From positions 1-59,505 of the forward strand of contig JAUZQZ010000024.1 in NCBI GenBank assembly GCA_030950745.1: a DNA stretch of 59,505 nt. Direction: 5' to 3'. Positions 1 to 59,505 of this stretch are shown one piece after another; the stretch's first letter is position 1; each line of letters opens with the position of its first letter. The position numbers were made by a program, and so were the translations under genes. A model generated the notes under the pieces. That model did not search any database and was not told where the DNA came from. It saw nothing but the letters and a program-made list of their open reading frames with translations. This DNA is from Mariprofundaceae bacterium (GTDB lineage: Bacteria; Pseudomonadota; Zetaproteobacteria; Mariprofundales; Mariprofundaceae).

Positions 1-1012
1 GCAACTGCTGATTTTTGTCTTGCCTTATTTTTCACTACTGACCATACCTATTGCTTTCTTCCTCTCCATGCAGAACGTGATTGCAGGTCTTCAGCAGGGC
101 AGTGAGATGGATGCCATGCGTGCGGCGGGGCTTTCCTATTTGCGGATATTTCGAAGCCTGATCGGTGTGGCTGTGCTGCTATATCTCTCGTTGGCGCTGA
201 CATCCATGGTTTGGTTGCCGAAAGGACAATTATCCTTCAACAACGTGCTGAAGCAGATATACAGCCTCAAGGGATCGCCTGATTTTACACCCCGGCGCTT
301 TTCTCGTGATGTGGATAATATTATTTTTTATGTGGACGGAAAGGATAGTCAGGGCCGTTATCACGGTGTCATGGTTGAGGACGGTCGCCCCGGCGGGCCG
401 GTTTATTACCTGGCGGAAATGGCAGAAATTGTACCTGCTTCGGGCGGTGTGCGGTTACGTATGTGGAATGGAACCCGGCTGGAGGGAAAAGGGGAAAACC
501 AGCGTGTGCTTGCCTTCAAAAATTATGAAGTGGGCTTGCCTTTAAGTGGTTTGAGCGCGGTGAAGTTTACACGTTCCAGGGATCATGTGATTATGATGAC
601 GCCATCCGAACTTTGGCAGCGGCTTCAGTTTCATTCTACTCCCGATGCATTAGCTGAGTGGAATCGGCGTTTGATTCTTCCAACCACTGTGCTTGTTTTA
701 TGTCTGTTCGCCCTGCCTTTGTCACTGTCGCCCAAGCGTGCAGGACGTACAGGTTCATTTTTGCTGGGTATTGGGCTGTTGATTCTATTGTATAATGCGC
801 AACTGGTATTGCATCGGCAAGTGGGATTGGGAACACTTCCGCCATCGTCGATGTGGTTTGGACAAGGTGCATTTCTGGCGGCGGGAGTTCTGTTGTGGTG
901 CAGGGCTGAGCAGGGGAAATTGCCGATATGGCTGATTTCCGGCGGTGAAATTTTTTATCTCATGCATCAGAAGTTGGTGCATTGGGTTGCCCGCCGTATG
1001 GGGAAGACGTAG
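1..1012 (+). CDS. LPS export ABC permease, LptF/LptG (YjgP/YjgQ) family, 5'-partial
   Basis: The frame is open from nt 2 to the left edge (listed ORF starts at TTG 20). Multi-TM protein with a large periplasmic loop typical of YjgP/YjgQ permeases. N-terminus lies outside the window. Confidence 0.7.
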   Translation, partial: QLLIFVLPYFSLLTIPIAFFLSMQNVIAGLQQGSEMDAMRAAGLSYLRIFRSLIGVAVLLYLSLALTSMVWLPKGQLSFNNVLKQIYSLKGSPDFTPRRFSRDVDNIIFYVDGKDSQGRYHGVMVEDGRPGGPVYYLAEMAEIVPASGGVRLRMWNGTRLEGKGENQRVLAFKNYEVGLPLSGLSAVKFTRSRDHVIMMTPSELWQRLQFHSTPDALAEWNRRLILPTTVLVLCLFALPLSLSPKRAGRTGSFLLGIGLLILLYNAQLVLHRQVGLGTLPPSSMWFGQGAFLAAGVLLWCRAEQGKLPIWLISGGEIFYLMHQKLVHWVARRMGKT

Positions 1013-2237
1013 TCGGATTTTTCCGCATGGCGGCAAGGCCTGCGCCGAGTAGTAATGCGGCCAGAATACCGGAGAAATGCTCTTCCAGACTGGGTGCGGA
1101 CAGACCATGAACGGCTATGGCGACTCCCGGCAATGCAATCAGGCTGGCTGTATCGGTGCGTTGCCAATCCATGCGCCAGCCCATACGCATCCACAGGGCC
1201 AACAAGGTAATCAGGGCCAGCGGTCCAATCGGACCCCAGCGGCTCAGGGCCAGTAGATACATATTGTGCGGGTGAGCCGGTAACAATCCGCCATACCATA
1301 AATCGGGATGCAATTGTTTGATCTTTGCCGCGGCAATTCGGTAACCGCCCGTGCCGACGCCCGTGAACGGGTGGGTTTGCCATGCCTTAATGGCGGCATA
1401 CCATAGAGACCAGCGTGCTTCCGCATGTTTGAAATCACCTTGTTGCATGCTTTGAATGCTGTGCCACGTCCATGCCATCCGTTGTTTTCCCGGTCCCAGC
1501 GTCAACGCTGCGAGAACGGTTACGAACGCTAGTATTGTTACCGTCGTTTTTATCCATGGTTGAATGCACAACAGTTTCCATAGAACAAGAAGCAACAAGA
1601 CGGAGACAACGAGGTATCCGCTTCTGCCTGCCGCCAGAAAAACCATGGTGGCGGCCCATGTGGCTAGTGTCCACGCTCCCCAACGTTTCCAACCCTGCCA
1701 AAGCAACCCCCGGTGCAACAGCCAGCCGGCCCATACGCCATAGACGAAACCGAAGCCGATATGCCCGATATGTCCAGTGGGATCCATAGCTGTGGAACCG
1801 TCTTTGGTGAAATGAATGATCTCCAGCATTTGACCAACACAAAACATGAGATGTAGCGACAAGCTGACGCCGAGAATGAATAAGAAGGTGTTCCGATTTT
1901 TGGGGATGGTCAAAACCACGCAGGAAAGGGGAATGATGAACCAATACCACTGGCGGGCCACAATGTGCAGCCCCCAACTCCGGTCCGGACTCCAGATAAG
2001 ACCGATAGGAAGCAACGCGAGATAAACCAGCCAGGCGATACTGAGCGCGCGGTGATGTTTCCAGAGGCATCGGCATCCCTCGGCGAATTGCCCGTTGATC
2101 AGACCCATGCCCAGTGCGCTTCCCAGTGCGATATTCGTGGCAGCAACGGAAAACGGATAGGCGGCGGCAGCGACGCAATACAGCCAGAAGGTGGCTTGCT
2201 CAAGCTGTTTCAAAAGAGGGGTGGAGAGGAATGTCAC
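960..2237 (-). CDS. O-antigen ligase (Wzy_C) family membrane protein
   Basis: About 10-12 TM helices plus the loop motif AHPHNMYLLALSRWG typical of O-antigen ligase/polymerase domains. GTG at 2237 overlaps the upstream TGA (GTGA). The longest ORF would start at ATG 2282. Confidence 0.7.
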   Translation of the reverse strand: MTFLSTPLLKQLEQATFWLYCVAAAAYPFSVAATNIALGSALGMGLINGQFAEGCRCLWKHHRALSIAWLVYLALLPIGLIWSPDRSWGLHIVARQWYWFIIPLSCVVLTIPKNRNTFLFILGVSLSLHLMFCVGQMLEIIHFTKDGSTAMDPTGHIGHIGFGFVYGVWAGWLLHRGLLWQGWKRWGAWTLATWAATMVFLAAGRSGYLVVSVLLLLVLWKLLCIQPWIKTTVTILAFVTVLAALTLGPGKQRMAWTWHSIQSMQQGDFKHAEARWSLWYAAIKAWQTHPFTGVGTGGYRIAAAKIKQLHPDLWYGGLLPAHPHNMYLLALSRWGPIGPLALITLLALWMRMGWRMDWQRTDTASLIALPGVAIAVHGLSAPSLEEHFSGILAALLLGAGLAAMRKNPTTSSPYGGQPNAPTSDA

Positions 2238-3304
2238 GAAGCCGCTTTTGTTAACTGGTGTTGGGCTTCCTGCCACACCCATTCTGCCTGCATGTCTTGC
2301 AGGCAGGCGCTATCACTGTCCGGTCGGCGCTCGCATCCTTCGAGCTGGCAGGGGACGCAATCCTGTGTTCCCTGAAGCAATGAGATGCTGCCGTATCGTT
2401 GGATGCCGTTTTCCGAACGGGCCTGCCACGGCGTTTTTCCATCAAAATCATTGGGCCATGGTCCCCAGATGCGTGGGTCGGTGGGACCGAACAGGGCAAT
2501 GACCGGGGTGCCGGTGCTGGCCGCCAGATGGGTATTGGCGGTATCCAGACCTACATAGGCGGATGCACAATGGGAAAGGCAGGCCAGTTGCCGCCAGTTC
2601 AACTTGCCAGCAAGAACACATAGATTATCCGTAGCATACCCTTCCGCCAGTTTGCGTGCCTCCTCGTTTTCTCGCGGTGAACCGGTAATGGCCACTCGCA
2701 GCCCTTCATCCAGCATGTACTCAATCAAATCACGCCAGCCCTTCTGATTCCACCACTTATAGGGCCAGCGGGCAAAGGGGTGCAGATGCACATAGGGCAT
2801 GTCAAAACCCCATGGCAAGTGTTGCCGGAGCAATTGCGTATCGTCGCTTGTCCATTCAAGGCCAATTTCGTTGCATGTTGGAAGGCCGGCGAGTTGCCCT
2901 AGATGCATGGCGCGCCAGACCATGTGTTGCTTGTCCTCATAGGGGATCCACTGGCTGGAAAGATAGCGTTTCCACACATATTGATTCCCCTTTGCCGGAA
3001 TAAGCGCATAGACCTCGCGTGATGCGGCAAGCGCCAGAGCCATGGGGCGATCAGAGGCGGTCAGTACGAATGCGGCGTCGTACTTGCGCCACAGCCGCTT
3101 TCCCAGCGCCAGCTGTGATTTCCAAGGCGTGGCCGCGCTTATTGTGTACACAGCATGTGCAAAAGGTTGGGCTTCCAGCATGGCTTGCGTACCGGATGCC
3201 ACGAGCCAGTCCACGGTGTACCCGGCCGTAGCCAGTGAACGGGCCAACGGCGTGGCCAGCAGTACATCGCCCATATACCGGCAAACGACAACGAGTGCGC
3301 GGAT
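2234..3304 (-). CDS. Glycosyltransferase family 9 (heptosyltransferase-like), probable non-canonical ATC start
   Basis: GT9 signature N-terminus ...RALVVVCRYMGDVLLATPLARSL and the C-terminal GPTDPRIWGP / DTANTHLAA motifs. First ATG is 3274, but the conserved beta1 strand continues upstream in frame with no ATG/GTG/TTG. ATC at 3304 lies 8 nt after GGAG. Confidence 0.75.
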   Translation of the reverse strand: MRALVVVCRYMGDVLLATPLARSLATAGYTVDWLVASGTQAMLEAQPFAHAVYTISAATPWKSQLALGKRLWRKYDAAFVLTASDRPMALALAASREVYALIPAKGNQYVWKRYLSSQWIPYEDKQHMVWRAMHLGQLAGLPTCNEIGLEWTSDDTQLLRQHLPWGFDMPYVHLHPFARWPYKWWNQKGWRDLIEYMLDEGLRVAITGSPRENEEARKLAEGYATDNLCVLAGKLNWRQLACLSHCASAYVGLDTANTHLAASTGTPVIALFGPTDPRIWGPWPNDFDGKTPWQARSENGIQRYGSISLLQGTQDCVPCQLEGCERRPDSDSACLQDMQAEWVWQEAQHQLTKAAS

Positions 3305-3305
3305 G

Positions 3306-3866
3306 TCAGTGTCTCCAGTAATAAATGGCGTAGAAAATTACAATGCCCAACACAAAGGCCGCAGCATTTTTGTGCTCGCGGTGTTTGATGACCAGTGCCC
3401 ATGAGAACGAGCCGACCGCATGGGTACACGGAGCCAGGCGTGGGAAGAATAGAGGTACTTCGACGGACCATTGCCGGTAGGACTCACCAAACAATTTGTC
3501 CATGTGCTGTGCTTCTTCACGGATGACCGGACGGTATATCATGGTGAAGGAAAGCAGTGCCAGCAGGCTGATCCATAGATTGCCAGCCATGACGCAAAAG
3601 CCGATGAGCAGCAGCAAGTTGGCGAGATACAATGGATTGCGTGTATGTGCATAGGGTCCGGCCGTGGCCAGTTCACGATTTTTGTCGATATAACCGCTGG
3701 CCCACATGCGGGCCATCTCGCCAAGCACAACAAGTGTACCGCCAATCCAGAGAAGAATCGGAGCAGGGTCGGCCATCACCAGCAATAAAACTGCGATAGG
3801 AGCAGTAGCGACAATACGGTGGCTGGCGAACCACGTTTCAAGCCTGTTATACCAGTCAGAAATCAC
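3306..3866 (-). CDS. Membrane methyltransferase, isoprenylcysteine carboxyl / phospholipid methyltransferase family
   Basis: About 5 TM helices and the family motif HTRNPLYLANLLLLIGF. Located inside the LPS cluster. Confidence 0.65.
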   Translation of the reverse strand: MISDWYNRLETWFASHRIVATAPIAVLLLVMADPAPILLWIGGTLVVLGEMARMWASGYIDKNRELATAGPYAHTRNPLYLANLLLLIGFCVMAGNLWISLLALLSFTMIYRPVIREEAQHMDKLFGESYRQWSVEVPLFFPRLAPCTHAVGSFSWALVIKHREHKNAAAFVLGIVIFYAIYYWRH

Positions 3867-3932
3867 AAAACCTCCGTTGACGACGACCGTATCCTACACA
3901 GAGGGCATTGCTTGTCTCTGCTGAGGCAAGTG

Positions 3933-4748
3933 TCAGTCAATGGCATCCTCTTTTTGTTCTCGCTGGTGCAGGGTACGCTTGGCATAGCGATAGAACGTGC
4001 CTTCAAAATTACCCAACGCAATCACAAATCCCGGCCAGCCATCGAGGAAGCCCCGTTTGAGTACATAGATACGCAGGAATGCACCGACGCCGTGCAGCAG
4101 GGCCGATGCCATGGATGCCTGCTTTTCCTGTTGCGCCATTTTCTGCATGCCCAGCGTGGAATAGCGATCCATCTTGGCGATTACCTGTGACAGATCGCGG
4201 AAGGAATAATGCAGCACGTCGTTTTTCAGGTGGCCGACCTTGCCGTGGATATCAAAGCCTTCATGCACCATATCTTCGTGGTAAGTGAGTGCGCCCTTTC
4301 TGAATAGTTTCGGCTGGCAGTAATCCGGATACCAGCCGCAATATTTGATCCAGCGGTCCATGAAGAAATTACGGCGCGGGATAAAATAGGCATCCAATGC
4401 GTCGTTATCCCGGAGCCTATTGAGAATCTCCCGTTGCAGTTCAGGCGTAACCCGTTCATCCGCATCAATGCTGAGAATCCAGTCATATTTACAGAGTGAA
4501 ACCGATGCATTGCGCAGGTGGCCGAAACCCTTGAAGTTCAAACGCTCAATGCGGCAGTCATACTGACGTGCAATATCAATGGTGCGGTCGGTGCATCCGG
4601 TGTCGATTACGACAATCTCATCCGCCCATTGTACGCTTTGCAAGGCATCCCGGATTTTATCCTCTTCATTGAGAACAGGGACATAGACTGAAATCTTGCC
4701 TGCATTATCCACAAAGTCTGCCGCGTCCTTGTTTGTTCCTTTGATCAC
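3933..4748 (-). CDS. Glycosyltransferase family 2 (WaaE/KdtX-like LPS core glycosyltransferase)
   Basis: ISVYVPVLNEEDKIRDALQSVQWADEIVVIDTGCTDRT and SIDADE (DxD) motifs. GTG start at 4748 preceded by AAGGA. Confidence 0.75.
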   Translation of the reverse strand: MIKGTNKDAADFVDNAGKISVYVPVLNEEDKIRDALQSVQWADEIVVIDTGCTDRTIDIARQYDCRIERLNFKGFGHLRNASVSLCKYDWILSIDADERVTPELQREILNRLRDNDALDAYFIPRRNFFMDRWIKYCGWYPDYCQPKLFRKGALTYHEDMVHEGFDIHGKVGHLKNDVLHYSFRDLSQVIAKMDRYSTLGMQKMAQQEKQASMASALLHGVGAFLRIYVLKRGFLDGWPGFVIALGNFEGTFYRYAKRTLHQREQKEDAID

Positions 4749-4764
4749 AACGAATCCTTGTTCA
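4718..4764. repeat. Internal fragment F of the same repeat, spanning a gene junction
   Basis: 47 nt are 42/47 identical (hand alignment) to copy B nt 27082-27128 (CTGCCG.G.CCTTGTTTGTTCCTT...TCACAACGAATCCTTG.TCA). Contains the upstream GT2 stop, AAGGA and the GTG start of the next GT2. Confidence 0.7.
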
Positions 4765-5580
4765 TGTGGATGTTAACTCCGCAATACCAATGCGTGCCCG
4801 GATCCTTTTGCTGGCTAGGCATTCATGCAGCATATCATCATTTTTCCGTAGGTGATGGCGAGATTCTTCCTTGTGCCACAAGTGCAGCACCGGGACGCCG
4901 CGCAAATCGACGCGCCGGACGCCTGCATGCAACAGTCTGGCGGCGAAGTCGGAATCCTCGCGGCCCCATCCTTCAAAACTTTCGTCAAATCCGTTGATTT
5001 TCAGTAAATCCCTGCGCCAACAAGCCAGATGACAACCGCGGATGCCACCAAGCCGCTGATGGGGCGCGGAAGTATGAGGCGGCAACAATAGCGGCAACAC
5101 ACGATTGACATGGCCGCGGACTCTCCACGTCAAATACTGGAACAGGTCGATATGCGTATCGATAGCATCCCGTGTTTTCAGCAGCTTGCTCCATTCTCGT
5201 GACAGGAGAATACGGCTGCCGCTGACAAAACAATTTTGCTTGGCGACTCGCCGGTGAACCGCGACAAGGCCGGGCAAGGGAATGCAGTCGCCATCCGTAA
5301 AGAGAACATAATCGTCTTGTAATCGGGCGATGACCTTGTTGTGGATGTGAGATTTACGGAAGCCTTTATCTGCATGCCAGACATGCTTAACCGGTATCGG
5401 CGACGCGGTCCTGAACGCATCAATCACATCTTTTGTCTCGGATACCGAGCCATCATCCGCAATATATAGCCTGAAACGCTGGTCTGTCTGCTGATTGTAG
5501 CCATTCAGGGCGAGCCGCAGCATTTCCGGAGCATTATAGGTCGAAATGACGACGGCGAGACTGTCAGGGTTATGATTCAT
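4762..5580 (-). CDS. Glycosyltransferase family 2
   Basis: LAVVISTYNAPEMLRLALNGYNQQTDQRFRLYIADDGS and FTDGD motifs of GT-A fold GT2 enzymes. Confidence 0.75.
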   Translation of the reverse strand: MNHNPDSLAVVISTYNAPEMLRLALNGYNQQTDQRFRLYIADDGSVSETKDVIDAFRTASPIPVKHVWHADKGFRKSHIHNKVIARLQDDYVLFTDGDCIPLPGLVAVHRRVAKQNCFVSGSRILLSREWSKLLKTRDAIDTHIDLFQYLTWRVRGHVNRVLPLLLPPHTSAPHQRLGGIRGCHLACWRRDLLKINGFDESFEGWGREDSDFAARLLHAGVRRVDLRGVPVLHLWHKEESRHHLRKNDDMLHECLASKRIRARIGIAELTST

Positions 5581-6301
5581 CTACCCGTTCAATCACCATG
5601 ATAAGAATGTTTCCGAACAACATCTTCCACGATAGCACATCACGCAACACATTGCGATTGCGCCGTAGCTGATCCGGTTTTTGTTCGCGCCTGAGCCGAC
5701 GCCAGGTGAAGAATGCAGCGACAGGCCACAAAGGCAACATCAATACATCATTGAAGCGCAGACGATTGGTGGCGATAGCGCGGATGCGCATACCCTGCGT
5801 ATGCAGGGCGTAACGCAATTCATGGTAGGGTAGCATATGAATATGTGGAAAGGGATCACGCTCACCTTGCGCCTCCCTGTTGGGACGAATGAGATAATGC
5901 GGAAAACCGGTCAACAGGAAATGCATGCGGGATCCGAGTTTGAGCACGTTCGGCGTAGAAAGAATCAGGGTTCCACCCGGTTTCAGGATGCGTCGAATTT
6001 CGCGTAACAACAAAAACGAATTTTCGATGTGCTCAATGCCCTCAATACAGGCAACGCCATCGAAAGAATGGTTTGCGAACGGCAGGTTTTTATTCATATC
6101 AAGACGCAATATTTTTCGGTCAGCGAGATCACCGGCCGGATCCCGGTCCGCCTCAATCACCTCACGGCCCGATGTAGTCAAACGCCTGGCCAATACGCCG
6201 CCGCCAGACGGCATGTCCAGCCATCGTCCATGGGCGTCCATTGAATTGGCGAGCGCAACAATTTTGTCGATCAGGCCTTTATCGGAATAAATAACGTCCA
6301 C
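5570..6301 (-). CDS. Class I SAM-dependent methyltransferase
   Basis: Motif I-like LDMPSGGGVLA and post-I/II motifs FDGVACIEGIEHI and LKPGGTLILSTPN. Confidence 0.7.
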   Translation of the reverse strand: MDVIYSDKGLIDKIVALANSMDAHGRWLDMPSGGGVLARRLTTSGREVIEADRDPAGDLADRKILRLDMNKNLPFANHSFDGVACIEGIEHIENSFLLLREIRRILKPGGTLILSTPNVLKLGSRMHFLLTGFPHYLIRPNREAQGERDPFPHIHMLPYHELRYALHTQGMRIRAIATNRLRFNDVLMLPLWPVAAFFTWRRLRREQKPDQLRRNRNVLRDVLSWKMLFGNILIMVIERVDES

Positions 6302-6304
6302 AGT

Positions 6305-7096
6305 TCACAACCCTGACGGCGAAGCGTATTTCCGCAAGCGCGCCACAATATGGCCAAACTTGATTTTTGCGACCATTTTTAGAGGGATATGCCGTGCATC
6401 ATTGGTCAGCCATACTTTAACCTTACCCTTGCTGGAGAAGATGCCCTTGGTTTTCAGCTTGGGTTCAATAACCAGGCACTCAACTGATTTTCCCCATGGC
6501 GCCATCAGACGCTGTGTCTTTAATACAGAGACTTCCAGCATATACTGCTTGCGTGAATCAAAGAGTGGAACGCGAACCATTGTACCGGGTGACAGATTCA
6601 TTTTCCGTACGGCAAAAAAAACGTCAATGGCATTTAAATGACCTGCGGGAACGTTATAGGAATCCGTCTTGCCATTTTGCGTGTGCGTGACGATATCCTT
6701 TTCCCACAGAAAATGGATTTGTTTCTTTGAGTGATAACGGCCCTCATTCTGAACAACATCAAACAATGTACTTTGCATATTTCCATTTCGGCATACCCCT
6801 TTGGAGGTGATGGTATCCCGCACTTTGTGAAACAGGTCAAAAACACGGTAGCTCTTTGAACTGATGATGATGCGGTAGCCGCCGGCATCCATTTCGACCC
6901 GCATATCAGCGATGCCAGCGTCGATAAATTCCCAGCCGACGGAAAATAGCATTTGTTCACCTGCAAACGGCATGCAGTGCCCGGTCGCGTCCTGTGCCCA
7001 GCCGGGAACAGGCGATAACCAGAGCAGGGCCAGCAGAACAAAGCGGCTGGTATTAGCGCGAGGAAGACACATCATCGATGGCTGCCAGTATATCAT
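6305..7096 (-). CDS. Exported DUF3108-like protein
   Basis: Signal peptide (FVLLALLWLSPVPGWAQD) followed by a beta-rich body resembling DUF3108 proteins that accompany LPS genes. The start may be the internal Met at 7075/7072. Confidence 0.5.
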   Translation of the reverse strand: MIYWQPSMMCLPRANTSRFVLLALLWLSPVPGWAQDATGHCMPFAGEQMLFSVGWEFIDAGIADMRVEMDAGGYRIIISSKSYRVFDLFHKVRDTITSKGVCRNGNMQSTLFDVVQNEGRYHSKKQIHFLWEKDIVTHTQNGKTDSYNVPAGHLNAIDVFFAVRKMNLSPGTMVRVPLFDSRKQYMLEVSVLKTQRLMAPWGKSVECLVIEPKLKTKGIFSSKGKVKVWLTNDARHIPLKMVAKIKFGHIVARLRKYASPSGL

Positions 7097-8102
7097 CCGC
7101 GTTTATCATATCCATGCAGATGAACTGATTGCAGTTGCGTTTGAAGCAGGGACTACAGGTGGGATTGGACTCTATATGCTGATCTGTATTACCCAATGGT
7201 CCAGAACGCCATGAGGCGGAAGGCCCCCAAAAGCTCACCGTTGGCACGCCCAATGCCGCAGCCAGATGGATCACTCCTGTATCGGCGCCAACCACCGCCT
7301 TTGCTTTGGATAAAATACCACAAAGTTGATAAATATTTAGCTTTTCCGTAGGAAAAAATGACAATTCCGCCCTTTTTTTAATATTTTCCGCTCTTTTTTT
7401 CTCATTATCGTTTCCCCAGCCAAGGATGGGGTTTAATCCCGCTTCAGCCAAACCGTTCGTTACATTTTCCCATGTTCTCTGCGGCAACTGCTTGGTTTCC
7501 CAACCACCACCCAGATGCAGCCAGACATATGAACCTGATTCAAGGCCCCATTGGCTCAATGTTTGTTCAGCAGCTTGTTCCATTTTCAGTGTTAGCGGGA
7601 CATGTGGTTCTCGATAGGAAATGGGATGCTCTGGAATTTGCTCCAAATTCCGGGGAAATAGTTTGGAAAAAGGTGCAGCGGCAATACGGCGGGATTGCTG
7701 CACGACATGTTTTTCATCCGGGTGAAAGTGAACCGGATGCGTAAAATACCGGTTTGGTTTCTCGCGTACATAGTGCGGATCAATGCCAAACACATGGTCA
7801 CTGATGAACCGTGCAAGCACACCCGATTTGATCAGGCCCTGAAGATCAAGTACGGCATCAAAGCGTTTTTTTTTAAGTGATTGAATAGTTTTCCAGGTTT
7901 GCCACCACCGGCATGAATCCTTTAAATCAATCTGGTGAACATTCACTTGTGGTGGGAAGATTCCGGTTACAAAAGCGTAACGTGAATCAACCAGCCAGTG
8001 TACTTCGCCGACTTCGGGGTGTTCCAGCAAATCATTCAGTGCGGGGAGCGTGTGAATAATGTCGCCAAAGGCAGACAGTTTGACGATAAGTATCTTCATC
8101 AT
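7053..8102 (-). CDS. waaC: ADP-heptose:LPS heptosyltransferase I
   Basis: N-terminus MKILIVKLSAFGDIIHTLPALNDL closely parallels WaaC/RfaC. C-terminal GADTGVIHLAAALGVPTVSFWGPS. Adjacent to waaF. Confidence 0.85.
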   Translation of the reverse strand: MMKILIVKLSAFGDIIHTLPALNDLLEHPEVGEVHWLVDSRYAFVTGIFPPQVNVHQIDLKDSCRWWQTWKTIQSLKKKRFDAVLDLQGLIKSGVLARFISDHVFGIDPHYVREKPNRYFTHPVHFHPDEKHVVQQSRRIAAAPFSKLFPRNLEQIPEHPISYREPHVPLTLKMEQAAEQTLSQWGLESGSYVWLHLGGGWETKQLPQRTWENVTNGLAEAGLNPILGWGNDNEKKRAENIKKRAELSFFPTEKLNIYQLCGILSKAKAVVGADTGVIHLAAALGVPTVSFWGPSASWRSGPLGNTDQHIESNPTCSPCFKRNCNQFICMDMINADDILAAIDDVSSSR

Positions 8103-9091
8103 GCCTTCAGCAGGCTCATGCAGGCGTCCCGGACATCTTCCGGTAATATATTACCCATACATGGCTGTCCCGGAACTGGACATTCACGCTTTAAACAGGG
8201 GCTGCAATCTGCCGGGTGGTATAACAGGCGAACGTGGGAACCGGAGGGTGCGGTGCGGTCCGGATCGGTTGCGCCGAAGATGGCCACGACGGGTTTTCCC
8301 ATGCCTGCCGCTACGTGCATTAGTCCCGAATCATTACTGAGGAGGATACGGCTAGCCGCCAGCAGTTGCAGAGCCTGCCGGAGCGTTGTTTCACCGGCAG
8401 CATTCCATGCCGGACCCGTGCAACGACTTATTATTTGTACTCCGATGCTGCGTTCTGCGGGCGTGCCGATCAGCAAAACATGGTACCCCTGTTCCGATAG
8501 CCATTGTGCTACATAAGTCCATGATTCAGCCGGGTAGCGTTTGGCGCCTCCAAATTGGGCTCCAGGCGCGATGGCAACAAGCGATTCCGGCTCCAGTCCT
8601 TCCCGGATGAGTATTTTTTCTCCCGCACGAATTTCATCTTCAGGACAGGAAAGTCTTACTTCCCGTTCCCTGATGGTCATCTTCATCTGTTCTGCGAGAT
8701 CAAGGTAGTAATCACGATGATGTTGTGTCTGAAGACTGATTCGCGGCGCAGGCGCGTCCGTGAGCAGCAACCGGCGCCACTGGCCACGAAAGCCGATGCG
8801 GCGCTTGCTGCCTGCGCCCCATGCCATCCATGCGGCACGGAAGCTGTTGGGGAACATCACCGCCATATCCACACCTTTTGGCATGGGGGATTCATATTGT
8901 GCATCAGGTAAATTAAGAAACGGGAGTATATCAGCCAGCCATGGGCGTCCCCACACAGAGACGCACGCGGACTCACTTGCAGCAATAAAGGCACGCATCG
9001 CCGGCTGAGCCATGATGACATCGCCCAGCCAGTTGGGGGGGTGGATGAGAAGGTGTTGGCAAAGAATGGGGTCAGGTCTTGAATGGCGCAC
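8099..9091 (-). CDS. waaF: ADP-heptose:LPS heptosyltransferase II
   Basis: PPNWLGDVIMAQPAMRAF and SNDSGLMHVAAGMGKPVVAIFGATDP motifs of GT9 WaaF. GTG start 9091 lies inside a 32-bp inverted-repeat arm, so the exact start is uncertain. Confidence 0.8.
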   Translation of the reverse strand: MRHSRPDPILCQHLLIHPPNWLGDVIMAQPAMRAFIAASESACVSVWGRPWLADILPFLNLPDAQYESPMPKGVDMAVMFPNSFRAAWMAWGAGSKRRIGFRGQWRRLLLTDAPAPRISLQTQHHRDYYLDLAEQMKMTIREREVRLSCPEDEIRAGEKILIREGLEPESLVAIAPGAQFGGAKRYPAESWTYVAQWLSEQGYHVLLIGTPAERSIGVQIISRCTGPAWNAAGETTLRQALQLLAASRILLSNDSGLMHVAAGMGKPVVAIFGATDPDRTAPSGSHVRLLYHPADCSPCLKRECPVPGQPCMGNILPEDVRDACMSLLKA

Positions 9092-9145
9092 CGCTTATTT
9101 CATCCTCTGATCCGTGCGCCATTCAAGACCTGACCCCATTCTTTG
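9060..9145. repeat. Perfect 32-bp inverted repeat with a 22-nt spacer
   Basis: CAAAGAATGGGGTCAGGTCTTGAATGGCGCAC (9060-9091) and its exact reverse complement (9114-9145). The arms overlap the waaF 5' end and the methyltransferase 3' end. Confidence 0.95.
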
Positions 9146-9818
9146 CTCGTTTCTGATGGCAGATAAATACATATTCCTGGCCCAGCAATCTTTGATCCAG
9201 GTGCCGGACTTCGGGGATTTTCCGTTCTTCAATCAAGTCAAAATGCCGTATGAGTGTATTTTTGATACCCCTGTACGCATAGGAGTAGGGATTGGCCTCA
9301 TTGCGGAAAACAGGCAGGAAACGTTCCAACATATAGCGTAAACGAACGAGCAAGGATGGGAATACGGGCAACCCGAGAATCAATGTGCCTTCCGGCTTGA
9401 GCAAACGTACCATTTCATGCAAGGCCATTTCCGGATTGATGACGTAATCCAGCCCGTCAATGCAAAGGATGAGGTCGAAGGAAGCGTCCGGTTCCGGGAT
9501 GCTTTCGGCGGCAATGGCCAGGTGTTTCCCCTTGGGAAGTTTGCCCGGGAAGGTGCGGCGAAAATCGTCCAGCAAAGGGTCAAGGTAGGTCTTCCTTCCA
9601 TGTTCCAGAAAGCGTGCGGTGCAAACAGGGCCGCATCCTATATCCAGAATGGACGCGGTATCAGGAAGTTTTCCGGCATATGCTTCAAGCAGTGGCACAT
9701 AGAAGCTGCGAACCCGTTTCAATTCCTTCTCCAACATGTCTGCGCCATGCCAGTATTTAACCAGTCTTTTCTGCGATGCAAGCCAGCGGGTTTTATTGAT
9801 CGTTTTATGGTGTGCCAT
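9123..9818 (-). CDS. Class I SAM-dependent methyltransferase
   Basis: ILDIGCGPVCTARFL (motif I), FDLILCIDGLDYV and LLKPEGTLILG. ATG 9818 was chosen because the longer ORF (to 9968) overlaps the upstream acyltransferase. Confidence 0.7.
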   Translation of the reverse strand: MAHHKTINKTRWLASQKRLVKYWHGADMLEKELKRVRSFYVPLLEAYAGKLPDTASILDIGCGPVCTARFLEHGRKTYLDPLLDDFRRTFPGKLPKGKHLAIAAESIPEPDASFDLILCIDGLDYVINPEMALHEMVRLLKPEGTLILGLPVFPSLLVRLRYMLERFLPVFRNEANPYSYAYRGIKNTLIRHFDLIEERKIPEVRHLDQRLLGQEYVFICHQKRAKNGVRS

Positions 9819-10716
9819 ACACGACCTCAGTGATTTCTTTGTAATGCTCTTCCAGCAACTTCCAGCGCTGGTGACTCCACAGCCACATCTCGGGCCGCTG
9901 GTTGATGACGGGTTCGAAACTCTTACCGATACAATGCATGATCCGGTATATATCCGCATTCTTGTCACCCGTCATGGCGGGCATATCAATACGCCAGAAT
10001 TGTAAGCGGAAGCGGAAAGCTTTGCCGATGCGATGTAAAGCCACAGCGAAGACGGGCGTGTCATGCTTGGAGACAAATATCGCGGGTAGTGTTGTAGTGG
10101 TCGCCAGGTGTCCCAAAAATGGTACAGGCATGCCGCCCGATAGATGCTGATCCAGCAGAACGCATATACTGTGACCTTGTTTCAACGCCTTGAGCAACCA
10201 GTGTAAGCCTTCCTGGCGTGGATGCATGGATACGCCAAAGCGCTCGCGGCATTGCTTCACAAAGTGCTCAAGGGATGGTTGCTTAAGTGGCCGGTAAATA
10301 CAGTGCAGGTCGGATACAAACGTGGAGTACGCCATGCCGCACATTTCCCAGTTGCTATGATGGTAGAAGGTAAGGAACGCACCCTTACCCTGTGCCTTGG
10401 CAGCGAGGAGTTCATCTTCTCCTTCCACCTGTGTGCGTGATTGTAAAAAAGCTTTGGATCGCAGGAAAACATGCGGCGTTTCAAGAATGGTTCGGCCCAT
10501 TTCGGCAAAAGATTCCCGTGCAATACGATGACGCCAGCGACGGTCACGCTCGGGATAAATGCGCGCGAGATTACATTCAGCAATGCACCGTCGGCGCTTG
10601 ATCAGATAAAAACCTAGCCTTCCCAGCCCTGCGCCGATGGCACCTGCAAGGCGTACGGGAATCAAGCGGATGAACCAGAAGATGCCGCGTACCAGCGCGG
10701 CTTGCAGGATGTTCAT
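9805..10716 (-). CDS. Lipid A biosynthesis (Kdo)2-lipid IVA acyltransferase, LpxL/HtrB family
   Basis: N-terminal membrane anchor and the HX4D/E acyltransferase motif (YHHSNWEM). Position next to ycaR-lpxK. Confidence 0.75.
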   Translation of the reverse strand: MNILQAALVRGIFWFIRLIPVRLAGAIGAGLGRLGFYLIKRRRCIAECNLARIYPERDRRWRHRIARESFAEMGRTILETPHVFLRSKAFLQSRTQVEGEDELLAAKAQGKGAFLTFYHHSNWEMCGMAYSTFVSDLHCIYRPLKQPSLEHFVKQCRERFGVSMHPRQEGLHWLLKALKQGHSICVLLDQHLSGGMPVPFLGHLATTTTLPAIFVSKHDTPVFAVALHRIGKAFRFRLQFWRIDMPAMTGDKNADIYRIMHCIGKSFEPVINQRPEMWLWSHQRWKLLEEHYKEITEVVYGTP

Positions 10717-10889
10717 CAGTTGCCCGACAGACTCCGTGCCTCGTCAATCAGCATCACCGGGATATCATCCCGAATGGGGTATTCGAGCTTGCATGCCGTG
10801 CAGACAAGACCATCTTTGGCATCGTTGTATTCCACCTTACCCTTACATTTCGGGCAGGCTAGAATTTTCATCAATTCCTTATCCAGCAT
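10716..10889 (-). CDS. Trm112/YcaR (UPF0434) family zinc-ribbon protein
   Basis: MLDKELMKILACPKCKGKVEY...LVCTACKLEYPIRDDIPVMLIDEAR is the canonical family sequence. lpxK-ycaR synteny as in E. coli. Confidence 0.85.
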   Translation of the reverse strand: MLDKELMKILACPKCKGKVEYNDAKDGLVCTACKLEYPIRDDIPVMLIDEARSLSGN

Positions 10890-10931
10890 GTTTTTCTCCG
10901 GGCAGAGCTGGCGCAATACCAGCCGTTTTTA

Positions 10932-11044
10932 GCCGGGGCTATTCATAAATACTGCTGCGCCCTTACTTGTTCCTTTGTTCGCAAGAATTCGTTGCGAACA
11001 AAGGCCCTGCGCAATCATCACGGCGATTCATGAATAGTCCCGGC
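10932..11044. repeat. MITE-like palindromic repeat, copy A (113 bp)
   Basis: Termini GCCGGGGCTATTCATAAAT / ATTCATGAATAGTCCCGGC are inverted repeats with 2 mismatches. Central arms CCTTTGTTCGCAA-GAATTC-GTTGCGAACAAAGG. Fills the lpxK-ycaR gap. Confidence 0.85.
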
Positions 11045-12036
11045 TAGGTTTGACGCGAAAGAATGGTCTGAATGATGGCTTCCGGCAAGCCTTCTTCACC
11101 CTCACCTTCTAAGGGCAGCACCCACAACGGTTGTTTATCCGGCCATATTGCGGTTAGTTTAACAGCGTCTTTTTCCGTGGTGACGACAGGCAATCCTTCG
11201 CCAGTGATTTGTTCGATGTCGTTGCTGCAGTAACGGTAGTGATCAGGAAATATCATTTGATCTGCGACAGTAACGCCTTGTTGCTCCAAAGAATTTAGAA
11301 AACGTTGCGGGCGGGCAATGCCACATACGGCGACTATTTTTTCAGGCGTTGACGTATCAATTCCCTGAAGTTGTTGAAGCCCGGACGATTGCGTTTTCCA
11401 ACGCCACTCTTTTATTTGTGTGACAGGCATGGCCGATCCATCGCCAGTACGTACAACCAGATCGGCACGGGATAGTGCAGACATCGGCTCACGCAACGGC
11501 CCTGCGGGCAGCAGGTAGCCATTGCCGACACCCTGGGATGGAATAAGAACGATATCGCAGGCTCGTTCCAGCTGTTGGTATTGAAAGCCATCGTCAAAAA
11601 TGATGATATCACCCAACGCACCGGCCATGATGCTTGCTGCAACACGGTCACGTCCGGCAATGACGGGTGCAGCGCAAGAACGTGCCAGAAGCAACGCCTC
11701 ATCACCCACTTCATGTGCGGTGTCGTTTTTGTTGATCACGCGAGGCTGATTCAATTTGCCGCCATCGCCACGGCATAAAATTACAGGTTTGTATCCCCGT
11801 TGTTGCAACTGTTTGCATAGCCAGATAACGAACGGTGTTTTTCCGCTTCCGCCTACAGTGATATTACCGACTGAAATAAGGGGAACGGGTGGCGAAAGCA
11901 CATGACGTTTGCGTCTGGAAAGGTTCCACCTGTTGACGCACCCATAGATACGGCTTATCCAGCGCAGTAAGAGAGGCGGTAATTTTTCCTGCCACCACAG
12001 GTGCTCCATGTATTGATGCAAACCATGATTATTCAT
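11044..12036 (-). CDS. lpxK: Tetraacyldisaccharide 4'-kinase
   Basis: P-loop VGNITVGGSGKTPFVIWL and overall LpxK-like length and sequence. Confidence 0.9.
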   Translation of the reverse strand: MNNHGLHQYMEHLWWQEKLPPLLLRWISRIYGCVNRWNLSRRKRHVLSPPVPLISVGNITVGGSGKTPFVIWLCKQLQQRGYKPVILCRGDGGKLNQPRVINKNDTAHEVGDEALLLARSCAAPVIAGRDRVAASIMAGALGDIIIFDDGFQYQQLERACDIVLIPSQGVGNGYLLPAGPLREPMSALSRADLVVRTGDGSAMPVTQIKEWRWKTQSSGLQQLQGIDTSTPEKIVAVCGIARPQRFLNSLEQQGVTVADQMIFPDHYRYCSNDIEQITGEGLPVVTTEKDAVKLTAIWPDKQPLWVLPLEGEGEEGLPEAIIQTILSRQT

Positions 12037-12289
12037 GGTTCTGAATTAGCAGGCACTGTTTTTTCTTAGTATTTTCCACAACTCTTTGGTGCGCGTGTTT
12101 ATGTTTTTCTCCATTGTCATTCGCATTCCTTTAAGTGTAATGCGAAATTCACCTTAACGCCATTAAACAATGCCTGCTGGCTAATTGACAATCAATGTGT
12201 ATTTTTTTATCGTACAGAATCTATTTATTCTCCATCAAAATCACAGGGGAGCCCTTGAAGTTGAATACTGTGAAAAACGGCTTGTAACT

Positions 12290-13162
12290 ATGGCGTCTAA
12301 GGAAGACATTCAACACCACTATGACGTAAATAATGGTTTTTATAAGTTGTTTCTTGATGCAAATTACCGTGCGTATAGCTGTGGAGTTTGGGATGGTGCG
12401 ACCACCCTGGAGGAGGCTCAGGTAAATAAACTGAGCCGCTTGGCAAAATACGCGCATATTAAACAGGGAAGCAACATTCTGGACATAGGCTGTGGTTGGG
12501 GGGGGATGATGTCCTATGCCCTTGATGATTGTAGAGCATCTTCAGCTTGTGGCATTACCTTGAGCCAGCATCAGTACGATTATGTATCTGCCTTCGATAA
12601 CAATAAAGTAACCGTTGATTTGATGAATTGGTGCGATCTGGATACTGAAAAAAAGTTTGATGCCATTGTATCAATAGGCGCATTCGAACATTTTGCTACC
12701 CTCTCAGATAAATTTAAAAAGAATCATGCCGAAGTATACAGGTCATTCTTCAAGAAATGTTGGGACATCACTGTTGAGGGAAGCTATTTTGGGTTGCAGA
12801 CGATTGTTACAGTTCGAATGCCTGAGTCCAGAAAAGAGCTCAAGGACGTGAAGATGTTACTGCGAGATGTTTTTCCTGGCTCTTCATTGCCAACAATAAG
12901 CGATATACAGGCTTCAGCCGCTGGCTTATATGAAATCAATAAGCTGAAACTGATTGGTAAAGATTATAAAAAAACCCTTGATTGTTGGCTTGACAGACTC
13001 AAGGAAAATAAGGGAAACATCATTCAATCGTATGGTTCCGGGGTATATCATAGTTACTTTGAATACTTTGTGGCTGCAGGTTCTTGTTTTGAATCCGGGT
13101 TGATTGATCTTCTTCAGGTTTCATTGAAGCGGGTCGCACAAACACCCTGGTACATCAAATAA
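12290..13162 (+). CDS. Cyclopropane/methyl-branch fatty-acyl synthase family SAM methyltransferase (short CmaA/MmaA-like form)
   Basis: HYDVNNGFYKLFLD...YSCGVW...LEEAQVNKL...ILDIGCGWGGMM...SIGAFEHF... is collinear with mycolic-acid cyclopropane synthases. AT-rich gene on the opposite strand from its neighbours. Confidence 0.8.
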   Translation: MASKEDIQHHYDVNNGFYKLFLDANYRAYSCGVWDGATTLEEAQVNKLSRLAKYAHIKQGSNILDIGCGWGGMMSYALDDCRASSACGITLSQHQYDYVSAFDNNKVTVDLMNWCDLDTEKKFDAIVSIGAFEHFATLSDKFKKNHAEVYRSFFKKCWDITVEGSYFGLQTIVTVRMPESRKELKDVKMLLRDVFPGSSLPTISDIQASAAGLYEINKLKLIGKDYKKTLDCWLDRLKENKGNIIQSYGSGVYHSYFEYFVAAGSCFESGLIDLLQVSLKRVAQTPWYIK

Positions 13163-13188
13163 TAGCCATTCCAAAACAGGAGAAAAAG

Positions 13189-13437
13189 ATGAGTGACAAT
13201 GATATTTTTGTTAGAGTATCTAAAGTAATTAGCAATGTGTTAGATAAAAAACAGGAAGACATTAAAGCCAGTTCATCATTAAGGGATGATCTATCAGCGG
13301 ATTCTCTGGACAGTATTGAGATGATTATGGAACTTGAAGAAGAGTTTGGAATTGAGATCGGCGATAATCTGGAGTCAGACATTGTCACGGTATCTGATCT
13401 GGTCTCTCATGTAGAGCGCATATATGGAGCCAAATAA
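13189..13437 (+). CDS. Acyl carrier protein
   Basis: 82 aa, acidic, with the phosphopantetheine attachment motif LSADSLDSIEMIMELEEEFG. AGGAGAAAAAG precedes the ATG. Confidence 0.85.
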   Translation: MSDNDIFVRVSKVISNVLDKKQEDIKASSSLRDDLSADSLDSIEMIMELEEEFGIEIGDNLESDIVTVSDLVSHVERIYGAK

Positions 13438-13556
13438 GTACAGAGCTATTCAAGCAAGAGGCTAAACGGCTACCCTACCTTTCGAATTTGGCTGTATCCA
13501 ACGGGTACGGCACGCGCTTGAAAAATTCACTGGAAAAACCATTAGCTGCACAATCA

Positions 13557-14840
13557 TTACGTCGATTTATTAATAATCCGGACCAGAAAGGGAGAAAGGG
13601 AATCCATAATTTCCTTGAGTACCCCGGCATTATCCTGCATCAATGTTGCGGCATGAGCGTTTAAATATTTTAGATCATTGGGATGTTGAAGAAAACGCCG
13701 GACCGTTTCGTTCAGTGCTGGTGCATCTTCCGCAATCACCGCTGCGCCTTGCCGTTGCATATCTTGCATCACCTCACGAAAGTTTTGCACATGTGGGCCC
13801 GTGATGACGCCCCGTCCGCAAATCGCTGCCTCCAGCGGGTTATGTCCGCCGACAGGGGCAAGGCTGCCGCCGATAATAACGATATCGGCAATGGTATACA
13901 GTCGGGCCAATACGCCCATGGCGTCAATCAATACGATGTCGGATTGGGGGATGTGTTTTTTATCTGACCAGCGGAAAAAACGAATATCGTGTTGCTTGAG
14001 TATATCGGCTACGCCGTCGAAGCGTTCCGGATGTCTGGGAACCAGCAGCATCAGCAGGTCTGGTTGTAAACGTTTCCATTCCAGCCACATATCCAGCAGT
14101 ATTTTTTCCTCACCGCTGTGCGTGCTGGCGGCTAGCAGGATGGGACGTTTCATGCTTGTATCGAGTCTCTTTCGCAAACCTGCCGCATCAACTTCGGGTG
14201 GGTTGATGGCATATTTCAGATTTCCAACCGCTCGGATTCGATCAGAGTCGACGCCTATTCTGGCCAAGCGCTCGGCGTCAAGCTCACTTTGCGCCAAAAA
14301 GAGGGATACAGGGGATAACCAGCGTTTCCATAAAAATCGACTGGCACGGTAACGGGGAAAGGAACGATCGGAAATGCGCGTGTTGATGCCCACAATGGGG
14401 ATATTGCGCTTGTGACAGCCAGCCAGCATACCGGGCCAGAATTCCGTTTCGGCAAGCAGTAGCAGTCTGGGATCAAGCTGCCCGATGAATCTTCTCATTA
14501 GTCCGGGGATATCCCATGGGAGGTAGGAGATGCCAATCCGGCTGCCGAACAGGCGTTTTGCATGGGCAAAGCCGGTTTTTGTTACCACAGTCAGGTGTAT
14601 TGGCAAATGTAAGTGGATGAGTTCTTCAACCAGTGGCGCCACGGAACCCACTTCTCCGACCGAACAGGCATGCAGCCATACCGGGCGGTGCTCAGGATTA
14701 GGGAGATCAAGCGTTAAATGCTGGCGCCATTTTGATGTGCCATCAGGGTACATGGCCGTATTGCAGCAGGAAAGTTCACATCTATCCAGCGGTGAAAGTG
14801 TTTGGACACTTGATGATGAAGTTATAAAAAATCTATCCAT
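13557..14840 (-). CDS. waaA: 3-deoxy-D-manno-octulosonic acid (Kdo) transferase
   Basis: WLHACSVGEVGSVAPLVEEL and GGSL.P.GGHNPLEAA motifs of KdtA/WaaA. Confidence 0.9.
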   Translation of the reverse strand: MDRFFITSSSSVQTLSPLDRCELSCCNTAMYPDGTSKWRQHLTLDLPNPEHRPVWLHACSVGEVGSVAPLVEELIHLHLPIHLTVVTKTGFAHAKRLFGSRIGISYLPWDIPGLMRRFIGQLDPRLLLLAETEFWPGMLAGCHKRNIPIVGINTRISDRSFPRYRASRFLWKRWLSPVSLFLAQSELDAERLARIGVDSDRIRAVGNLKYAINPPEVDAAGLRKRLDTSMKRPILLAASTHSGEEKILLDMWLEWKRLQPDLLMLLVPRHPERFDGVADILKQHDIRFFRWSDKKHIPQSDIVLIDAMGVLARLYTIADIVIIGGSLAPVGGHNPLEAAICGRGVITGPHVQNFREVMQDMQRQGAAVIAEDAPALNETVRRFLQHPNDLKYLNAHAATLMQDNAGVLKEIMDSLSPFLVRIINKST

Positions 14841-14890
14841 GGCTTTTTTGACTGTCCGGAAAGTGAGAATTGTACTTCTTGCCTTCTTTA

Positions 14891-14925
14891 CAAATCAATC
14901 ACTTGCAGTGCAAGTCACTGATTTG
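14891..14925 (-). terminator. Stem-loop after fliW (possible terminator of the flgKL-csrA-fliW unit)
   Basis: 16-nt arms with 14/16 paired (CAAATCAGTGACTTGC / GCAAGTGATTGATTTG) and a 3-nt loop, 9 nt after the fliW stop. The U-tract is weak. Confidence 0.35.
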
Positions 14926-14933
14926 ATGTGTCG

Positions 14934-15368
14934 TCAGGTAAGTTGATCAGGTTGGGGAATCCAGTGGTAACGCAGTTCCAGATTGGGGTCTCTTTGAATG
15001 CACTGGATGCCAATACGTGCGTCCATATTAATTGCGACGGGAGCGCGCACATTGGCTGTAACCCATGTGCTATCCGCAAATGGATTGAGCACGAGCATCC
15101 ATAGAGGACGTTGGTCCAATGCAAGCTTCAGGCATGAAACCTGTTCCTGGGTGAGTGATGGTGAAGCGCCCAGCCGGCTCTCATCCCATGGGGTTATCAG
15201 AAGTGATGCCTCGGGATGATCCATGGATTGCATACAGGCAATATCTCCGTGACCGTTATAAATGAAACTGAAATTTTTCGCTTCCGGGAACCCGGCCATG
15301 CCTTGAGGAAAATTGAATGGAGGCGCTTCTTCTTCATGCCGTTCGGTTTGTTTTAAAGCTTTATTCAT
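14934..15368 (-). CDS. fliW: Flagellar assembly factor FliW
   Basis: FNFPQGMAGFPEAKNFSFI...LLITPW...LNPFAD...ANVRAPVAIN pattern of FliW. ATG 15368 overlaps the csrA stop (ATGAATAA). Confidence 0.8.
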   Translation of the reverse strand: MNKALKQTERHEEEAPPFNFPQGMAGFPEAKNFSFIYNGHGDIACMQSMDHPEASLLITPWDESRLGASPSLTQEQVSCLKLALDQRPLWMLVLNPFADSTWVTANVRAPVAINMDARIGIQCIQRDPNLELRYHWIPQPDQLT

Positions 15369-15600
15369 TGTTCGATTCCTTATTCGCGTTTCCACTGAAC
15401 CATGCAAGTGCATTACCATCACTGGCCGCCATGTTTTCATTCTGGATTAACTCATAAATTTCCATTCGGTGAACTGGAATTTCAGCCGGTGCCTCAATGC
15501 CGAAGCGCACATGACGCCCGTTTTGTACATCAACAACGGTAATCCTGATATCATCCCCAAGGTGGAAGGCTTGGCCAATTTTTCGTTTAAGCACCATCAT
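15361..15600 (-). CDS. csrA: Carbon storage regulator CsrA (flagellar type)
   Basis: MVLKRKIGQAFHLGDDIRITVVDVQNGRHVRFGIEAPAEIPVHRMEIYELI. Paired with fliW downstream of flgL. Confidence 0.9.
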   Translation of the reverse strand: MMVLKRKIGQAFHLGDDIRITVVDVQNGRHVRFGIEAPAEIPVHRMEIYELIQNENMAASDGNALAWFSGNANKESNNE

Positions 15601-16484
15601 CTGAGGAAATTCACAAGTGTTAAGCTACGAAGTGAAGCCACCTGGCTGAATGCTGCCTGCATGGCTACGCTGGCCTGCTGCAATTGGCTTATCGTGGCCG
15701 GGATATCCACACCTTCATGGTCATTCAGACGTTTTTCAAGGTTAAACTTCATATCCTCGAAGGACTGCTGTTGGAGGTTAAGAGTATGCACCCTGCTGCC
15801 CACTTCCGCAGTGAGGTCTGTCATACTATTGCCTGCTGTGTTTAATTGCCCCAAAGCAGTCTGAATACCGGTAATATTGTTCGTATTTAACGCTGTGTTC
15901 AGCGCCTGGATAGCGGAAAATGCCTGAGTAAAAGCTGTCTTATCGCCACGCACGTTGCTGGCAACTGTTTGAGACGAGCTTATGGCTACGGTGCGATCCG
16001 TAGCATTTCCGCTGTAGCTGACAACACCCGTTCCCGTGTTCAGCGTGAAGGCATTTTGATTGACTGCTGTTCCGGCAAACAGGGACTGCCCGTCTAGCTG
16101 CTGGTTGGCGAAGCCAAGCAGTTGATCACGCAGACGCGTAACTTCTACTGCCGCAACTTGCCGTTCCGATGCGCCGATTTGTCCCGAGGATTGCTGTACG
16201 GCCAAGGTCTGCGCCCGCACCAGTAATTGCTGCATACTGTTCAAGGTGCTCATACTGTTATTCAATCGTGTGCTGGCGGTATTAATGGCTTTCAGACTGG
16301 ACTGTACGCCTGTTTGTGCACTGCGGATGTCCAGTGAGGTTTTGTAGTCGAGAGCGGCTTGTGCAGGGCGCTGAAAACGTTTGCCCGAGGATACCTGTGC
16401 ATTCCCCCTCGCCTGAATATCAAGCTGATTACGGATGCCGGTCAGCAAGGTGTCGTAGAGTTGATTTTGGGTTACGCGCATCAT
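15597..16484 (-). CDS. flgL: Flagellar hook-associated protein 3
   Basis: Flagellin-like N and C termini (MRVTQNQLYDT...; ...SQVASLRSLTLVNFLR), 295 aa, follows flgK. Confidence 0.85.
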   Translation of the reverse strand: MMRVTQNQLYDTLLTGIRNQLDIQARGNAQVSSGKRFQRPAQAALDYKTSLDIRSAQTGVQSSLKAINTASTRLNNSMSTLNSMQQLLVRAQTLAVQQSSGQIGASERQVAAVEVTRLRDQLLGFANQQLDGQSLFAGTAVNQNAFTLNTGTGVVSYSGNATDRTVAISSSQTVASNVRGDKTAFTQAFSAIQALNTALNTNNITGIQTALGQLNTAGNSMTDLTAEVGSRVHTLNLQQQSFEDMKFNLEKRLNDHEGVDIPATISQLQQASVAMQAAFSQVASLRSLTLVNFLR

Positions 16485-16488
16485 TTTA

Positions 16489-18222
16489 TTACCGTATCAG
16501 GCCCATGAGTGAATCCAGCATCGTGTTAGTCGTCTGGATTACTTTGGCTGAAGCCTGGTAGGCCCGCTGGAATTTTATCATGGCAATCAACTCCTCATCC
16601 GTATTCACACCCGAGAAGGATTCCCGCTGGCTGGCCAGCGATTGTGACTCTGCTCCACGGAAGAGACGGTTCTGTCTGGCCGTGGCCACGTCCGTACCGT
16701 ATTGGCTGGAAAGGTTCGTGCTGCGATTATGCAAACTGGTCTGGGTGGTGCCGTCAAATGTAATCGCCGTATTTTGTAAGGTGAAAATACCGAGAGCCAC
16801 ACCGTTATCACCTGGTGGGTGCAGGGATGTGGTCGAGTTAATCACGCCTGCCGCGATATTATTGCCGTCGGCGGCAATGTTAGAGGAAATGGCAATATTC
16901 GAAGCATTTCCTCCATGAAAAAATGAATTCACTTCATAAGCAGCGAGGAAATTGCTGGTATCATTGCTGAAGCCTATTGTATTTCCTGCAACCGCATTGA
17001 TGATCAGGCGGCCCGTGGTGTCCACGCTGGCAGAGATGCCTGCCACGCCATTGAGTTGCGTGGCGACATCGTTAAGTTTGCTTGTGCCAGCGGTGATACT
17101 GATCGTTGCTCCTCCCGCCGGTGTAGGCGTTCCGGTGGAATCGTATACATGCACCTTAAAGGTGCCCGTGATGATCTGGCTGGCGAAAGGGACACTGGTA
17201 TCGGCGTCCACTGCAAGTGAGGTTCCAGTGAGGTCAGTGGCTGTCTGCCCTGATGTTACCGTAGCAGGCAGAGTCTGGCCCACGCCGCTGGTGTGTAATT
17301 GATTAACGCCAAAGGTGAGATTAGCAGCAATACTGTCCACTTGTGTGATATAACTGGACAGTTGCCCGTCACGTAGTGCAAGCATCCCCCCGATTTTACC
17401 TCCCTGATTTAAGCCCTGCACCACTGCATTGGTGTTCTGGATAACGATACTGGGAAAACCTGATGGTCCGACGCCTCCTCTGGCCAAATGGCGCACTGTA
17501 TTATCCTGAACGAGCAAATCGCCTCCTTTGCTCTGGATGATAAACTCACCATTTGCACCGTTAACAACCTGCACCGGAAGTAGCTTGGCGAGGTTGCTTA
17601 CAGCCAGTTCCCGCTGATCCCTTAAATCATTGGCCTGGCCGTTGATGCCAACCTCTCTGGTTCTGATCTGATCATTCAATGATGCAATCTTGTCCAGCAG
17701 AATATTGGCTTGAGTGATACTCTGGTCAATGTTGGCATCGGCGCTGGTTTGTGCGGCCACCAGTTGGCTGCGCATGCCGGAGAGTTCATTGACAATATCC
17801 TGTGCGTGGGCACGGATATTAAATCGTTGGGCCGTATCCTGTGGGTTGTTGGCCAATTGTTGGAATGCCTGAAAGAAGGCATCCAGACTGGTCGCCAGTC
17901 CCGGTGTGCCCAGGCTCCCGAATACGCTTTCCACCGCGTTTAAGCCCTGTTCCACAGTATTGGAAAAGGTAAATTGGCTACCATTATTGACTTGTGCCCG
18001 AATCAGAAAGGGATCTACAACACGGCGTATATCCGATAGTTGTACGCCACGGCCAAAGTTGAATCCGTCCAGTTGTTCCGCAACTGCCGTCCCCAGGGTG
18101 GGTGTCTGGCGCGAATAGCCGGGTGTGTTCACATTGGCGATGTTGTTGGATACGACGTTGATCGCCTGTTGCTGAGCCTTCAGTGATGATGAGGCAATAT
18201 TCAGGGCACCGAAAAGACTCAT
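16489..18222 (-). CDS. flgK: Flagellar hook-associated protein 1
   Basis: N-terminal SLFGALNIASSSLKAQQQAINVVSNNIANVNTPGYSRQ and C-terminal FQRAYQASAKVIQTTNTMLDSL rod/hook family motifs. Confidence 0.9.
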   Translation of the reverse strand: MSLFGALNIASSSLKAQQQAINVVSNNIANVNTPGYSRQTPTLGTAVAEQLDGFNFGRGVQLSDIRRVVDPFLIRAQVNNGSQFTFSNTVEQGLNAVESVFGSLGTPGLATSLDAFFQAFQQLANNPQDTAQRFNIRAHAQDIVNELSGMRSQLVAAQTSADANIDQSITQANILLDKIASLNDQIRTREVGINGQANDLRDQRELAVSNLAKLLPVQVVNGANGEFIIQSKGGDLLVQDNTVRHLARGGVGPSGFPSIVIQNTNAVVQGLNQGGKIGGMLALRDGQLSSYITQVDSIAANLTFGVNQLHTSGVGQTLPATVTSGQTATDLTGTSLAVDADTSVPFASQIITGTFKVHVYDSTGTPTPAGGATISITAGTSKLNDVATQLNGVAGISASVDTTGRLIINAVAGNTIGFSNDTSNFLAAYEVNSFFHGGNASNIAISSNIAADGNNIAAGVINSTTSLHPPGDNGVALGIFTLQNTAITFDGTTQTSLHNRSTNLSSQYGTDVATARQNRLFRGAESQSLASQRESFSGVNTDEELIAMIKFQRAYQASAKVIQTTNTMLDSLMGLIR

Positions 18223-18683
18223 GCCGAGCGTCCCGGCCCGTAAGTCTGTTTGGTTTCAACGGCACCAATGTGTTGCAATACGCCGATGGTCACATCGAAT
18301 GCAGCTTTGAGATGGATTCGGCTTTCTTCACTTACTTCATTGATATGCATCATACGCGTATACAGGGTGCGTCTGAGGGCCTGGAGTTCATGTGCATGAT
18401 GGGTGGCAAACAGGTCAATAAAAACTCTGAGAGGCATATCCTCCGGAACGTTGTATTGTGCCAGAAGTTTGCGGCACTGGTTTTCCATTTCCATGAGTGC
18501 CTGGTGTGATTGGCTACGTAATTCTGATAGTTGCATCAAACCTGCCGCATCAAAGTTGCGGGCGGCTTTGCGCTCATGTTCGGTAATTTGTTCGATATTG
18601 CGGGCGCAGGCATCCATGTTTTTCAGCAGCCCGTCCAATTCTTCCAAATGGATGGTTTGCATCTGTTCGGGTGCGGCTACCAT
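18219..18683 (-). CDS. flgN: FlgN-like flagellar export chaperone
   Basis: 154-aa helical protein between flgM and flgK, with stop/start overlaps on both sides. Call is mainly positional. Confidence 0.5.
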   Translation of the reverse strand: MVAAPEQMQTIHLEELDGLLKNMDACARNIEQITEHERKAARNFDAAGLMQLSELRSQSHQALMEMENQCRKLLAQYNVPEDMPLRVFIDLFATHHAHELQALRRTLYTRMMHINEVSEESRIHLKAAFDVTIGVLQHIGAVETKQTYGPGRSA

Positions 18684-18973
18684 AAGCGCTCCGCTAAAGC
18701 GTTGATAATAATGCGAGCCGCTACTTTACGGTTATCGACCTCATATTGGCCCTGCTCAAGCGCACCACGAATTTCCTCAATGCGTTCCAGACGCACATCA
18801 GGCATATCCGCTATCATGACTTTTGCTTTTTCCCGCAAGGCAGTGGCATCCGCAACTTGTACCCGATCGGAAGCCCCGGCAGACGCCGACGATGATGATG
18901 CCGTTCGTTTCTTTCCCCCCGCTTTCGCGGACGAAACGCCGGATGGCCGATTTGGACCGCTGATGCGCACCAT
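18677..18973 (-). CDS. flgM: Anti-sigma-28 factor FlgM
   Basis: C-terminal VRLERIEEIRGALEQGQYEVDNRKVAARII motif, 98 aa. Confidence 0.8.
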   Translation of the reverse strand: MVRISGPNRPSGVSSAKAGGKKRTASSSSASAGASDRVQVADATALREKAKVMIADMPDVRLERIEEIRGALEQGQYEVDNRKVAARIIINALAERLW

Positions 18974-18974
18974 G

Positions 18975-19466
18975 TTATCCCCCTACGTGGGTACGAGCTT
19001 TTTCAAGCTGCTGTATTTGTATATCGGAAGAATTCACATCTGCTTGAATATTACGTGTCCGGGATTCACTGTTTTGTGCCGGGGCAGGGTGGCTCAACTG
19101 TTGATAGATGCTGTTGGCAATACCAAGGCTTCCCTGTTGAGATGCCGATTTGGCTACGGCCTGATCGAACATGGCACCTTGTACATCCTCCGCAAATCCT
19201 GTTTGGATAACCCCGGAAGAAGGAATGGTTTTACGCATGGCGGATAACATTTGCTGGAACATCATCGCTTCGAATTGGCGGCTGGCCTGCCACAGGCGTT
19301 CATCCCGGTGTGTCTGCACAGGTTTTTCATTTGATGCAGCTCTATCCATCGGCAGAGTGAATTTATGAATACCCGTGGTGTGCACTGATGCCTGACGCCT
19401 TGCCGGTATTGGCTGTGGGTCTTGTTTCATGACCTGTGTGATAACGGTTTCAACCAGGTCCCTCAT
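18975..19466 (-). CDS. flgJ: Rod-binding protein (FlgJ N-terminal domain only, no muramidase domain)
   Basis: SRQFEAMMFQQMLSAMRKT...FDQAVAKSASQQGSLGIANSIYQQL. 163 aa, follows flgI. Confidence 0.75.
   Translation of the reverse strand: MRDLVETVITQVMKQDPQPIPARRQASVHTTGIHKFTLPMDRAASNEKPVQTHRDERLWQASRQFEAMMFQQMLSAMRKTIPSSGVIQTGFAEDVQGAMFDQAVAKSASQQGSLGIANSIYQQLSHPAPAQNSESRTRNIQADVNSSDIQIQQLEKARTHVGG
19020..19048 (-). promoter_or_regulatory. Sigma-28 (FliA) promoter candidate for flgM
   Basis: Minus strand TCAA-N16-CCGATAT compared with consensus TAAA-N15-GCCGATAA. Located about 40-75 nt upstream of the flgM ATG, inside the flgJ 3' end. Confidence 0.3.
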
Positions 19467-20593
19467 AACACCCTCAGTTCCGCATGGAGTGCGCCTGCGG
19501 CTTTGATTGCTTGCAAGACAGCGATCAGGTCGCTGGGTGTTGCACCAACTGAATTCAAAGCTGCCACGAGATCACTCAGGGATACTTTTTTCGGCAGCAC
19601 AACTAGTTTTGCCTTGTCTTCCTTCACTTGCAAATCCGTACGATTGACAGTCGTGGTGGTCCCGCCGGCAAATGCGTTGGGTTGTGATACTTGCGGTGTT
19701 TCCGTCACGGATACACTGATATTTCCATGGGCGACAGCTACGGTGTCAATGCGTACCTCACTACCCATGACGATAGTGCCCGTGCGCTCATCCATGACCA
19801 CCACGGCAGGGTGATCCGTGGTGAGTGTAATGCCTTCGAGTTCGGCGATGAGGGACACCGCATCGGATGCGGGGTTTTCAACCGTTACCGACCCGGCATT
19901 TAAGGCGTGCGCCATGCCATCGCCAAAATGAGAGTTGATGGCATTAGCCATGCGCTTGGCAGTAGTGAAATCGGCCTGACGGAGATTCAGGGTGATTTCA
20001 TCCTGATCATTACGCAGGGCATCCGGAGCAGATTTTTCGATATTGGCGCCATTGGGAATACGGCCTGCCGTCGGATGATTCTTGACCAGGCTGGCGCCCT
20101 TGCCGCTGGCAGTGAATCCACCAATGGAAATAGAGCCCTGTGCGATGGCATAAATCTGGCCATCACCACCCAGAAGTGGCGTGACCAGTAATGTGCCCCC
20201 CCGAAGGCTTTTGGCATCACCGAGGCTTGAAACAGTCACATCCAGCTTCTGGCCCGGTCTGGCGAAGGGGTGGAGCGTACCCGTCACCATAACGGCAGCA
20301 ATATTTTTCGGCTTGGTGCTGGCAAGACTTAGATCCTTGTTGCCACGCAGGCTTACGCCCAGTTTCTCTAGCATGGACAGGATGCTGAAGACCGAGAAGC
20401 GCGCATTGGTGGAATTGTCACCGGTACCGTTAAGGCCTACGACCAATCCATAACCAATCAGGGCGTTGTCACGCACACCTTCGATATCGGCGATATCCTT
20501 GATACGTTCGGCCGTTCCTGCTGCGGGCAGCATAAATAGCATGAGAAAGAGTATTGAAATGAGTTTTTTCAGATTTATTTTCAAAATGGCCAT
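19463..20593 (-). CDS. flgI: Flagellar P-ring protein
   Basis: RIKDIADIEGVRDNALIGYGLVVGLNGTGD and C-terminal LIAVLQAIKAAGALHAELRVL. The longest ORF reaches 20620; Met at 20593 precedes the signal peptide. Confidence 0.9.
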   Translation of the reverse strand: MAILKINLKKLISILFLMLFMLPAAGTAERIKDIADIEGVRDNALIGYGLVVGLNGTGDNSTNARFSVFSILSMLEKLGVSLRGNKDLSLASTKPKNIAAVMVTGTLHPFARPGQKLDVTVSSLGDAKSLRGGTLLVTPLLGGDGQIYAIAQGSISIGGFTASGKGASLVKNHPTAGRIPNGANIEKSAPDALRNDQDEITLNLRQADFTTAKRMANAINSHFGDGMAHALNAGSVTVENPASDAVSLIAELEGITLTTDHPAVVVMDERTGTIVMGSEVRIDTVAVAHGNISVSVTETPQVSQPNAFAGGTTTTVNRTDLQVKEDKAKLVVLPKKVSLSDLVAALNSVGATPSDLIAVLQAIKAAGALHAELRVL

Positions 20594-21282
20594 ATCTGAT
20601 CCAGTGTCCGTGAGAACCACCCTTCATGTGCTACGGTAGCCAGCTCGCCACCACCACCATAGCTGATAATAGCCTGTGCCACTTTCGAGGACGGAATGGT
20701 GTTGTCCGGACCGATATCAACCGGACGGACGATACCCTCGAAGGTTAGTTCCTGCGGCTGATGATTGATCGTGACCTGCCTGCGGCCCATCACTGCCATG
20801 TTGCCATTGGGGAACAGTCTGGTGACTACGGCGGTAACGCTGGCGGTCAGTATATCTGAATTGTTGGTACTACCCGAGCCGTCAAAGTTTTTCTCATCAC
20901 TGATGTCGAGTGCCGTTGTTGGTTTGAAGTTGGGGTTCTTTTGCGAAAGTGATGTTTCATAACCGAATACGGCGGCCAAACTGGTCTTGTGGTCAGATTT
21001 TTTGCTCTTTTTGGTCCCGAGCGAGCGGGTGGCGCTGGCCTTTTCCGAGACCAGAATGGTGACCAGATCACCTACGCGGCGCGCCTTGGCATCCGTGAAC
21101 AGGGAGGAGCTTCCCGCCCATAGCGATCCGGTTTTGTTGACGTCGGGCATGGGCTGGTTCAGAGCCTCATGGATTTCCCGGGCATGTTTGTCCGTTGTTA
21201 CGGAACTGATGCTGGGCATGCAGGCGGACAGCAGCAACGTGGCGCTGATGACTGGAATATATGATTTCAGCATGTTCATCAT
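20581..21282 (-). CDS. flgH: Flagellar L-ring lipoprotein
   Basis: Lipobox LLLSAC, SLF.D.KARRVGDLVTILV, and C-terminal GWFSRTLDQIWPF. Confidence 0.9.
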   Translation of the reverse strand: MMNMLKSYIPVISATLLLSACMPSISSVTTDKHAREIHEALNQPMPDVNKTGSLWAGSSSLFTDAKARRVGDLVTILVSEKASATRSLGTKKSKKSDHKTSLAAVFGYETSLSQKNPNFKPTTALDISDEKNFDGSGSTNNSDILTASVTAVVTRLFPNGNMAVMGRRQVTINHQPQELTFEGIVRPVDIGPDNTIPSSKVAQAIISYGGGGELATVAHEGWFSRTLDQIWPF

Positions 21283-21965
21283 GCCCCTCTCGAAATGACA
21301 CGGACGGTATGCGCGCCACTGACAGTGGCTTGCATTATCTGTTTGCTGCGTATGTTTTGTACGCGTACCGTATCTCCCAACCCCGCGGATCTAAGGGCTT
21401 TTCCTGTAGCAAATACTCGAATTCCTCCAATATGTGCAATCATCGATACTTCATCCCCACGCTTAATGAGTGGTGGCCGTTTTACATAAGAATTGAATAT
21501 GGCTTGTCCCTTCTGTAACGGGCGGGTGGTCCGGGTGCCAACGAGTTGTCGGGTATCGTTCCACCAGCGCCCTGCGTGTCCGGCAACGTCAACGAGTTTA
21601 CGGTCCAGCATAGAGGGGGTAAGCATGGCGCGGGTGGGCGTATCATTTTTTACAACTACAGCATCAGCCCACCAGTGGACCCGAACCGGCACGTACCAGC
21701 GGCGCGCATGTAGACCTGTGCCCTGTGTGGCTATCAGGGAAATTTGTACAGGATGTTTTCGTAATCTAGGCAGATGCCAGATTAAACGCCCCTTTGCATT
21801 CGGCCAGCGCTGTACGCCGATCAGTTTCGCAGTAGCACCACTCACACGCACGCCCTGTGCAAAAAATGCATCAAGCGATGCTTTCATAGGCGTATCTTCA
21901 GCCCATGCGGCTGAAGATACTCCGGTCAACAAAGCGAAAAAAAGTAATCCGGTCAGGCGCATCAC
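21279..21965 (-). CDS. flgA: Flagellar P-ring assembly chaperone
   Basis: Signal peptide and a C-terminal SAF-like segment (IKRGDEVSMIAHIGGIRVFATGKALRSAGLGDTVRVQN). Sits between flgG and flgH. Confidence 0.75.
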   Translation of the reverse strand: MMRLTGLLFFALLTGVSSAAWAEDTPMKASLDAFFAQGVRVSGATAKLIGVQRWPNAKGRLIWHLPRLRKHPVQISLIATQGTGLHARRWYVPVRVHWWADAVVVKNDTPTRAMLTPSMLDRKLVDVAGHAGRWWNDTRQLVGTRTTRPLQKGQAIFNSYVKRPPLIKRGDEVSMIAHIGGIRVFATGKALRSAGLGDTVRVQNIRSKQIMQATVSGAHTVRVISRGA

Positions 21966-22753
21966 TATCTCCGGATATTGTTAGCAGCCTGTAACATTTC
22001 GTCGGCTGCCTGAATGGCCTTGGAGTTCATCTCGTAGGCCCGTTGTGCGGCAATTAAATTCACCATTTCATCCACAGCGCTGACGTTGGATTGTTCCAGC
22101 GCGCCCTGATTAATGCTTCCTATGCCATTGGAGCCCGGCGTACCGGCAATGGGGGAACCACTGGCCTGACTTTCCTGGAAAAGACTCTGGCCGATGGCGG
22201 TGAGGCCTCCCGGATTGCTGAAATCTGATAATTGAATCTGGCCAAGATTGCTTGTAATGCCGCCGGGTTGAACGGCGGATACTGTGCCATCCGCTGAAAT
22301 GGTGACCGAAAGCGCATCATTGGGGATGGTGATAGAGGGTTGCAAGGGATAACCATCCTGAGTGACCACCTGCCCCAGGCTGTCGATACTGAAAGACCCG
22401 GCTCGCGAATAAGCCAGATCACCGCTGGGCAATTGCACTTCGAAGAAGCCCCGTCCCTGAATTGTCATGTCCATAGGATTGCCGGTTTGCTGGGCGCTGC
22501 CTTCCTCGAAAATTCGGCTCACACCGGCTGTGCGTACACCAAGTCCTATCTGTGTGCCATTGGGGAGTTCGTTTCCGGCACCATTTTGAGATCCGGGAGC
22601 CCTGATCTGTTGATACATCAAATCCTGAAAACTGGCCCGGCCCCGTTTAAAACCGGTGGTATTCACGTTGGCCAGATTGTTGGAAATCACATCCACTTTT
22701 AATGCCTGGGCCGTCATTCCCGTGGCCGCCGTCCATAGTGCTCGCATCATCAT
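21965..22753 (-). CDS. flgG: Flagellar distal rod protein
   Basis: [35 protein letters not shown] ... [23 protein letters not shown]. Confidence 0.9.
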
Positions 22754-22780
22754 AAACTCCTTTTTCGTTCCGTGTTCTTA

Positions 22781-23524
22781 TTATCCTTGAATTCGACCGA
22801 CCTGTTCACTCAGCAAAGTGGCCACACGGTTGTATTGTTCAATCAGTTTCATCATGCCCTGGGCACCGCGTGTCACACTCATCATTTCCACCATGGTCAG
22901 CACGCTGTTCACGTTAGAGCCGGTTAACTCGCCCTGGTGAACCGTGATATCACTTTCTGCAGGTGTGGTGTTATCGGCAGGCGTGGTGATGCGTGCATTA
23001 CCAATACGTTTAATTTTTGACAAATCAGAAATTTGAACGAGTCCGATATCCGCCACTTTCTTGTTGTTAACATACAAGGCACCTTGATCAGTCAGGGCAA
23101 TCTGGCCCGGTGGCAAGGTGATCGGCGACCCATCAGGGCCAAGCACGGCTTTTCCATCCTGTGTCAAAAGATTGCCATCCGGACCCAGTTTAAAGTTTCC
23201 CGCACGCGTATAAGCGGTTTCATTTTCACCGATTTTTATGTGAAACCACCCGTTACCGGTAATTGCAAAATCCAGATCGTTCCCGGTTTGATGGATATTG
23301 CCGGGACTGGTATCGACGAACGATGTCCCCTCGCTGGCATAGGCCGCAGGTGAGTGCCTTTTATCACTATACAAAGCCAGTTTTTCGGTGAGTGAGGTAC
23401 GGAATGCCATATGATTGCCCAGAAAGCCCGTGGTGTTCACGTTGGCCAGGTTGTGGGTAACGTTGTCCATCTTTTTCTGGGCGGTTTGCCCGGCTACCCC
23501 GGCAACAAAGAAACCAGTTTGCAT
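22781..23524 (-). CDS. flgF: Flagellar proximal rod protein
   Basis: Rod-family N and C termini ([12 protein letters not shown]...; ...VTRGAQGMMKLIEQYNRV), 247 aa, upstream of flgG. Confidence 0.85.
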   Translation of the reverse strand: MQTGFFVAGVAGQTAQKKMDNVTHNLANVNTTGFLGNHMAFRTSLTEKLALYSDKRHSPAAYASEGTSFVDTSPGNIHQTGNDLDFAITGNGWFHIKIGENETAYTRAGNFKLGPDGNLLTQDGKAVLGPDGSPITLPPGQIALTDQGALYVNNKKVADIGLVQISDLSKIKRIGNARITTPADNTTPAESDITVHQGELTGSNVNSVLTMVEMMSVTRGAQGMMKLIEQYNRVATLLSEQVGRIQG

Positions 23525-23574
23525 ATTTTCTCCTCAAAGCTTAGTAAGTGTTGTGTCGCACCTGTCAGAGTAAT

Positions 23575-23592
23575 CAGCATAATCAGTGCCAA
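23575..23592 (-). promoter_or_regulatory. Sigma-54 promoter candidate for flgF-flgG...
   Basis: Minus strand TTGGCACTGATTATGCTG (TGGCAC-N5-ATGC, correct GG/GC spacing) in the 107-nt gap upstream of flgF. Confidence 0.45.
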
Positions 23593-23631
23593 AGTTGGGT
23601 GATAAAAAAACGGCCTTAAATCAATACATTT

Positions 23632-23952
23632 TCATCTGTTGTTATGTTTTGGCGGAATAATTTGCCTCTCGGCGGCGGACATTTTTTCCGCCAGTCTTGC
23701 ATCGGTGCTATAAAGAAAGGTCAGCAATTCCGCAATCAGTTGATAGGCAGCCTCCGGGATTTCACTGCCTACCGGAACTTTGGTCAGCAGTTTCGCCAGA
23801 GTTTCATTCTCATGAATATGGATATCTTCCTGGCGGGCCAGCTCTAAAATATGCCGGGCAATTTCACCAAAACCTGCGGCAAGCACTCGGGGGGCGCCAT
23901 TCTTATCAGGTTCGTATTCGAGAGCCACAGCTACATCTATTTTATCCTGCAT
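23632..23952 (-). CDS. FlhB C-terminal-domain-only protein (EscU/YscU/FlhB switch-domain family)
   Basis: 106 aa. VAVALEYEPDKNGAPRVLAAGFGEIARHILELARQEDIHIHENETLAKLL aligns with the segment of FlhB directly after the NPTH cleavage site. Confidence 0.75.
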   Translation of the reverse strand: MQDKIDVAVALEYEPDKNGAPRVLAAGFGEIARHILELARQEDIHIHENETLAKLLTKVPVGSEIPEAAYQLIAELLTFLYSTDARLAEKMSAAERQIIPPKHNNR

Positions 23953-23958
23953 GACTGC

Positions 23959-24735
23959 TCATGCGCGCACCTTCGAAAAGCGGGAGGCGGTGTCCTCGGG
24001 TAGTCCGGCATGGACTTCACTTTGCAGGCCGGGGTGTTGTTTTTCCTGAGTGACAGTCCATGCCTGAATGGCGGTACGTAATTCAGACAGGATAAACTTT
24101 TCTGAAGTATGGATTGCCAAATTCCAGGATCCTGCATCCATACTGCCTTGCAGGTGAAATAGCACAGCACCCAGATGTTCAAGATCCAGGCGGCCCTGAA
24201 AACTGAAATCGTCGCCATGGCTCTCACGTAGCACCATGCCGCGATCCTGACCGTCGTTGTGATCCCGAAGCATGACGCTGTTACCTTCCGGCGCACCTGT
24301 CGCAAACCATGGGAGTGCAGTGGTATCCAGACGCGACCAACCCTGTTCATGCAATTGTGGTTGAGATGCCGGTAGTAGATGATTGGGGATGTTGTTTTGT
24401 GTGGTAGGAGAAGATGTTTTTGTGGGTGTCTTATTCTCTGTCTTTTGCAGCATATCAGCCAGGATTTCGATGGCTTGTGATGGACTTAAAATACGGAATC
24501 GGGCAGGCATATCGCGTTGAATTAACTGTAACCATACAGTGCCCATGGGTGTGGATGGTGGAATTTGTGCCATGAGGGTGAATCCGGACAGTTGAAGACG
24601 TGCGTTGCCGGGAGTTTCGACAGGCAGAAGACGAGCTGGAAGCAGGCTTCCGTTTGGCCATGGCAAGCGCAATAATGGTCCTGCCTGCGCACCTTCCACC
24701 AGGTTCAGAATTTGAGGTGTAATGATGGGAAACAC
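23959..24735 (-). CDS. Hypothetical protein with a weak FliK-C-like segment
   Basis: 258 aa with no TM. FQGRLDLEHLGAVLFHLQG resembles the Flg_hook (FliK C-terminal) core. Call is tentative. Confidence 0.35.
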   Translation of the reverse strand: MFPIITPQILNLVEGAQAGPLLRLPWPNGSLLPARLLPVETPGNARLQLSGFTLMAQIPPSTPMGTVWLQLIQRDMPARFRILSPSQAIEILADMLQKTENKTPTKTSSPTTQNNIPNHLLPASQPQLHEQGWSRLDTTALPWFATGAPEGNSVMLRDHNDGQDRGMVLRESHGDDFSFQGRLDLEHLGAVLFHLQGSMDAGSWNLAIHTSEKFILSELRTAIQAWTVTQEKQHPGLQSEVHAGLPEDTASRFSKVRA

Positions 24736-24753
24736 GGGGGATGATGTCCGGTT

Positions 24754-25197
24754 TCAGGCTGCCTGGTGTTCATGCAGTTTCAGCATGAGTTTTACCTTGG
24801 CCAGTTCAATGTCCTGGCCGGCTGCGATATCTTCGGGGGAATAGCCCTCCCGATGCATGCGCAAGACGGAGGTAATGGGCGAATTCTTCGGGGGGGGTGT
24901 TGCACGGGATTGTTTTATGGATAACGGGGTTGTTTTGGGTTCCGGACTAACAGGCCGGGGAATATCGGGGGTATGGCTTTCCCGGCGTTGTATACGCTGG
25001 ATATGAGACATGGCTTCTTCAAGATGGCGCGAGGCCTCATCCAGTTGCTCGGAGGTTGCAATCAGCAAAGCCTCAACCCGCTTTTGCCTGCGGGATGCGC
25101 GCGCCCACATGATCCACAGGCCGCCAATGGCTGTTACAATCAGCAGATTAAACAGGGTTGCCAACTCCTCGGCGGATATAAAAGATAAATCAATCAT
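24754..25197 (-). CDS. DUF2802-like single-pass membrane protein
   Basis: N-terminal TM, coiled middle, and a C-terminal HTH-like tail (REGYSPEDIAAGQDIELAKVKLMLKL), as in DUF2802 proteins found in flagellar/che clusters. Confidence 0.5.
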   Translation of the reverse strand: MIDLSFISAEELATLFNLLIVTAIGGLWIMWARASRRQKRVEALLIATSEQLDEASRHLEEAMSHIQRIQRRESHTPDIPRPVSPEPKTTPLSIKQSRATPPPKNSPITSVLRMHREGYSPEDIAAGQDIELAKVKLMLKLHEHQAA

Positions 25198-25224
25198 TGT
25201 GAATCTCCTTGTTTCATGGGCAGT

Positions 25225-25974
25225 TCAAGTTATGTCGAGACCGAGGAATCCGCGCAATCGCAGCACCATCTTCGAGTGTAATTGCGAGACGCGGGATTCG
25301 GTAAGGTCAAGAACAAGCGCTACTTCCTTCATGTTTAACTCTTCGTAGTAATAGAGGGTTAAAAGAATACGTTCGCGTGCGGACAGCATGTCGATGGCCT
25401 CCGCCAGGTGCTCCGCGAACTGATGAATAGCTGTTTGGTGTTCAGGGCGGTCAGCGGGATCACCTTCCATGGATTCGAGTACATTCAGTGCATCTTCGTT
25501 TCCGTTTATGTGGGGAAGGTCATCGAAGTAAACCACGGCCATACCACGGACATGATCCAGACGTTCACGGTATTCCTGCACATTGATACCAAGGTGTGCA
25601 GCCATTTCGTGATCCTCGGCGGGGCGCCCATGCTGCTGTTCCAGCTCCAGTAGAGCTTTTTGTAATTGCTTGGATGTATCGCGCAACCCCCGTGGCAACC
25701 AGTCGAATTGCCGCAGGTAATCAATCATGGCGCCGCGCACTCTGTAAGCGGCAAATGTTTTAAACTGGACGTCGCGGCTTCTATCAAAGCGTTGGGCGCC
25801 ATCCAATAAACCCAGAACGCCAGCATCAATCAAATCATCCATTTCCACTGAATCCGGTACCCGGCGTATCAACTGGCCAGCGTGATAACGGATCATGGGC
25901 AAATATTCATCAAGCAGGTGCTCTGCATTGTCCAGAGGTTCCGGTTCAACGGGACAGTAGGTGGCGGTGTTCAT
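25225..25974 (-). CDS. fliA: RNA polymerase sigma-28 factor
   Basis: Sigma-70 regions 2, 3 and 4 (DLIDAGVLGLLDGAQRFD; FKTFAAYRVRGAMIDYLR; LNMKEVALVLDLTESRVSQLHSKMV). Follows flhG. Confidence 0.9.
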   Translation of the reverse strand: MNTATYCPVEPEPLDNAEHLLDEYLPMIRYHAGQLIRRVPDSVEMDDLIDAGVLGLLDGAQRFDRSRDVQFKTFAAYRVRGAMIDYLRQFDWLPRGLRDTSKQLQKALLELEQQHGRPAEDHEMAAHLGINVQEYRERLDHVRGMAVVYFDDLPHINGNEDALNVLESMEGDPADRPEHQTAIHQFAEHLAEAIDMLSARERILLTLYYYEELNMKEVALVLDLTESRVSQLHSKMVLRLRGFLGLDIT

Positions 25975-26180
25975 TTCCAGTGCTCGCTGTTCTGGTTCTG
26001 TGGTGAAGGCAATAAATCATTCAGATACGCGAGCAGGATTCCCATCCATGCACCGCCGACAGCCAGTACGGCGATGCGATAGGCTGCATCAGCTACTTCC
26101 AGATCCAGGAACATGGCGATAGCAATACCGGTCAGTAGACCAATACTGATACCACAGGCTGCTGCATGGCGTGATAGCAT
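25971..26180 (-). CDS. Small two-TM membrane protein (69 aa), unknown function
   Basis: ATG overlaps the flhG stop (TAATG) and its TGA overlaps the fliA ATG (ATGA). Two clear hydrophobic helices. Confidence 0.5.
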   Translation of the reverse strand: MLSRHAAACGISIGLLTGIAIAMFLDLEVADAAYRIAVLAVGGAWMGILLAYLNDLLPSPQNQNSEHWK

Positions 26181-27049
26181 TATGTATTGACCCCCTGTGC
26201 GCTAACGGTAAGGGAGGGCTCGGATACCAATGCCTCGTTCAGGCTATGCTGCCAGAAAAATTGTAATCCGCTGCCACGGGAGGTATCACGCGGCTGTCTT
26301 ATAACGGCATCCAGTGTTTGTTGCATGGCTTTCGGGCAACCTCCGTCACGGCTTAACAGACGTTGGGCCTGGATAGCTTTTCGCACATCGCGGGATGGAG
26401 GGATATGCCCCATATAGTCTAAATGTACGTCAAGATAACGATCGGCAACGGACATCAGCCGACGAAAAGTGATTTGTGCATCAATTTCATCCGCTTGATT
26501 GACTATGACCATAAAACGATGCATATCCCGTTGTCGGGAAAGTACTTTGATCAGGGCATAGGCATCGGTTAACGATGTTGGATCAGGGGTTAGTACGATC
26601 AGTGCCGATTCAGAGGCGGATACAAAATACAAAACATTCTCTCCGATGCCTGCCGCAGTATCGATAATGACAATGTCATAGTCGCTACCTGTCACATCCA
26701 GTTCATCCAGAAGAATTTGCTGCTGATGGGGGGTTAGTCTTGTCAGTGTATGGAGTCCGGAACCTCCAGGCAGGACATCAAAACCATAATCACTATGCAC
26801 CAACACCTGGTTTAAACCGGTTTTTTCTTCCACAACCTCGCGGATTGAAGCTTTGGCTGAAATCCCCAGCATGACGTCAACGTTGGCGAGACCCAGATCG
26901 GCATCCATCAGCAGAACACGATTTCCCGTTTCAGCAGCGCGGGCAGCCAGGTGAATGGAAAAGAAAGTTTTTCCGACGCCACCTTTGCCACTGGCGACAG
27001 CAATAACCCGTGGCGATGCATTGCGCTGGTGTTCCATGTGTTCGCTCAT
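26180..27049 (-). CDS. flhG: MinD/ParA-type flagellar number regulator ATPase
   Basis: Deviant Walker A VASGKGGVGKT. ATG 27049 is preceded by AAGGAG. The longer ORF (to 27112) runs into repeat copy B. Confidence 0.85.
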   Translation of the reverse strand: MSEHMEHQRNASPRVIAVASGKGGVGKTFFSIHLAARAAETGNRVLLMDADLGLANVDVMLGISAKASIREVVEEKTGLNQVLVHSDYGFDVLPGGSGLHTLTRLTPHQQQILLDELDVTGSDYDIVIIDTAAGIGENVLYFVSASESALIVLTPDPTSLTDAYALIKVLSRQRDMHRFMVIVNQADEIDAQITFRRLMSVADRYLDVHLDYMGHIPPSRDVRKAIQAQRLLSRDGGCPKAMQQTLDAVIRQPRDTSRGSGLQFFWQHSLNEALVSEPSLTVSAQGVNT

Positions 27050-27062
27050 GCTGACTCCTTTT

Positions 27063-27222
27063 CCCGGGCTACGCATAAATACTGCCGTGCCCTTGTTTGT
27101 TCCTTTTTTCACAACGAATCCTTGCTCAGGCGCCCGTAAGTACCGCTACGATCCTCCTCGTAAAAATCTGTTGCGAACAAAGATCCGGCACAATCATCAC
27201 GGCGATTCATGCGTAGTCCGGG
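27063..27222. repeat. MITE-like palindromic repeat, copy B (160 bp, longer centre)
   Basis: Termini CCCGGGCTACGCATAAAT / ATTCATGCGTAGTCCGGG. Relative to copy A, TT->CG in the left arm is matched by AA->CG in the right arm. Shares ACTGC.G.GCCCTT..TTGTTCC and TTGCGAACAAAG...CAATCATCACGGCGATTCATG blocks with A. Confidence 0.85.
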
Positions 27223-28252
27223 ACTTGCATTGGCTGGCCAACAGACTGGTTAATGACCTGGAGGTCAGAAGACCAATCCCTTCGGATGCATCGTGGCCAT
27301 AACTGCAATAGGAAAGTGCAATTCTTGATGCGGCGCCCCAGTTGACCAGCTTGCCGGTCATGCAGGTTTCATCGACCTTACTGTATGCAAGGTCGGTGAT
27401 GTTCAGTGCCGATGCGGCATCGATAAGGTTCATTCCATCACTCTCGTCCAGGTTGGCTGGCATCACCAGCATCCGGCGGCTGGCAGATAAGGATTTCCAC
27501 AGTTTCCGTTGGCGCCGGAGAGCGCCGGGTTGTTGTGGACTCCAGCCTTCCGTATCTACTAGCACCAATCGTGCCGATTTTGTTTTAGCTATAACTCTGG
27601 ATGCCTGATCCGGGTGCCGCAGGGAATGTATGGGAACGCCGAGCACTTCGGCATAAGCCGTGAGAGTATCCAGGCCGCCCATACGTTCGGTATCGGTGCT
27701 GATAAAAGCGGTGGAGACTCCCTTAAGGCTGTAATACGTTGCCAGCTTTGCCGCCATTGTGGTTTTTCCAGCACCGGAAGGCCCGGTCAGCAATACGATT
27801 TCCCGGTGTTTCTTCAAATTAAGCTTTTTCCCCCACTTTAACAGGGAGGCACATACAGGCGCACGATTGGCGAAGGCGACCGCCATGTCCGCTGCATGGC
27901 TGGCGGTTACGCCAAGCAGAAGGAGTTGGTCAAAAGCACTTTGTGCAGCAGCACTGGGCAGTGTGACGCGCAGCCCGTCCGCTTCCTGCTTGCTTAAACC
28001 CGTAATGATGCGTTCCAGCCGTTGCATGGAGGCTTCCAGCCGTTTCTTTGTTTCAGGCTCTGACGCGGCAAATTTCGGTTGTGCATAAGATTTTTTTTCC
28101 ACATCCAGTGCTGCATGCACATGCCATATTTTTTCCTGGTTACCATTAATCTTCTGGTCCCGGTCCAGAATGATGGCATCCGGGCCCAATTCCCGGCGTA
28201 CAAGGGCCAGGGCTTCATGTAATTTGGGGGCGGAGAATACGCGGATTTGCAT
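27197..28252 (-). CDS. flhF: SRP-type GTPase FlhF
   Basis: MQIRVFSAP..., G1 LTGPSGAGKTT, DTEG. The last 8 codons and the stop lie inside repeat copy B. Confidence 0.85.
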   Translation of the reverse strand: MQIRVFSAPKLHEALALVRRELGPDAIILDRDQKINGNQEKIWHVHAALDVEKKSYAQPKFAASEPETKKRLEASMQRLERIITGLSKQEADGLRVTLPSAAAQSAFDQLLLLGVTASHAADMAVAFANRAPVCASLLKWGKKLNLKKHREIVLLTGPSGAGKTTMAAKLATYYSLKGVSTAFISTDTERMGGLDTLTAYAEVLGVPIHSLRHPDQASRVIAKTKSARLVLVDTEGWSPQQPGALRRQRKLWKSLSASRRMLVMPANLDESDGMNLIDAASALNITDLAYSKVDETCMTGKLVNWGAASRIALSYCSYGHDASEGIGLLTSRSLTSLLASQCKSRTTHESP

Positions 28253-28264
28253 TTAGTATTCCAC

Positions 28265-30337
28265 CTAGATACCCACCTGTTCCAATGGGTGGACCGTGAT
28301 ATTGGATGGAACTTCAGCAATGGATAGCACAGCAATCCTTGGCATGATGCGGTTTAATGCCTTGGCCAGCGAGTGACGTAGTTGAGGTGAAGTCAGGATA
28401 ACCGGCGTATCTACATCATGGCGGGCAACCACATCGCTCAGGCGTGCAGTGAAACGTTGCCAGTGCTGGATATCCATGGGCAGAGTAGCGCCACTCTGAG
28501 CTACGGCACGATCATTCATGTCCTGTTCCAGTTCTGATTCCAGAGCGAAGACGTGTAATTCACCTTGGGAGTCCAGATGATGCTGGACAATGGAGCGTCC
28601 AAGGCGGGTGCGTACGCGTTCGGTCAGAATATCCGCATCGCGTTGCTCTCCACCCGCGTCTGCCAGTGTTTCAAGGATAACCATGAGATCACGGATAGGG
28701 ACCCATTCGGCAAGTAAACGTTGCAACACATTCTGGAGCAGGCCCAATGACACCTGTGCCGGCACAATGTCCTCTACGATCTTGGGATAACGTTCGGACA
28801 GGCCATCCAGCAGTTCCCTGACCTGTGCACGATCCAGAATCTCATGCGCATGCCGGCGCAGGAGTTCGGTGATGTGGGTGATGATGACCGTCGCAGGTTC
28901 CACGACCGTATAGCCGGATAGTTCGGCCTGTTGCCGTTTGTCGTTGTCGATCCACAGGGCTGGAAGTCCAAAGGCCGGTTCTTGTGTGGCGACGCCTTCC
29001 ACTTGCTCGCCAGTCTGCTGGCCTTCAAGCGCCAGTAAATTGCGTGGACGAATTTCGCTGCGCCCTACCTCTGCGCCACGAATCAGGACACGGTAATCAC
29101 CTACGCCTAATTGCAAGTTGTCCTTGATATGTACCGGCGGGAGTACAAAACCGATATCACGGGTAATTTGACGCCGCACGGCTTGTAGACGGTCCAGAAG
29201 ATTGCCGTCACGGCCCGATTCCACCAGATCGATTAGCCCGTACCCCACCTCCAGACGGATGGGATCCAGTACCAGTAATTCGGAAAGGCGTTCATCCGGT
29301 TTGGCTTCCACGGGCGTGGCATCTGCTTCTGTTGCGGCTGTTCCTTCTTCCGCGTCAGAGACGGTGTGCAGATACCATGCGGTAATACCCAACGCCACGG
29401 ATAGCAGTAGGAAAGGAATAAATGGCAATCCGGGAACCAGCGCCATGAGTAGCAGGGCGCCGGAGGCGACCATATGCACACGCGGGTTCTGAGTGAATTG
29501 GCGGGAGAGTTCCTGCGGGAGGGCAGCCGAACCACCGGCACGAGTAATGATAATGCCCGCCGCAGTTGAGATGACCAGCGCCGGTATTTGCGATACGAGA
29601 CCATCACCCACCGTCAAAATACTGTACACATTGACGGCATCGGAAAGCGGCATACCTTGTTGCATTGTGCCAATGACCAGACCGGCAAAAATATTAATAG
29701 CCGTGATGACCAGACCTGCGATGGCATCGCCACGAACAAATTTACTGGCACCGTCCATGGCACCGTAGAATTCAGCCTCGCGAGCAATAAACTCACGTCT
29801 TGTATGTGCTGTTTTGTCATCAAGCAGGCCAGCATTGAGATCTGCGTCAATGGCCATCTGCTTGCCGGGCATCGCATCCAGAGTGAAGCGGGCGGCTACT
29901 TCGGCAATACGTGTGGATCCCTTGGTGATGACGATAAAGTTAATCAGAACCAGAATTAAAAAGAGAATCAGTCCAACCACGGTGTTGCCACCGACGACAA
30001 ACTGACCGAAGCCTTCAATGACACGGCCTGCGGCCGCCGGACCCTCCTGTCCGTGCAACAGGATCAGACGTGTGCTGGCGACATTCAGTGCCAGCCGGAA
30101 CAGCGTGGTGAGCAGAAGCAGTGAGGGGAATACGGAAAAATCCAGTGGCTTGAGCACATAGATAGATGTCAGAAGAATGACGATTCCAATTGTAATATTG
30201 GCGGCCAGCATCACATCCATCAGCCATGTCGGCATGGGCACCATCATGATGAGCAGGATGCCCAGCACGCCGATAGCCAGCACCACATCCGAGTGTCGTC
30301 CAAAGCGTTGAATTGCAAGGGTTGCCATTGCTTGCAT
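28265..30337 (-). CDS. flhA: Flagellar export apparatus protein FlhA
   Basis: 690 aa with a conserved FHIPEP-type TM region and a cytoplasmic domain. Confidence 0.95.
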   Translation of the reverse strand: MQAMATLAIQRFGRHSDVVLAIGVLGILLIMMVPMPTWLMDVMLAANITIGIVILLTSIYVLKPLDFSVFPSLLLLTTLFRLALNVASTRLILLHGQEGPAAAGRVIEGFGQFVVGGNTVVGLILFLILVLINFIVITKGSTRIAEVAARFTLDAMPGKQMAIDADLNAGLLDDKTAHTRREFIAREAEFYGAMDGASKFVRGDAIAGLVITAINIFAGLVIGTMQQGMPLSDAVNVYSILTVGDGLVSQIPALVISTAAGIIITRAGGSAALPQELSRQFTQNPRVHMVASGALLLMALVPGLPFIPFLLLSVALGITAWYLHTVSDAEEGTAATEADATPVEAKPDERLSELLVLDPIRLEVGYGLIDLVESGRDGNLLDRLQAVRRQITRDIGFVLPPVHIKDNLQLGVGDYRVLIRGAEVGRSEIRPRNLLALEGQQTGEQVEGVATQEPAFGLPALWIDNDKRQQAELSGYTVVEPATVIITHITELLRRHAHEILDRAQVRELLDGLSERYPKIVEDIVPAQVSLGLLQNVLQRLLAEWVPIRDLMVILETLADAGGEQRDADILTERVRTRLGRSIVQHHLDSQGELHVFALESELEQDMNDRAVAQSGATLPMDIQHWQRFTARLSDVVARHDVDTPVILTSPQLRHSLAKALNRIMPRIAVLSIAEVPSNITVHPLEQVGI

Positions 30338-30343
30338 GATGTT

Positions 30344-31426
30344 TTATACCCCCTGTGCCGTAGTGCGTATGCGGAATATCTCCGCCAGAATGATGGCTAC
30401 GGCTTCATACAATTCTTCGGGTATTTCATTCCCGATCTTCACACCCTTATACAAGGACCTTGCCAAAGGTTTGTTTTCACGAATGGGGATACGGTTTTCA
30501 CGCGCAATTTCACGGATTTTTTCGGCAGTTTTCCCTTTGCCCTTTGCAAGTAACTTTGGTGCTCTCGGTATTCCGGGTTTATAGGCGAGTGCGATAGCGA
30601 TGTGTGTCGGATTGGTGATGATAACATCTGCCTTGGGTACGTCAGTCATCATGCGATTGCGAGCCTGCTCCTGCTGAATCTGGCGAATCTTGGCCTTGAG
30701 TTGGGGATCGCCTTCGGTGTCCTTGTTTTCATCCTTCAGCTCTTTTTTGGACATGCGCAATCCCTTGGCATGTTCCCAACGTTGATAGAGCACATCTGCC
30801 AGGGCAATGAAGAAGAAAATGAGTGCCGAGAGCGCAGCAATTGCGAGCGTGCCCTGGACAGCCAGTCGGCCAATAGCGCCAACATTGGTGCGGCTGGATA
30901 ACAGTGCATCAGGCAGGAGTCCGTTCAGAACGACCCAGCACGCCAGGGAAATGACACATAATTTCAATACAGATTTAACAAACTCAGCCAGACCTTTGGT
31001 GGAGAACATACGTTTGAAACCAGCCATCGGGCTTATTTTTTCCAGTTTTGGCTTAAGTGTCTCGAAAGTGAATACCGGCCCGGATACCATGACGGCAACC
31101 AACATGCCTAATATCATCATGGGAAGCACAATGGGTAGAACAATCATCCCTATGTCGCCGCTAATCGAAAACAAAAGCGATTGCATGCCGGAGCCATCGA
31201 TTCGGAGTATTTCCGTTCCACTCGAAAGATAGTGGCGCATCATGTGTGTTGCATGTTGCAGAGTCCATGATCCAATACCGGTGATTCCAAGCCCGGCTAA
31301 AACAAGAAATGCAATGGCCGTCGATGGCTCCTTACTGCTGGGGACCTGACCTTTTTCGCGTGCGTCCTCAATCTTTTTTGGACTCGCTTCCTCAGTTTGC
31401 TGGGATTTATCCTGTTCGTCAGGCAT
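30344..31426 (-). CDS. flhB: Flagellar export switch protein FlhB
   Basis: EKTE-like N-terminus, 4 TM, and the autocleavage motif ITNPTHIAIAL. Confidence 0.95.
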   Translation of the reverse strand: MPDEQDKSQQTEEASPKKIEDAREKGQVPSSKEPSTAIAFLVLAGLGITGIGSWTLQHATHMMRHYLSSGTEILRIDGSGMQSLLFSISGDIGMIVLPIVLPMMILGMLVAVMVSGPVFTFETLKPKLEKISPMAGFKRMFSTKGLAEFVKSVLKLCVISLACWVVLNGLLPDALLSSRTNVGAIGRLAVQGTLAIAALSALIFFFIALADVLYQRWEHAKGLRMSKKELKDENKDTEGDPQLKAKIRQIQQEQARNRMMTDVPKADVIITNPTHIAIALAYKPGIPRAPKLLAKGKGKTAEKIREIARENRIPIRENKPLARSLYKGVKIGNEIPEELYEAVAIILAEIFRIRTTAQGV

Positions 31427-31429
31427 GTT

Positions 31430-32212
31430 CTATCCGCCTGCCAGTATGTGCAGAAATTGAGGGATGCGATGATTCAATCCACTGAATTCGTCATGCACCA
31501 GTGCCAGGAAAGCTGGCAGGGAGAGGGCGAAAACCAGCATGCCCAGGCCAATGGTGAGAGGAAAACTAACGAAAAAGATTTGGATCTGTGGAACGGCCCG
31601 GGATAGCAATCCAAGAGCAACATAGGTAAAGAGCAGCAGCAACAATACAGGGGCGGCTAGACGCAAACCAAGAACGAATATGTTTGCCGCAGCATCATTG
31701 AGCGTTTGCCATCCCGTGAATGACCAGGCATGACCAATCGGGAGGGTTGTAAAAGAATCGGCGATTGCCATCAGAAAAGCGTGATGTCCGCCTGTTACAA
31801 GCCATATCAGCATGGACAGGACAACGGCCATCTGTCCCACGATGGCAATTTGGGCATTGGTGGACGGATCGAACACATTGGCAATGGCCATGCCCATCTG
31901 GTAACTCATGATTTGGCCAGCCAGCTGTACAGCGGCGAAGATAAGTTGGGCAAACATGGCCAGCATGGCACCAATGAGAATCTCCTGACCGGCAATGAGA
32001 CTGAATGCGACAGGGGATGGCGGGATTGCAGGTACGATGGGGCGGATAACCGGATAAAGAAGAATGGAAATCATTCCAATGAGGCCAATTTTAACCTGCG
32101 ATGGTACCAGTTGATGCCCGAGAATGGGTAGGAACATGATCATGGCGGAGACACGCAGTAGAATCAGAAATGCGATAGTGACATCATCTGTGGTGAGAAG
32201 CGGAAAATTCAT
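31430..32212 (-). CDS. fliR: Flagellar export protein FliR
   Basis: 260-aa polytopic protein following fliQ, with family-typical sequence. Confidence 0.9.
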   Translation of the reverse strand: MNFPLLTTDDVTIAFLILLRVSAMIMFLPILGHQLVPSQVKIGLIGMISILLYPVIRPIVPAIPPSPVAFSLIAGQEILIGAMLAMFAQLIFAAVQLAGQIMSYQMGMAIANVFDPSTNAQIAIVGQMAVVLSMLIWLVTGGHHAFLMAIADSFTTLPIGHAWSFTGWQTLNDAAANIFVLGLRLAAPVLLLLLFTYVALGLLSRAVPQIQIFFVSFPLTIGLGMLVFALSLPAFLALVHDEFSGLNHRIPQFLHILAGG

Positions 32213-32217
32213 TCAGG

Positions 32218-32487
32218 TTAACGCAAGAGTCCCGGTATGCTTTCGATGAGTTGGCGGGTGAATGTAACCATGGTCCTGGTTAGCCATGGTGCGACAATTA
32301 CCATGCTGCCAAATACAGCAATAATTTTGGGAACGAAGGTCAGGGTCATTTCCTGAATTTGGGTCACAGCTTGAAACAGAGAGATGGCCACACCAACAAT
32401 AAGGGCAACAGCCAGCATGGGCAGGGATAGCCACAAGACCATGTACAGCGCCTGGGTACCCAAATGAATGACGGTATCGGGGTTCAT
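32218..32487 (-). CDS. fliQ: Flagellar export protein FliQ
   Basis: 89 aa. MNPDTVIHLGTQALYMVLWLSLPML...QEMTLTFVPKI. Confidence 0.9.
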   Translation of the reverse strand: MNPDTVIHLGTQALYMVLWLSLPMLAVALIVGVAISLFQAVTQIQEMTLTFVPKIIAVFGSMVIVAPWLTRTMVTFTRQLIESIPGLLR

Positions 32488-32498
32488 GTCCTAATGAA

Positions 32499-32514
32499 GC
32501 AAACCTGGGGCCAA
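32499..32514 (-). promoter_or_regulatory. Sigma-54-like motif abutting the fliQ start codon
   Basis: Minus strand TTGGCCCCAGGTTTGC (TGGCCC-N5-TTGC). Exactly 11 nt lie between the GC element and the ATG of fliQ, so the predicted +1 is the A of ATG. No SD is present. Confidence 0.3.
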
Positions 32515-32546
32515 TTTGAACAACAGGAGCAGGGGAGGTGACGGTT

Positions 32547-32587
32547 GCCCCGGCGCAAGCATCACAGCGATTCATGAATAGTGCAGG
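32547..32587. repeat. Partial copy D of the same repeat (one end only)
   Basis: GCCCCGGCGCAAGCATCACAGCGATTCATGAATAGTGCAGG matches the right end of copy A (CCCTGCGCAATCATCACGGCGATTCATGAATAGTCCCGG). The other half is not recognisable. Confidence 0.7.
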
Positions 32588-32682
32588 CCAGATGCCGTAA
32601 CGCAGAACCGGGCTGCATGTAAGGCTTTCTCCGGGCCAGTCGCCGCATACGGTTTAATTAATGTTGCGGTGAGTGGTCCGGA

Positions 32683-35600
32683 TTAGCTGTTCATGGCACG
32701 GTGCAAGATTTGTACAAGATGTGTCTTCGAATACGGTTTGTGCAGGAAACCTGCGGTTTTCTTCTTCATGAAATCATCGGAGAGGTGCGTTTCACTATAA
32801 CCGGATGCCAGAATAATCGGAATATTCGGGCGCATGTCATGCATTTTGCGGCAGGCCTCTTTGCCATTCATACGTGGCATGTTCATGTCCAGCAGGACTA
32901 CTGTAATTTGATCCTTATTTTTTTGAAAAGCCTCCACACCGGCTTGACCATCTTCGGCCACGAGTACATCAAACCCCATATGTTTCAATAACGACGATGC
33001 TGTTTCGCGGACGATTTCCTCATCATCCACCACCAGGGCCACCCCCGAAAAACGAGTGTTTATTTCCGGGCCCTCCGAGTGTTGCACCTCGTCCACGTGA
33101 TATTCGACCTTCGGGAACAGGATTCTGAATGTTGTTCCCTCGCCTTCTCTGCTACGCAGATGGAGCGCTCCGTGATGTTGGCTGACGATGCCCAGCAAAG
33201 CACTCATGCCCAGCCCTCGTCCGGTGCGCTTGGTAGTGAAGAAGGGATCGAACATCCTTGTTTTTGTTTGTACATTCATACCGCATCCGTTATCGCTCAC
33301 CTCCAGAAATACATACTGACCTTCCTGCGGGCCCTCCGTACCGAGGCAAGCCTTCAGATAGCTTGCATCCCCCTGCATGACACCGGTTGTGATTGTAATG
33401 GAGCCATTTTCCCCTTGCATGGCCTCATTCGCGTTGGTGATAAGATTCATAAGCACCTGTTCCATTTGCGATTCGTCCGCTTCAATAGAAGGAAGGGATG
33501 TTTCGAGGTGTTTTTCCAACGTCACATTCTTGCCCAGCGACACCTCCAGCATAGCGGAAATATCGTTAACCAGAGTGGATATGTTCATGGGTTTGGCCAC
33601 ACGTTTTCCCTTACCGGCATAGGCAAGCATTTGATGGCATAGATTTCCCGCCCGTCGACTGCTGACCTCAATCTTGTGCAAATGTTCCTGCACCGCTGAT
33701 GTGCGTTCCAGCTTCATGCGCGCCAGTGAAGCATTGCCCAGAATCGCTGTCAGAATGTTATTAAAATCATGAGCGATGCCGCCTGCCAATACACCCAGAC
33801 TTTCCAGACGTTGTGTGTGCTCCAGCCTGGCTTGCTGTGCATATTTCTCCGTCACGTCAAAGTCGATCCCGACATGGTAATGTGTTTCTCCCATTTCCGT
33901 TACCGGCGCCACCTTGCGAATAACTGTTCGTTTACATCCCTTGGCATTCGGAACGGTGAATTCACCCTCCCACGATTCGCCCCGGTTCAAACGGGAGAGT
34001 ATTTTGCGGTAGTCGATATCATCCTTGTCACCACCGCGGAACTCCGCAGCATATCTGCCAAGCATCTGATCAGGTTCCAGTCCGGACTCCCGGGCGAAAG
34101 CAGAGTTGCAATAGGTGATTTTCCCTTCGGAGTTGGCTATGAAAATACCTTCCGGCGCGTGCTCCACCGCAACACGAAGGCGCCGGGCTTCCGCCTCGGC
34201 TTCCTTTCGTACGCTTAAATCATGAATAATGACTTCGATTGCAGGTCTTCCCTGATATTTGACCGGCAGCGCCGTCACCTCGGCATCGAATACGGATCCA
34301 TCCAGCCTTTGTAGCTTCTCTTCAACGGGGGGCATCGGTAGCTGGACTGCCTTGCCCATGCGCTTCATGACCATGGATTGCATATCCGCATGCACAAAAT
34401 TCAGTATGGGCATGCCTAACATGCTATGCACAGTAGCACCGAACAGTTTGGCTGCGGCGGCATTGGCGTACACAATTTTACCTTGGCAGTGCATCATAAC
34501 AGCATCGGGAATGACCTCCACAAGCTGGCGCAGCGTTTCTTCTTTTCTGTCATGTTCAATCGCGATAGCGGCAAGATTTGCAGCACTTTCGATCACTTGA
34601 ATCTCATGGTCTGACGGACTGCGGATGCCGGTATAATACATGGCAAAGGTTCCAAGCACGTTTTCCTCTGCATCCATCACAGGTTGGGACCAGCAGGCAC
34701 GCAGTCCGTGATGCAGTGCCATTTCCCTGTACGGCGCCCATAACGGATCAGTGGCAATATCCGCAACAACAACTCTTTTTTTGCGGTATGCCGCCGTACC
34801 GCAGGAGCCAACACAAGGGCCGATTTCCAAACCGTTTACCGCTTTGTTCCATGCCTCCGGCAGATGTGGGGCCGCACCATGCTGCAAACATTTCCCTTTA
34901 TGATTGAGCAACAGGATGGAACAAACCATGCCGGGACAAAATTCCTCAACACGAAACGCCAGTGTTTCAAGTACCGACTCCAGCCCTTGCTTGGCAGCGG
35001 TGATGGTTTTCAATACCTGGGACTGAAGATTTAACAGTTCCTCATGGTGCTTTCGTTGATCCGCTTCCTGCTGTAACTCCCGGGCAAGTCTGGAACTCTG
35101 GTGTTCATGTGTCAGGCTTCGGAGCACCATGGCATGATTACGGATAACGATGGCCCACATAGCCGCTGTGAATACGACAAGAATGATTCCGGTGGTAATA
35201 TAAACCCTGTCTGGTTGTGTCAGACACCAAATAATGACAGGGATCAGGGCGGGTAAGGAAAAAGCATTAAAAACAGTGATAGACGCGGCATATGAAGCGC
35301 TGGCACCGACCACCATGCCGCCAAGAATCAGGATAACGAATATCTGGTATTCCAGTGGTGATTGTTGCAGGAATATCACGCTTCCGGCACTCCAGATGGT
35401 GCCGGCCATAAAGGCAAGCCACACAAGTGTTCTATGGTGGCTTACAACGTATTTCATGGAAGCTTCCATGCGTTGCAATTTGCGTACCAGAAGTTGGCGT
35501 CCCAGCGTAAACATGACCATCACCGCTAGCCATGCAGTCAGCCACGTGTGGTTTACAACATCCCACAGCATGGAAGTCAGCAAGCTGGCGGCGATTAACG

Positions 35601-35709
35601 AAGCAACAAAGGCAATGGGTGACTGTGCATATAAAAGGCGCAGCGTTTCCACGGAAGCGAATGCATCCATGCCGCCGGGGGCCATGTTTTTACGATCATT
35701 GTCAGTCAA
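32683..35709 (-). CDS. Hybrid sensor histidine kinase / response regulator (multi-TM, GAF, 2x PAS, HisKA, HATPase_c, REC)
   Basis: About 6 N-terminal TM helices and a GAF-like segment (ADIATDPLW...GLRACWSQPV). H-box GIAHDFNNIL, N box NLITNANEA, G boxes DNGCGM / GRGLGMS. Receiver domain VVDDEE...LLDMNMP...HKPY. TTG start follows AAGGA. Confidence 0.9.
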   Translation of the reverse strand: MTDNDRKNMAPGGMDAFASVETLRLLYAQSPIAFVASLIAASLLTSMLWDVVNHTWLTAWLAVMVMFTLGRQLLVRKLQRMEASMKYVVSHHRTLVWLAFMAGTIWSAGSVIFLQQSPLEYQIFVILILGGMVVGASASYAASITVFNAFSLPALIPVIIWCLTQPDRVYITTGIILVVFTAAMWAIVIRNHAMVLRSLTHEHQSSRLARELQQEADQRKHHEELLNLQSQVLKTITAAKQGLESVLETLAFRVEEFCPGMVCSILLLNHKGKCLQHGAAPHLPEAWNKAVNGLEIGPCVGSCGTAAYRKKRVVVADIATDPLWAPYREMALHHGLRACWSQPVMDAEENVLGTFAMYYTGIRSPSDHEIQVIESAANLAAIAIEHDRKEETLRQLVEVIPDAVMMHCQGKIVYANAAAAKLFGATVHSMLGMPILNFVHADMQSMVMKRMGKAVQLPMPPVEEKLQRLDGSVFDAEVTALPVKYQGRPAIEVIIHDLSVRKEAEAEARRLRVAVEHAPEGIFIANSEGKITYCNSAFARESGLEPDQMLGRYAAEFRGGDKDDIDYRKILSRLNRGESWEGEFTVPNAKGCKRTVIRKVAPVTEMGETHYHVGIDFDVTEKYAQQARLEHTQRLESLGVLAGGIAHDFNNILTAILGNASLARMKLERTSAVQEHLHKIEVSSRRAGNLCHQMLAYAGKGKRVAKPMNISTLVNDISAMLEVSLGKNVTLEKHLETSLPSIEADESQMEQVLMNLITNANEAMQGENGSITITTGVMQGDASYLKACLGTEGPQEGQYVFLEVSDNGCGMNVQTKTRMFDPFFTTKRTGRGLGMSALLGIVSQHHGALHLRSREGEGTTFRILFPKVEYHVDEVQHSEGPEINTRFSGVALVVDDEEIVRETASSLLKHMGFDVLVAEDGQAGVEAFQKNKDQITVVLLDMNMPRMNGKEACRKMHDMRPNIPIILASGYSETHLSDDFMKKKTAGFLHKPYSKTHLVQILHRAMNS

Positions 35710-35732
35710 GGTTTTTTCCTTACAGGTTTTGG

Positions 35733-35897
35733 GCTGAACTATTCATGAATCACCGTGATGATCGCGCAAGGCCTTTGTTCGCAATGGATCTCGCGGAAGG
35801 AGGCCGTAGCCGTGCATACGGAGGACCGACGAGGGATTCGGTGCGGACCAAGGAACAAGTGAGGGTGCGGCAGCATTTATGAATAGTTCAAGCTAGC
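35733..35897. repeat. MITE-like palindromic repeat, copy C (opposite orientation, long form)
   Basis: TGAACTATTCATGAATCACCGTGATGATCGCGCAAGGCCTTTGTTCGCAA ... AAGGAACAAGTGAGGGTGCGGCAGCATTTATGAATAGTTCAAGCTAGC matches the reverse complement of copies A and B end to end. Fills the fliP-to-kinase gap. Confidence 0.85.
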
Positions 35898-35898
35898 T

Positions 35899-36696
35899 TC
35901 AGGAGGCAAAACTTTGCAGCAATGACGCGGTAATCAGGTGCCATCCGTCCACCAGTACAAACAGGATAATTTTAAGAGGTAATGAGATCATCACCGGTGG
36001 TAGCATCAGCATACCCATGCTCATCAACACACTGGCCACGACCATGTCCAGTACCACAAACGGGATATAAATGAGAAAGCCGATTTCAAAAGCAGTGCGC
36101 AGTTCACTGATGACAAATGCAGGGATCAGGATATGCATGGGTGTTTTGTCTGCCGAAGCAGGTTTTTCCGCTTTGGCGGCATGTAAAAATAGCAGCAGGT
36201 CATCCTCACGCGTTTGCTTGAGCATGAATGTACGTAAGGGTTTTGTTGCGCGTTCCATGGCCACACTCTGGCTGATTTCCTCGTTGAGGTAGGGTGTCAC
36301 GGCTGTAGCGTCAATTTTTTGCCATACCGGCATCATAATAAAGGCGGTCATAAACAGGGCCAGACCGATTAGAATCTGGTTAGGCGGCGCTTGCTGTGTG
36401 CCAAGCGCCTGCCGCAAAAAAGCGAAGACGATAACGATGCGGGTAAATGAAGTCATCATGACCAGTACCGAAGGTGCAAGAGCCAGTACCGTGAGGACAG
36501 CAATAATTTTCAGGCCGGTGAACCAGTCCTCGGGATTGTCCGAGCCGCCGAGACTGACGGAAAAGGTGGGAATATCGGCTGCTTGTGCGGTATTTGTACA
36601 AAGCAGGAAAACAAACCACAAAGCTATAGAAAGCGATAGAATTTTTGTTGTTTTATAGCATTTTGTGCTATTGTGGGCAGCAAGTCGAGCATTCAT
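35899..36696 (-). CDS. fliP: Flagellar export protein FliP
   Basis: Long signal region and conserved FliP TM/loop sequence (FTRIVIVFAFLRQALGTQQAPPNQILIGLALFMT). Confidence 0.95.
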   Translation of the reverse strand: MNARLAAHNSTKCYKTTKILSLSIALWFVFLLCTNTAQAADIPTFSVSLGGSDNPEDWFTGLKIIAVLTVLALAPSVLVMMTSFTRIVIVFAFLRQALGTQQAPPNQILIGLALFMTAFIMMPVWQKIDATAVTPYLNEEISQSVAMERATKPLRTFMLKQTREDDLLLFLHAAKAEKPASADKTPMHILIPAFVISELRTAFEIGFLIYIPFVVLDMVVASVLMSMGMLMLPPVMISLPLKIILFVLVDGWHLITASLLQSFAS

Positions 36697-36986
36697 GGGG
36701 ATACAATATCCCCTTCTTCCACGGAGGCTTTGTATTCGGCGATTGCAGTCATGTTTGTCGGCGACAGGCCGATCAAATAACGGGTTTCCCCCCGCGCAAG
36801 TTCTACCACGCTGTGCTTTGCATCAATTGCGAAACGCTGTGTGATGTGTGTTTGTCCGTCTGGCGTGCGCATCAGGCGATGTTGCTGCAACCGTTTGAGC
36901 ATCCATATGAGCATGGCAAACAGGGCCAGTACGGCAGCCAGTGCCGAGAAGGACTGTAACAGAAGTGTCAGAAAATTGGCATGCAT
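36693..36986 (-). CDS. fliO: Flagellar protein FliO/FliZ
   Basis: 97 aa with a single N-terminal TM. ATGA overlap with fliP. Sits between fliN and fliP. Confidence 0.6.
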   Translation of the reverse strand: MHANFLTLLLQSFSALAAVLALFAMLIWMLKRLQQHRLMRTPDGQTHITQRFAIDAKHSVVELARGETRYLIGLSPTNMTAIAEYKASVEEGDIVSP

Positions 36987-37000
36987 GGTCTGGTGATTGA

Positions 37001-37345
37001 TCAGCCCAGCGAGCGAATACGGTCACTGGCGGGTGTGACCTCAAGTATGCGAACCCCCAGCTTTCCTTCAGCCGATACAATTTCTCCTTTGGCAAAGACT
37101 TTGCCGTTGGCGCAAATATCAACACTGGAATCGGCTTCTTTCTGCATATCTACAACTGCACCTCGGCCCAGTCGTGCCACCATATGCAGGGGGAGTTGGA
37201 CGCGGCCCAGTTCTACGCTGATCTGCAAGGGAACATGCATGATATTTTCAAGGTTTGGAGATACCGTGTTTACGGTGTTCGGCGCCGTCTGCGAATCCAT
37301 TTGAGATGCGGTTGCGGTGCTTTCTTGCGAGACTGTCGTACTCAT
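37001..37345 (-). CDS. fliN: Flagellar motor switch protein FliN
   Basis: SpoA domain VPLQISVELGRVQLPLHMVARLGRGAVVDMQKEADSSVDICANGKVFAKGEIV. Confidence 0.9.
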   Translation of the reverse strand: MSTTVSQESTATASQMDSQTAPNTVNTVSPNLENIMHVPLQISVELGRVQLPLHMVARLGRGAVVDMQKEADSSVDICANGKVFAKGEIVSAEGKLGVRILEVTPASDRIRSLG

Positions 37346-38358
37346 AATTCACCTCCATGGTGATACGGTTCTTTAATTTCAGCGGCAAGCCAGCCATCTT
37401 TCTGGCCTGCAATGGCACGAAACACAGGCTCGGATTCAACCCATAATTCAACCATGTCTGTTGCACGTTTGGATAAAGGCAATTGATCGCCTGATTTGAG
37501 GGCCAGAAATTGAGCGATATTCATTTGCAATGAACCCATTTCGAGCCGCAGGGTGAGCGGGGTTCCCTGTAAACCTTGCCGTAATTGGAGACTCCATTCA
37601 TCATCCACGCTGTCTGGTTTGTCCTGGTCATTTGAACGCAGCATTTCCAGGATTGGATCCAGAAATGTCCGTGGGAAATGAAATGCAATGTCTCCTTCAA
37701 GGTTGTCATTCAGTTTGATGTGGTAGGAAGTGCTGAAGCATAAATCACGATTAGCGGCTACACCCAGAAATTGCGGATCAGTTTCGATTTTTTTTAGAAT
37801 AAAATCCATCGGATAAACAGGCTTCCATGCAGCTGTCATAATGTGTTCGATTTCCCGAGCCAGACGTTTGCATAAACGCTGTTCCACAGGTGAGAGTACT
37901 TCTGCACTTTCACCATACGCTTCACCGCTCCCTCCCAGCAAGGCATCCACATAAGCCACCGTAAGATTGATGCTGATAACTACCAGCATCAGGCCAAAAC
38001 CAGGATGATCGAACACCAGATACGCATTCGGTTTGTCCGACTCGATAATCTCTTCATAGTGGGTCATCGTTGCATTCCCGGCATCCAGGTCAATTTGCCG
38101 TTGAAAGATTTCCTTCCAGCTATCCTTTATCGCTTCAGCCATGCGCTCCTGCACGCTGCCGAACAACGGATAGCGCTCAGGTCCTTCAGACCCTCCGCTC
38201 TCGTATGTAAATATCTCCACATGTTCGGGCTGTGGCATCGGAGGCAAACTTGCAAGAATAGCCTGTGTCTCCTCATTTGGATCTAGATTTTCCATCAGGG
38301 CAGCAACTTCTTCCGGCTCGAGAACCGGACCTTCCTGCTGTGGAGCTGGCTCACTCAT
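37342..38358 (-). CDS. fliM: Flagellar motor switch protein FliM
   Basis: 338 aa with the middle CheC-like domain and a C-terminal SpoA-like segment. Sits between fliL and fliN. Confidence 0.9.
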   Translation of the reverse strand: MSEPAPQQEGPVLEPEEVAALMENLDPNEETQAILASLPPMPQPEHVEIFTYESGGSEGPERYPLFGSVQERMAEAIKDSWKEIFQRQIDLDAGNATMTHYEEIIESDKPNAYLVFDHPGFGLMLVVISINLTVAYVDALLGGSGEAYGESAEVLSPVEQRLCKRLAREIEHIMTAAWKPVYPMDFILKKIETDPQFLGVAANRDLCFSTSYHIKLNDNLEGDIAFHFPRTFLDPILEMLRSNDQDKPDSVDDEWSLQLRQGLQGTPLTLRLEMGSLQMNIAQFLALKSGDQLPLSKRATDMVELWVESEPVFRAIAGQKDGWLAAEIKEPYHHGGEL

Positions 38359-38879
38359 TGAGAAACAAAGTCCGTAAAATACAGACTCTTTACCGGTTTG
38401 CCGCCAACCGCACGGTTAATACGATAAACCATCTCTTCCTTTAGAGCATATTTTCCCTGCGGTGTACGTATGTCGGAAAATTTCTTACTGGATAGCAGGG
38501 TGATAACCAGGTCGTTGATCTTGGCTTTGTTTGCTTCGATCTTGGCCTTGGCCTCTTCGTTACGCACCGCAAGGTCGATCTTGGTATGTAAGTAACGGCT
38601 GATATCCGTATCCGCAAGATTCACGGTAATAGTATCCATTCCTACCAGCACCGGTGGTTGGCCGGTATCATCTGCAGCTTCAGGAATTGCCGTATCTTCA
38701 GTCTGTGCCACCTTACCTGTTTGTGCGGTAGGCTTTTCCATCTGCATCAGCGTCCACGCGATAAAGCCGCCCACGGCCAGAACCAGCAGCAGCAATACAA
38801 GATTAATGATGGGTAAAAGACCGCCAGATGACTTCTTCTCCTTAGGTTTCCCCTCCTGTTTTTCCTCTTCATCAGCCAT
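38355..38879 (-). CDS. fliL: Flagellar basal-body-associated protein FliL
   Basis: Single TM followed by ITVNLAD...RYLHTKIDLAV...INDLVITLLSSK, the FliL pattern. Confidence 0.85.
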   Translation of the reverse strand: MADEEEKQEGKPKEKKSSGGLLPIINLVLLLLVLAVGGFIAWTLMQMEKPTAQTGKVAQTEDTAIPEAADDTGQPPVLVGMDTITVNLADTDISRYLHTKIDLAVRNEEAKAKIEANKAKINDLVITLLSSKKFSDIRTPQGKYALKEEMVYRINRAVGGKPVKSLYFTDFVSQ

Positions 38880-38902
38880 GTTCTTTCTCCATTAAGTCTA
38901 AT

Positions 38903-39607
38903 TTAAGGGCTCTCATAGAGCACAATATCCACGCGCCGGTTACGTTTGCGTCCGAATGGGGTGGCCTCGGTAGAAACAGGCCGTGAAGGACCATATCCCG
39001 CCATGGAAAGCCGTATCGGATTCACACCTTCATTTTCCAGTACATGCAAGACTGATGCCGCTCTGGCCAGCGACAGACTCCACGGATCCGGCCAGGGGCT
39101 GTTTTCAGGCAATGCGGATGTATCCGTATGTCCTTCGATACGGATATTCCCGGGGGAAGATGCCAGCATTCTTGCCAGGCGTTTCATGGCTTTGAGGTGC
39201 TGTGGGCTGAGTTTGGCTTGTCCCGCTTCAAACAGGACTGCATTACCCACACGCAGGATCAGACGGTTTTTGAGGATAATCGCGTTGACTTTATGCTCCA
39301 ATGTACTGTTTTTGAGCATCACTCTGGAATTTTGGCGCATGGCCAGCATTAACTCGCGTGGAGTGGCCATTTGTTGTAGTCCTGATGGTTCGATTATCTC
39401 CGGTTCAGTTTTTTCGCCTGCATTTAATACCATGACCACCTTGGGAAAGTAGCTGGAAATATCCGACAGGCTGGTTTGATCCAGTGTGGACATGGATACA
39501 AGCAGGATAAAGAACGTCAGCATCAGGCTGACCAAGTCGGCAAAGGTCCCCATCCACGATTCGGTATCGGGAAGGAATTCGGGTTCCTTTTTTTTCTTGC
39601 GTGTCAT
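38903..39607 (-). CDS. motB: Flagellar stator protein MotB (canonical Asp plug/TM)
   Basis: SWMGTFADLVSLMLTFFILLVSMS (Asp aligned to E. coli MotB D32) plus an OmpA-like C-terminus (IRIEGHTD...SLSLARAASV...NRRVDIVL). Confidence 0.8.
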   Translation of the reverse strand: MTRKKKKEPEFLPDTESWMGTFADLVSLMLTFFILLVSMSTLDQTSLSDISSYFPKVVMVLNAGEKTEPEIIEPSGLQQMATPRELMLAMRQNSRVMLKNSTLEHKVNAIILKNRLILRVGNAVLFEAGQAKLSPQHLKAMKRLARMLASSPGNIRIEGHTDTSALPENSPWPDPWSLSLARAASVLHVLENEGVNPIRLSMAGYGPSRPVSTEATPFGRKRNRRVDIVLYESP

Positions 39608-40383
39608 TACGGATGAACCGGTGGTGTGACCGCAGGACGTGATGGTGGGTTCAACACGGGTTTGGCTCGTTGTTCCTGTTTGTCAGTGACGGGGCGGAAT
39701 CTGAGTGTAATTTCAACCCTACGGCTTAAATTTTTACCATTCTCAATCAAAGGGTGTTGATCGCCCATACCGGCAACAATCATACGGCTACGGGCAACGC
39801 CCCGGCTGGCAAGCGCCTTAAACACACTCATAGCGCGTGCCGCTGAAAGCTCCCAGTTGGAAGTATAAAGAGTACCTTTCGTAGGCATCTCATCCGTATG
39901 GCCCTCGATGCTGATTTCAATAATTCCAGGCCGCGAAAATAATTTAGCGAGTGCATCCATCAAAGGATTCGCCGATGGAGAGAGCGAAATTTGGCCGGTG
40001 GCAAATACAATTCTTTCGGGCAGGCGTACGCGCACAGTCTCCTGGTCTAGGGGCAGAATGTGAATGGCATCCTCAAGCCCCAGTTCCTTGGCGACATCCG
40101 TCAATGCTTTGGCGGTTCGTTTGGGTGCCTTGGAACCGTCTACGAGATCACGTGCAGGTAACGAAGGCCCTTTACCCTGACTCAAGTTAGCGCCGCGTGG
40201 GAGAGAGCTGAAGGTGCCTGCCAGTGAGCCCAACGCTGCCAAACGTTTATCCTCTACAATGACAGCCATGGATGTCAGCAGAATAAAGAAGGCCAGCATC
40301 TGCATCATCAGTTCAAGAAACAAGGCTCCCGCAACATCTTTTTCCCGTGGTATCGGGTCGGGTTTCTTTTCGCGTTTGGCCAA
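39607..40383 (-). CDS. MotB-like stator paralog with Glu in place of the channel Asp
   Basis: ALFLELMMQMLAFFILLTSMA, with Glu 8 residues before FF where MotB has Asp. OmpA-like C-terminus (ISIEGHTD...WELSAARAMSV...SRRVEITL). TAATG overlap with the downstream motB. Confidence 0.7.
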   Translation of the reverse strand: MAKREKKPDPIPREKDVAGALFLELMMQMLAFFILLTSMAVIVEDKRLAALGSLAGTFSSLPRGANLSQGKGPSLPARDLVDGSKAPKRTAKALTDVAKELGLEDAIHILPLDQETVRVRLPERIVFATGQISLSPSANPLMDALAKLFSRPGIIEISIEGHTDEMPTKGTLYTSNWELSAARAMSVFKALASRGVARSRMIVAGMGDQHPLIENGKNLSRRVEITLRFRPVTDKQEQRAKPVLNPPSRPAVTPPVHP

Positions 40384-40417
40384 GGTGGTTTATCCTGTCA
40401 AGGCAGTGGCAAAGAAA

Positions 40418-41176
40418 TCAGTCAAAGGATGACTTGCGTTCTTTGGGTGGCAGGAATCCGAGCAGTTTCTGCTCCATGACGCGCGGGTTCTCACCCGCGA
40501 CCAGCGATTGCACCCCCGTCAGAATGATTTCGTGTAGCATGAGTTCATCCTTGCTGCGGGATTTCAGTTTGGCAGCCATGGGCAGGGCAACGATATTGGC
40601 GATCAGAGCACCATAAAATGTGGTCAGAAGGGCAATGGACATGGATGGGCCAATGGAAGACGGATCGGACATGTTTTGCAGCATCAGCACCAACCCGACC
40701 AGCGTACCGATCATGCCCATAGCAGGTGCCATCGTGCCGACTTGAATGACGATATCCGCACCCTTGGTATGACGCGCTCCGAGTTTTTCCATCTCCATGT
40801 ACAGGATGTCTTCAATTTCCGTAGGCTCCTGACCATCGATGGCCATTTGTAGCCCTTTGGCCATAAAGGGGTTACTCACATCGCCTACTCTGCTTTCAAG
40901 GGCCAGAATTCCTTCTTTGCGTACGATTTGGGCGAATTCGACCAATTCAGTGATGACATCCTTGGCGGCGGGTAACTTGTACATGATGGTTTTCATGACC
41001 ACGCCGATAATTTTGAGCACGTCGGCTAGTGGATAGCTGACCAGAACCACGCCAATTGTACCGCCTATAACGATCAACATGGATGGCGGGTCAATAAAGC
41101 TGGGAATGCCGCTACCAATGGCGAAAACAACCAGTCCAAATGCCAGTATGAGACCAATGAGTGTTGCGATATCCAC
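40418..41176 (-). CDS. motA: Flagellar stator protein MotA/PomA
   Basis: MotA/TolQ/ExbB family, 4 TM (…GTMAPAMGMIGTLVGLV…). GTG start 9 nt after AGGAG. Confidence 0.9.
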   Translation of the reverse strand: MDIATLIGLILAFGLVVFAIGSGIPSFIDPPSMLIVIGGTIGVVLVSYPLADVLKIIGVVMKTIMYKLPAAKDVITELVEFAQIVRKEGILALESRVGDVSNPFMAKGLQMAIDGQEPTEIEDILYMEMEKLGARHTKGADIVIQVGTMAPAMGMIGTLVGLVLMLQNMSDPSSIGPSMSIALLTTFYGALIANIVALPMAAKLKSRSKDELMLHEIILTGVQSLVAGENPRVMEQKLLGFLPPKERKSSFD

Positions 41177-41321
41177 GAATCAGACTCCTTGAAAATGAAT
41201 ACGAACCCTGCGAATCAGCCTTCCCTGCAACAGACACCCTTGGGTTCTCTTGCAATACAAGCAAGAAACGTGCTAATTCTGTGGGACTCACCGCAAAATT
41301 ATGCGAGAACAAAAAACCATC

Positions 41322-41350
41322 AAAAAAAGCGGGGGACTACGCCCCCGCTT
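41322..41350 (-). terminator. Rho-independent terminator after flgE
   Basis: Minus strand AGCGGGGG-CGTAGT-CCCCCGCT followed by TTTTTTT, about 20 nt downstream of the flgE stop. Confidence 0.8.
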
Positions 41351-41370
41351 TCTACGAATTAGCGGTTAAA

Positions 41371-42807
41371 CTATCGCTTGATTTGCATAAGCGACTGCAA
41401 CATCTGATCCGTGGTCAGAATAGTTTTGGAGTTGGCCTCGTATGCCCTCTGAATCACAATGAGTTTGACGAATTCATTGGCCAGGTCCACGTTAGATTGC
41501 TCCAACCCGAAGGGTGTGATGGTTCCCAGACCACCAGAAGCTGGTAGTCCCAGAACAGGTGAACCTGATGCGATGGTTTCCTCTAACAGGTTGTTGCCGA
41601 TATGGTTTAACACTGCATCATTCGGAAAATTAGCCAGTGCAACCTGGAACAGGGCGCGACGCTGTCCATTGGTGAATACACCGAATATTTTTCCAGCAGA
41701 GTCCGTTTCCAGCTTGTCCAGGAATCCGGCAGCGAAACCATCACGTGTCATTTGACGAGTAGCGAAACTGCCCGCTACCTGCACCGTACCGTTTAAACCG
41801 GTACCAGTTGCACCAACCCCCACTGTTTGCGGCCCTTGGGAATCGGCTAATACAGCATTACCAAAGTCGAAACCGATGATGTTATTGGCACCACCATCCC
41901 ACGTGAAATTGGTAGCTTTTGGAGCTATGGCCGTGCCACCAGCAGCAGTAGCTACGACCGTTTCCACATTAAGCGCACCCGTTGGGGTATAAGATAATGT
42001 GCCCATGGTGCCTAGGAAGGTTTTAGTACCGGCAGTTCCTGCCGCACCGATTGCATTCGTTGTAACGCCGAAGGTATCGGCGGTTCCCGCAGTGATGTTG
42101 GTGCCATCAACGCCGGCATACCAGTTCCAGGCATTGGATGCTGTTTTAACATAATAGATTGAAACAGTGTGCTGTCCACCAAGCGGATCGAATACATTGA
42201 CATCGGATTTGAAGTTAAATGTGGCCAGAGTGGACGGATCGAAGTTACCTTTTTGACTTGAAACAGAGCCAATAATTATAGGTGCATTTGAATCGAGCGT
42301 TACACCTGCAGTGATAATGGTTGTTGCCTTGGCATTTGCCGCCAGATTACCAAAGGTAATATCCGTAACATTACCTGTCGCTTTTCCGGATGTGCTATCC
42401 ACCTTGAATCCCTGGACAATATTTCCCTGCCCATCAATCAGGTTGAAGTTTTTGTCCAGAATAAAGGCACCTGCGCGAGTGTATGAAACCTGATTACTAC
42501 CGGGATCACGCATAGCAAACAGGCCATTGCCATTGATGGCCATGTCCGTCGGGTTCGTTGTGTTTTTGACCGAACCCTGCTGCTGATCCCGGGTTATCGC
42601 ACCAATACGTACGCCATTACCGACCTGATTGGCGATGTTTGAACGGGTTACATTGACGGTTTGCGCCAATACGTCCGAAAAGTTGACATTTTGACTTTTG
42701 AATCCCAGTGAGTTGACGTTGGCAATATTATCGCCAACCACACGTACGGCTTCACCGAAGGCTGTTAAGCCACTGGCTCCCGCAAATAATGCATTAAAAA
42801 CACCCAT
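41371..42807 (-). CDS. flgE: Flagellar hook protein
   Basis: Rod/hook N-terminus (VVGDNIANVNSLGFK) and C-terminus (VIQRAYEANSKTILTTDQMLQSL), 478 aa, follows flgD. Confidence 0.9.
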   Translation of the reverse strand: MGVFNALFAGASGLTAFGEAVRVVGDNIANVNSLGFKSQNVNFSDVLAQTVNVTRSNIANQVGNGVRIGAITRDQQQGSVKNTTNPTDMAINGNGLFAMRDPGSNQVSYTRAGAFILDKNFNLIDGQGNIVQGFKVDSTSGKATGNVTDITFGNLAANAKATTIITAGVTLDSNAPIIIGSVSSQKGNFDPSTLATFNFKSDVNVFDPLGGQHTVSIYYVKTASNAWNWYAGVDGTNITAGTADTFGVTTNAIGAAGTAGTKTFLGTMGTLSYTPTGALNVETVVATAAGGTAIAPKATNFTWDGGANNIIGFDFGNAVLADSQGPQTVGVGATGTGLNGTVQVAGSFATRQMTRDGFAAGFLDKLETDSAGKIFGVFTNGQRRALFQVALANFPNDAVLNHIGNNLLEETIASGSPVLGLPASGGLGTITPFGLEQSNVDLANEFVKLIVIQRAYEANSKTILTTDQMLQSLMQIKR

Positions 42808-42854
42808 GATTTTCTCCTTTCTTCTTCTTTATTTCCGCGAATCTTTTGTGAAGA

Positions 42855-43511
42855 TCATAAGCGGATTTCCGTAATATCAGATGGTAAAGCTGCGATACCG
42901 CCTACCATAAGTTCCGTACCTGATGCGTTAAACCGGACAGCAGTCACGATACCTGAATGTTGAACCGAGGACTTAACAGCATTGCCCTGTAGATCGGTTG
43001 CGCTAATGTCAATTCTGTAGTTGCCTTGCGGCGCTGTTGCACCCGAGTCCATTAATCCATCCCAATTCAGGGCATTAACGCCCGCAGAAAGATTGGCCAG
43101 TTGCATGGTGCGCACCGGCACTCCGTTGGTGTCAAAGATGGTGACACGAGTCTGTGTAGCTGCCGCATCCAGTGTGGCGGTAAAGGTTTGTACGGTTCCA
43201 TCATAGTGAATCTGATTCTGATTAACGGTGACGGAATGCCCCAGATATGTTGCGGCTGATGTGGACTGGCCGCCTGTGCTGTTTCCTGCTCCGACAAGTT
43301 GCCCCAGTAGTTTGTTGGTGCTGATCTGTTGTTCCACCATATTAAATTGCGCCAGTTGCGAAGCCATTTTGGTTGGATCCTGTGGTTTGAGCGGATCCTG
43401 GTTTTGCATTTGCGCAACAAGTAATTTGAGAAAAATATCTTTCTTGCCCAAGTCCTGTTGCGTGGTTCGTGCAGGCTGATTTTGTATGGTTGTGACGGTA
43501 GGTGTCAACAT
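42855..43511 (-). CDS. flgD: Flagellar hook capping/scaffold protein
   Basis: DIFLKLLVAQMQNQDPLKPQDPTKMASQLAQFNMVEQ motif. Confidence 0.9.
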   Translation of the reverse strand: MLTPTVTTIQNQPARTTQQDLGKKDIFLKLLVAQMQNQDPLKPQDPTKMASQLAQFNMVEQQISTNKLLGQLVGAGNSTGGQSTSAATYLGHSVTVNQNQIHYDGTVQTFTATLDAAATQTRVTIFDTNGVPVRTMQLANLSAGVNALNWDGLMDSGATAPQGNYRIDISATDLQGNAVKSSVQHSGIVTAVRFNASGTELMVGGIAALPSDITEIRL

Positions 43512-43547
43512 TTTGGCTGTCCCCTTTTTAGTGTTAAATGATTCATG

Positions 43548-45251
43548 TTAAACGTGGATGCTCAAGCGGCCATGGCCGCTTGACGTTGTTTGCGTGTCTG
43601 TCCGAATGGATGTCGGTGATGCGTCGGAAGACAATCCATCCATGGCGCCCCATTCATGCCTGCCGTTAAATTGTTGGTCTGCTCCGGAGCTATCCTGTGA
43701 TCCTGTACTCATGGAAAATTGACCCAGAGAAAGACCTTGCTGTTCCAGTGCATGACGTAACTGTGGTATATTTTGTTGGATGACCTGTTGTGAGACGGTT
43801 TGTTCGGCTGTGATATGTACCATCAATTGCTTGGCCGCATCGGTTTGTAACGAGATATGGATTTTCCCCAAATGTGCCGGTTCCAACTGAATATCAAGGC
43901 GTGCATGACCATTTTTTGCTGAATGTGCAATTTCGTTCATAGCATCCATGACCCGGAGATGTTGGAAAGAACGATGTAGTGTAGTGCTTTGCGGGTTGCT
44001 TCGGGATATGGATGAATCTGTCTGAACCAGTCCTGCAAAACGGTTGTCTGCCCCGGCCTGGTTACCCTGCTGATTTGTTTGCTGATCAGCAGGGTTGCCG
44101 TATTGTGCATCACCGGGGGTCAGTCCGTGCGCCAGTGTACGGGAGAAAGCATTTGCATGTTGCGCCTGATTCTGATTATGGCGTATGGGGGACTCTGGAC
44201 GTCCATCAATATTGTGGGCATGTGCCGTCGGGTTTTGTGATGCTGATGTGAAAGCTTTCCCTTCATTGAGAGTCGTCTGGGTAGTAGACAGGTTGGTCGT
44301 AGCGGCTTTGTTGCCTTTATGTTTCCGTGTAGACTTGGCTTCATGCAATTCCGAACTGAGGGCATTGGGTATGACGTTTGTTTCCCGTACGGTTTCTTTC
44401 GGAATGTTCTCTGCATTGATTTCCGGGGAGAGATTAGCAGCGAGTCCGGAGGCTGTGGGTGCAGATAGCATAGCTTTACCAGCGGTTGCTTCTGGTTTGA
44501 TTGTTGATGATATTTCAGGGTTATTCAGTGCATGCGGGATAAGATATGCGCTCTGCTTTATATGGTTCTTTCCTTCCCCTACGACGGGTTTCTGGTCAGC
44601 CGGATTATTGTTGACCAATAGCTCGGGAGAATCAGGTAGTTTTTGTGCCACTTTCTGTTCTTTCAGTCCGGCCTCTTTTGCACCAGTTTCCTGCTCGTCC
44701 AGGGAACCTTGTCTGACATGATCCTGTATCGGCATGGAGAGTTCGGCAGCTTGTGCATGTTTACGGGATGTTGCCTCCTCTGCATTGGTATGTTTCTGCT
44801 GGAGTATTCCACTGAGTTTCTTTTGCTGAACTTCTACCGTTTGGATACCGGTTTTTGAGGTTTGTATGAAGGTGACCGGGACGGCGAGACCCACAGCAGC
44901 ATTCTGGTCTTTCAGTCGACGGACATGGGTTAGACGTTCTCCATCAGACGCAGCCAGGGCCGACTTTTTATTGTCTTGTGCCGTTATTTTTTTTACATCT
45001 TCAATATCAGATATTATGGCACCATTTTTTCCACGGTGTGCCAAAACTGACTTTCCTGTGGTTTGTAGGCCTGCACCAGCGCTGCGATGCGCTTTCCCTG
45101 TTTTGTTTTTTATTTGATGGTTTTGACCATGTTGACTATCAAACAGAGCCATCAGAGGTGCAAATAGTCCGTTCTTTCCGGTATGCCCACCTTTGCCCGC
45201 AATAGCGCTAACGCCTTTTACGGCTCCGCCAACTTGAATTTGTTCACTCAT
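43548..45251 (-). CDS. fliK: Flagellar hook-length control protein
   Basis: 567 aa, low-complexity Q/T/N/A-rich, with a C-terminal Flg_hook-like core (ARLDIQLEPAHLGKIHISLQ). Sits upstream of flgD. Confidence 0.75.
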   Translation of the reverse strand: MSEQIQVGGAVKGVSAIAGKGGHTGKNGLFAPLMALFDSQHGQNHQIKNKTGKAHRSAGAGLQTTGKSVLAHRGKNGAIISDIEDVKKITAQDNKKSALAASDGERLTHVRRLKDQNAAVGLAVPVTFIQTSKTGIQTVEVQQKKLSGILQQKHTNAEEATSRKHAQAAELSMPIQDHVRQGSLDEQETGAKEAGLKEQKVAQKLPDSPELLVNNNPADQKPVVGEGKNHIKQSAYLIPHALNNPEISSTIKPEATAGKAMLSAPTASGLAANLSPEINAENIPKETVRETNVIPNALSSELHEAKSTRKHKGNKAATTNLSTTQTTLNEGKAFTSASQNPTAHAHNIDGRPESPIRHNQNQAQHANAFSRTLAHGLTPGDAQYGNPADQQTNQQGNQAGADNRFAGLVQTDSSISRSNPQSTTLHRSFQHLRVMDAMNEIAHSAKNGHARLDIQLEPAHLGKIHISLQTDAAKQLMVHITAEQTVSQQVIQQNIPQLRHALEQQGLSLGQFSMSTGSQDSSGADQQFNGRHEWGAMDGLSSDASPTSIRTDTQTTSSGHGRLSIHV

Positions 45252-45262
45252 ACTGTGGATGG

Positions 45263-45279
45263 AGCATGGACAGGGCCAG
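45263..45279 (-). promoter_or_regulatory. Sigma-54-like motif abutting the fliK start codon
   Basis: Minus strand CTGGCCCTGTCCATGCT (TGGCCC-N5-ATGC). 12 nt lie between the GC element and the fliK ATG, so the predicted +1 is 1 nt before the ATG. No SD is present. Confidence 0.3.
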
Positions 45280-45330
45280 AATGTTATCCCATATAAATCA
45301 ACATGTTATAGACTTATGGTGAGTAGTGAT

Positions 45331-45366
45331 GGGAAATAATTGCCGATTAACCGGCAACTATTTCCC
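45331..45366 (-). terminator. 15-bp stem-loop after the channel gene
   Basis: GGGAAATAGTTGCCG-GTTAAT-CGGCAATTATTTCCC on the minus strand (one G-U pair), 5 nt after the stop. No U-tract, so it may be a processing or stability element rather than a terminator. Confidence 0.4.
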
Positions 45367-45371
45367 TGGAT

Positions 45372-48224
45372 TCATTCAGTAATGACTATCAGTTCCTCAA
45401 TATCCTCACGATACTCAGTCCATGAATGGCGCGAAACCGGATTGCCGAAGGGGTTGATGATAATCTGGTATTGTCGCAGACAGGAATAATCCTGTTCTCG
45501 TGGAAAAAATTTACGAATCTTGTCTTGCATGGGGTCATGCCACACAAACCCAGACTTCAGACGGTAACCAATCCAGATAAAGCCTCGTTGCAACAGGTCG
45601 GCGAACAGTGCTTCGGCATTTTCCGGCAGCTCTTCCGTGACAGTCAGGGTCTTGATATCCATATCATCATCTTCACCGGTATCACTCATTAGTACATCAA
45701 TAGCACGGCGAAGGGTGCGCTGTAGTTCGTAAGCCTCGGGACTTTCCGATGAGTACATATAATAACTCGTGTGTGCGATGTATGTGCCATAAAACTCATC
45801 CGGTACGGTGACATGGACCTCGGTGGGTAATTCAAAGCGATCCAGTTCTTCCTGTAGCAGACGGGCCTGCTCACGATTGCTCAGAAGCGGAAAAATTTGT
45901 GGTGTATCACCATTCTCCCGAACAATTGTGACCAGATGTGAGAGTACGGTTGCAATCGCACTATAAGCATGATCTTTCAAATGCTGGGGTCGCGAAAGCA
46001 GGATACGATCTGCGTCCTTCACATACTCACGCAAGCGATCCATATCGGTGAAATCCCAGCGGATGAGCTCGAAATGGATGCGCTCGGTTGCTCCGGACAT
46101 TTCAGCAATTCTGCGGCGCAGGTAAACGATGCGGTCAATATGTTCATCACGGGTGATATCATCAATAATTTTAACGTTGATGGTATGAAAGTCCTGAAGC
46201 AGTCGTTTGAGCAGCAAGGGAAGCGCACCAACCCAACCCGTAATGACCAGATTCAATACTTCAGCATTTTGGGCTAACTTTAGTTCAGTCGAGCTGGCCG
46301 GTATGTGATTGTTTTCGGCATTCTGTTCTATATTGTTTTCATATTCTTTATATGTGTAAAGTAATTCTCCGTGGATATCCCGGGAATGAATGGCTAACCC
46401 CAGAACAGATGTGATTTTTATTGGAGCGCGTTCGGCAAGTTTATAGAGTGGATGGGGACATCCCTGATCATCGGTCAAAGCCACGAGTGTGATGCCACGG
46501 GATATCATGCTTGCTGCGACACGTGTCACGTCCAGGCTGGTTTTTTCACCTTTCATGCTAAGGAATACCTTGCCGTCACGAGTATCCACTTCACCTTCCC
46601 ACTCGCAAATCTGCAATGCCGATTCTTCGGTACGTCCGGGAATCATCAGGCGTTCCATTACCTGATCGAAGTCCTGGTAGGCGAGAATGTTGCGCAGCAT
46701 GTTGGCACGCACTTCCGCGTGCGATAGCACGACAGTGGGTTTATCGTAGACGTTTTTGTTATCCCAGCCGATTTGCAGGATGTGATGATGGGAGGATAAT
46801 TGCGGCTCAGCCAGACTGGGAGATGCATAGTTCAGATAGATGTCCGGGTTAATCTTGCGAATGGCGAGCAACGAAAAGGTACTGTGTGATAACTGAATCG
46901 CTTGCGAGACGTTATCTGGCACATTGATAATGGCCTGACGAGCATGATTCAGGTTGACGCGTTTAAGTGAATCGACCTCCTGTACGTTGCCCCAGCGGTA
47001 GGATACCCAGGGGTAGGCCAGCAGTTCCTTCGGCGTTTCGGCGCTTTCGCCCAGAAGTACCAGTTTTAGCCGGGAGAAATGACGTTCAGAGATGGTACGC
47101 AATTGTGCCAACGTGTAAGGCGCAACCTCGGACCATCCCAGCATGACCATGTGATTGGTAATATTCAGTCGTTCATTCCGGAGTTTTTGCATCAGTCCGG
47201 AAATGATCTGGGAGCCGATGCCGATGAAGAAAGCAAAGATAAAAACACCAGTGATGACGGCTGTGATGGAAACAATGGCCATCCTGGCATTGGGTGGAAA
47301 GAGAATCGAGTTTCCCGGGTCGGTAAACAGACGGAAAGAAAACCATATCTGGGCAAACAGGGTGCCATCGGTGGCGTCCACGATGCCGTCTTGCGTGTAG
47401 TCGTAGGGGGGCATGAAGAAATGTCCGACCACGCCACCTGTGATAGCCAGTACGCCCAACAGCAGGATAATCAGATTGACTTCCTGCATAAATTGTCCTT
47501 CGGCCACGACCTCTTTGAGGTTGCGTAAGATGATCGTCCATGGACGAAGTAGTCGTATCAGGCGCAGGGCACGCAGGGCGCTTCCATGAGGAATAACGGC
47601 GAATGCCGGAACCATGACAACGGTCGCAATCAGATCAATCCACCAGTAAATCCACTCACTGATACGGTCTCTGGTGGTCTCGAATTTCATGTGCCGCATA
47701 AGCACCAGACGAATGGCCAACTCGACGGAGAAGAAGATGATAACGACCCACATCAGGGTGTCCTCGGCGAAGAAGGAGAGGAGAATAAGCAGTGAGATGA
47801 GCATGCCATAGGTGGGTGAATACATGGCACTTTGCAAATCAACATAACGAAATACACGCAGTGTTCGCATCAGATAAAACGCGCGCAGCAATCGTGCCGC
47901 TGCCGCATCTTCGGCATTCAGCGGGATGTTAAACACTGTAATCAGAAGGGAGGCGACACCAATAATATCAAGTGCCAGAAACAGTGCGTCCAGTTTACTG
48001 TTCAGAGAGGAACGGTAGGGATTGGTGTGGATCTTATAACGTATAATGGCGATGCGCAGGCCAAGCTCAATGACAAAAATAGTAAATAAAATTCCGGCCA
48101 GTATCTGGTTATGTATAAACGACGCAGCAATCAATCCAAGCATGATAATGCCGAAGCGGGGATGCATCAGTACCCATTCAAGATGATGGTAAAGCAAAGG
48201 GCGGTCTTGTAGAACGGATTTCAT
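45372..48224 (-). CDS. Putative ion channel: two S1-S4 voltage-sensor-like units, a CASTOR/POLLUX-like pore, and a tandem RCK-like cytoplasmic region
   Basis: Two arginine-repeat helices (RLLRAFYLMRTLRVFR; LRALRLIRLLR), pore loop WFSFRLFTDPGN, post-S6 NHMVMLGWSE, a second Rossmann-like start NLVITGWVGA, and about 600 cytoplasmic residues. Confidence 0.6.
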   Translation of the reverse strand: MKSVLQDRPLLYHHLEWVLMHPRFGIIMLGLIAASFIHNQILAGILFTIFVIELGLRIAIIRYKIHTNPYRSSLNSKLDALFLALDIIGVASLLITVFNIPLNAEDAAAARLLRAFYLMRTLRVFRYVDLQSAMYSPTYGMLISLLILLSFFAEDTLMWVVIIFFSVELAIRLVLMRHMKFETTRDRISEWIYWWIDLIATVVMVPAFAVIPHGSALRALRLIRLLRPWTIILRNLKEVVAEGQFMQEVNLIILLLGVLAITGGVVGHFFMPPYDYTQDGIVDATDGTLFAQIWFSFRLFTDPGNSILFPPNARMAIVSITAVITGVFIFAFFIGIGSQIISGLMQKLRNERLNITNHMVMLGWSEVAPYTLAQLRTISERHFSRLKLVLLGESAETPKELLAYPWVSYRWGNVQEVDSLKRVNLNHARQAIINVPDNVSQAIQLSHSTFSLLAIRKINPDIYLNYASPSLAEPQLSSHHHILQIGWDNKNVYDKPTVVLSHAEVRANMLRNILAYQDFDQVMERLMIPGRTEESALQICEWEGEVDTRDGKVFLSMKGEKTSLDVTRVAASMISRGITLVALTDDQGCPHPLYKLAERAPIKITSVLGLAIHSRDIHGELLYTYKEYENNIEQNAENNHIPASSTELKLAQNAEVLNLVITGWVGALPLLLKRLLQDFHTINVKIIDDITRDEHIDRIVYLRRRIAEMSGATERIHFELIRWDFTDMDRLREYVKDADRILLSRPQHLKDHAYSAIATVLSHLVTIVRENGDTPQIFPLLSNREQARLLQEELDRFELPTEVHVTVPDEFYGTYIAHTSYYMYSSESPEAYELQRTLRRAIDVLMSDTGEDDDMDIKTLTVTEELPENAEALFADLLQRGFIWIGYRLKSGFVWHDPMQDKIRKFFPREQDYSCLRQYQIIINPFGNPVSRHSWTEYREDIEELIVITE

Positions 48225-48235
48225 TAAATTTCCTT

Positions 48236-48260
48236 GCTAGCTTGAATTATTCATGAATCG
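48236..48260. repeat. Solo terminal fragment E of the same repeat
   Basis: GCTAGCTTGAATTATTCATGAATCG matches the reverse complement of the outer end of copy C (GCTAGCTTGAACTATTCATAAAT) at 23 of the 25 compared positions. Confidence 0.6.
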
Positions 48261-48666
48261 GTTCAGGGCAGTGAGGTGCAATCTGCGGCAGTGTATTCGT
48301 GGCGGCCTTCCAGCCCAAGGCACGATCTATGTTTATGGAGGCTACGAAAATCAAAGCAGCAGGCGTTTCCGGAATGGTGCACAGGAAATGGTGGGTTCGG
48401 GATGTGCGGAAGTATATTTCCTCAAGGTGACGTTCAAACGGTCTGCCCTGTTGTGCGGATATCAGGTCATCAATTCTGGAGATCACTGTCCCGCGAAACA
48501 TTTTTGCTGAAGCATCCATCAGCATTTCCACATAGGCATCCGTGAAATAAGCCACTTCGTGGTAGGCCGCAAGTGTCATGCCTGTATCCAGATCAAGAAT
48601 TCCGGCAGCTATGTGTCCCGGTTGTTTATGCACCAGATCATGACAGATTTCCCACAGGGGATTCAT
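48247..48666 (-). CDS. Hypothetical soluble protein (possible Roadblock/LC7-like fold)
   Basis: ORF on the same strand, 22 nt upstream of the channel gene. ATG 48666 (TTG 48714 is possible). Sequence pattern compatible with alpha-beta-beta-alpha-beta-beta. Last codons and stop lie in a repeat remnant. Confidence 0.45.
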   Translation of the reverse strand: MNPLWEICHDLVHKQPGHIAAGILDLDTGMTLAAYHEVAYFTDAYVEMLMDASAKMFRGTVISRIDDLISAQQGRPFERHLEEIYFRTSRTHHFLCTIPETPAALIFVASINIDRALGWKAATNTLPQIAPHCPEPIHE

Positions 48667-48694
48667 GTTGAAAGTTGGCCTGGTCAGATATCCC

Positions 48695-49339
48695 TTAGGG
48701 GTTGAGTGAAGCAATTTTTTGCGTTAGTGCCTGACTTATTTTTACAGCCAACTCCGGTGACAGGAAGGAAAGAATCTTGCCGACCTTTTTTTCATCCATA
48801 CGTGAAAACATTTTAACCACTATGAGTAAATCCATCCGTGCAATTACGAGGGCGGCCTTATCTGCCTTCATACCTTCATATACAGCAGTCAAACGCTTGA
48901 TTTTCTTGTTACTAATACTTTTTTCCTGCGCCAGCATGTCTTGAATACGTGTTTCCAGTTCCTCCAGATCAGCAATCCGTTGCGCAGCCTTCTTTTCCAT
49001 TCCCACAGTAGCCTGTTCACGTTTGTCGAGTTCTCTACCCCGTTTGTCCAGTCGATTCTTGATTTTGCGCAAATTGAGCAGGGATTCCCGTTCTGTATCG
49101 CTGATATGATCACTTTCCGGCATTATTGATGCATGAGCCTCGGCAATCAGAGAGGGATTCGAAGCGGTATGTGCTGTTTTCTTTGCCTGAGGTTTCATCC
49201 GTGGTGTTGCCACGGCTGCATTGGCTATCTGAATAACATGATGGGTACTTTTATCTCCAGGCCACAGTGATAGCACGGTACGCGCCAGCACCAGGGCTGT
49301 TAAAGTAAACAGCAGAAATAAAATTCGGCGCGTATTCAT
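48695..49339 (-). CDS. MotE/YlxF-type (MgtE_N-like) flagellar protein
   Basis: N-terminal TM/signal, coiled-coil region, and C-terminal AAVYEGMKADKAALVIARMD...MDEKKVGKILSFLSPELAVKISQAL. Position after fliJ matches B. subtilis ylxF. Confidence 0.55.
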   Translation of the reverse strand: MNTRRILFLLFTLTALVLARTVLSLWPGDKSTHHVIQIANAAVATPRMKPQAKKTAHTASNPSLIAEAHASIMPESDHISDTERESLLNLRKIKNRLDKRGRELDKREQATVGMEKKAAQRIADLEELETRIQDMLAQEKSISNKKIKRLTAVYEGMKADKAALVIARMDLLIVVKMFSRMDEKKVGKILSFLSPELAVKISQALTQKIASLNP

Positions 49340-49354
49340 GAGTCCGACAGACGC

Positions 49355-49792
49355 CTAGATGCTAGCGGCAACGATGGATGCGGTTCGGTCGTCGTCCAGT
49401 CGTTGCCGACGTCGTTCCAGATTGCGTCGTTCACAAGCCTGCAGGCGACTGTCCATTTTACCAAATACCTTGCTCTGACGATCATGTTCCAGCCAGTGAT
49501 CAAGTAACGTCTGTTCCTGTAAATGTAGTTGTTCGAGGGATTCTTCCAGCCGTTTCATTTGTTCACGTTGCTCGACAATGATTTCATTAAATACGACTAA
49601 CAGGCTTGCCTGTGCACCGACTTTTAATGTCTGTTCACGCTGTTTCCCAAGCTCTTTCAGGTGTGCTTCCGTTTCCTCAATATGCTGGATCAGCTTTTGT
49701 CTTTGTCGGCTTAGTGCTGTCAGCTCATGTTGGGCTCGGTTGCGGGAATTCTCCGAGAGTTTTTGTAAAATTTGATGGGGCATCAATCGCAT
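49355..49792 (-). CDS. fliJ: Flagellar export chaperone-escort FliJ
   Basis: 145-aa all-helical, charged protein immediately after fliI. Confidence 0.6.
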   Translation of the reverse strand: MRLMPHQILQKLSENSRNRAQHELTALSRQRQKLIQHIEETEAHLKELGKQREQTLKVGAQASLLVVFNEIIVEQREQMKRLEESLEQLHLQEQTLLDHWLEHDRQSKVFGKMDSRLQACERRNLERRRQRLDDDRTASIVAASI

Positions 49793-49793
49793 T

Positions 49794-51137
49794 TTATTCC
49801 TCCTTCATCAGTTGGATCAGCTGCCTGCAAGTGTCCTCACGATTACTTGCATCGTTTTGCTCTTGCTGGAGGAAGGCACGTATGGCTGGCATACGGGTGA
49901 TGACGCGATCAAGTTCCGGATTGCTCCCGTGTTCGTAAGCACCCATATTGATCATATCCTCCATACGTTCAAACAATGCCAACTCTTTACGCAAGGATCG
50001 TGCCGCTTTTTGTACATCTTGCCCGGAGAGGGAATTGGCAAGTCTGCTGACGCTTTTAAGAATATTGATAGCCGGGTAGTGGCCGCGTTCCGCCAGTTCC
50101 CGATCGAGCACCGCGTGGCCGTCGAGAATCGCCAAAGCAGCATCAGCCACCGGGTCTCCGGCAATATCATCGCCTTCTACCAATACAGTATATAAGCCGG
50201 TGATGCTACCCTGTCCTGTGCCGGGGCCAGCCCGTTCCAGCAACTCTGCCATGGCGGAAAAACAGGAGGGTGTATATCCCTTGCTGGCGGGAGGTTCACC
50301 CAGCATAAGCCCAATTTCTCTCTGTGCCTGTGCAAAGCGGGTCAGACTGTCCATCATCAGAAACACCTTTTTTTCCTGATTTTGAAAGAATTCGGCAATT
50401 GTGGCAGCCAATAATGCGGCACGGATGCGAAGCACAGGGGCGGCATCCGATGTGGCAACAATGACAATGCTGCGGTCAAGTGCAGCGGAACCCAGACTGT
50501 GTTCCAGAAACTCACGCACTTCACGGCTGCGTTCGCCAACCAGTGCAATAACGTTGACATCCGCATCCGAATTACGGGCCATCATGCCCATCAATGTACT
50601 CTTGCCGACACCCGCACCGGCAAACAGACCCATGCGCTGACCCCATCCCATGGTCAGACAAGCATCCATGGCTCTAATGCCTGATTGCATGGGGGTATTA
50701 ATGATGTGACGGTCACAGGGGTTCAGGGGCGTGCCGTGCAAGGCATGAAAAGGCCCTGCAGATGTGAGTGGACGGTTATCCATCGGTTGACCTTTTCCAT
50801 CCAGGACTCGTCCAAGCAGATGTTCACCGATATGGATACCCGGTGGTGTTGATCGGGGACGTACCACATCTCCGGGCGCAATACCACGGACGCGGCCAAT
50901 CGGCATCAGGATACTGTTTTCATCCCTGAAACCAACAATCTCAGCTTCAATGCACTGACCTTTGCTCACGTAAATATCACAGGCACTTCCTATACTGGAG
51001 CGCATGCCACCTACCTCAACCATCGGACCCAGAACTTTATTTACACGGCCCAGGATAGGGAAAGGGTGGATATGACGCAGGCTGTTCAATACATTATGGC
51101 GGGCCTCTGGCTGCCACAGAGCAATGGTTTCCATCAT
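49794..51137 (-). CDS. fliI: Flagellum-specific ATPase
   Basis: Walker A GAGVGKSTLMGMM and Walker B FLMMDSLTRFA. F1/T3SS ATPase family. Confidence 0.95.
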   Translation of the reverse strand: MMETIALWQPEARHNVLNSLRHIHPFPILGRVNKVLGPMVEVGGMRSSIGSACDIYVSKGQCIEAEIVGFRDENSILMPIGRVRGIAPGDVVRPRSTPPGIHIGEHLLGRVLDGKGQPMDNRPLTSAGPFHALHGTPLNPCDRHIINTPMQSGIRAMDACLTMGWGQRMGLFAGAGVGKSTLMGMMARNSDADVNVIALVGERSREVREFLEHSLGSAALDRSIVIVATSDAAPVLRIRAALLAATIAEFFQNQEKKVFLMMDSLTRFAQAQREIGLMLGEPPASKGYTPSCFSAMAELLERAGPGTGQGSITGLYTVLVEGDDIAGDPVADAALAILDGHAVLDRELAERGHYPAINILKSVSRLANSLSGQDVQKAARSLRKELALFERMEDMINMGAYEHGSNPELDRVITRMPAIRAFLQQEQNDASNREDTCRQLIQLMKEE

Positions 51138-51862
51138 GTTGGTGTGTCTGCGGACTCTTGCCGGGTGGAAATGTTCACAGATTCATGTTTTACCAGCATT
51201 GTATCACGAATATGTTGCATACATTCCGTGACAGCTGCCTGGGGATCAATGAGCACGTCGTTTGTCCGGGCCATGATACGGCAGGTTCCAGGCCGGACGC
51301 TGCTATCCGGTATCAGGCGGATATCCTGTGATGCGTTGTCTTGCGGGGTGTTTTCCTGTAACCCGTTTTCCAGCAGCGTTTCAATCATGGACATGTTTTC
51401 TGGAGCTACCGCCAGTTTTAGCGTGTCATGTACGGGAAGGCGCTGTACGCATTGTTCAACCATCTGTTTCAAATAATCGGGATGATCATCCATCATAGCT
51501 CCTACCACATGATGGATGACTGCGTCGGCGATTTCCAGCACTGTTTCATTGATATGCTCATGCATCCGCGCCAGTTCATCTTCACTTTGGCGCAGCAATA
51601 TTTCCATAGATGACATAAACTGTTCCGCACGTTTTTTTCCGAGATCAAGTCCTGTTTTCTCACCTGCCCGGTATGCCTTATCGTAGGCTTCTTTTTCAAT
51701 AGTGCCGGCGCGTCCCTGCGCTTCCTGGAGCATTTGCTCCAGTTGTTTCATGCGGTCTGTTTCAAGGGGCTTGACCGTCGCAGGGTTTGTTTTTAATTCC
51801 CCGAATGGAAATGAGGAAGGTGTTCCTTCAATCATCTTCAATGGCAGTGGGGTAAGGCCCAT
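51134..51862 (-). CDS. fliH: Flagellar assembly protein FliH
   Basis: 242 aa between fliG and fliI, with stop/start overlap with fliI. Coiled N-half and FliH-like C-half. Confidence 0.65.
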   Translation of the reverse strand: MGLTPLPLKMIEGTPSSFPFGELKTNPATVKPLETDRMKQLEQMLQEAQGRAGTIEKEAYDKAYRAGEKTGLDLGKKRAEQFMSSMEILLRQSEDELARMHEHINETVLEIADAVIHHVVGAMMDDHPDYLKQMVEQCVQRLPVHDTLKLAVAPENMSMIETLLENGLQENTPQDNASQDIRLIPDSSVRPGTCRIMARTNDVLIDPQAAVTECMQHIRDTMLVKHESVNISTRQESADTPT

Positions 51863-51864
51863 GT

Positions 51865-52863
51865 TTAAACCATTTCCTCATTGCCACCGAGAGTGATGGC
51901 ACCTTCGTCATCCAGTTTGCGGACAGTTTTGAGAATATTCTGCTGGCTTTCTTCCACATCAGCCAGTTTTAATGGTCCCATCACTTCCATGTCTTCACGC
52001 ATAATTTCTGCCGCACGTTTTGACATATTGCCAAAGAAACCGTCGGCAATTTCGTCCGATGCCCCTTTAAGCGCTTTGACCAGATCGTCGGATGAAATAT
52101 GTTTGAGAATGGACTGAATGTCGCGGTCGGAAAGTTCGTTCAGGTCTTCAAAAACAAGCAACAGACGATCCACCTGCTGGAATAATTCTTCATCTTTTTC
52201 CTGCAATCGTTCAAGGATGGGTTTGGCAACAGACTTATCAAGTTTTTTGAGGATTTCAACGACATTGACCATGCCGTCGAATGATAATCCCGAGGATCCC
52301 TCCATGCCCGATAGTTCTTCTTCCAGTGTTTCCTCAATGTCGCGCACCAGATCACTGGGGACGGTTTCAATTTTGGACATTCGTACCACCACGGACATCT
52401 GCATATCTTCCGGCAGAAGAGCAATGATTCGGCTGGCCACGGAGCTTTCGATATTACCAAGAATCAGGGCGACGGTTTGAGGATGTTCATTTTCCACATA
52501 TGGTTTAATCATTTCCGGTTTAAGACGTGACAGTTTTTCCCAGATGCTGAGTTTCCTCGGAGCATCCAGGCCTGCCATAATCTGGGTCCTGCGTTCTTCA
52601 TCCACGGCACATTTTAGGAGGCTGAGGACATCCTTGCGCGAGGAACGCAACAGAGGGTCATCAGAATGATGCATGTCCAGATATTCCTGTACAACTGTAT
52701 GCAGTGTTTCCGCCTCGATTTTGCCGAGATCGGACATGCGTTGTCCGAGTTGGATCAGTGTTTCATTATTCAGGTCGCGTACGATGGGAACCGAGGCTTC
52801 CGGTCCCAGTGCATAAAGCAGAATGGCTGTTTTATCCAGCCCGCTTAGCTTGGCGCTTTTCAT
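51865..52863 (-). CDS. fliG: Flagellar motor switch protein FliG
   Basis: 332 aa. LSGLDKTAILLYALGPE..., the EHPQTVALIL motif, and a C-terminal torque helix region. Confidence 0.95.
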   Translation of the reverse strand: MKSAKLSGLDKTAILLYALGPEASVPIVRDLNNETLIQLGQRMSDLGKIEAETLHTVVQEYLDMHHSDDPLLRSSRKDVLSLLKCAVDEERRTQIMAGLDAPRKLSIWEKLSRLKPEMIKPYVENEHPQTVALILGNIESSVASRIIALLPEDMQMSVVVRMSKIETVPSDLVRDIEETLEEELSGMEGSSGLSFDGMVNVVEILKKLDKSVAKPILERLQEKDEELFQQVDRLLLVFEDLNELSDRDIQSILKHISSDDLVKALKGASDEIADGFFGNMSKRAAEIMREDMEVMGPLKLADVEESQQNILKTVRKLDDEGAITLGGNEEMV

Positions 52864-54530
52864 GTGTGTTCAATCCATTCACTGACCACCCGTGAAGCAC
52901 GATCGGGTTCATTGGTAATAACCTGTCTGGCGTGTTCTGTGGATTCCAGGCGGGCATAGGCGGCGGGAGACATGGCGGGCAAAGCCTGTGGTACAAATGA
53001 TTCACCTCCTGCAGCTGTTCCACCCGCACCCTGACTGGTAATACGTTGTGATAATGGCCGAAGTACGAACCATGCCAGGAGCAATAGCGCAAGGCCGGCC
53101 AGCCCGTAACGCGCGATATCCATATAGAGCGCCCTATTGGCCGCTGTTTCCAGCGTACCTGTATCAGCATGACTGGAAATGTCCATGAGCGGCAGGCTTT
53201 GAATCTCCACGGAATCCCCCCGATCTTCATCGTAGCCAATTGCACGTTCAATGAGACCTTGCAAGGTCTTCAGTTCCTGCTTGCCACGTGGCGTAAAGGT
53301 AGAGGCATCACCGGGTTTCTTGAATGTGCCGCCGACGATGGCTGCCACGGAGATCTTTTTGATTCCACCTGAAGGAATGATGCGATGTTCGGTGGTAGAG
53401 CTGATTTCGTAATTGGTGGTTCGTTCGTTTCTGTTGGCATTTTCCTGCGGCGGCGTGGTTGCGGGAGATGTAGCCGGGGGATTTGCGGCATTGTTGGTTG
53501 CAGCATTGGCGCCGGGAGTGTTGGAGGCGGTTCCCGGCACGCCAATAGGCGAACTATCTACACTTTTATGGCTTTCAATCGTCTCCTTCTGGCTGCGAAT
53601 TACCTGTTCATCCGGATTGAATCGCTTGCTGTTCTGCTCGACCATCTGGCGGTTAATATCCGTCGTGACCCGTACCACGGCCTGACCCGTGCCAACGACC
53701 TGTTCCAGCATGCCGGTAAGCCTTGCTTCCAAACGGCGCTCCATTTGGGTCTGGACATCCTGCAACGTCTGGCCGGCATTCATGGGGGCCTGTTCCTCGT
53801 TGTTTGAGAGCAGGTTTCCGCTTGCATCCACAACCGTGACTGTTTTGATATCCAGACCTTGTACGCTGGCAGCTACCAGACTTTGAATGGCCATTACATT
53901 CTGTTTGGTCAGTCGCTGGCCACCGGCAAGTTTGAGCATCACTGAAGCAGAAGCCTTACGTTCACGATCTGCAAACGCGGAATCTTTGGGTAAAACCAGT
54001 TGTATACGTGCAGCGGCAATGCGGGGCATAACCTCAATAGTGCGCGCAAGCTCTCCCTGGAGCGCCCGTTGATAATTAACCTTTTGCGTAAAGTCACTGA
54101 TACCGAATTCCCCTTTTTTGTCGAACAATTCGAAACCCATCGCACCACCGGGTGTGATGTCCTGTCCGGCCAGTTTTAAACGTACGGCATAGACTTGGTC
54201 GGCAGGCACCAATACGGTTCCTTCACCCTGCAGTCGGTAAGGGATGTGTTCCTTCTGCAGGTAATCAACGACAGCGGATGCATCGGTTGCCGCCATGCCG
54301 GCATAGACAGGTTGATACGGTGTTTTCGAAGACCACATCACCATGCTGATAAAGGCGGCCAGCATGAGACTGCCCGCGATGAACAGCAGCAATCGCCGAT
54401 TGTTCAGCAGCAATGCCGTAAACTGTGGTTTTACAGGTGCGCCCGGTAGAGCCTGTGATGACGCATTGCCTGCGATGCCGGTAGCTACGGAGACATTCTG
54501 TGCATGAGATGGAGTCAGTATGTCAGCCAT
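52860..54530 (-). CDS. fliF: Flagellar MS-ring protein
   Basis: 556 aa with YscJ/FliF family sequence and two TM segments. Confidence 0.95.
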   Translation of the reverse strand: MADILTPSHAQNVSVATGIAGNASSQALPGAPVKPQFTALLLNNRRLLLFIAGSLMLAAFISMVMWSSKTPYQPVYAGMAATDASAVVDYLQKEHIPYRLQGEGTVLVPADQVYAVRLKLAGQDITPGGAMGFELFDKKGEFGISDFTQKVNYQRALQGELARTIEVMPRIAAARIQLVLPKDSAFADRERKASASVMLKLAGGQRLTKQNVMAIQSLVAASVQGLDIKTVTVVDASGNLLSNNEEQAPMNAGQTLQDVQTQMERRLEARLTGMLEQVVGTGQAVVRVTTDINRQMVEQNSKRFNPDEQVIRSQKETIESHKSVDSSPIGVPGTASNTPGANAATNNAANPPATSPATTPPQENANRNERTTNYEISSTTEHRIIPSGGIKKISVAAIVGGTFKKPGDASTFTPRGKQELKTLQGLIERAIGYDEDRGDSVEIQSLPLMDISSHADTGTLETAANRALYMDIARYGLAGLALLLLAWFVLRPLSQRITSQGAGGTAAGGESFVPQALPAMSPAAYARLESTEHARQVITNEPDRASRVVSEWIEHT

Positions 54531-54590
54531 AATTCTTATCCTCGGCGATAATTGTTCCAGAACGATAAAGAGGTGGGCTCATGTCTGTCC

Positions 54591-54893
54591 TCATACCTGC
54601 ATGCGCATGACTTCGCGATAGGCGTCCACGAGTTTGTTGCGCACACTGAGCATGAGCTGGAATGAAAGATTAGCCTTCTGTAGTGCCAGTATGGTTTCCG
54701 ATACATTGTGGCTCTTGCCGGTGGCTAGTTCGACGGAAGCCTTACCTGCTACTTTTTCCTGGGTGTTTGTCTGTTCGACGTATTGCTGGATCAGTGCACC
54801 AAACTGACCTTCGGCGGCTGGCACAGACTTACTTTCCTGCCTGATGGTGTTACCAATAGCATTGGCGTAAGCATTGATTTGCATACTCATCAT
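54591..54893 (-). CDS. fliE: Flagellar hook-basal body protein FliE
   Basis: C-terminal ALQKANLSFQLMLSVRNKLVDAYREVMRMQV. Confidence 0.9.
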   Translation of the reverse strand: MMSMQINAYANAIGNTIRQESKSVPAAEGQFGALIQQYVEQTNTQEKVAGKASVELATGKSHNVSETILALQKANLSFQLMLSVRNKLVDAYREVMRMQV

Positions 54894-54901
54894 GTATTCT
54901 C

Positions 54902-55348
54902 CTAACGCAGTAATTCGAGTGATTTCTGGAACATTCGCTTGGCGGCTTCCATGGTGGTTACGTTGGCTTCAAAGCTTCTTGCCGCGGATTGCATATCCAC
55001 CATCTCTTCGATGGTGTTGACATTCGGCATCCTGACCATGCCGTTTTTATCGGCATCAGGGTGTGACGGATTGTATAATTCACGGAACGGACGTTGATCG
55101 GGGACGACTCCGGCAACCTTGATGGTATTGGGTTTGTGTCCCTGAAAGGATGAACGAAATACATCATTGAATGCCTGTCCTGGCTGAACAGCCTGAAAAA
55201 CAATCTGACGGCGGCGATATGGCCCACCATCCGGAGATTTGGTGGAGTCCGCATTGGCGATGTTTTCGGCGACAATATCCATGCGGGCGCGCTGGGCGGA
55301 CATACCCGCACCACTAATACTCATGGCGCCAAACAGTGAATCAGACAT
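54902..55348 (-). CDS. flgC: Flagellar proximal rod protein FlgC
   Basis: RMDIVAENIANADST...GPYRRRQIVF ... VNTIEEMVDMQSAARSFEANV. Confidence 0.95.
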   Translation of the reverse strand: MSDSLFGAMSISGAGMSAQRARMDIVAENIANADSTKSPDGGPYRRRQIVFQAVQPGQAFNDVFRSSFQGHKPNTIKVAGVVPDQRPFRELYNPSHPDADKNGMVRMPNVNTIEEMVDMQSAARSFEANVTTMEAAKRMFQKSLELLR

Positions 55349-55767
55349 TACCGGCCTCCTTCTCTAATAGTATTTTTCATTCCTTCCAGGCGTCCCTTGA
55401 GCAGACGGATGGTAAGCTCATGCATCAATTGATTTTCTGCCATACCGGTCATTTCTTTTTGCATGTCCACAGTGTTCCCATCCATACGTTGTGTAGTGTC
55501 GGAGCGTTTGAACACGGCCTGTTGTAAAGAAGGTGAATTATTTATGGACATGTGTCCCGGTTGCGTACGGGCCAGACCGTCGCGCCCCTGATTTTGTTGT
55601 CCGGCGGTCAGGAAATCTGCAAAACTGCGTTGGTCCGCGCGGTAATTGGGTGTATCAGCATTGGCAATATTGGCTGAATACACGCTTTGCATGCGTTCCC
55701 GGGCCGAGAGGGCAGTCTCCAGTTTCAGGAAGCCTTTACCGAACAGACTTGTGGATATCTCACTCAT
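55348..55767 (-). CDS. flgB: Flagellar proximal rod protein FlgB
   Basis: SANIANADTPNYRA motif. ATG 55767 is preceded by GGGGGA. The longest ORF begins at TTG 55788. Confidence 0.9.
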   Translation of the reverse strand: MSEISTSLFGKGFLKLETALSARERMQSVYSANIANADTPNYRADQRSFADFLTAGQQNQGRDGLARTQPGHMSINNSPSLQQAVFKRSDTTQRMDGNTVDMQKEMTGMAENQLMHELTIRLLKGRLEGMKNTIREGGR

Positions 55768-55775
55768 GTTTCCCC

Positions 55776-57206
55776 CTATCTCTGACAAACATCCATCACA
55801 CCTGATGGATTGCCTGGTGGGCTGGATATGTTGCCCACGGATGTATCAGCAAGCGCCGTGCCAGACTGATGTGCATTGACTGCTGCCATGTCGTTCAGTT
55901 TATTGCGTAGCGTGCGGATACTGATGCCGAGCAGTTTGGCGGCCTCGGAACGGTTTCCCTGCACGTGTTTGACAGTTTCCTGAATCAGAGCGCGTTCCAT
56001 GTCTCGGATACTCATTCCGGCTGCGATAGCATGTGAGCCGGATGCAGACGTTGTCTCCGCAGGTGTTTGTGCCTCCAGCCCCAGATGTTCTTCGTCGATT
56101 TTTCCTTCGGAACCCATCAGAAATGCCCGGTGCATGCAATTTTCCAGTTCGCGCACATTGCCCGGCCAGCTGTATTCACAAAGCTTGCACAAGGCTTGTC
56201 GGGTGATAACAGGCGCGGGTTTGCCATACATGGCACTAAAATGTTCGAGGAAGTGATGTGTCAGCGGTTCAATATCGCCGGGGCGATGACGCAGGCAGGG
56301 TAATTGTACTGTAACAACATTTAACCGGTAATAGAGGTCCTGACGAAATACACCCTCAGCCACCGATTTAACGATGTCGCGATTGCTGGTGGCGATGATA
56401 CGCACATCAATTTTTATCGGAGCGCGGCCGCCCAGACGATCCACCTCACCTTCCTGCAATACGCGCAGGAGCTTGGCCTGGAGATGAAGCGGCATTTCGG
56501 TAATTTCATCCAGTAGCAGCGTACCCTGATGTGCCATTTCAAACTTGCCTGGCCGGGAGCTTGTGGCACCGGTGAACGAGCCTTTCTCATGGCCGAATAA
56601 TTCAGATTCCAGCATACCTTCGGGGATGGCTGCGCAGTTAATGGCGATAAAGGGGCGGTTATTACGATTTGAACACTGATGAATAAAGCGGGATATACGT
56701 TCTTTGCCCGTACCTGATTCTCCGATTACCAATATCGAGGCACGGCTTGGAGCGATAAGTGAAACCTGATTGAGTAATCTGCGGGTTTCCAGGTCATGCG
56801 TAACAAAGGTATCGGTATTTTCCTGTTGTTTACTCGCCTGTTTTGTCAATTCCGCCTGATGGCCTGCTTTGCGTGTATAAATAGCCAGCACTTCATCGGG
56901 ACAGGGTAAAATACGGTAATCCATTGCACCCATACGCATTAAATCCACTGCCCGCACCTGATTCCCCGATGATGCCAGCACGATAATGCTGGCCTGGGGA
57001 GATTGTTCAAAAATACGCGTAACCGTTGCTTCGGCTGTCATTGAATCCTTAACAAAGATGAGTGCATCATCCATCAGACAAGCGTTTTCCATGTTTGGAA
57101 GGGGTGTGTCAATTACTGTATCTGGCAGCACGCGGCCCAATTGGACGCGTAAATCAGCGTCTTCGTCTGCAGGAAAACCAATGAGATAAACAGGTTGGGA
57201 ACTCAT
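55776..57206 (-). CDS. Sigma-54-dependent transcriptional activator (FleQ/FlrA/FgrM-like flagellar master regulator)
   Basis: Atypical receiver-like N-domain. AAA+ core with Walker A GESGTGKE and ESELFGHEKGSFTGA (GAFTGA-type loop). Fis-type HTH EAAKLLGISIRTLRNKL. Lies directly upstream of flgB. Confidence 0.9.
   Translation of the reverse strand: MSSQPVYLIGFPADEDADLRVQLGRVLPDTVIDTPLPNMENACLMDDALIFVKDSMTAEATVTRIFEQSPQASIIVLASSGNQVRAVDLMRMGAMDYRILPCPDEVLAIYTRKAGHQAELTKQASKQQENTDTFVTHDLETRRLLNQVSLIAPSRASILVIGESGTGKERISRFIHQCSNRNNRPFIAINCAAIPEGMLESELFGHEKGSFTGATSSRPGKFEMAHQGTLLLDEITEMPLHLQAKLLRVLQEGEVDRLGGRAPIKIDVRIIATSNRDIVKSVAEGVFRQDLYYRLNVVTVQLPCLRHRPGDIEPLTHHFLEHFSAMYGKPAPVITRQALCKLCEYSWPGNVRELENCMHRAFLMGSEGKIDEEHLGLEAQTPAETTSASGSHAIAAGMSIRDMERALIQETVKHVQGNRSEAAKLLGISIRTLRNKLNDMAAVNAHQSGTALADTSVGNISSPPGNPSGVMDVCQR
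55849..55864 (-). promoter_or_regulatory. Sigma-54 promoter candidate for the flgB operon
   Basis: Minus strand CTGGCACGGCGCTTGC is a perfect TGGCAC-N5-TTGC match. Predicted TSS is about 70 nt upstream of flgB ATG 55767. Lies within the 3' end of the activator gene. Confidence 0.55.
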
Positions 57207-59188
57207 TGTTGCTCCAGTAATGCACGGGCACGTTTTTCAGCCAGTTCCAGCTTAGCCATATTGACGTGTTCACCAGCATCCTTGTCTTCAGCCAAGCGCT
57301 GTAAACGTTCCTCAGCCTGTTTCCATTTCCCATTATGATATTCGACCAATCCCATACGATATTGCCATTCGCTCAATCGCATTTTTTTCGGTACGGCAAG
57401 GTAGGTTTTTTCTGCCGCTGCAAATTCTTCCGCCTTGAACAGGGCATTGGCTTGTTTCATCAATATCCTGCCGGTCGCAGATTTATTGTATCTGGCGTAG
57501 TTCCCCCATGCTTTTGCCGCCAGATGCCAGCGAGACAGGACTTCATCAATGTGTGCCTCTGTTCGCCAGTAGGCAGCACGTGTTTCCATCGCCAGATCTT
57601 CCGGGGATACAGCATGGAGTGTTTGTGATGCGGCGCTAATTTTCCCTTCTGCCAGTTGCATGCTGGCTGCTACAAGCAGCATGTCTGGCCGGTAGAGCGT
57701 AAACTCGTGATTATCCAGCCAGTGCATTACTCTGGAGAATCCGCCGGTATCTCCCCTGTCCAGCCAGAGCTGGGTTAATTTCAGCATGACGCGTTGTCCT
57801 TCAATACTACCTTTGGTCTGCAGATAGAGCCGATTCAGCATTTCTTCAGCTGCGGGAAACTGCATCAGCATACGCATGGCATGCGCAACACCGAGTTCAA
57901 TATTGATATTGCCATACTTCTGTTCACCACTGCGGGACCGATGAGGCCTCAATTGTGGGAATCGTTTCCAAAGAACCACGGTTTGCAACCAGCTCTTTTC
58001 ATGGATTTTGATTTTGAGTCGTTGGCGTAAGAGTGCAGCACCTTTCTTGAGGGCAATAGCGGAAAAGTCCGGATCATGGCTAGCGGCGGTTCGGGCATAC
58101 AGTTCCAGCGATTTCTCAGCCGCCTTGTCCAGCTTGTCAGACAGCCTCTCCCATAATTGTGCCTGATCCAGCATGGATTCAATCTCAATGTATGATAATT
58201 GATTCCCGGCTGCCATACGTTGCAATGCGGCCAGTACGGGCTTCAGAGATTTTACATCGCTGGTTTTGATGTTTTGCAACATCATTTTGCGCATGAATGC
58301 TTTTTTGCCGACACTGCTTTCCGCTTCTGCGACCGCCAGTTTATCGTATTCGGTTACGGCTTTGGTGATGTTGCCTTTCCGGGCCAGTAAATCGGCATGA
58401 ATAAGGCGGATGGGCGGGGCAAAGGGGGTGTTGATGTACTGTTTGAAGAAGTCTTCGGCAAGTTGCATGGTTTTATCACGATGCCCCCGGGCATATAGTA
58501 AACGGATATAGATTGATTGTAGTTCCGCATCGGAAGCAATGACGCCCGGAGAAAGGTGAATAACATTTTCCATTCCTTTCAGCGCCGCATTCAGACGATG
58601 CTCAGAAAAATCTACCACTGCCAGCCATGCCAGCCCGCGCGCTTGTGCTGTTTTGTTATCCTCTTCACCCAGTGTGTATTGCAACAGATATTTACGGGCC
58701 GCATGCATACGGTTGCGCTTGATAGCAATGCGGGCTAATAATAATTGTGCTTTCCCCACTTCTTTTGCCGCCGGATGTTTTTTTATTACTTCTTCCGCAG
58801 CTCTTTTTGCTTCAGGCAGTTTTCCCTGCCGCCAATAGAGCCATGCAATTCGCCAGCGGATTGCCGCCGCTTTTTTATCCTTGGGGAATTCCTTGAGCAG
58901 ACTGGCCCATGCCCGTGTGGCATGGCTTACATCCGAATAGTCACGAAAGGATGTGCGTATTTCCTCGGCTTTGGCAATCATATCCAGAAGGTTTCGGCGA
59001 TCCCTGTTACTGATTTGGTTATTTTTTAACAAGGTATGAGCACTCTTAATGGCCAGCGCAGGGTTACCATTTTCCAGAATGGCGCGTACGCCCTCGGTAC
59101 GCTGATTGTTGGCAGCCATTGCATGCGAGGACAACATCATGATACAGACGATTCCCAGAAGATTTTTTTGAAAGTTAGACAGGCGCAT
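57203..59188 (-). CDS. Exported tetratricopeptide-repeat protein
   Basis: Signal peptide MRLSNFQKNLLGIVCIMMLSSHAMA, then many TPR-like helical pairs (A/Y/W/L periodicity). ATGA overlap with the activator gene. Confidence 0.65.
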   Translation of the reverse strand: MRLSNFQKNLLGIVCIMMLSSHAMAANNQRTEGVRAILENGNPALAIKSAHTLLKNNQISNRDRRNLLDMIAKAEEIRTSFRDYSDVSHATRAWASLLKEFPKDKKAAAIRWRIAWLYWRQGKLPEAKRAAEEVIKKHPAAKEVGKAQLLLARIAIKRNRMHAARKYLLQYTLGEEDNKTAQARGLAWLAVVDFSEHRLNAALKGMENVIHLSPGVIASDAELQSIYIRLLYARGHRDKTMQLAEDFFKQYINTPFAPPIRLIHADLLARKGNITKAVTEYDKLAVAEAESSVGKKAFMRKMMLQNIKTSDVKSLKPVLAALQRMAAGNQLSYIEIESMLDQAQLWERLSDKLDKAAEKSLELYARTAASHDPDFSAIALKKGAALLRQRLKIKIHEKSWLQTVVLWKRFPQLRPHRSRSGEQKYGNINIELGVAHAMRMLMQFPAAEEMLNRLYLQTKGSIEGQRVMLKLTQLWLDRGDTGGFSRVMHWLDNHEFTLYRPDMLLVAASMQLAEGKISAASQTLHAVSPEDLAMETRAAYWRTEAHIDEVLSRWHLAAKAWGNYARYNKSATGRILMKQANALFKAEEFAAAEKTYLAVPKKMRLSEWQYRMGLVEYHNGKWKQAEERLQRLAEDKDAGEHVNMAKLELAEKRARALLEQQ

Positions 59189-59385
59189 ATCCGCGTATTA
59201 CGCAAGACTTATGCCGAATTTAGCCCGCATAATTCACAAATGCTATCATACCATTGCTTGTGTCTTTGCCCGCAACAAATCCCTCGCCCATCAGGGGACG
59301 CTCTCTTGCGCAAGCACAATTCGCCTGATCAGTCGTCCGCATGCACAGCTACGGTTTTTCTTCTAAAGAGCCACTTGCAAAACTC

Positions 59386-59503
59386 ATGAGCGGCAATCGG
59401 CTTCCCCACTTCGGCCCATTTCCGAGCTGGAATTTCGGTCCATGGAACCACCATGCACCTCATTCCACCCCGAAAATGGACTCAAAGTGGGATTGCCGCT
59501 CAT
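59386..59503. repeat. Second palindromic element (about 118 bp) at the right window edge
   Basis: ATGAGCGGCAATC (59386-59398) and GATTGCCGCTCAT (59491-59503) are perfect inverted termini. Inner arms CCCACTT...CCCATTT / AAATGG...AAGTGGG pair imperfectly. Confidence 0.6.
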
Positions 59504-59505
59504 CC

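Follow-up and report, generated by a model that had tools for sequence, protein, structure and literature searches.

The window, a 59,505-nt stretch of DNA from a Mariprofundaceae bacterium, raises the question of why a gene for a putative ion channel lies inside a core flagellar operon and what its product would do there. On the minus strand the genes follow in the order fliF-G-H-I-J, a ylxF-like gene, a 139-155 aa ORF, a 950-aa ORF, fliK, flgD and flgE. Both ORFs between the ylxF-like gene and fliK, described in an earlier note on this DNA, are present, and their flanks are backed by Pfam/NCBIfam.

The operon segment and the partner-channel junction

49355-49792, minus strand: fliJ (Pfam/NCBIfam)
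48695..49339, minus strand: ylxF/FlbB-like gene (MgtE_N-like; MgtE_N E 8e-4, FlbB collar protein E 3e-6, both weak)
48247..48666, minus strand: small partner gene (139 aa, ATG at 48666; the ORF reaches a TTG at 48714, 155 aa)
48237..48260, minus strand: terminal-sequence fragment of the window's MITE-like repeat, over the partner's last codons and stop
45372..48224, minus strand: channel gene, an ORF of 950 aa (VSD1, VSD2, pore, RCK1, RCK2)
45331..45366, minus strand: 15-bp perfect hairpin without a U tract, directly 3' of the channel stop (z -3.1 for the 124-nt gap)
43548..45251, minus strand: fliK (hook-length control), 3' neighbour of the channel (Flg_hook E 2.9e-19), followed by flgD and flgE

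The channel gene starts at an ATG, with AAGGA just before it. Gaps of 22-30 nt had been described around the two genes, which is correct for ylxF-partner (28 nt; with the TTG as partner start the two genes overlap) and partner-channel (22 nt) but not for channel-fliK, where the gap is 120 nt. The hairpin in this last gap was not called as a terminator in the terminator scan, a canonical terminator being found only past flgE at 41332-41346. Other non-flagellar genes are also present in the flagellar cluster, for example one encoding a 1008-aa hybrid kinase.

The MITE-like repeat end reported in the partner-channel gap was recovered as a 24-nt match to the repeat end (pairs I7 and I8), and the 13-mer CGATTCATGAATA is seen only at repeat ends and at this fragment. 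The idea that the repeat end marks the arrival of the two genes by insertion did not survive comparison with related loci. The slot between ylxF and fliK is filled by the channel, without the partner, in most Mariprofundus-type genomes, including PV-1, and the partner is limited to the window's own subclade, where it is present only in the order ylxF-partner-channel (7 loci). Loci L006 and L007 lack the fragment at the orthologous site, and the closest relatives, in which the channel is 94% identical, carry both genes without it. Thus, the fragment is a later, recent footprint of ∼16 nt.

Tandem voltage sensors, pore and gating ring

47835..48185, minus strand: VSD1, extra N-terminal S1-S4 unit, residues ∼14-130
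47505..47834, minus strand: VSD2, pore-proximal S1-S4 unit, residues ∼131-240
47190..47489, minus strand: pore domain, residues ∼246-345 (S5, pore helix WFSFRLF, filter, S6)
47310-47324, minus strand: filter T301-D-P-G-N305
46290..47159, minus strand: RCK1, residues ∼356-645, starting NHMVMLGWSE (profile matches to DMI1, BK, MthK and CASTOR RCK1)
45375..46289, minus strand: RCK2, residues ∼646-950, starting NLVITGWVGALP (structural match to gating rings)

Pfam searches for Ion_trans, Castor_Poll_mid, TrkA and Robl_LC7, proposed as a check on the two window proteins, remained below threshold, with no gathering threshold passed by the channel, and support for the identity of channel and partner comes from profiles, homologs and structure. 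Ion_trans matches were obtained in 6 of 40 channel homologs (best E 9e-14), and Ion_trans, Slo-like_RCK, TrkA_N and BK_channel_a matched in homologs and distant relatives. The peptides on which the channel assignment had been based, RLLRAFYLMRTLRVFR, LRALRLIRLLR, WFSFRLFTDPGN, NHMVMLGWSE and NLVITGWVGA, are all found in the channel translation, and they are far from chance since the arginines, FxxExxxR, the S3 aspartates and D302, P303 and N305 are invariant in the 40 homologs. The AF2 model of the channel (pLDDT 80.7, pTM 0.80) has 10 TM helices and a pore helix, together with two Rossmann domains.

The proposed tandem S1-S4 units are borne out by sequence and model. In VSD1, S2 contains F50xxE53xxxR57, S3 contains D86 and S4 contains R111, R114, Y117, R120, R123 and R126, all invariant in the 40 homologs (48-85% identity); the corresponding VSD2 residues, F165xxE168xxxR172, D197 and R218, R221, R224, R227 and (R234), are likewise invariant. 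The two units are homologous (hhalign probability 97%, E 1.1e-10, 93 columns), VSD1 is modelled as four helices (pLDDT 72-91), and in the PDB profile search the BK stretch from S3/S4 to RCK1 aligns with channel residues 179-467. VSD1 is an added duplicate and VSD2 the pore-proximal sensor; single-VSD relatives align from family-profile position ∼140-160 onward. It is conceivable, if rather doubtful, that only VSD2 senses voltage and that VSD1 is a degenerate duplicate with a structural or lipid-anchoring function, or one on which proteins such as the stator, FliL or Che proteins dock. Such degeneration would fit the Tyr in place of Arg at the third S4 position, the failure of a VSD1-only profile to match any VSD in the PDB by sequence and the existence of relatives that do without the unit, but the five S4 arginines and the full FxxExxxR and S3 Asp set remain invariant in VSD1 at 48-85% identity, which would be difficult to account for unless charge movement were under selection.

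Downstream of the two sensors, W294, F295, F297, R298, D302, P303 and N305 are invariant in the 40 homologs, and a DPGN/SPDN motif is common to about 100 distant relatives. Confidence in the monomer model is low over the pore region (pLDDT 38-72). The suggested likeness of the pore and post-S6 segment to CASTOR/DMI1 was strengthened: DMI1 is the top PDB profile match (E 5e-4), ahead of BK, MthK and CASTOR, NHMVMLGW aligning with NHVLILGW of DMI1, and the filter TDPGN shares an x-D-x-G-N pattern, in place of TVGYG, with AD(S/A)GNHA of the plant nuclear-envelope channels CASTOR/POLLUX/DMI1. The two RCK domains are likewise supported by Foldseek matches to Slo- and CASTOR-type rings, the structural match with the CASTOR, DMI1 and BK gating rings covering about 640-650 alignment columns, and the single-chain double-RCK ring is closer to CASTOR/DMI1 (TM 0.67-0.71) than to BK (0.55-0.57). 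RCK1 has a weak Slo-like_RCK match and a Rossmann-type beta-alpha pattern in the model, and RCK2 has an acidic loop, GEDDDMD, at ∼851-857. By sequence, RCK1 and RCK2 are not significantly similar (hhalign E 0.019), although their betaA-alphaA motifs do align. The protein differs from CASTOR/POLLUX/DMI1 in being bacterial, in having no match to Pfam Castor_Poll_mid and in carrying two full VSDs, whereas for CASTOR 4 TM segments are predicted and no VSD has been described (PMC6697748). Sequence identity is about 13%.

Full-length Foldseek matches are headed by Slo2.2 and Slo1 (E 1e-15 to 1e-13), in which VSD, pore, RCK1 and RCK2 also occur on one chain, and in the model S4 and S5 are joined by a short connection, which points to a non-swapped arrangement. 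The protein differs from the Slo family in lacking a K+ filter and S0, in having a second complete VSD and in coming from a prokaryote. These matches, together with Slo-like_RCK and BK_channel_a in relatives and the name 'voltage-gated potassium channel' that one database gives the M. micogutta ortholog, could indicate a Slo/BK-type K+ channel acting in repolarisation or K+ efflux instead of Ca2+ or cation entry. We consider this improbable: the K+ signature TVGYG is absent from the channel, whose TDPGN filter has an invariant Asp, the ring is nearer CASTOR/DMI1 than BK (TM 0.7 and 0.55), and che-type paralogs have a true Kv channel, with TVGYGD, encoded beside them, pointing to a division of labour. 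In addition, CASTOR, with the filter AD265S(A)GNHA, is reported to be Ca2+-selective, D265 being essential (PMC6697748). By analogy, the pore may be Ca2+-permeable, a tentative reading, as Ca2+ selectivity is extrapolated from a filter in which just D, G and N, 3 of the 5 positions, agree with CASTOR.

Two other groups resemble parts of the protein. Two-pore channels (TPC1-3) also have two VSDs per polypeptide but are dimers of chains in which the complete 6-TM unit occurs twice (VSD-pore-VSD-pore), whereas the order here is VSD-VSD-pore with one pore domain. Bacterial 6TM-DPGN-RCK2 proteins (∼800-900 aa; named members Myxococcota) have the pore motif WW[SA]FRQ[VI]QDPGN and the VSD2-pore-RCK layout in common with the channel (E 1e-39 to 1e-15 against the family profile) but possess a single VSD; these proteins are themselves undescribed and are annotated 'ion transporter' or hypothetical. 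We are highly confident of an architecture of tandem VSDs, a CASTOR/DMI1-like pore and a single-chain double-RCK ring, a layout that is undescribed; no literature on this channel was found.

Conservation of the flagellar and chemotaxis neighbourhood

The 166 channel homologs recovered all belong to Zetaproteobacteria where named and form several paralog clades within this class, and the 75 genome loci with a channel are labelled almost exclusively Zetaproteobacteria or Mariprofundaceae. Flagellar or che genes adjoin the channel on the same strand in 53 of 66 informative loci. In 34 of these ylxF or the partner lies upstream, with a ylxF-like gene immediately 5' of the channel or partner, 9 have only channel-fliK/flgD/flgE, and 10 have channel-(Kv)-cheY, the che-type arrangement being channel-[Kv channel]-cheY-cheA-cheW. 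Adjacency to motility genes persists through rearrangements, as in the Ghiorsea type and in the ylxF-channel-cheY hybrids of L058 and L066. Presence of the channel in the core flagellar operon, pointed out for this one locus, is conserved across the class and not a one-off.

Some observations count against a motility link. In the remaining 13 informative loci no motility genes adjoin the channel, the neighbours being PGI, CCA-adding enzyme, GGDEF-EAL and others, and two loci of single-VSD relatives, both from MAGs, have no motility genes nearby. Both would be expected of a general ion-homeostasis channel with no motility role, whose operon position is a chance gene order that became frozen or just supplies a convenient promoter, as would the hairpin and 120-nt gap ahead of fliK and the non-flagellar genes elsewhere in the cluster, such as the hybrid kinase. 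This explanation appears unlikely because the association recurs in at least three arrangements (after ylxF; before fliK without fliHIJ; before cheY) and does so in paralog clades that are separate; a chance placement would not be expected to arise anew or persist through such rearrangements, and at the che operon the channel is joined by a second voltage-gated one, Kv.

A role in assembly would explain the location of the channel between the fliH-I-J/ylxF export-ATPase module and fliK, flgD and flgE. Flagellar export is PMF-driven, and the channel could adjust the membrane potential locally, or the supply of ions, to suit the type III export gate at the rod/hook stage; the ylxF-channel-fliK position is exact and conserved, within the basal-body/hook stretch of the cluster. 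However, sister paralogs adjoin cheY-cheA-cheW-MCP, genes of signalling and not of assembly, and we know of no export apparatus that needs such a channel, making this role very unlikely.

The partner appears to be a lineage-specific accessory in comparison, its homologs being 144-148 aa and 55-90% identical, with a C-terminal PHCP motif and several His/Cys invariant in 6 sequences; it is not a core part. Its weak AF2 model (pLDDT 56; alpha-beta-beta-alpha-alpha-beta-beta-beta-alpha) agrees with the Roadblock/LC7-like pattern noted previously, giving Foldseek matches to Roadblock/LC7 3kye (E 1e-5), MglB and LAMTOR (to 1e-3) at TM 0.53-0.65, the likeness to MglB/Roadblock-LC7 lying in a predicted alpha-beta-beta-alpha-beta-beta-beta-alpha fold. 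Robl_LC7 was not matched at the sequence level and no MglA-like GTPase gene adjoins the partner. With low confidence, the model suggests a Roadblock/LC7 fold, and the protein is possibly regulatory.

A proposed link between membrane voltage and swimming

NaVBP of alkaliphilic Bacillus is a voltage-gated channel that is reported to act in motility and chemotaxis (Ito et al. 2004, as cited in PMC4225499). This member of the NaChBac family offers a precedent for a motility link but has a single VSD, is Na+-selective and lacks an RCK ring. To our knowledge, its gene is not located in a flagellar or che operon.

The best overall explanation, which we favour modestly, is a voltage- and ligand-gated cation channel tied to motility. 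Four copies of the 950-aa protein would assemble into a channel of the voltage-gated/RCK-gated superfamily. Voltage would act on it via the S4 arginines, and the RCK ring would respond to a ligand from the cytoplasm, probably a cation (Ca2+, for example). Four filter aspartates would make the pore non-K+-selective and possibly Ca2+-permeable. Gene neighbourhood makes it somewhat probable that the channel is functionally linked to, and part of, the Zetaproteobacteria motility system, one paralog presumably being made with basal-body and hook genes (fliJ-ylxF-channel-fliK) and another with cheY-cheA-cheW, in many cases with a canonical Kv channel alongside. A change in membrane potential or energy state would then be turned into an ion signal, and this would modulate swimming or signalling in chemotaxis. 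Encoded as it is inside flagellar and chemotaxis operons, the channel points to a coupling of swimming to membrane voltage in the iron-oxidising marine Zetaproteobacteria.

Architecture of the channel

The 950-aa protein encoded at 45372-48224 on the minus strand is strongly supported as a subunit of the tetrameric-channel type, its domains being ordered VSD-VSD-pore-RCK1-RCK2. A database search returned 166 homologs, those with organism names all belonging to Mariprofundus, Ghiorsea or other Zetaproteobacteria and labelled at most 'ion transporter' or 'voltage-gated potassium channel'. The AlphaFold2 model (pLDDT 80.7, pTM 0.80) contains 4 + 4 + 2 TM helices with a pore helix and, after these, two Rossmann-type domains. 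VSD1 and the ring are modelled with high confidence, VSD2 with moderate and the pore with low confidence, which is to be expected for a tetramer subunit modelled alone. Foldseek aligned the model with Slo2.2 and Slo1 over their full length (E 1e-15 to 1e-13, ∼970-1075 alignment columns), while the gating ring matched those of CASTOR/DMI1 (6o7a, 6o6j, 7vm8) at target-normalised TM 0.67-0.71 and BK rings at 0.55-0.57. These matches bear out the double RCK-like region read from sequence in the earlier note, all of whose quoted peptide motifs are present in the window. RCK1 and RCK2 did not match one another significantly by hhalign. A PDB search with the window protein as a single sequence gave nothing useful; the family profile matched DMI1 (E 5e-4, NHMVMLGW opposite NHVLILGW), BK S3/S4-RCK1 (E 3.5e-3), MthK and CASTOR RCK1 (E 0.014). 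Pfam and NCBIfam searches of the window's proteins gave only sub-threshold matches here, the channel passing no Pfam threshold. Ion_trans had no match in the window protein; it was recovered from 6 of the 40 family members at a best E of 9e-14, and from distant relatives at E 1e-5 to 5e-10. Slo-like_RCK was found in 10 of the 40, and Castor_Poll_mid gave no match at E ≤ 1 in the window protein and none at E ≤ 0.01 in the 40 members. An acidic loop in RCK2, GEDDDMD (45666-45686, minus strand; channel residues ∼847-857), lies between a model helix and strand and recalls the BK calcium bowl, but is only partly conserved in the family consensus.

By its residues, each S1-S4 unit has a complete charge-transfer centre and retains its gating charges. 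In an alignment of 40 homologs (48-85% identity to the window protein), F50xxE53xxxR57 in S2, D86 in S3 and R111, R114, Y117, R120, R123 and R126 in S4 of VSD1 are invariant, with Y117 interrupting the every-third basic series, as are F165xxE168xxxR172, D197 and S4 R218, R221, R224 and R227 of VSD2. Basic residues at each third position of S4, and a centre formed by an aromatic-x-x-acidic S2 motif and an S3 Asp, are found in both units, the Shaker equivalents being F290xxE293xxxR297/D316. Sub-alignments 14-130 and 131-240 match each other (hhalign probability 97%, E 1.1e-10), and the tandem S1-S4 units recognized in the earlier note are therefore a true internal duplication. A VSD1-only profile retrieved only spurious GPCR TM matches from the PDB. 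That VSD1 is non-sensing is somewhat unlikely, the Tyr within its S4 series being weighed with the invariance of the charge-transfer and S4 residues.

The WFSFRLF-T-D-P-G-N segment of the pore is almost invariant in the 40-sequence alignment, D, P and N being invariant. The predicted CASTOR filter is AD265S(A)GNHA, and LjCASTOR is reported to be Ca2+-selective and Ca2+-regulated, with D265N dead (PMC6697748). The D, G and N positions of TDPGNSI are common to A-D-S/A-G-N-H-A of CASTOR/POLLUX/DMI1, although the flanks differ, and the double-RCK ring is of the CASTOR type; together with the DMI1 profile match, the common filter positions lend some support to the likeness of pore and post-S6 segment to CASTOR proposed earlier. 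Given a predicted ring of four Asp302 residues and the CASTOR-like filter, a non-K+, possibly Ca2+-permeable pore is reasonable to infer. Slo/BK channels also combine VSD, pore and tandem RCK1-RCK2 in a single chain, as found here by Foldseek and in agreement with the model secondary structure, but the K+ signature TVGYG of Slo/BK filters is absent, and a Slo-like K+ channel is improbable. Two-pore channels differ in having two full 6-TM (VSD+pore) repeats per chain, whereas here a single pore helix and filter follow VSD-VSD.

An exhaustive profile search extended the family to 878 relatives at E < 1e-3. Following the Zetaproteobacterial full-length clusters are more tandem-VSD paralogs with filters DPGT, DPGS or DPGV, Zetaproteobacterial where named, and then a large group of 800-900-aa proteins, Myxococcota where named, which carry the pore motif WW[SA]FRQ[VI]QDPGN or ...ES[PA]DN and match Ion_trans, Slo-like_RCK, TrkA_N and BK_channel_a. 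This single-VSD group begins aligning only at VSD2, which makes VSD2 the ancestral, pore-proximal sensor and VSD1 an addition. An unplaced metagenomic relative of the DPGN type (P0206) likewise has two VSD-like units.

The flagellar cluster and the partner gene

The cluster, ordered from ORFs and Pfam/NCBIfam matches, runs on the minus strand in fla/che style with a sigma-54 activator first and flagellar genes after.

Features of the cluster around the channel gene
52860-54530, minus strand: fliF, then fliG, fliH and fliI
49355-49792, minus strand: fliJ
48695-49339, minus strand: ylxF/FlbB-like MgtE_N protein, directly after fliJ
48247-48714 from TTG, or 48247-48666 from ATG, minus strand: partner ORF, after the ylxF-like gene
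45372-48224, minus strand: channel ORF, 950 aa, after the partner
45331-45366, minus strand: 15-bp perfect hairpin (GGGAAAUAGUUGCCG / CGGCAAUUAUUUCCC) without a U tract, directly after the channel stop
45263-45278: weak sigma-54-like site TGGCCCTGTCCATGCT from the consensus scan, just before the fliK ATG
43548-45251, minus strand: fliK, after the channel, with flgD and flgE next
41332-41346: canonical terminator, after flgE

The spacing of ∼22-30 nt given in the earlier note holds between ylxF and partner (28 nt) and between partner and channel (22 nt), but not between channel and fliK, which are separated by 120 nt. Possible roles of the hairpin within this gap are attenuation, stabilising the RNA or, as a palindrome, binding a protein. 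No canonical terminator was called from fliF to flgE, and sigma-70 and terminator scans showed no enrichment. Sigma-54 and sigma-28 consensus matches were not over chance, and the TGGCCCTGTCCATGCT site is therefore a weak lead only. Beyond the terminator lie motA, motB, fliL, fliM, fliP and onward. Two successive MotB-like genes follow motA (38903-39607 and 39607-40383, minus strand), the first OmpA/MotB-like as judged by sequence and the second with MotB_plug and OmpA Pfam matches. Embedded between fliP and fliR of the export cluster is a gene for a 1008-aa GAF-PAS-histidine kinase-receiver hybrid (32683-35709, minus strand), flanked by copies or partial copies of a MITE-like repeat (35738-35895 and 32523-32607), making a repeat-associated insertion plausible there.

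This repeat family, ∼115-160 nt long with the terminal motif CGATTCATGAATAGT, is intergenic in the window.

Copies of the MITE-like repeat
Near 10930-11047, 27063-27222 and 35738-35895: full copies
4699-4761, 13518-13582, 32523-32607 and 59224-59286: partial copies

A further 24-nt match to the repeat terminus at 48237-48260 had been read in the earlier note as a possible sign of an insertion which brought in partner and channel together. That origin is rejected, as the two closest loci (L006 and L007, channel 94% identical) carry both genes and read ...GAACCGATTCATATCTGA at the same spot where the window has ...GAACCGATTCATGAATAATTCAAGCTAG, only ∼16 nt being new. The fragment is a recent, later footprint which rewrote the last codon and stop of the partner.

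The partner is a real gene with homologs of 144-148 aa that are 55-90% identical. It has no sequence-level family, with no match in Pfam (Robl_LC7 included), NCBIfam or PDB sequences, and the Roadblock-like fold suggested earlier is a tentative assignment from structure: in a weak model (pLDDT 56, built from 6 sequences) the order of secondary-structure elements is that of Roadblock, and the top Foldseek matches are all Roadblock/LC7, MglB or LAMTOR (E 1e-5 to 1e-3, TM 0.5-0.65). Partner residues C24, H52, H96, H109, H148 and C149 (155-aa numbering), including the C-terminal PHCP, are invariant in six fairly close and hence weakly informative sequences, and could form a metal or redox site, unusual among Roadblock proteins. 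The partner is restricted to the subclade of the window itself (channel identity ∼70% or more), at 7 loci and always as ylxF>partner>channel; these include the sole metagenome match, a wider word-index search and metagenome scan having found same-context copies only. A locus with a 71% identical channel (L009) is without it. The partner is thus a lineage-specific accessory, not core.

Genomic context across Zetaproteobacteria

Flagellar and che proteins were mapped, and exceptions inspected, around 75 loci from one genome per species, nearly all labelled Zetaproteobacteria or Mariprofundaceae and including M. ferrooxydans PV-1, M. micogutta and M. erugo. Of these, 66 were informative.

Context of the channel gene at informative loci
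34 loci: ylxF or partner immediately upstream on the same strand, usually with fliK-flgD-flgE downstream
9 loci: channel>fliK-flgD-flgE with fliHIJ absent upstream (for the most part of Ghiorsea type)
10 loci: channel>cheY-cheA-cheW-MCP or channel>Kv (∼48%-identity paralog)
13 loci: no motility neighbours

The channel gene is strongly supported as sitting at a conserved place in motility operons, with the same strand and the conserved adjacency across genomes that are expected of a flagellar operon member. The ylxF/fliK slot named in the earlier note is occupied by the channel in most Mariprofundus-type genomes, whereas the partner is confined to one subclade. Recent horizontal transfer of the channel gene was rejected because a GC of 0.46-0.51 is inside the window range and the gene is class-wide. 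Copies beside ylxF/fliK (fla-type) and beside cheY-cheA-cheW (che-type) can occur in one genome, for example in M. erugo (L037 and L049), and two of the 34 ylxF-type loci (L058 and L066) are hybrids, fliH-I-J-ylxF>channel>(Kv)>cheY-cheA. In a rough NJ tree, used only for clade placement since some distances are saturated and branch lengths unreliable, the context types fall in different clades and ylxF>channel also appears on basal branches. No motility genes were near the single-VSD relatives at the two loci looked up, both in MAGs. The comparison therefore suggests a motility link that belongs to the Zetaproteobacterial branch with tandem VSDs alone and that was kept or re-made through several rearrangements.

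The 13 non-motility loci lie near PGI, the CCA-adding enzyme, GGDEF-EAL genes, PilZ together with a kinase, or another copy in tandem. They speak for a housekeeping gene carried along as a passenger, a reading left unlikely by the recurrence of the motility association in several arrangements. The position of fliK, flgD and flgE downstream of the channel in most loci with enough flank would suit a part in PMF-driven flagellar export or in building the hook, but che genes adjoin the channel in other loci, and such a part is decidedly improbable.

Two further arrangements were observed. One Mariprofundaceae genome carries two full-length channel paralogs (L062 5965-8823 and 9014-11881; 952 and 955 aa) in tandem on the same strand, outside any motility cluster. 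A more distant Zetaproteobacterial tandem-VSD paralog (P0140, L084 5509-8508; 999 aa, filter DPGT) adjoins a GGDEF sensor and lies divergently from three genes for PilT/PilU-type ATPases, a neighbourhood that may link it to type IV pilus motility.

A second voltage-gated channel and the proposed link to motility

The che-type paralog often has behind or facing it the gene of a canonical Kv channel of 340 aa. The filter of this channel is TVGYGD, its S4 reads RLFRLIRIIRL, and it matches Kv4, Kv2 and KvAP with E values of 1e-18 to 1e-10.

Kv channel genes
L001, 6815-7837, minus strand
L050, 6692-7630
L066, 9007-9939
L072, 2296-2805

In some genomes Kv lies on the same strand between the che-type channel and cheY-cheA-cheW, and two different voltage-gated channels therefore head one chemotaxis operon. 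An excitable module that depolarises and repolarises would call for just such a pair.

The large channel would be gated dually, by membrane voltage and a cytoplasmic ligand, would conduct through a non-K+, possibly Ca2+-permeable pore and would act in motility control. A role in Bacillus motility and chemotaxis is reported for a voltage-gated Na+ channel in work cited in PMC4225499. An excitable-membrane motility module, comprising a tandem-VSD Ca2+ channel and the che-operon Kv and joined to a bacterial DPGN ancestry of CASTOR/POLLUX/DMI1, is doubtful when taken as a whole. In such a module, the tandem-VSD, Ca2+-permeable channel would supply a depolarising or signalling current and Kv would repolarise, so that shifts in potential reflecting energy state in O2/Fe(II) gradients might be converted to fast ionic transients read either by the Che pathway or by the motor of the flagellum. 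As a corollary, the plant CASTOR/POLLUX/DMI1 channels would descend from prokaryotic DPGN stock. If it exists, the module would parallel in prokaryotes the steering of cilia by voltage and Ca2+, and no bacterial voltage-gated Ca2+ channel tied to taxis would have been identified before it.

All parts of the channel are from known superfamilies; unusual are the tandem sensors, the presence in bacteria of a pore of CASTOR type, and the setting among motility genes. Literature searches found no paper on the channel, the VSD-VSD-pore layout or ion channels encoded at conserved places within flagellar or che operons, and those on bacterial CASTOR homologs found nothing describing the channel. Reports of voltage-dependent Ca2+ fluxes and of Ca2+ effects on bacterial chemotaxis go back a long time but, to our knowledge, name no channel. 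For bacterial electrophysiology, the protein offers a specific candidate that can be cloned and that is pointed towards motility by its gene neighbourhood. For channel biophysics, it poses the problem of coupling two sensors in each subunit, eight in the tetramer, to one gate also bearing an RCK ring. In evolutionary terms, CASTOR/POLLUX/DMI1 and animal Slo channels are tied to a large, unstudied bacterial DPGN-pore family. The motility question is testable, as Mariprofundus ferrooxydans PV-1 is cultured and carries an ortholog (L013). Zetaproteobacteria need to keep their place where O2/Fe(II) gradients are steep, and motility linked directly to voltage would amount to energy taxis of a new kind.
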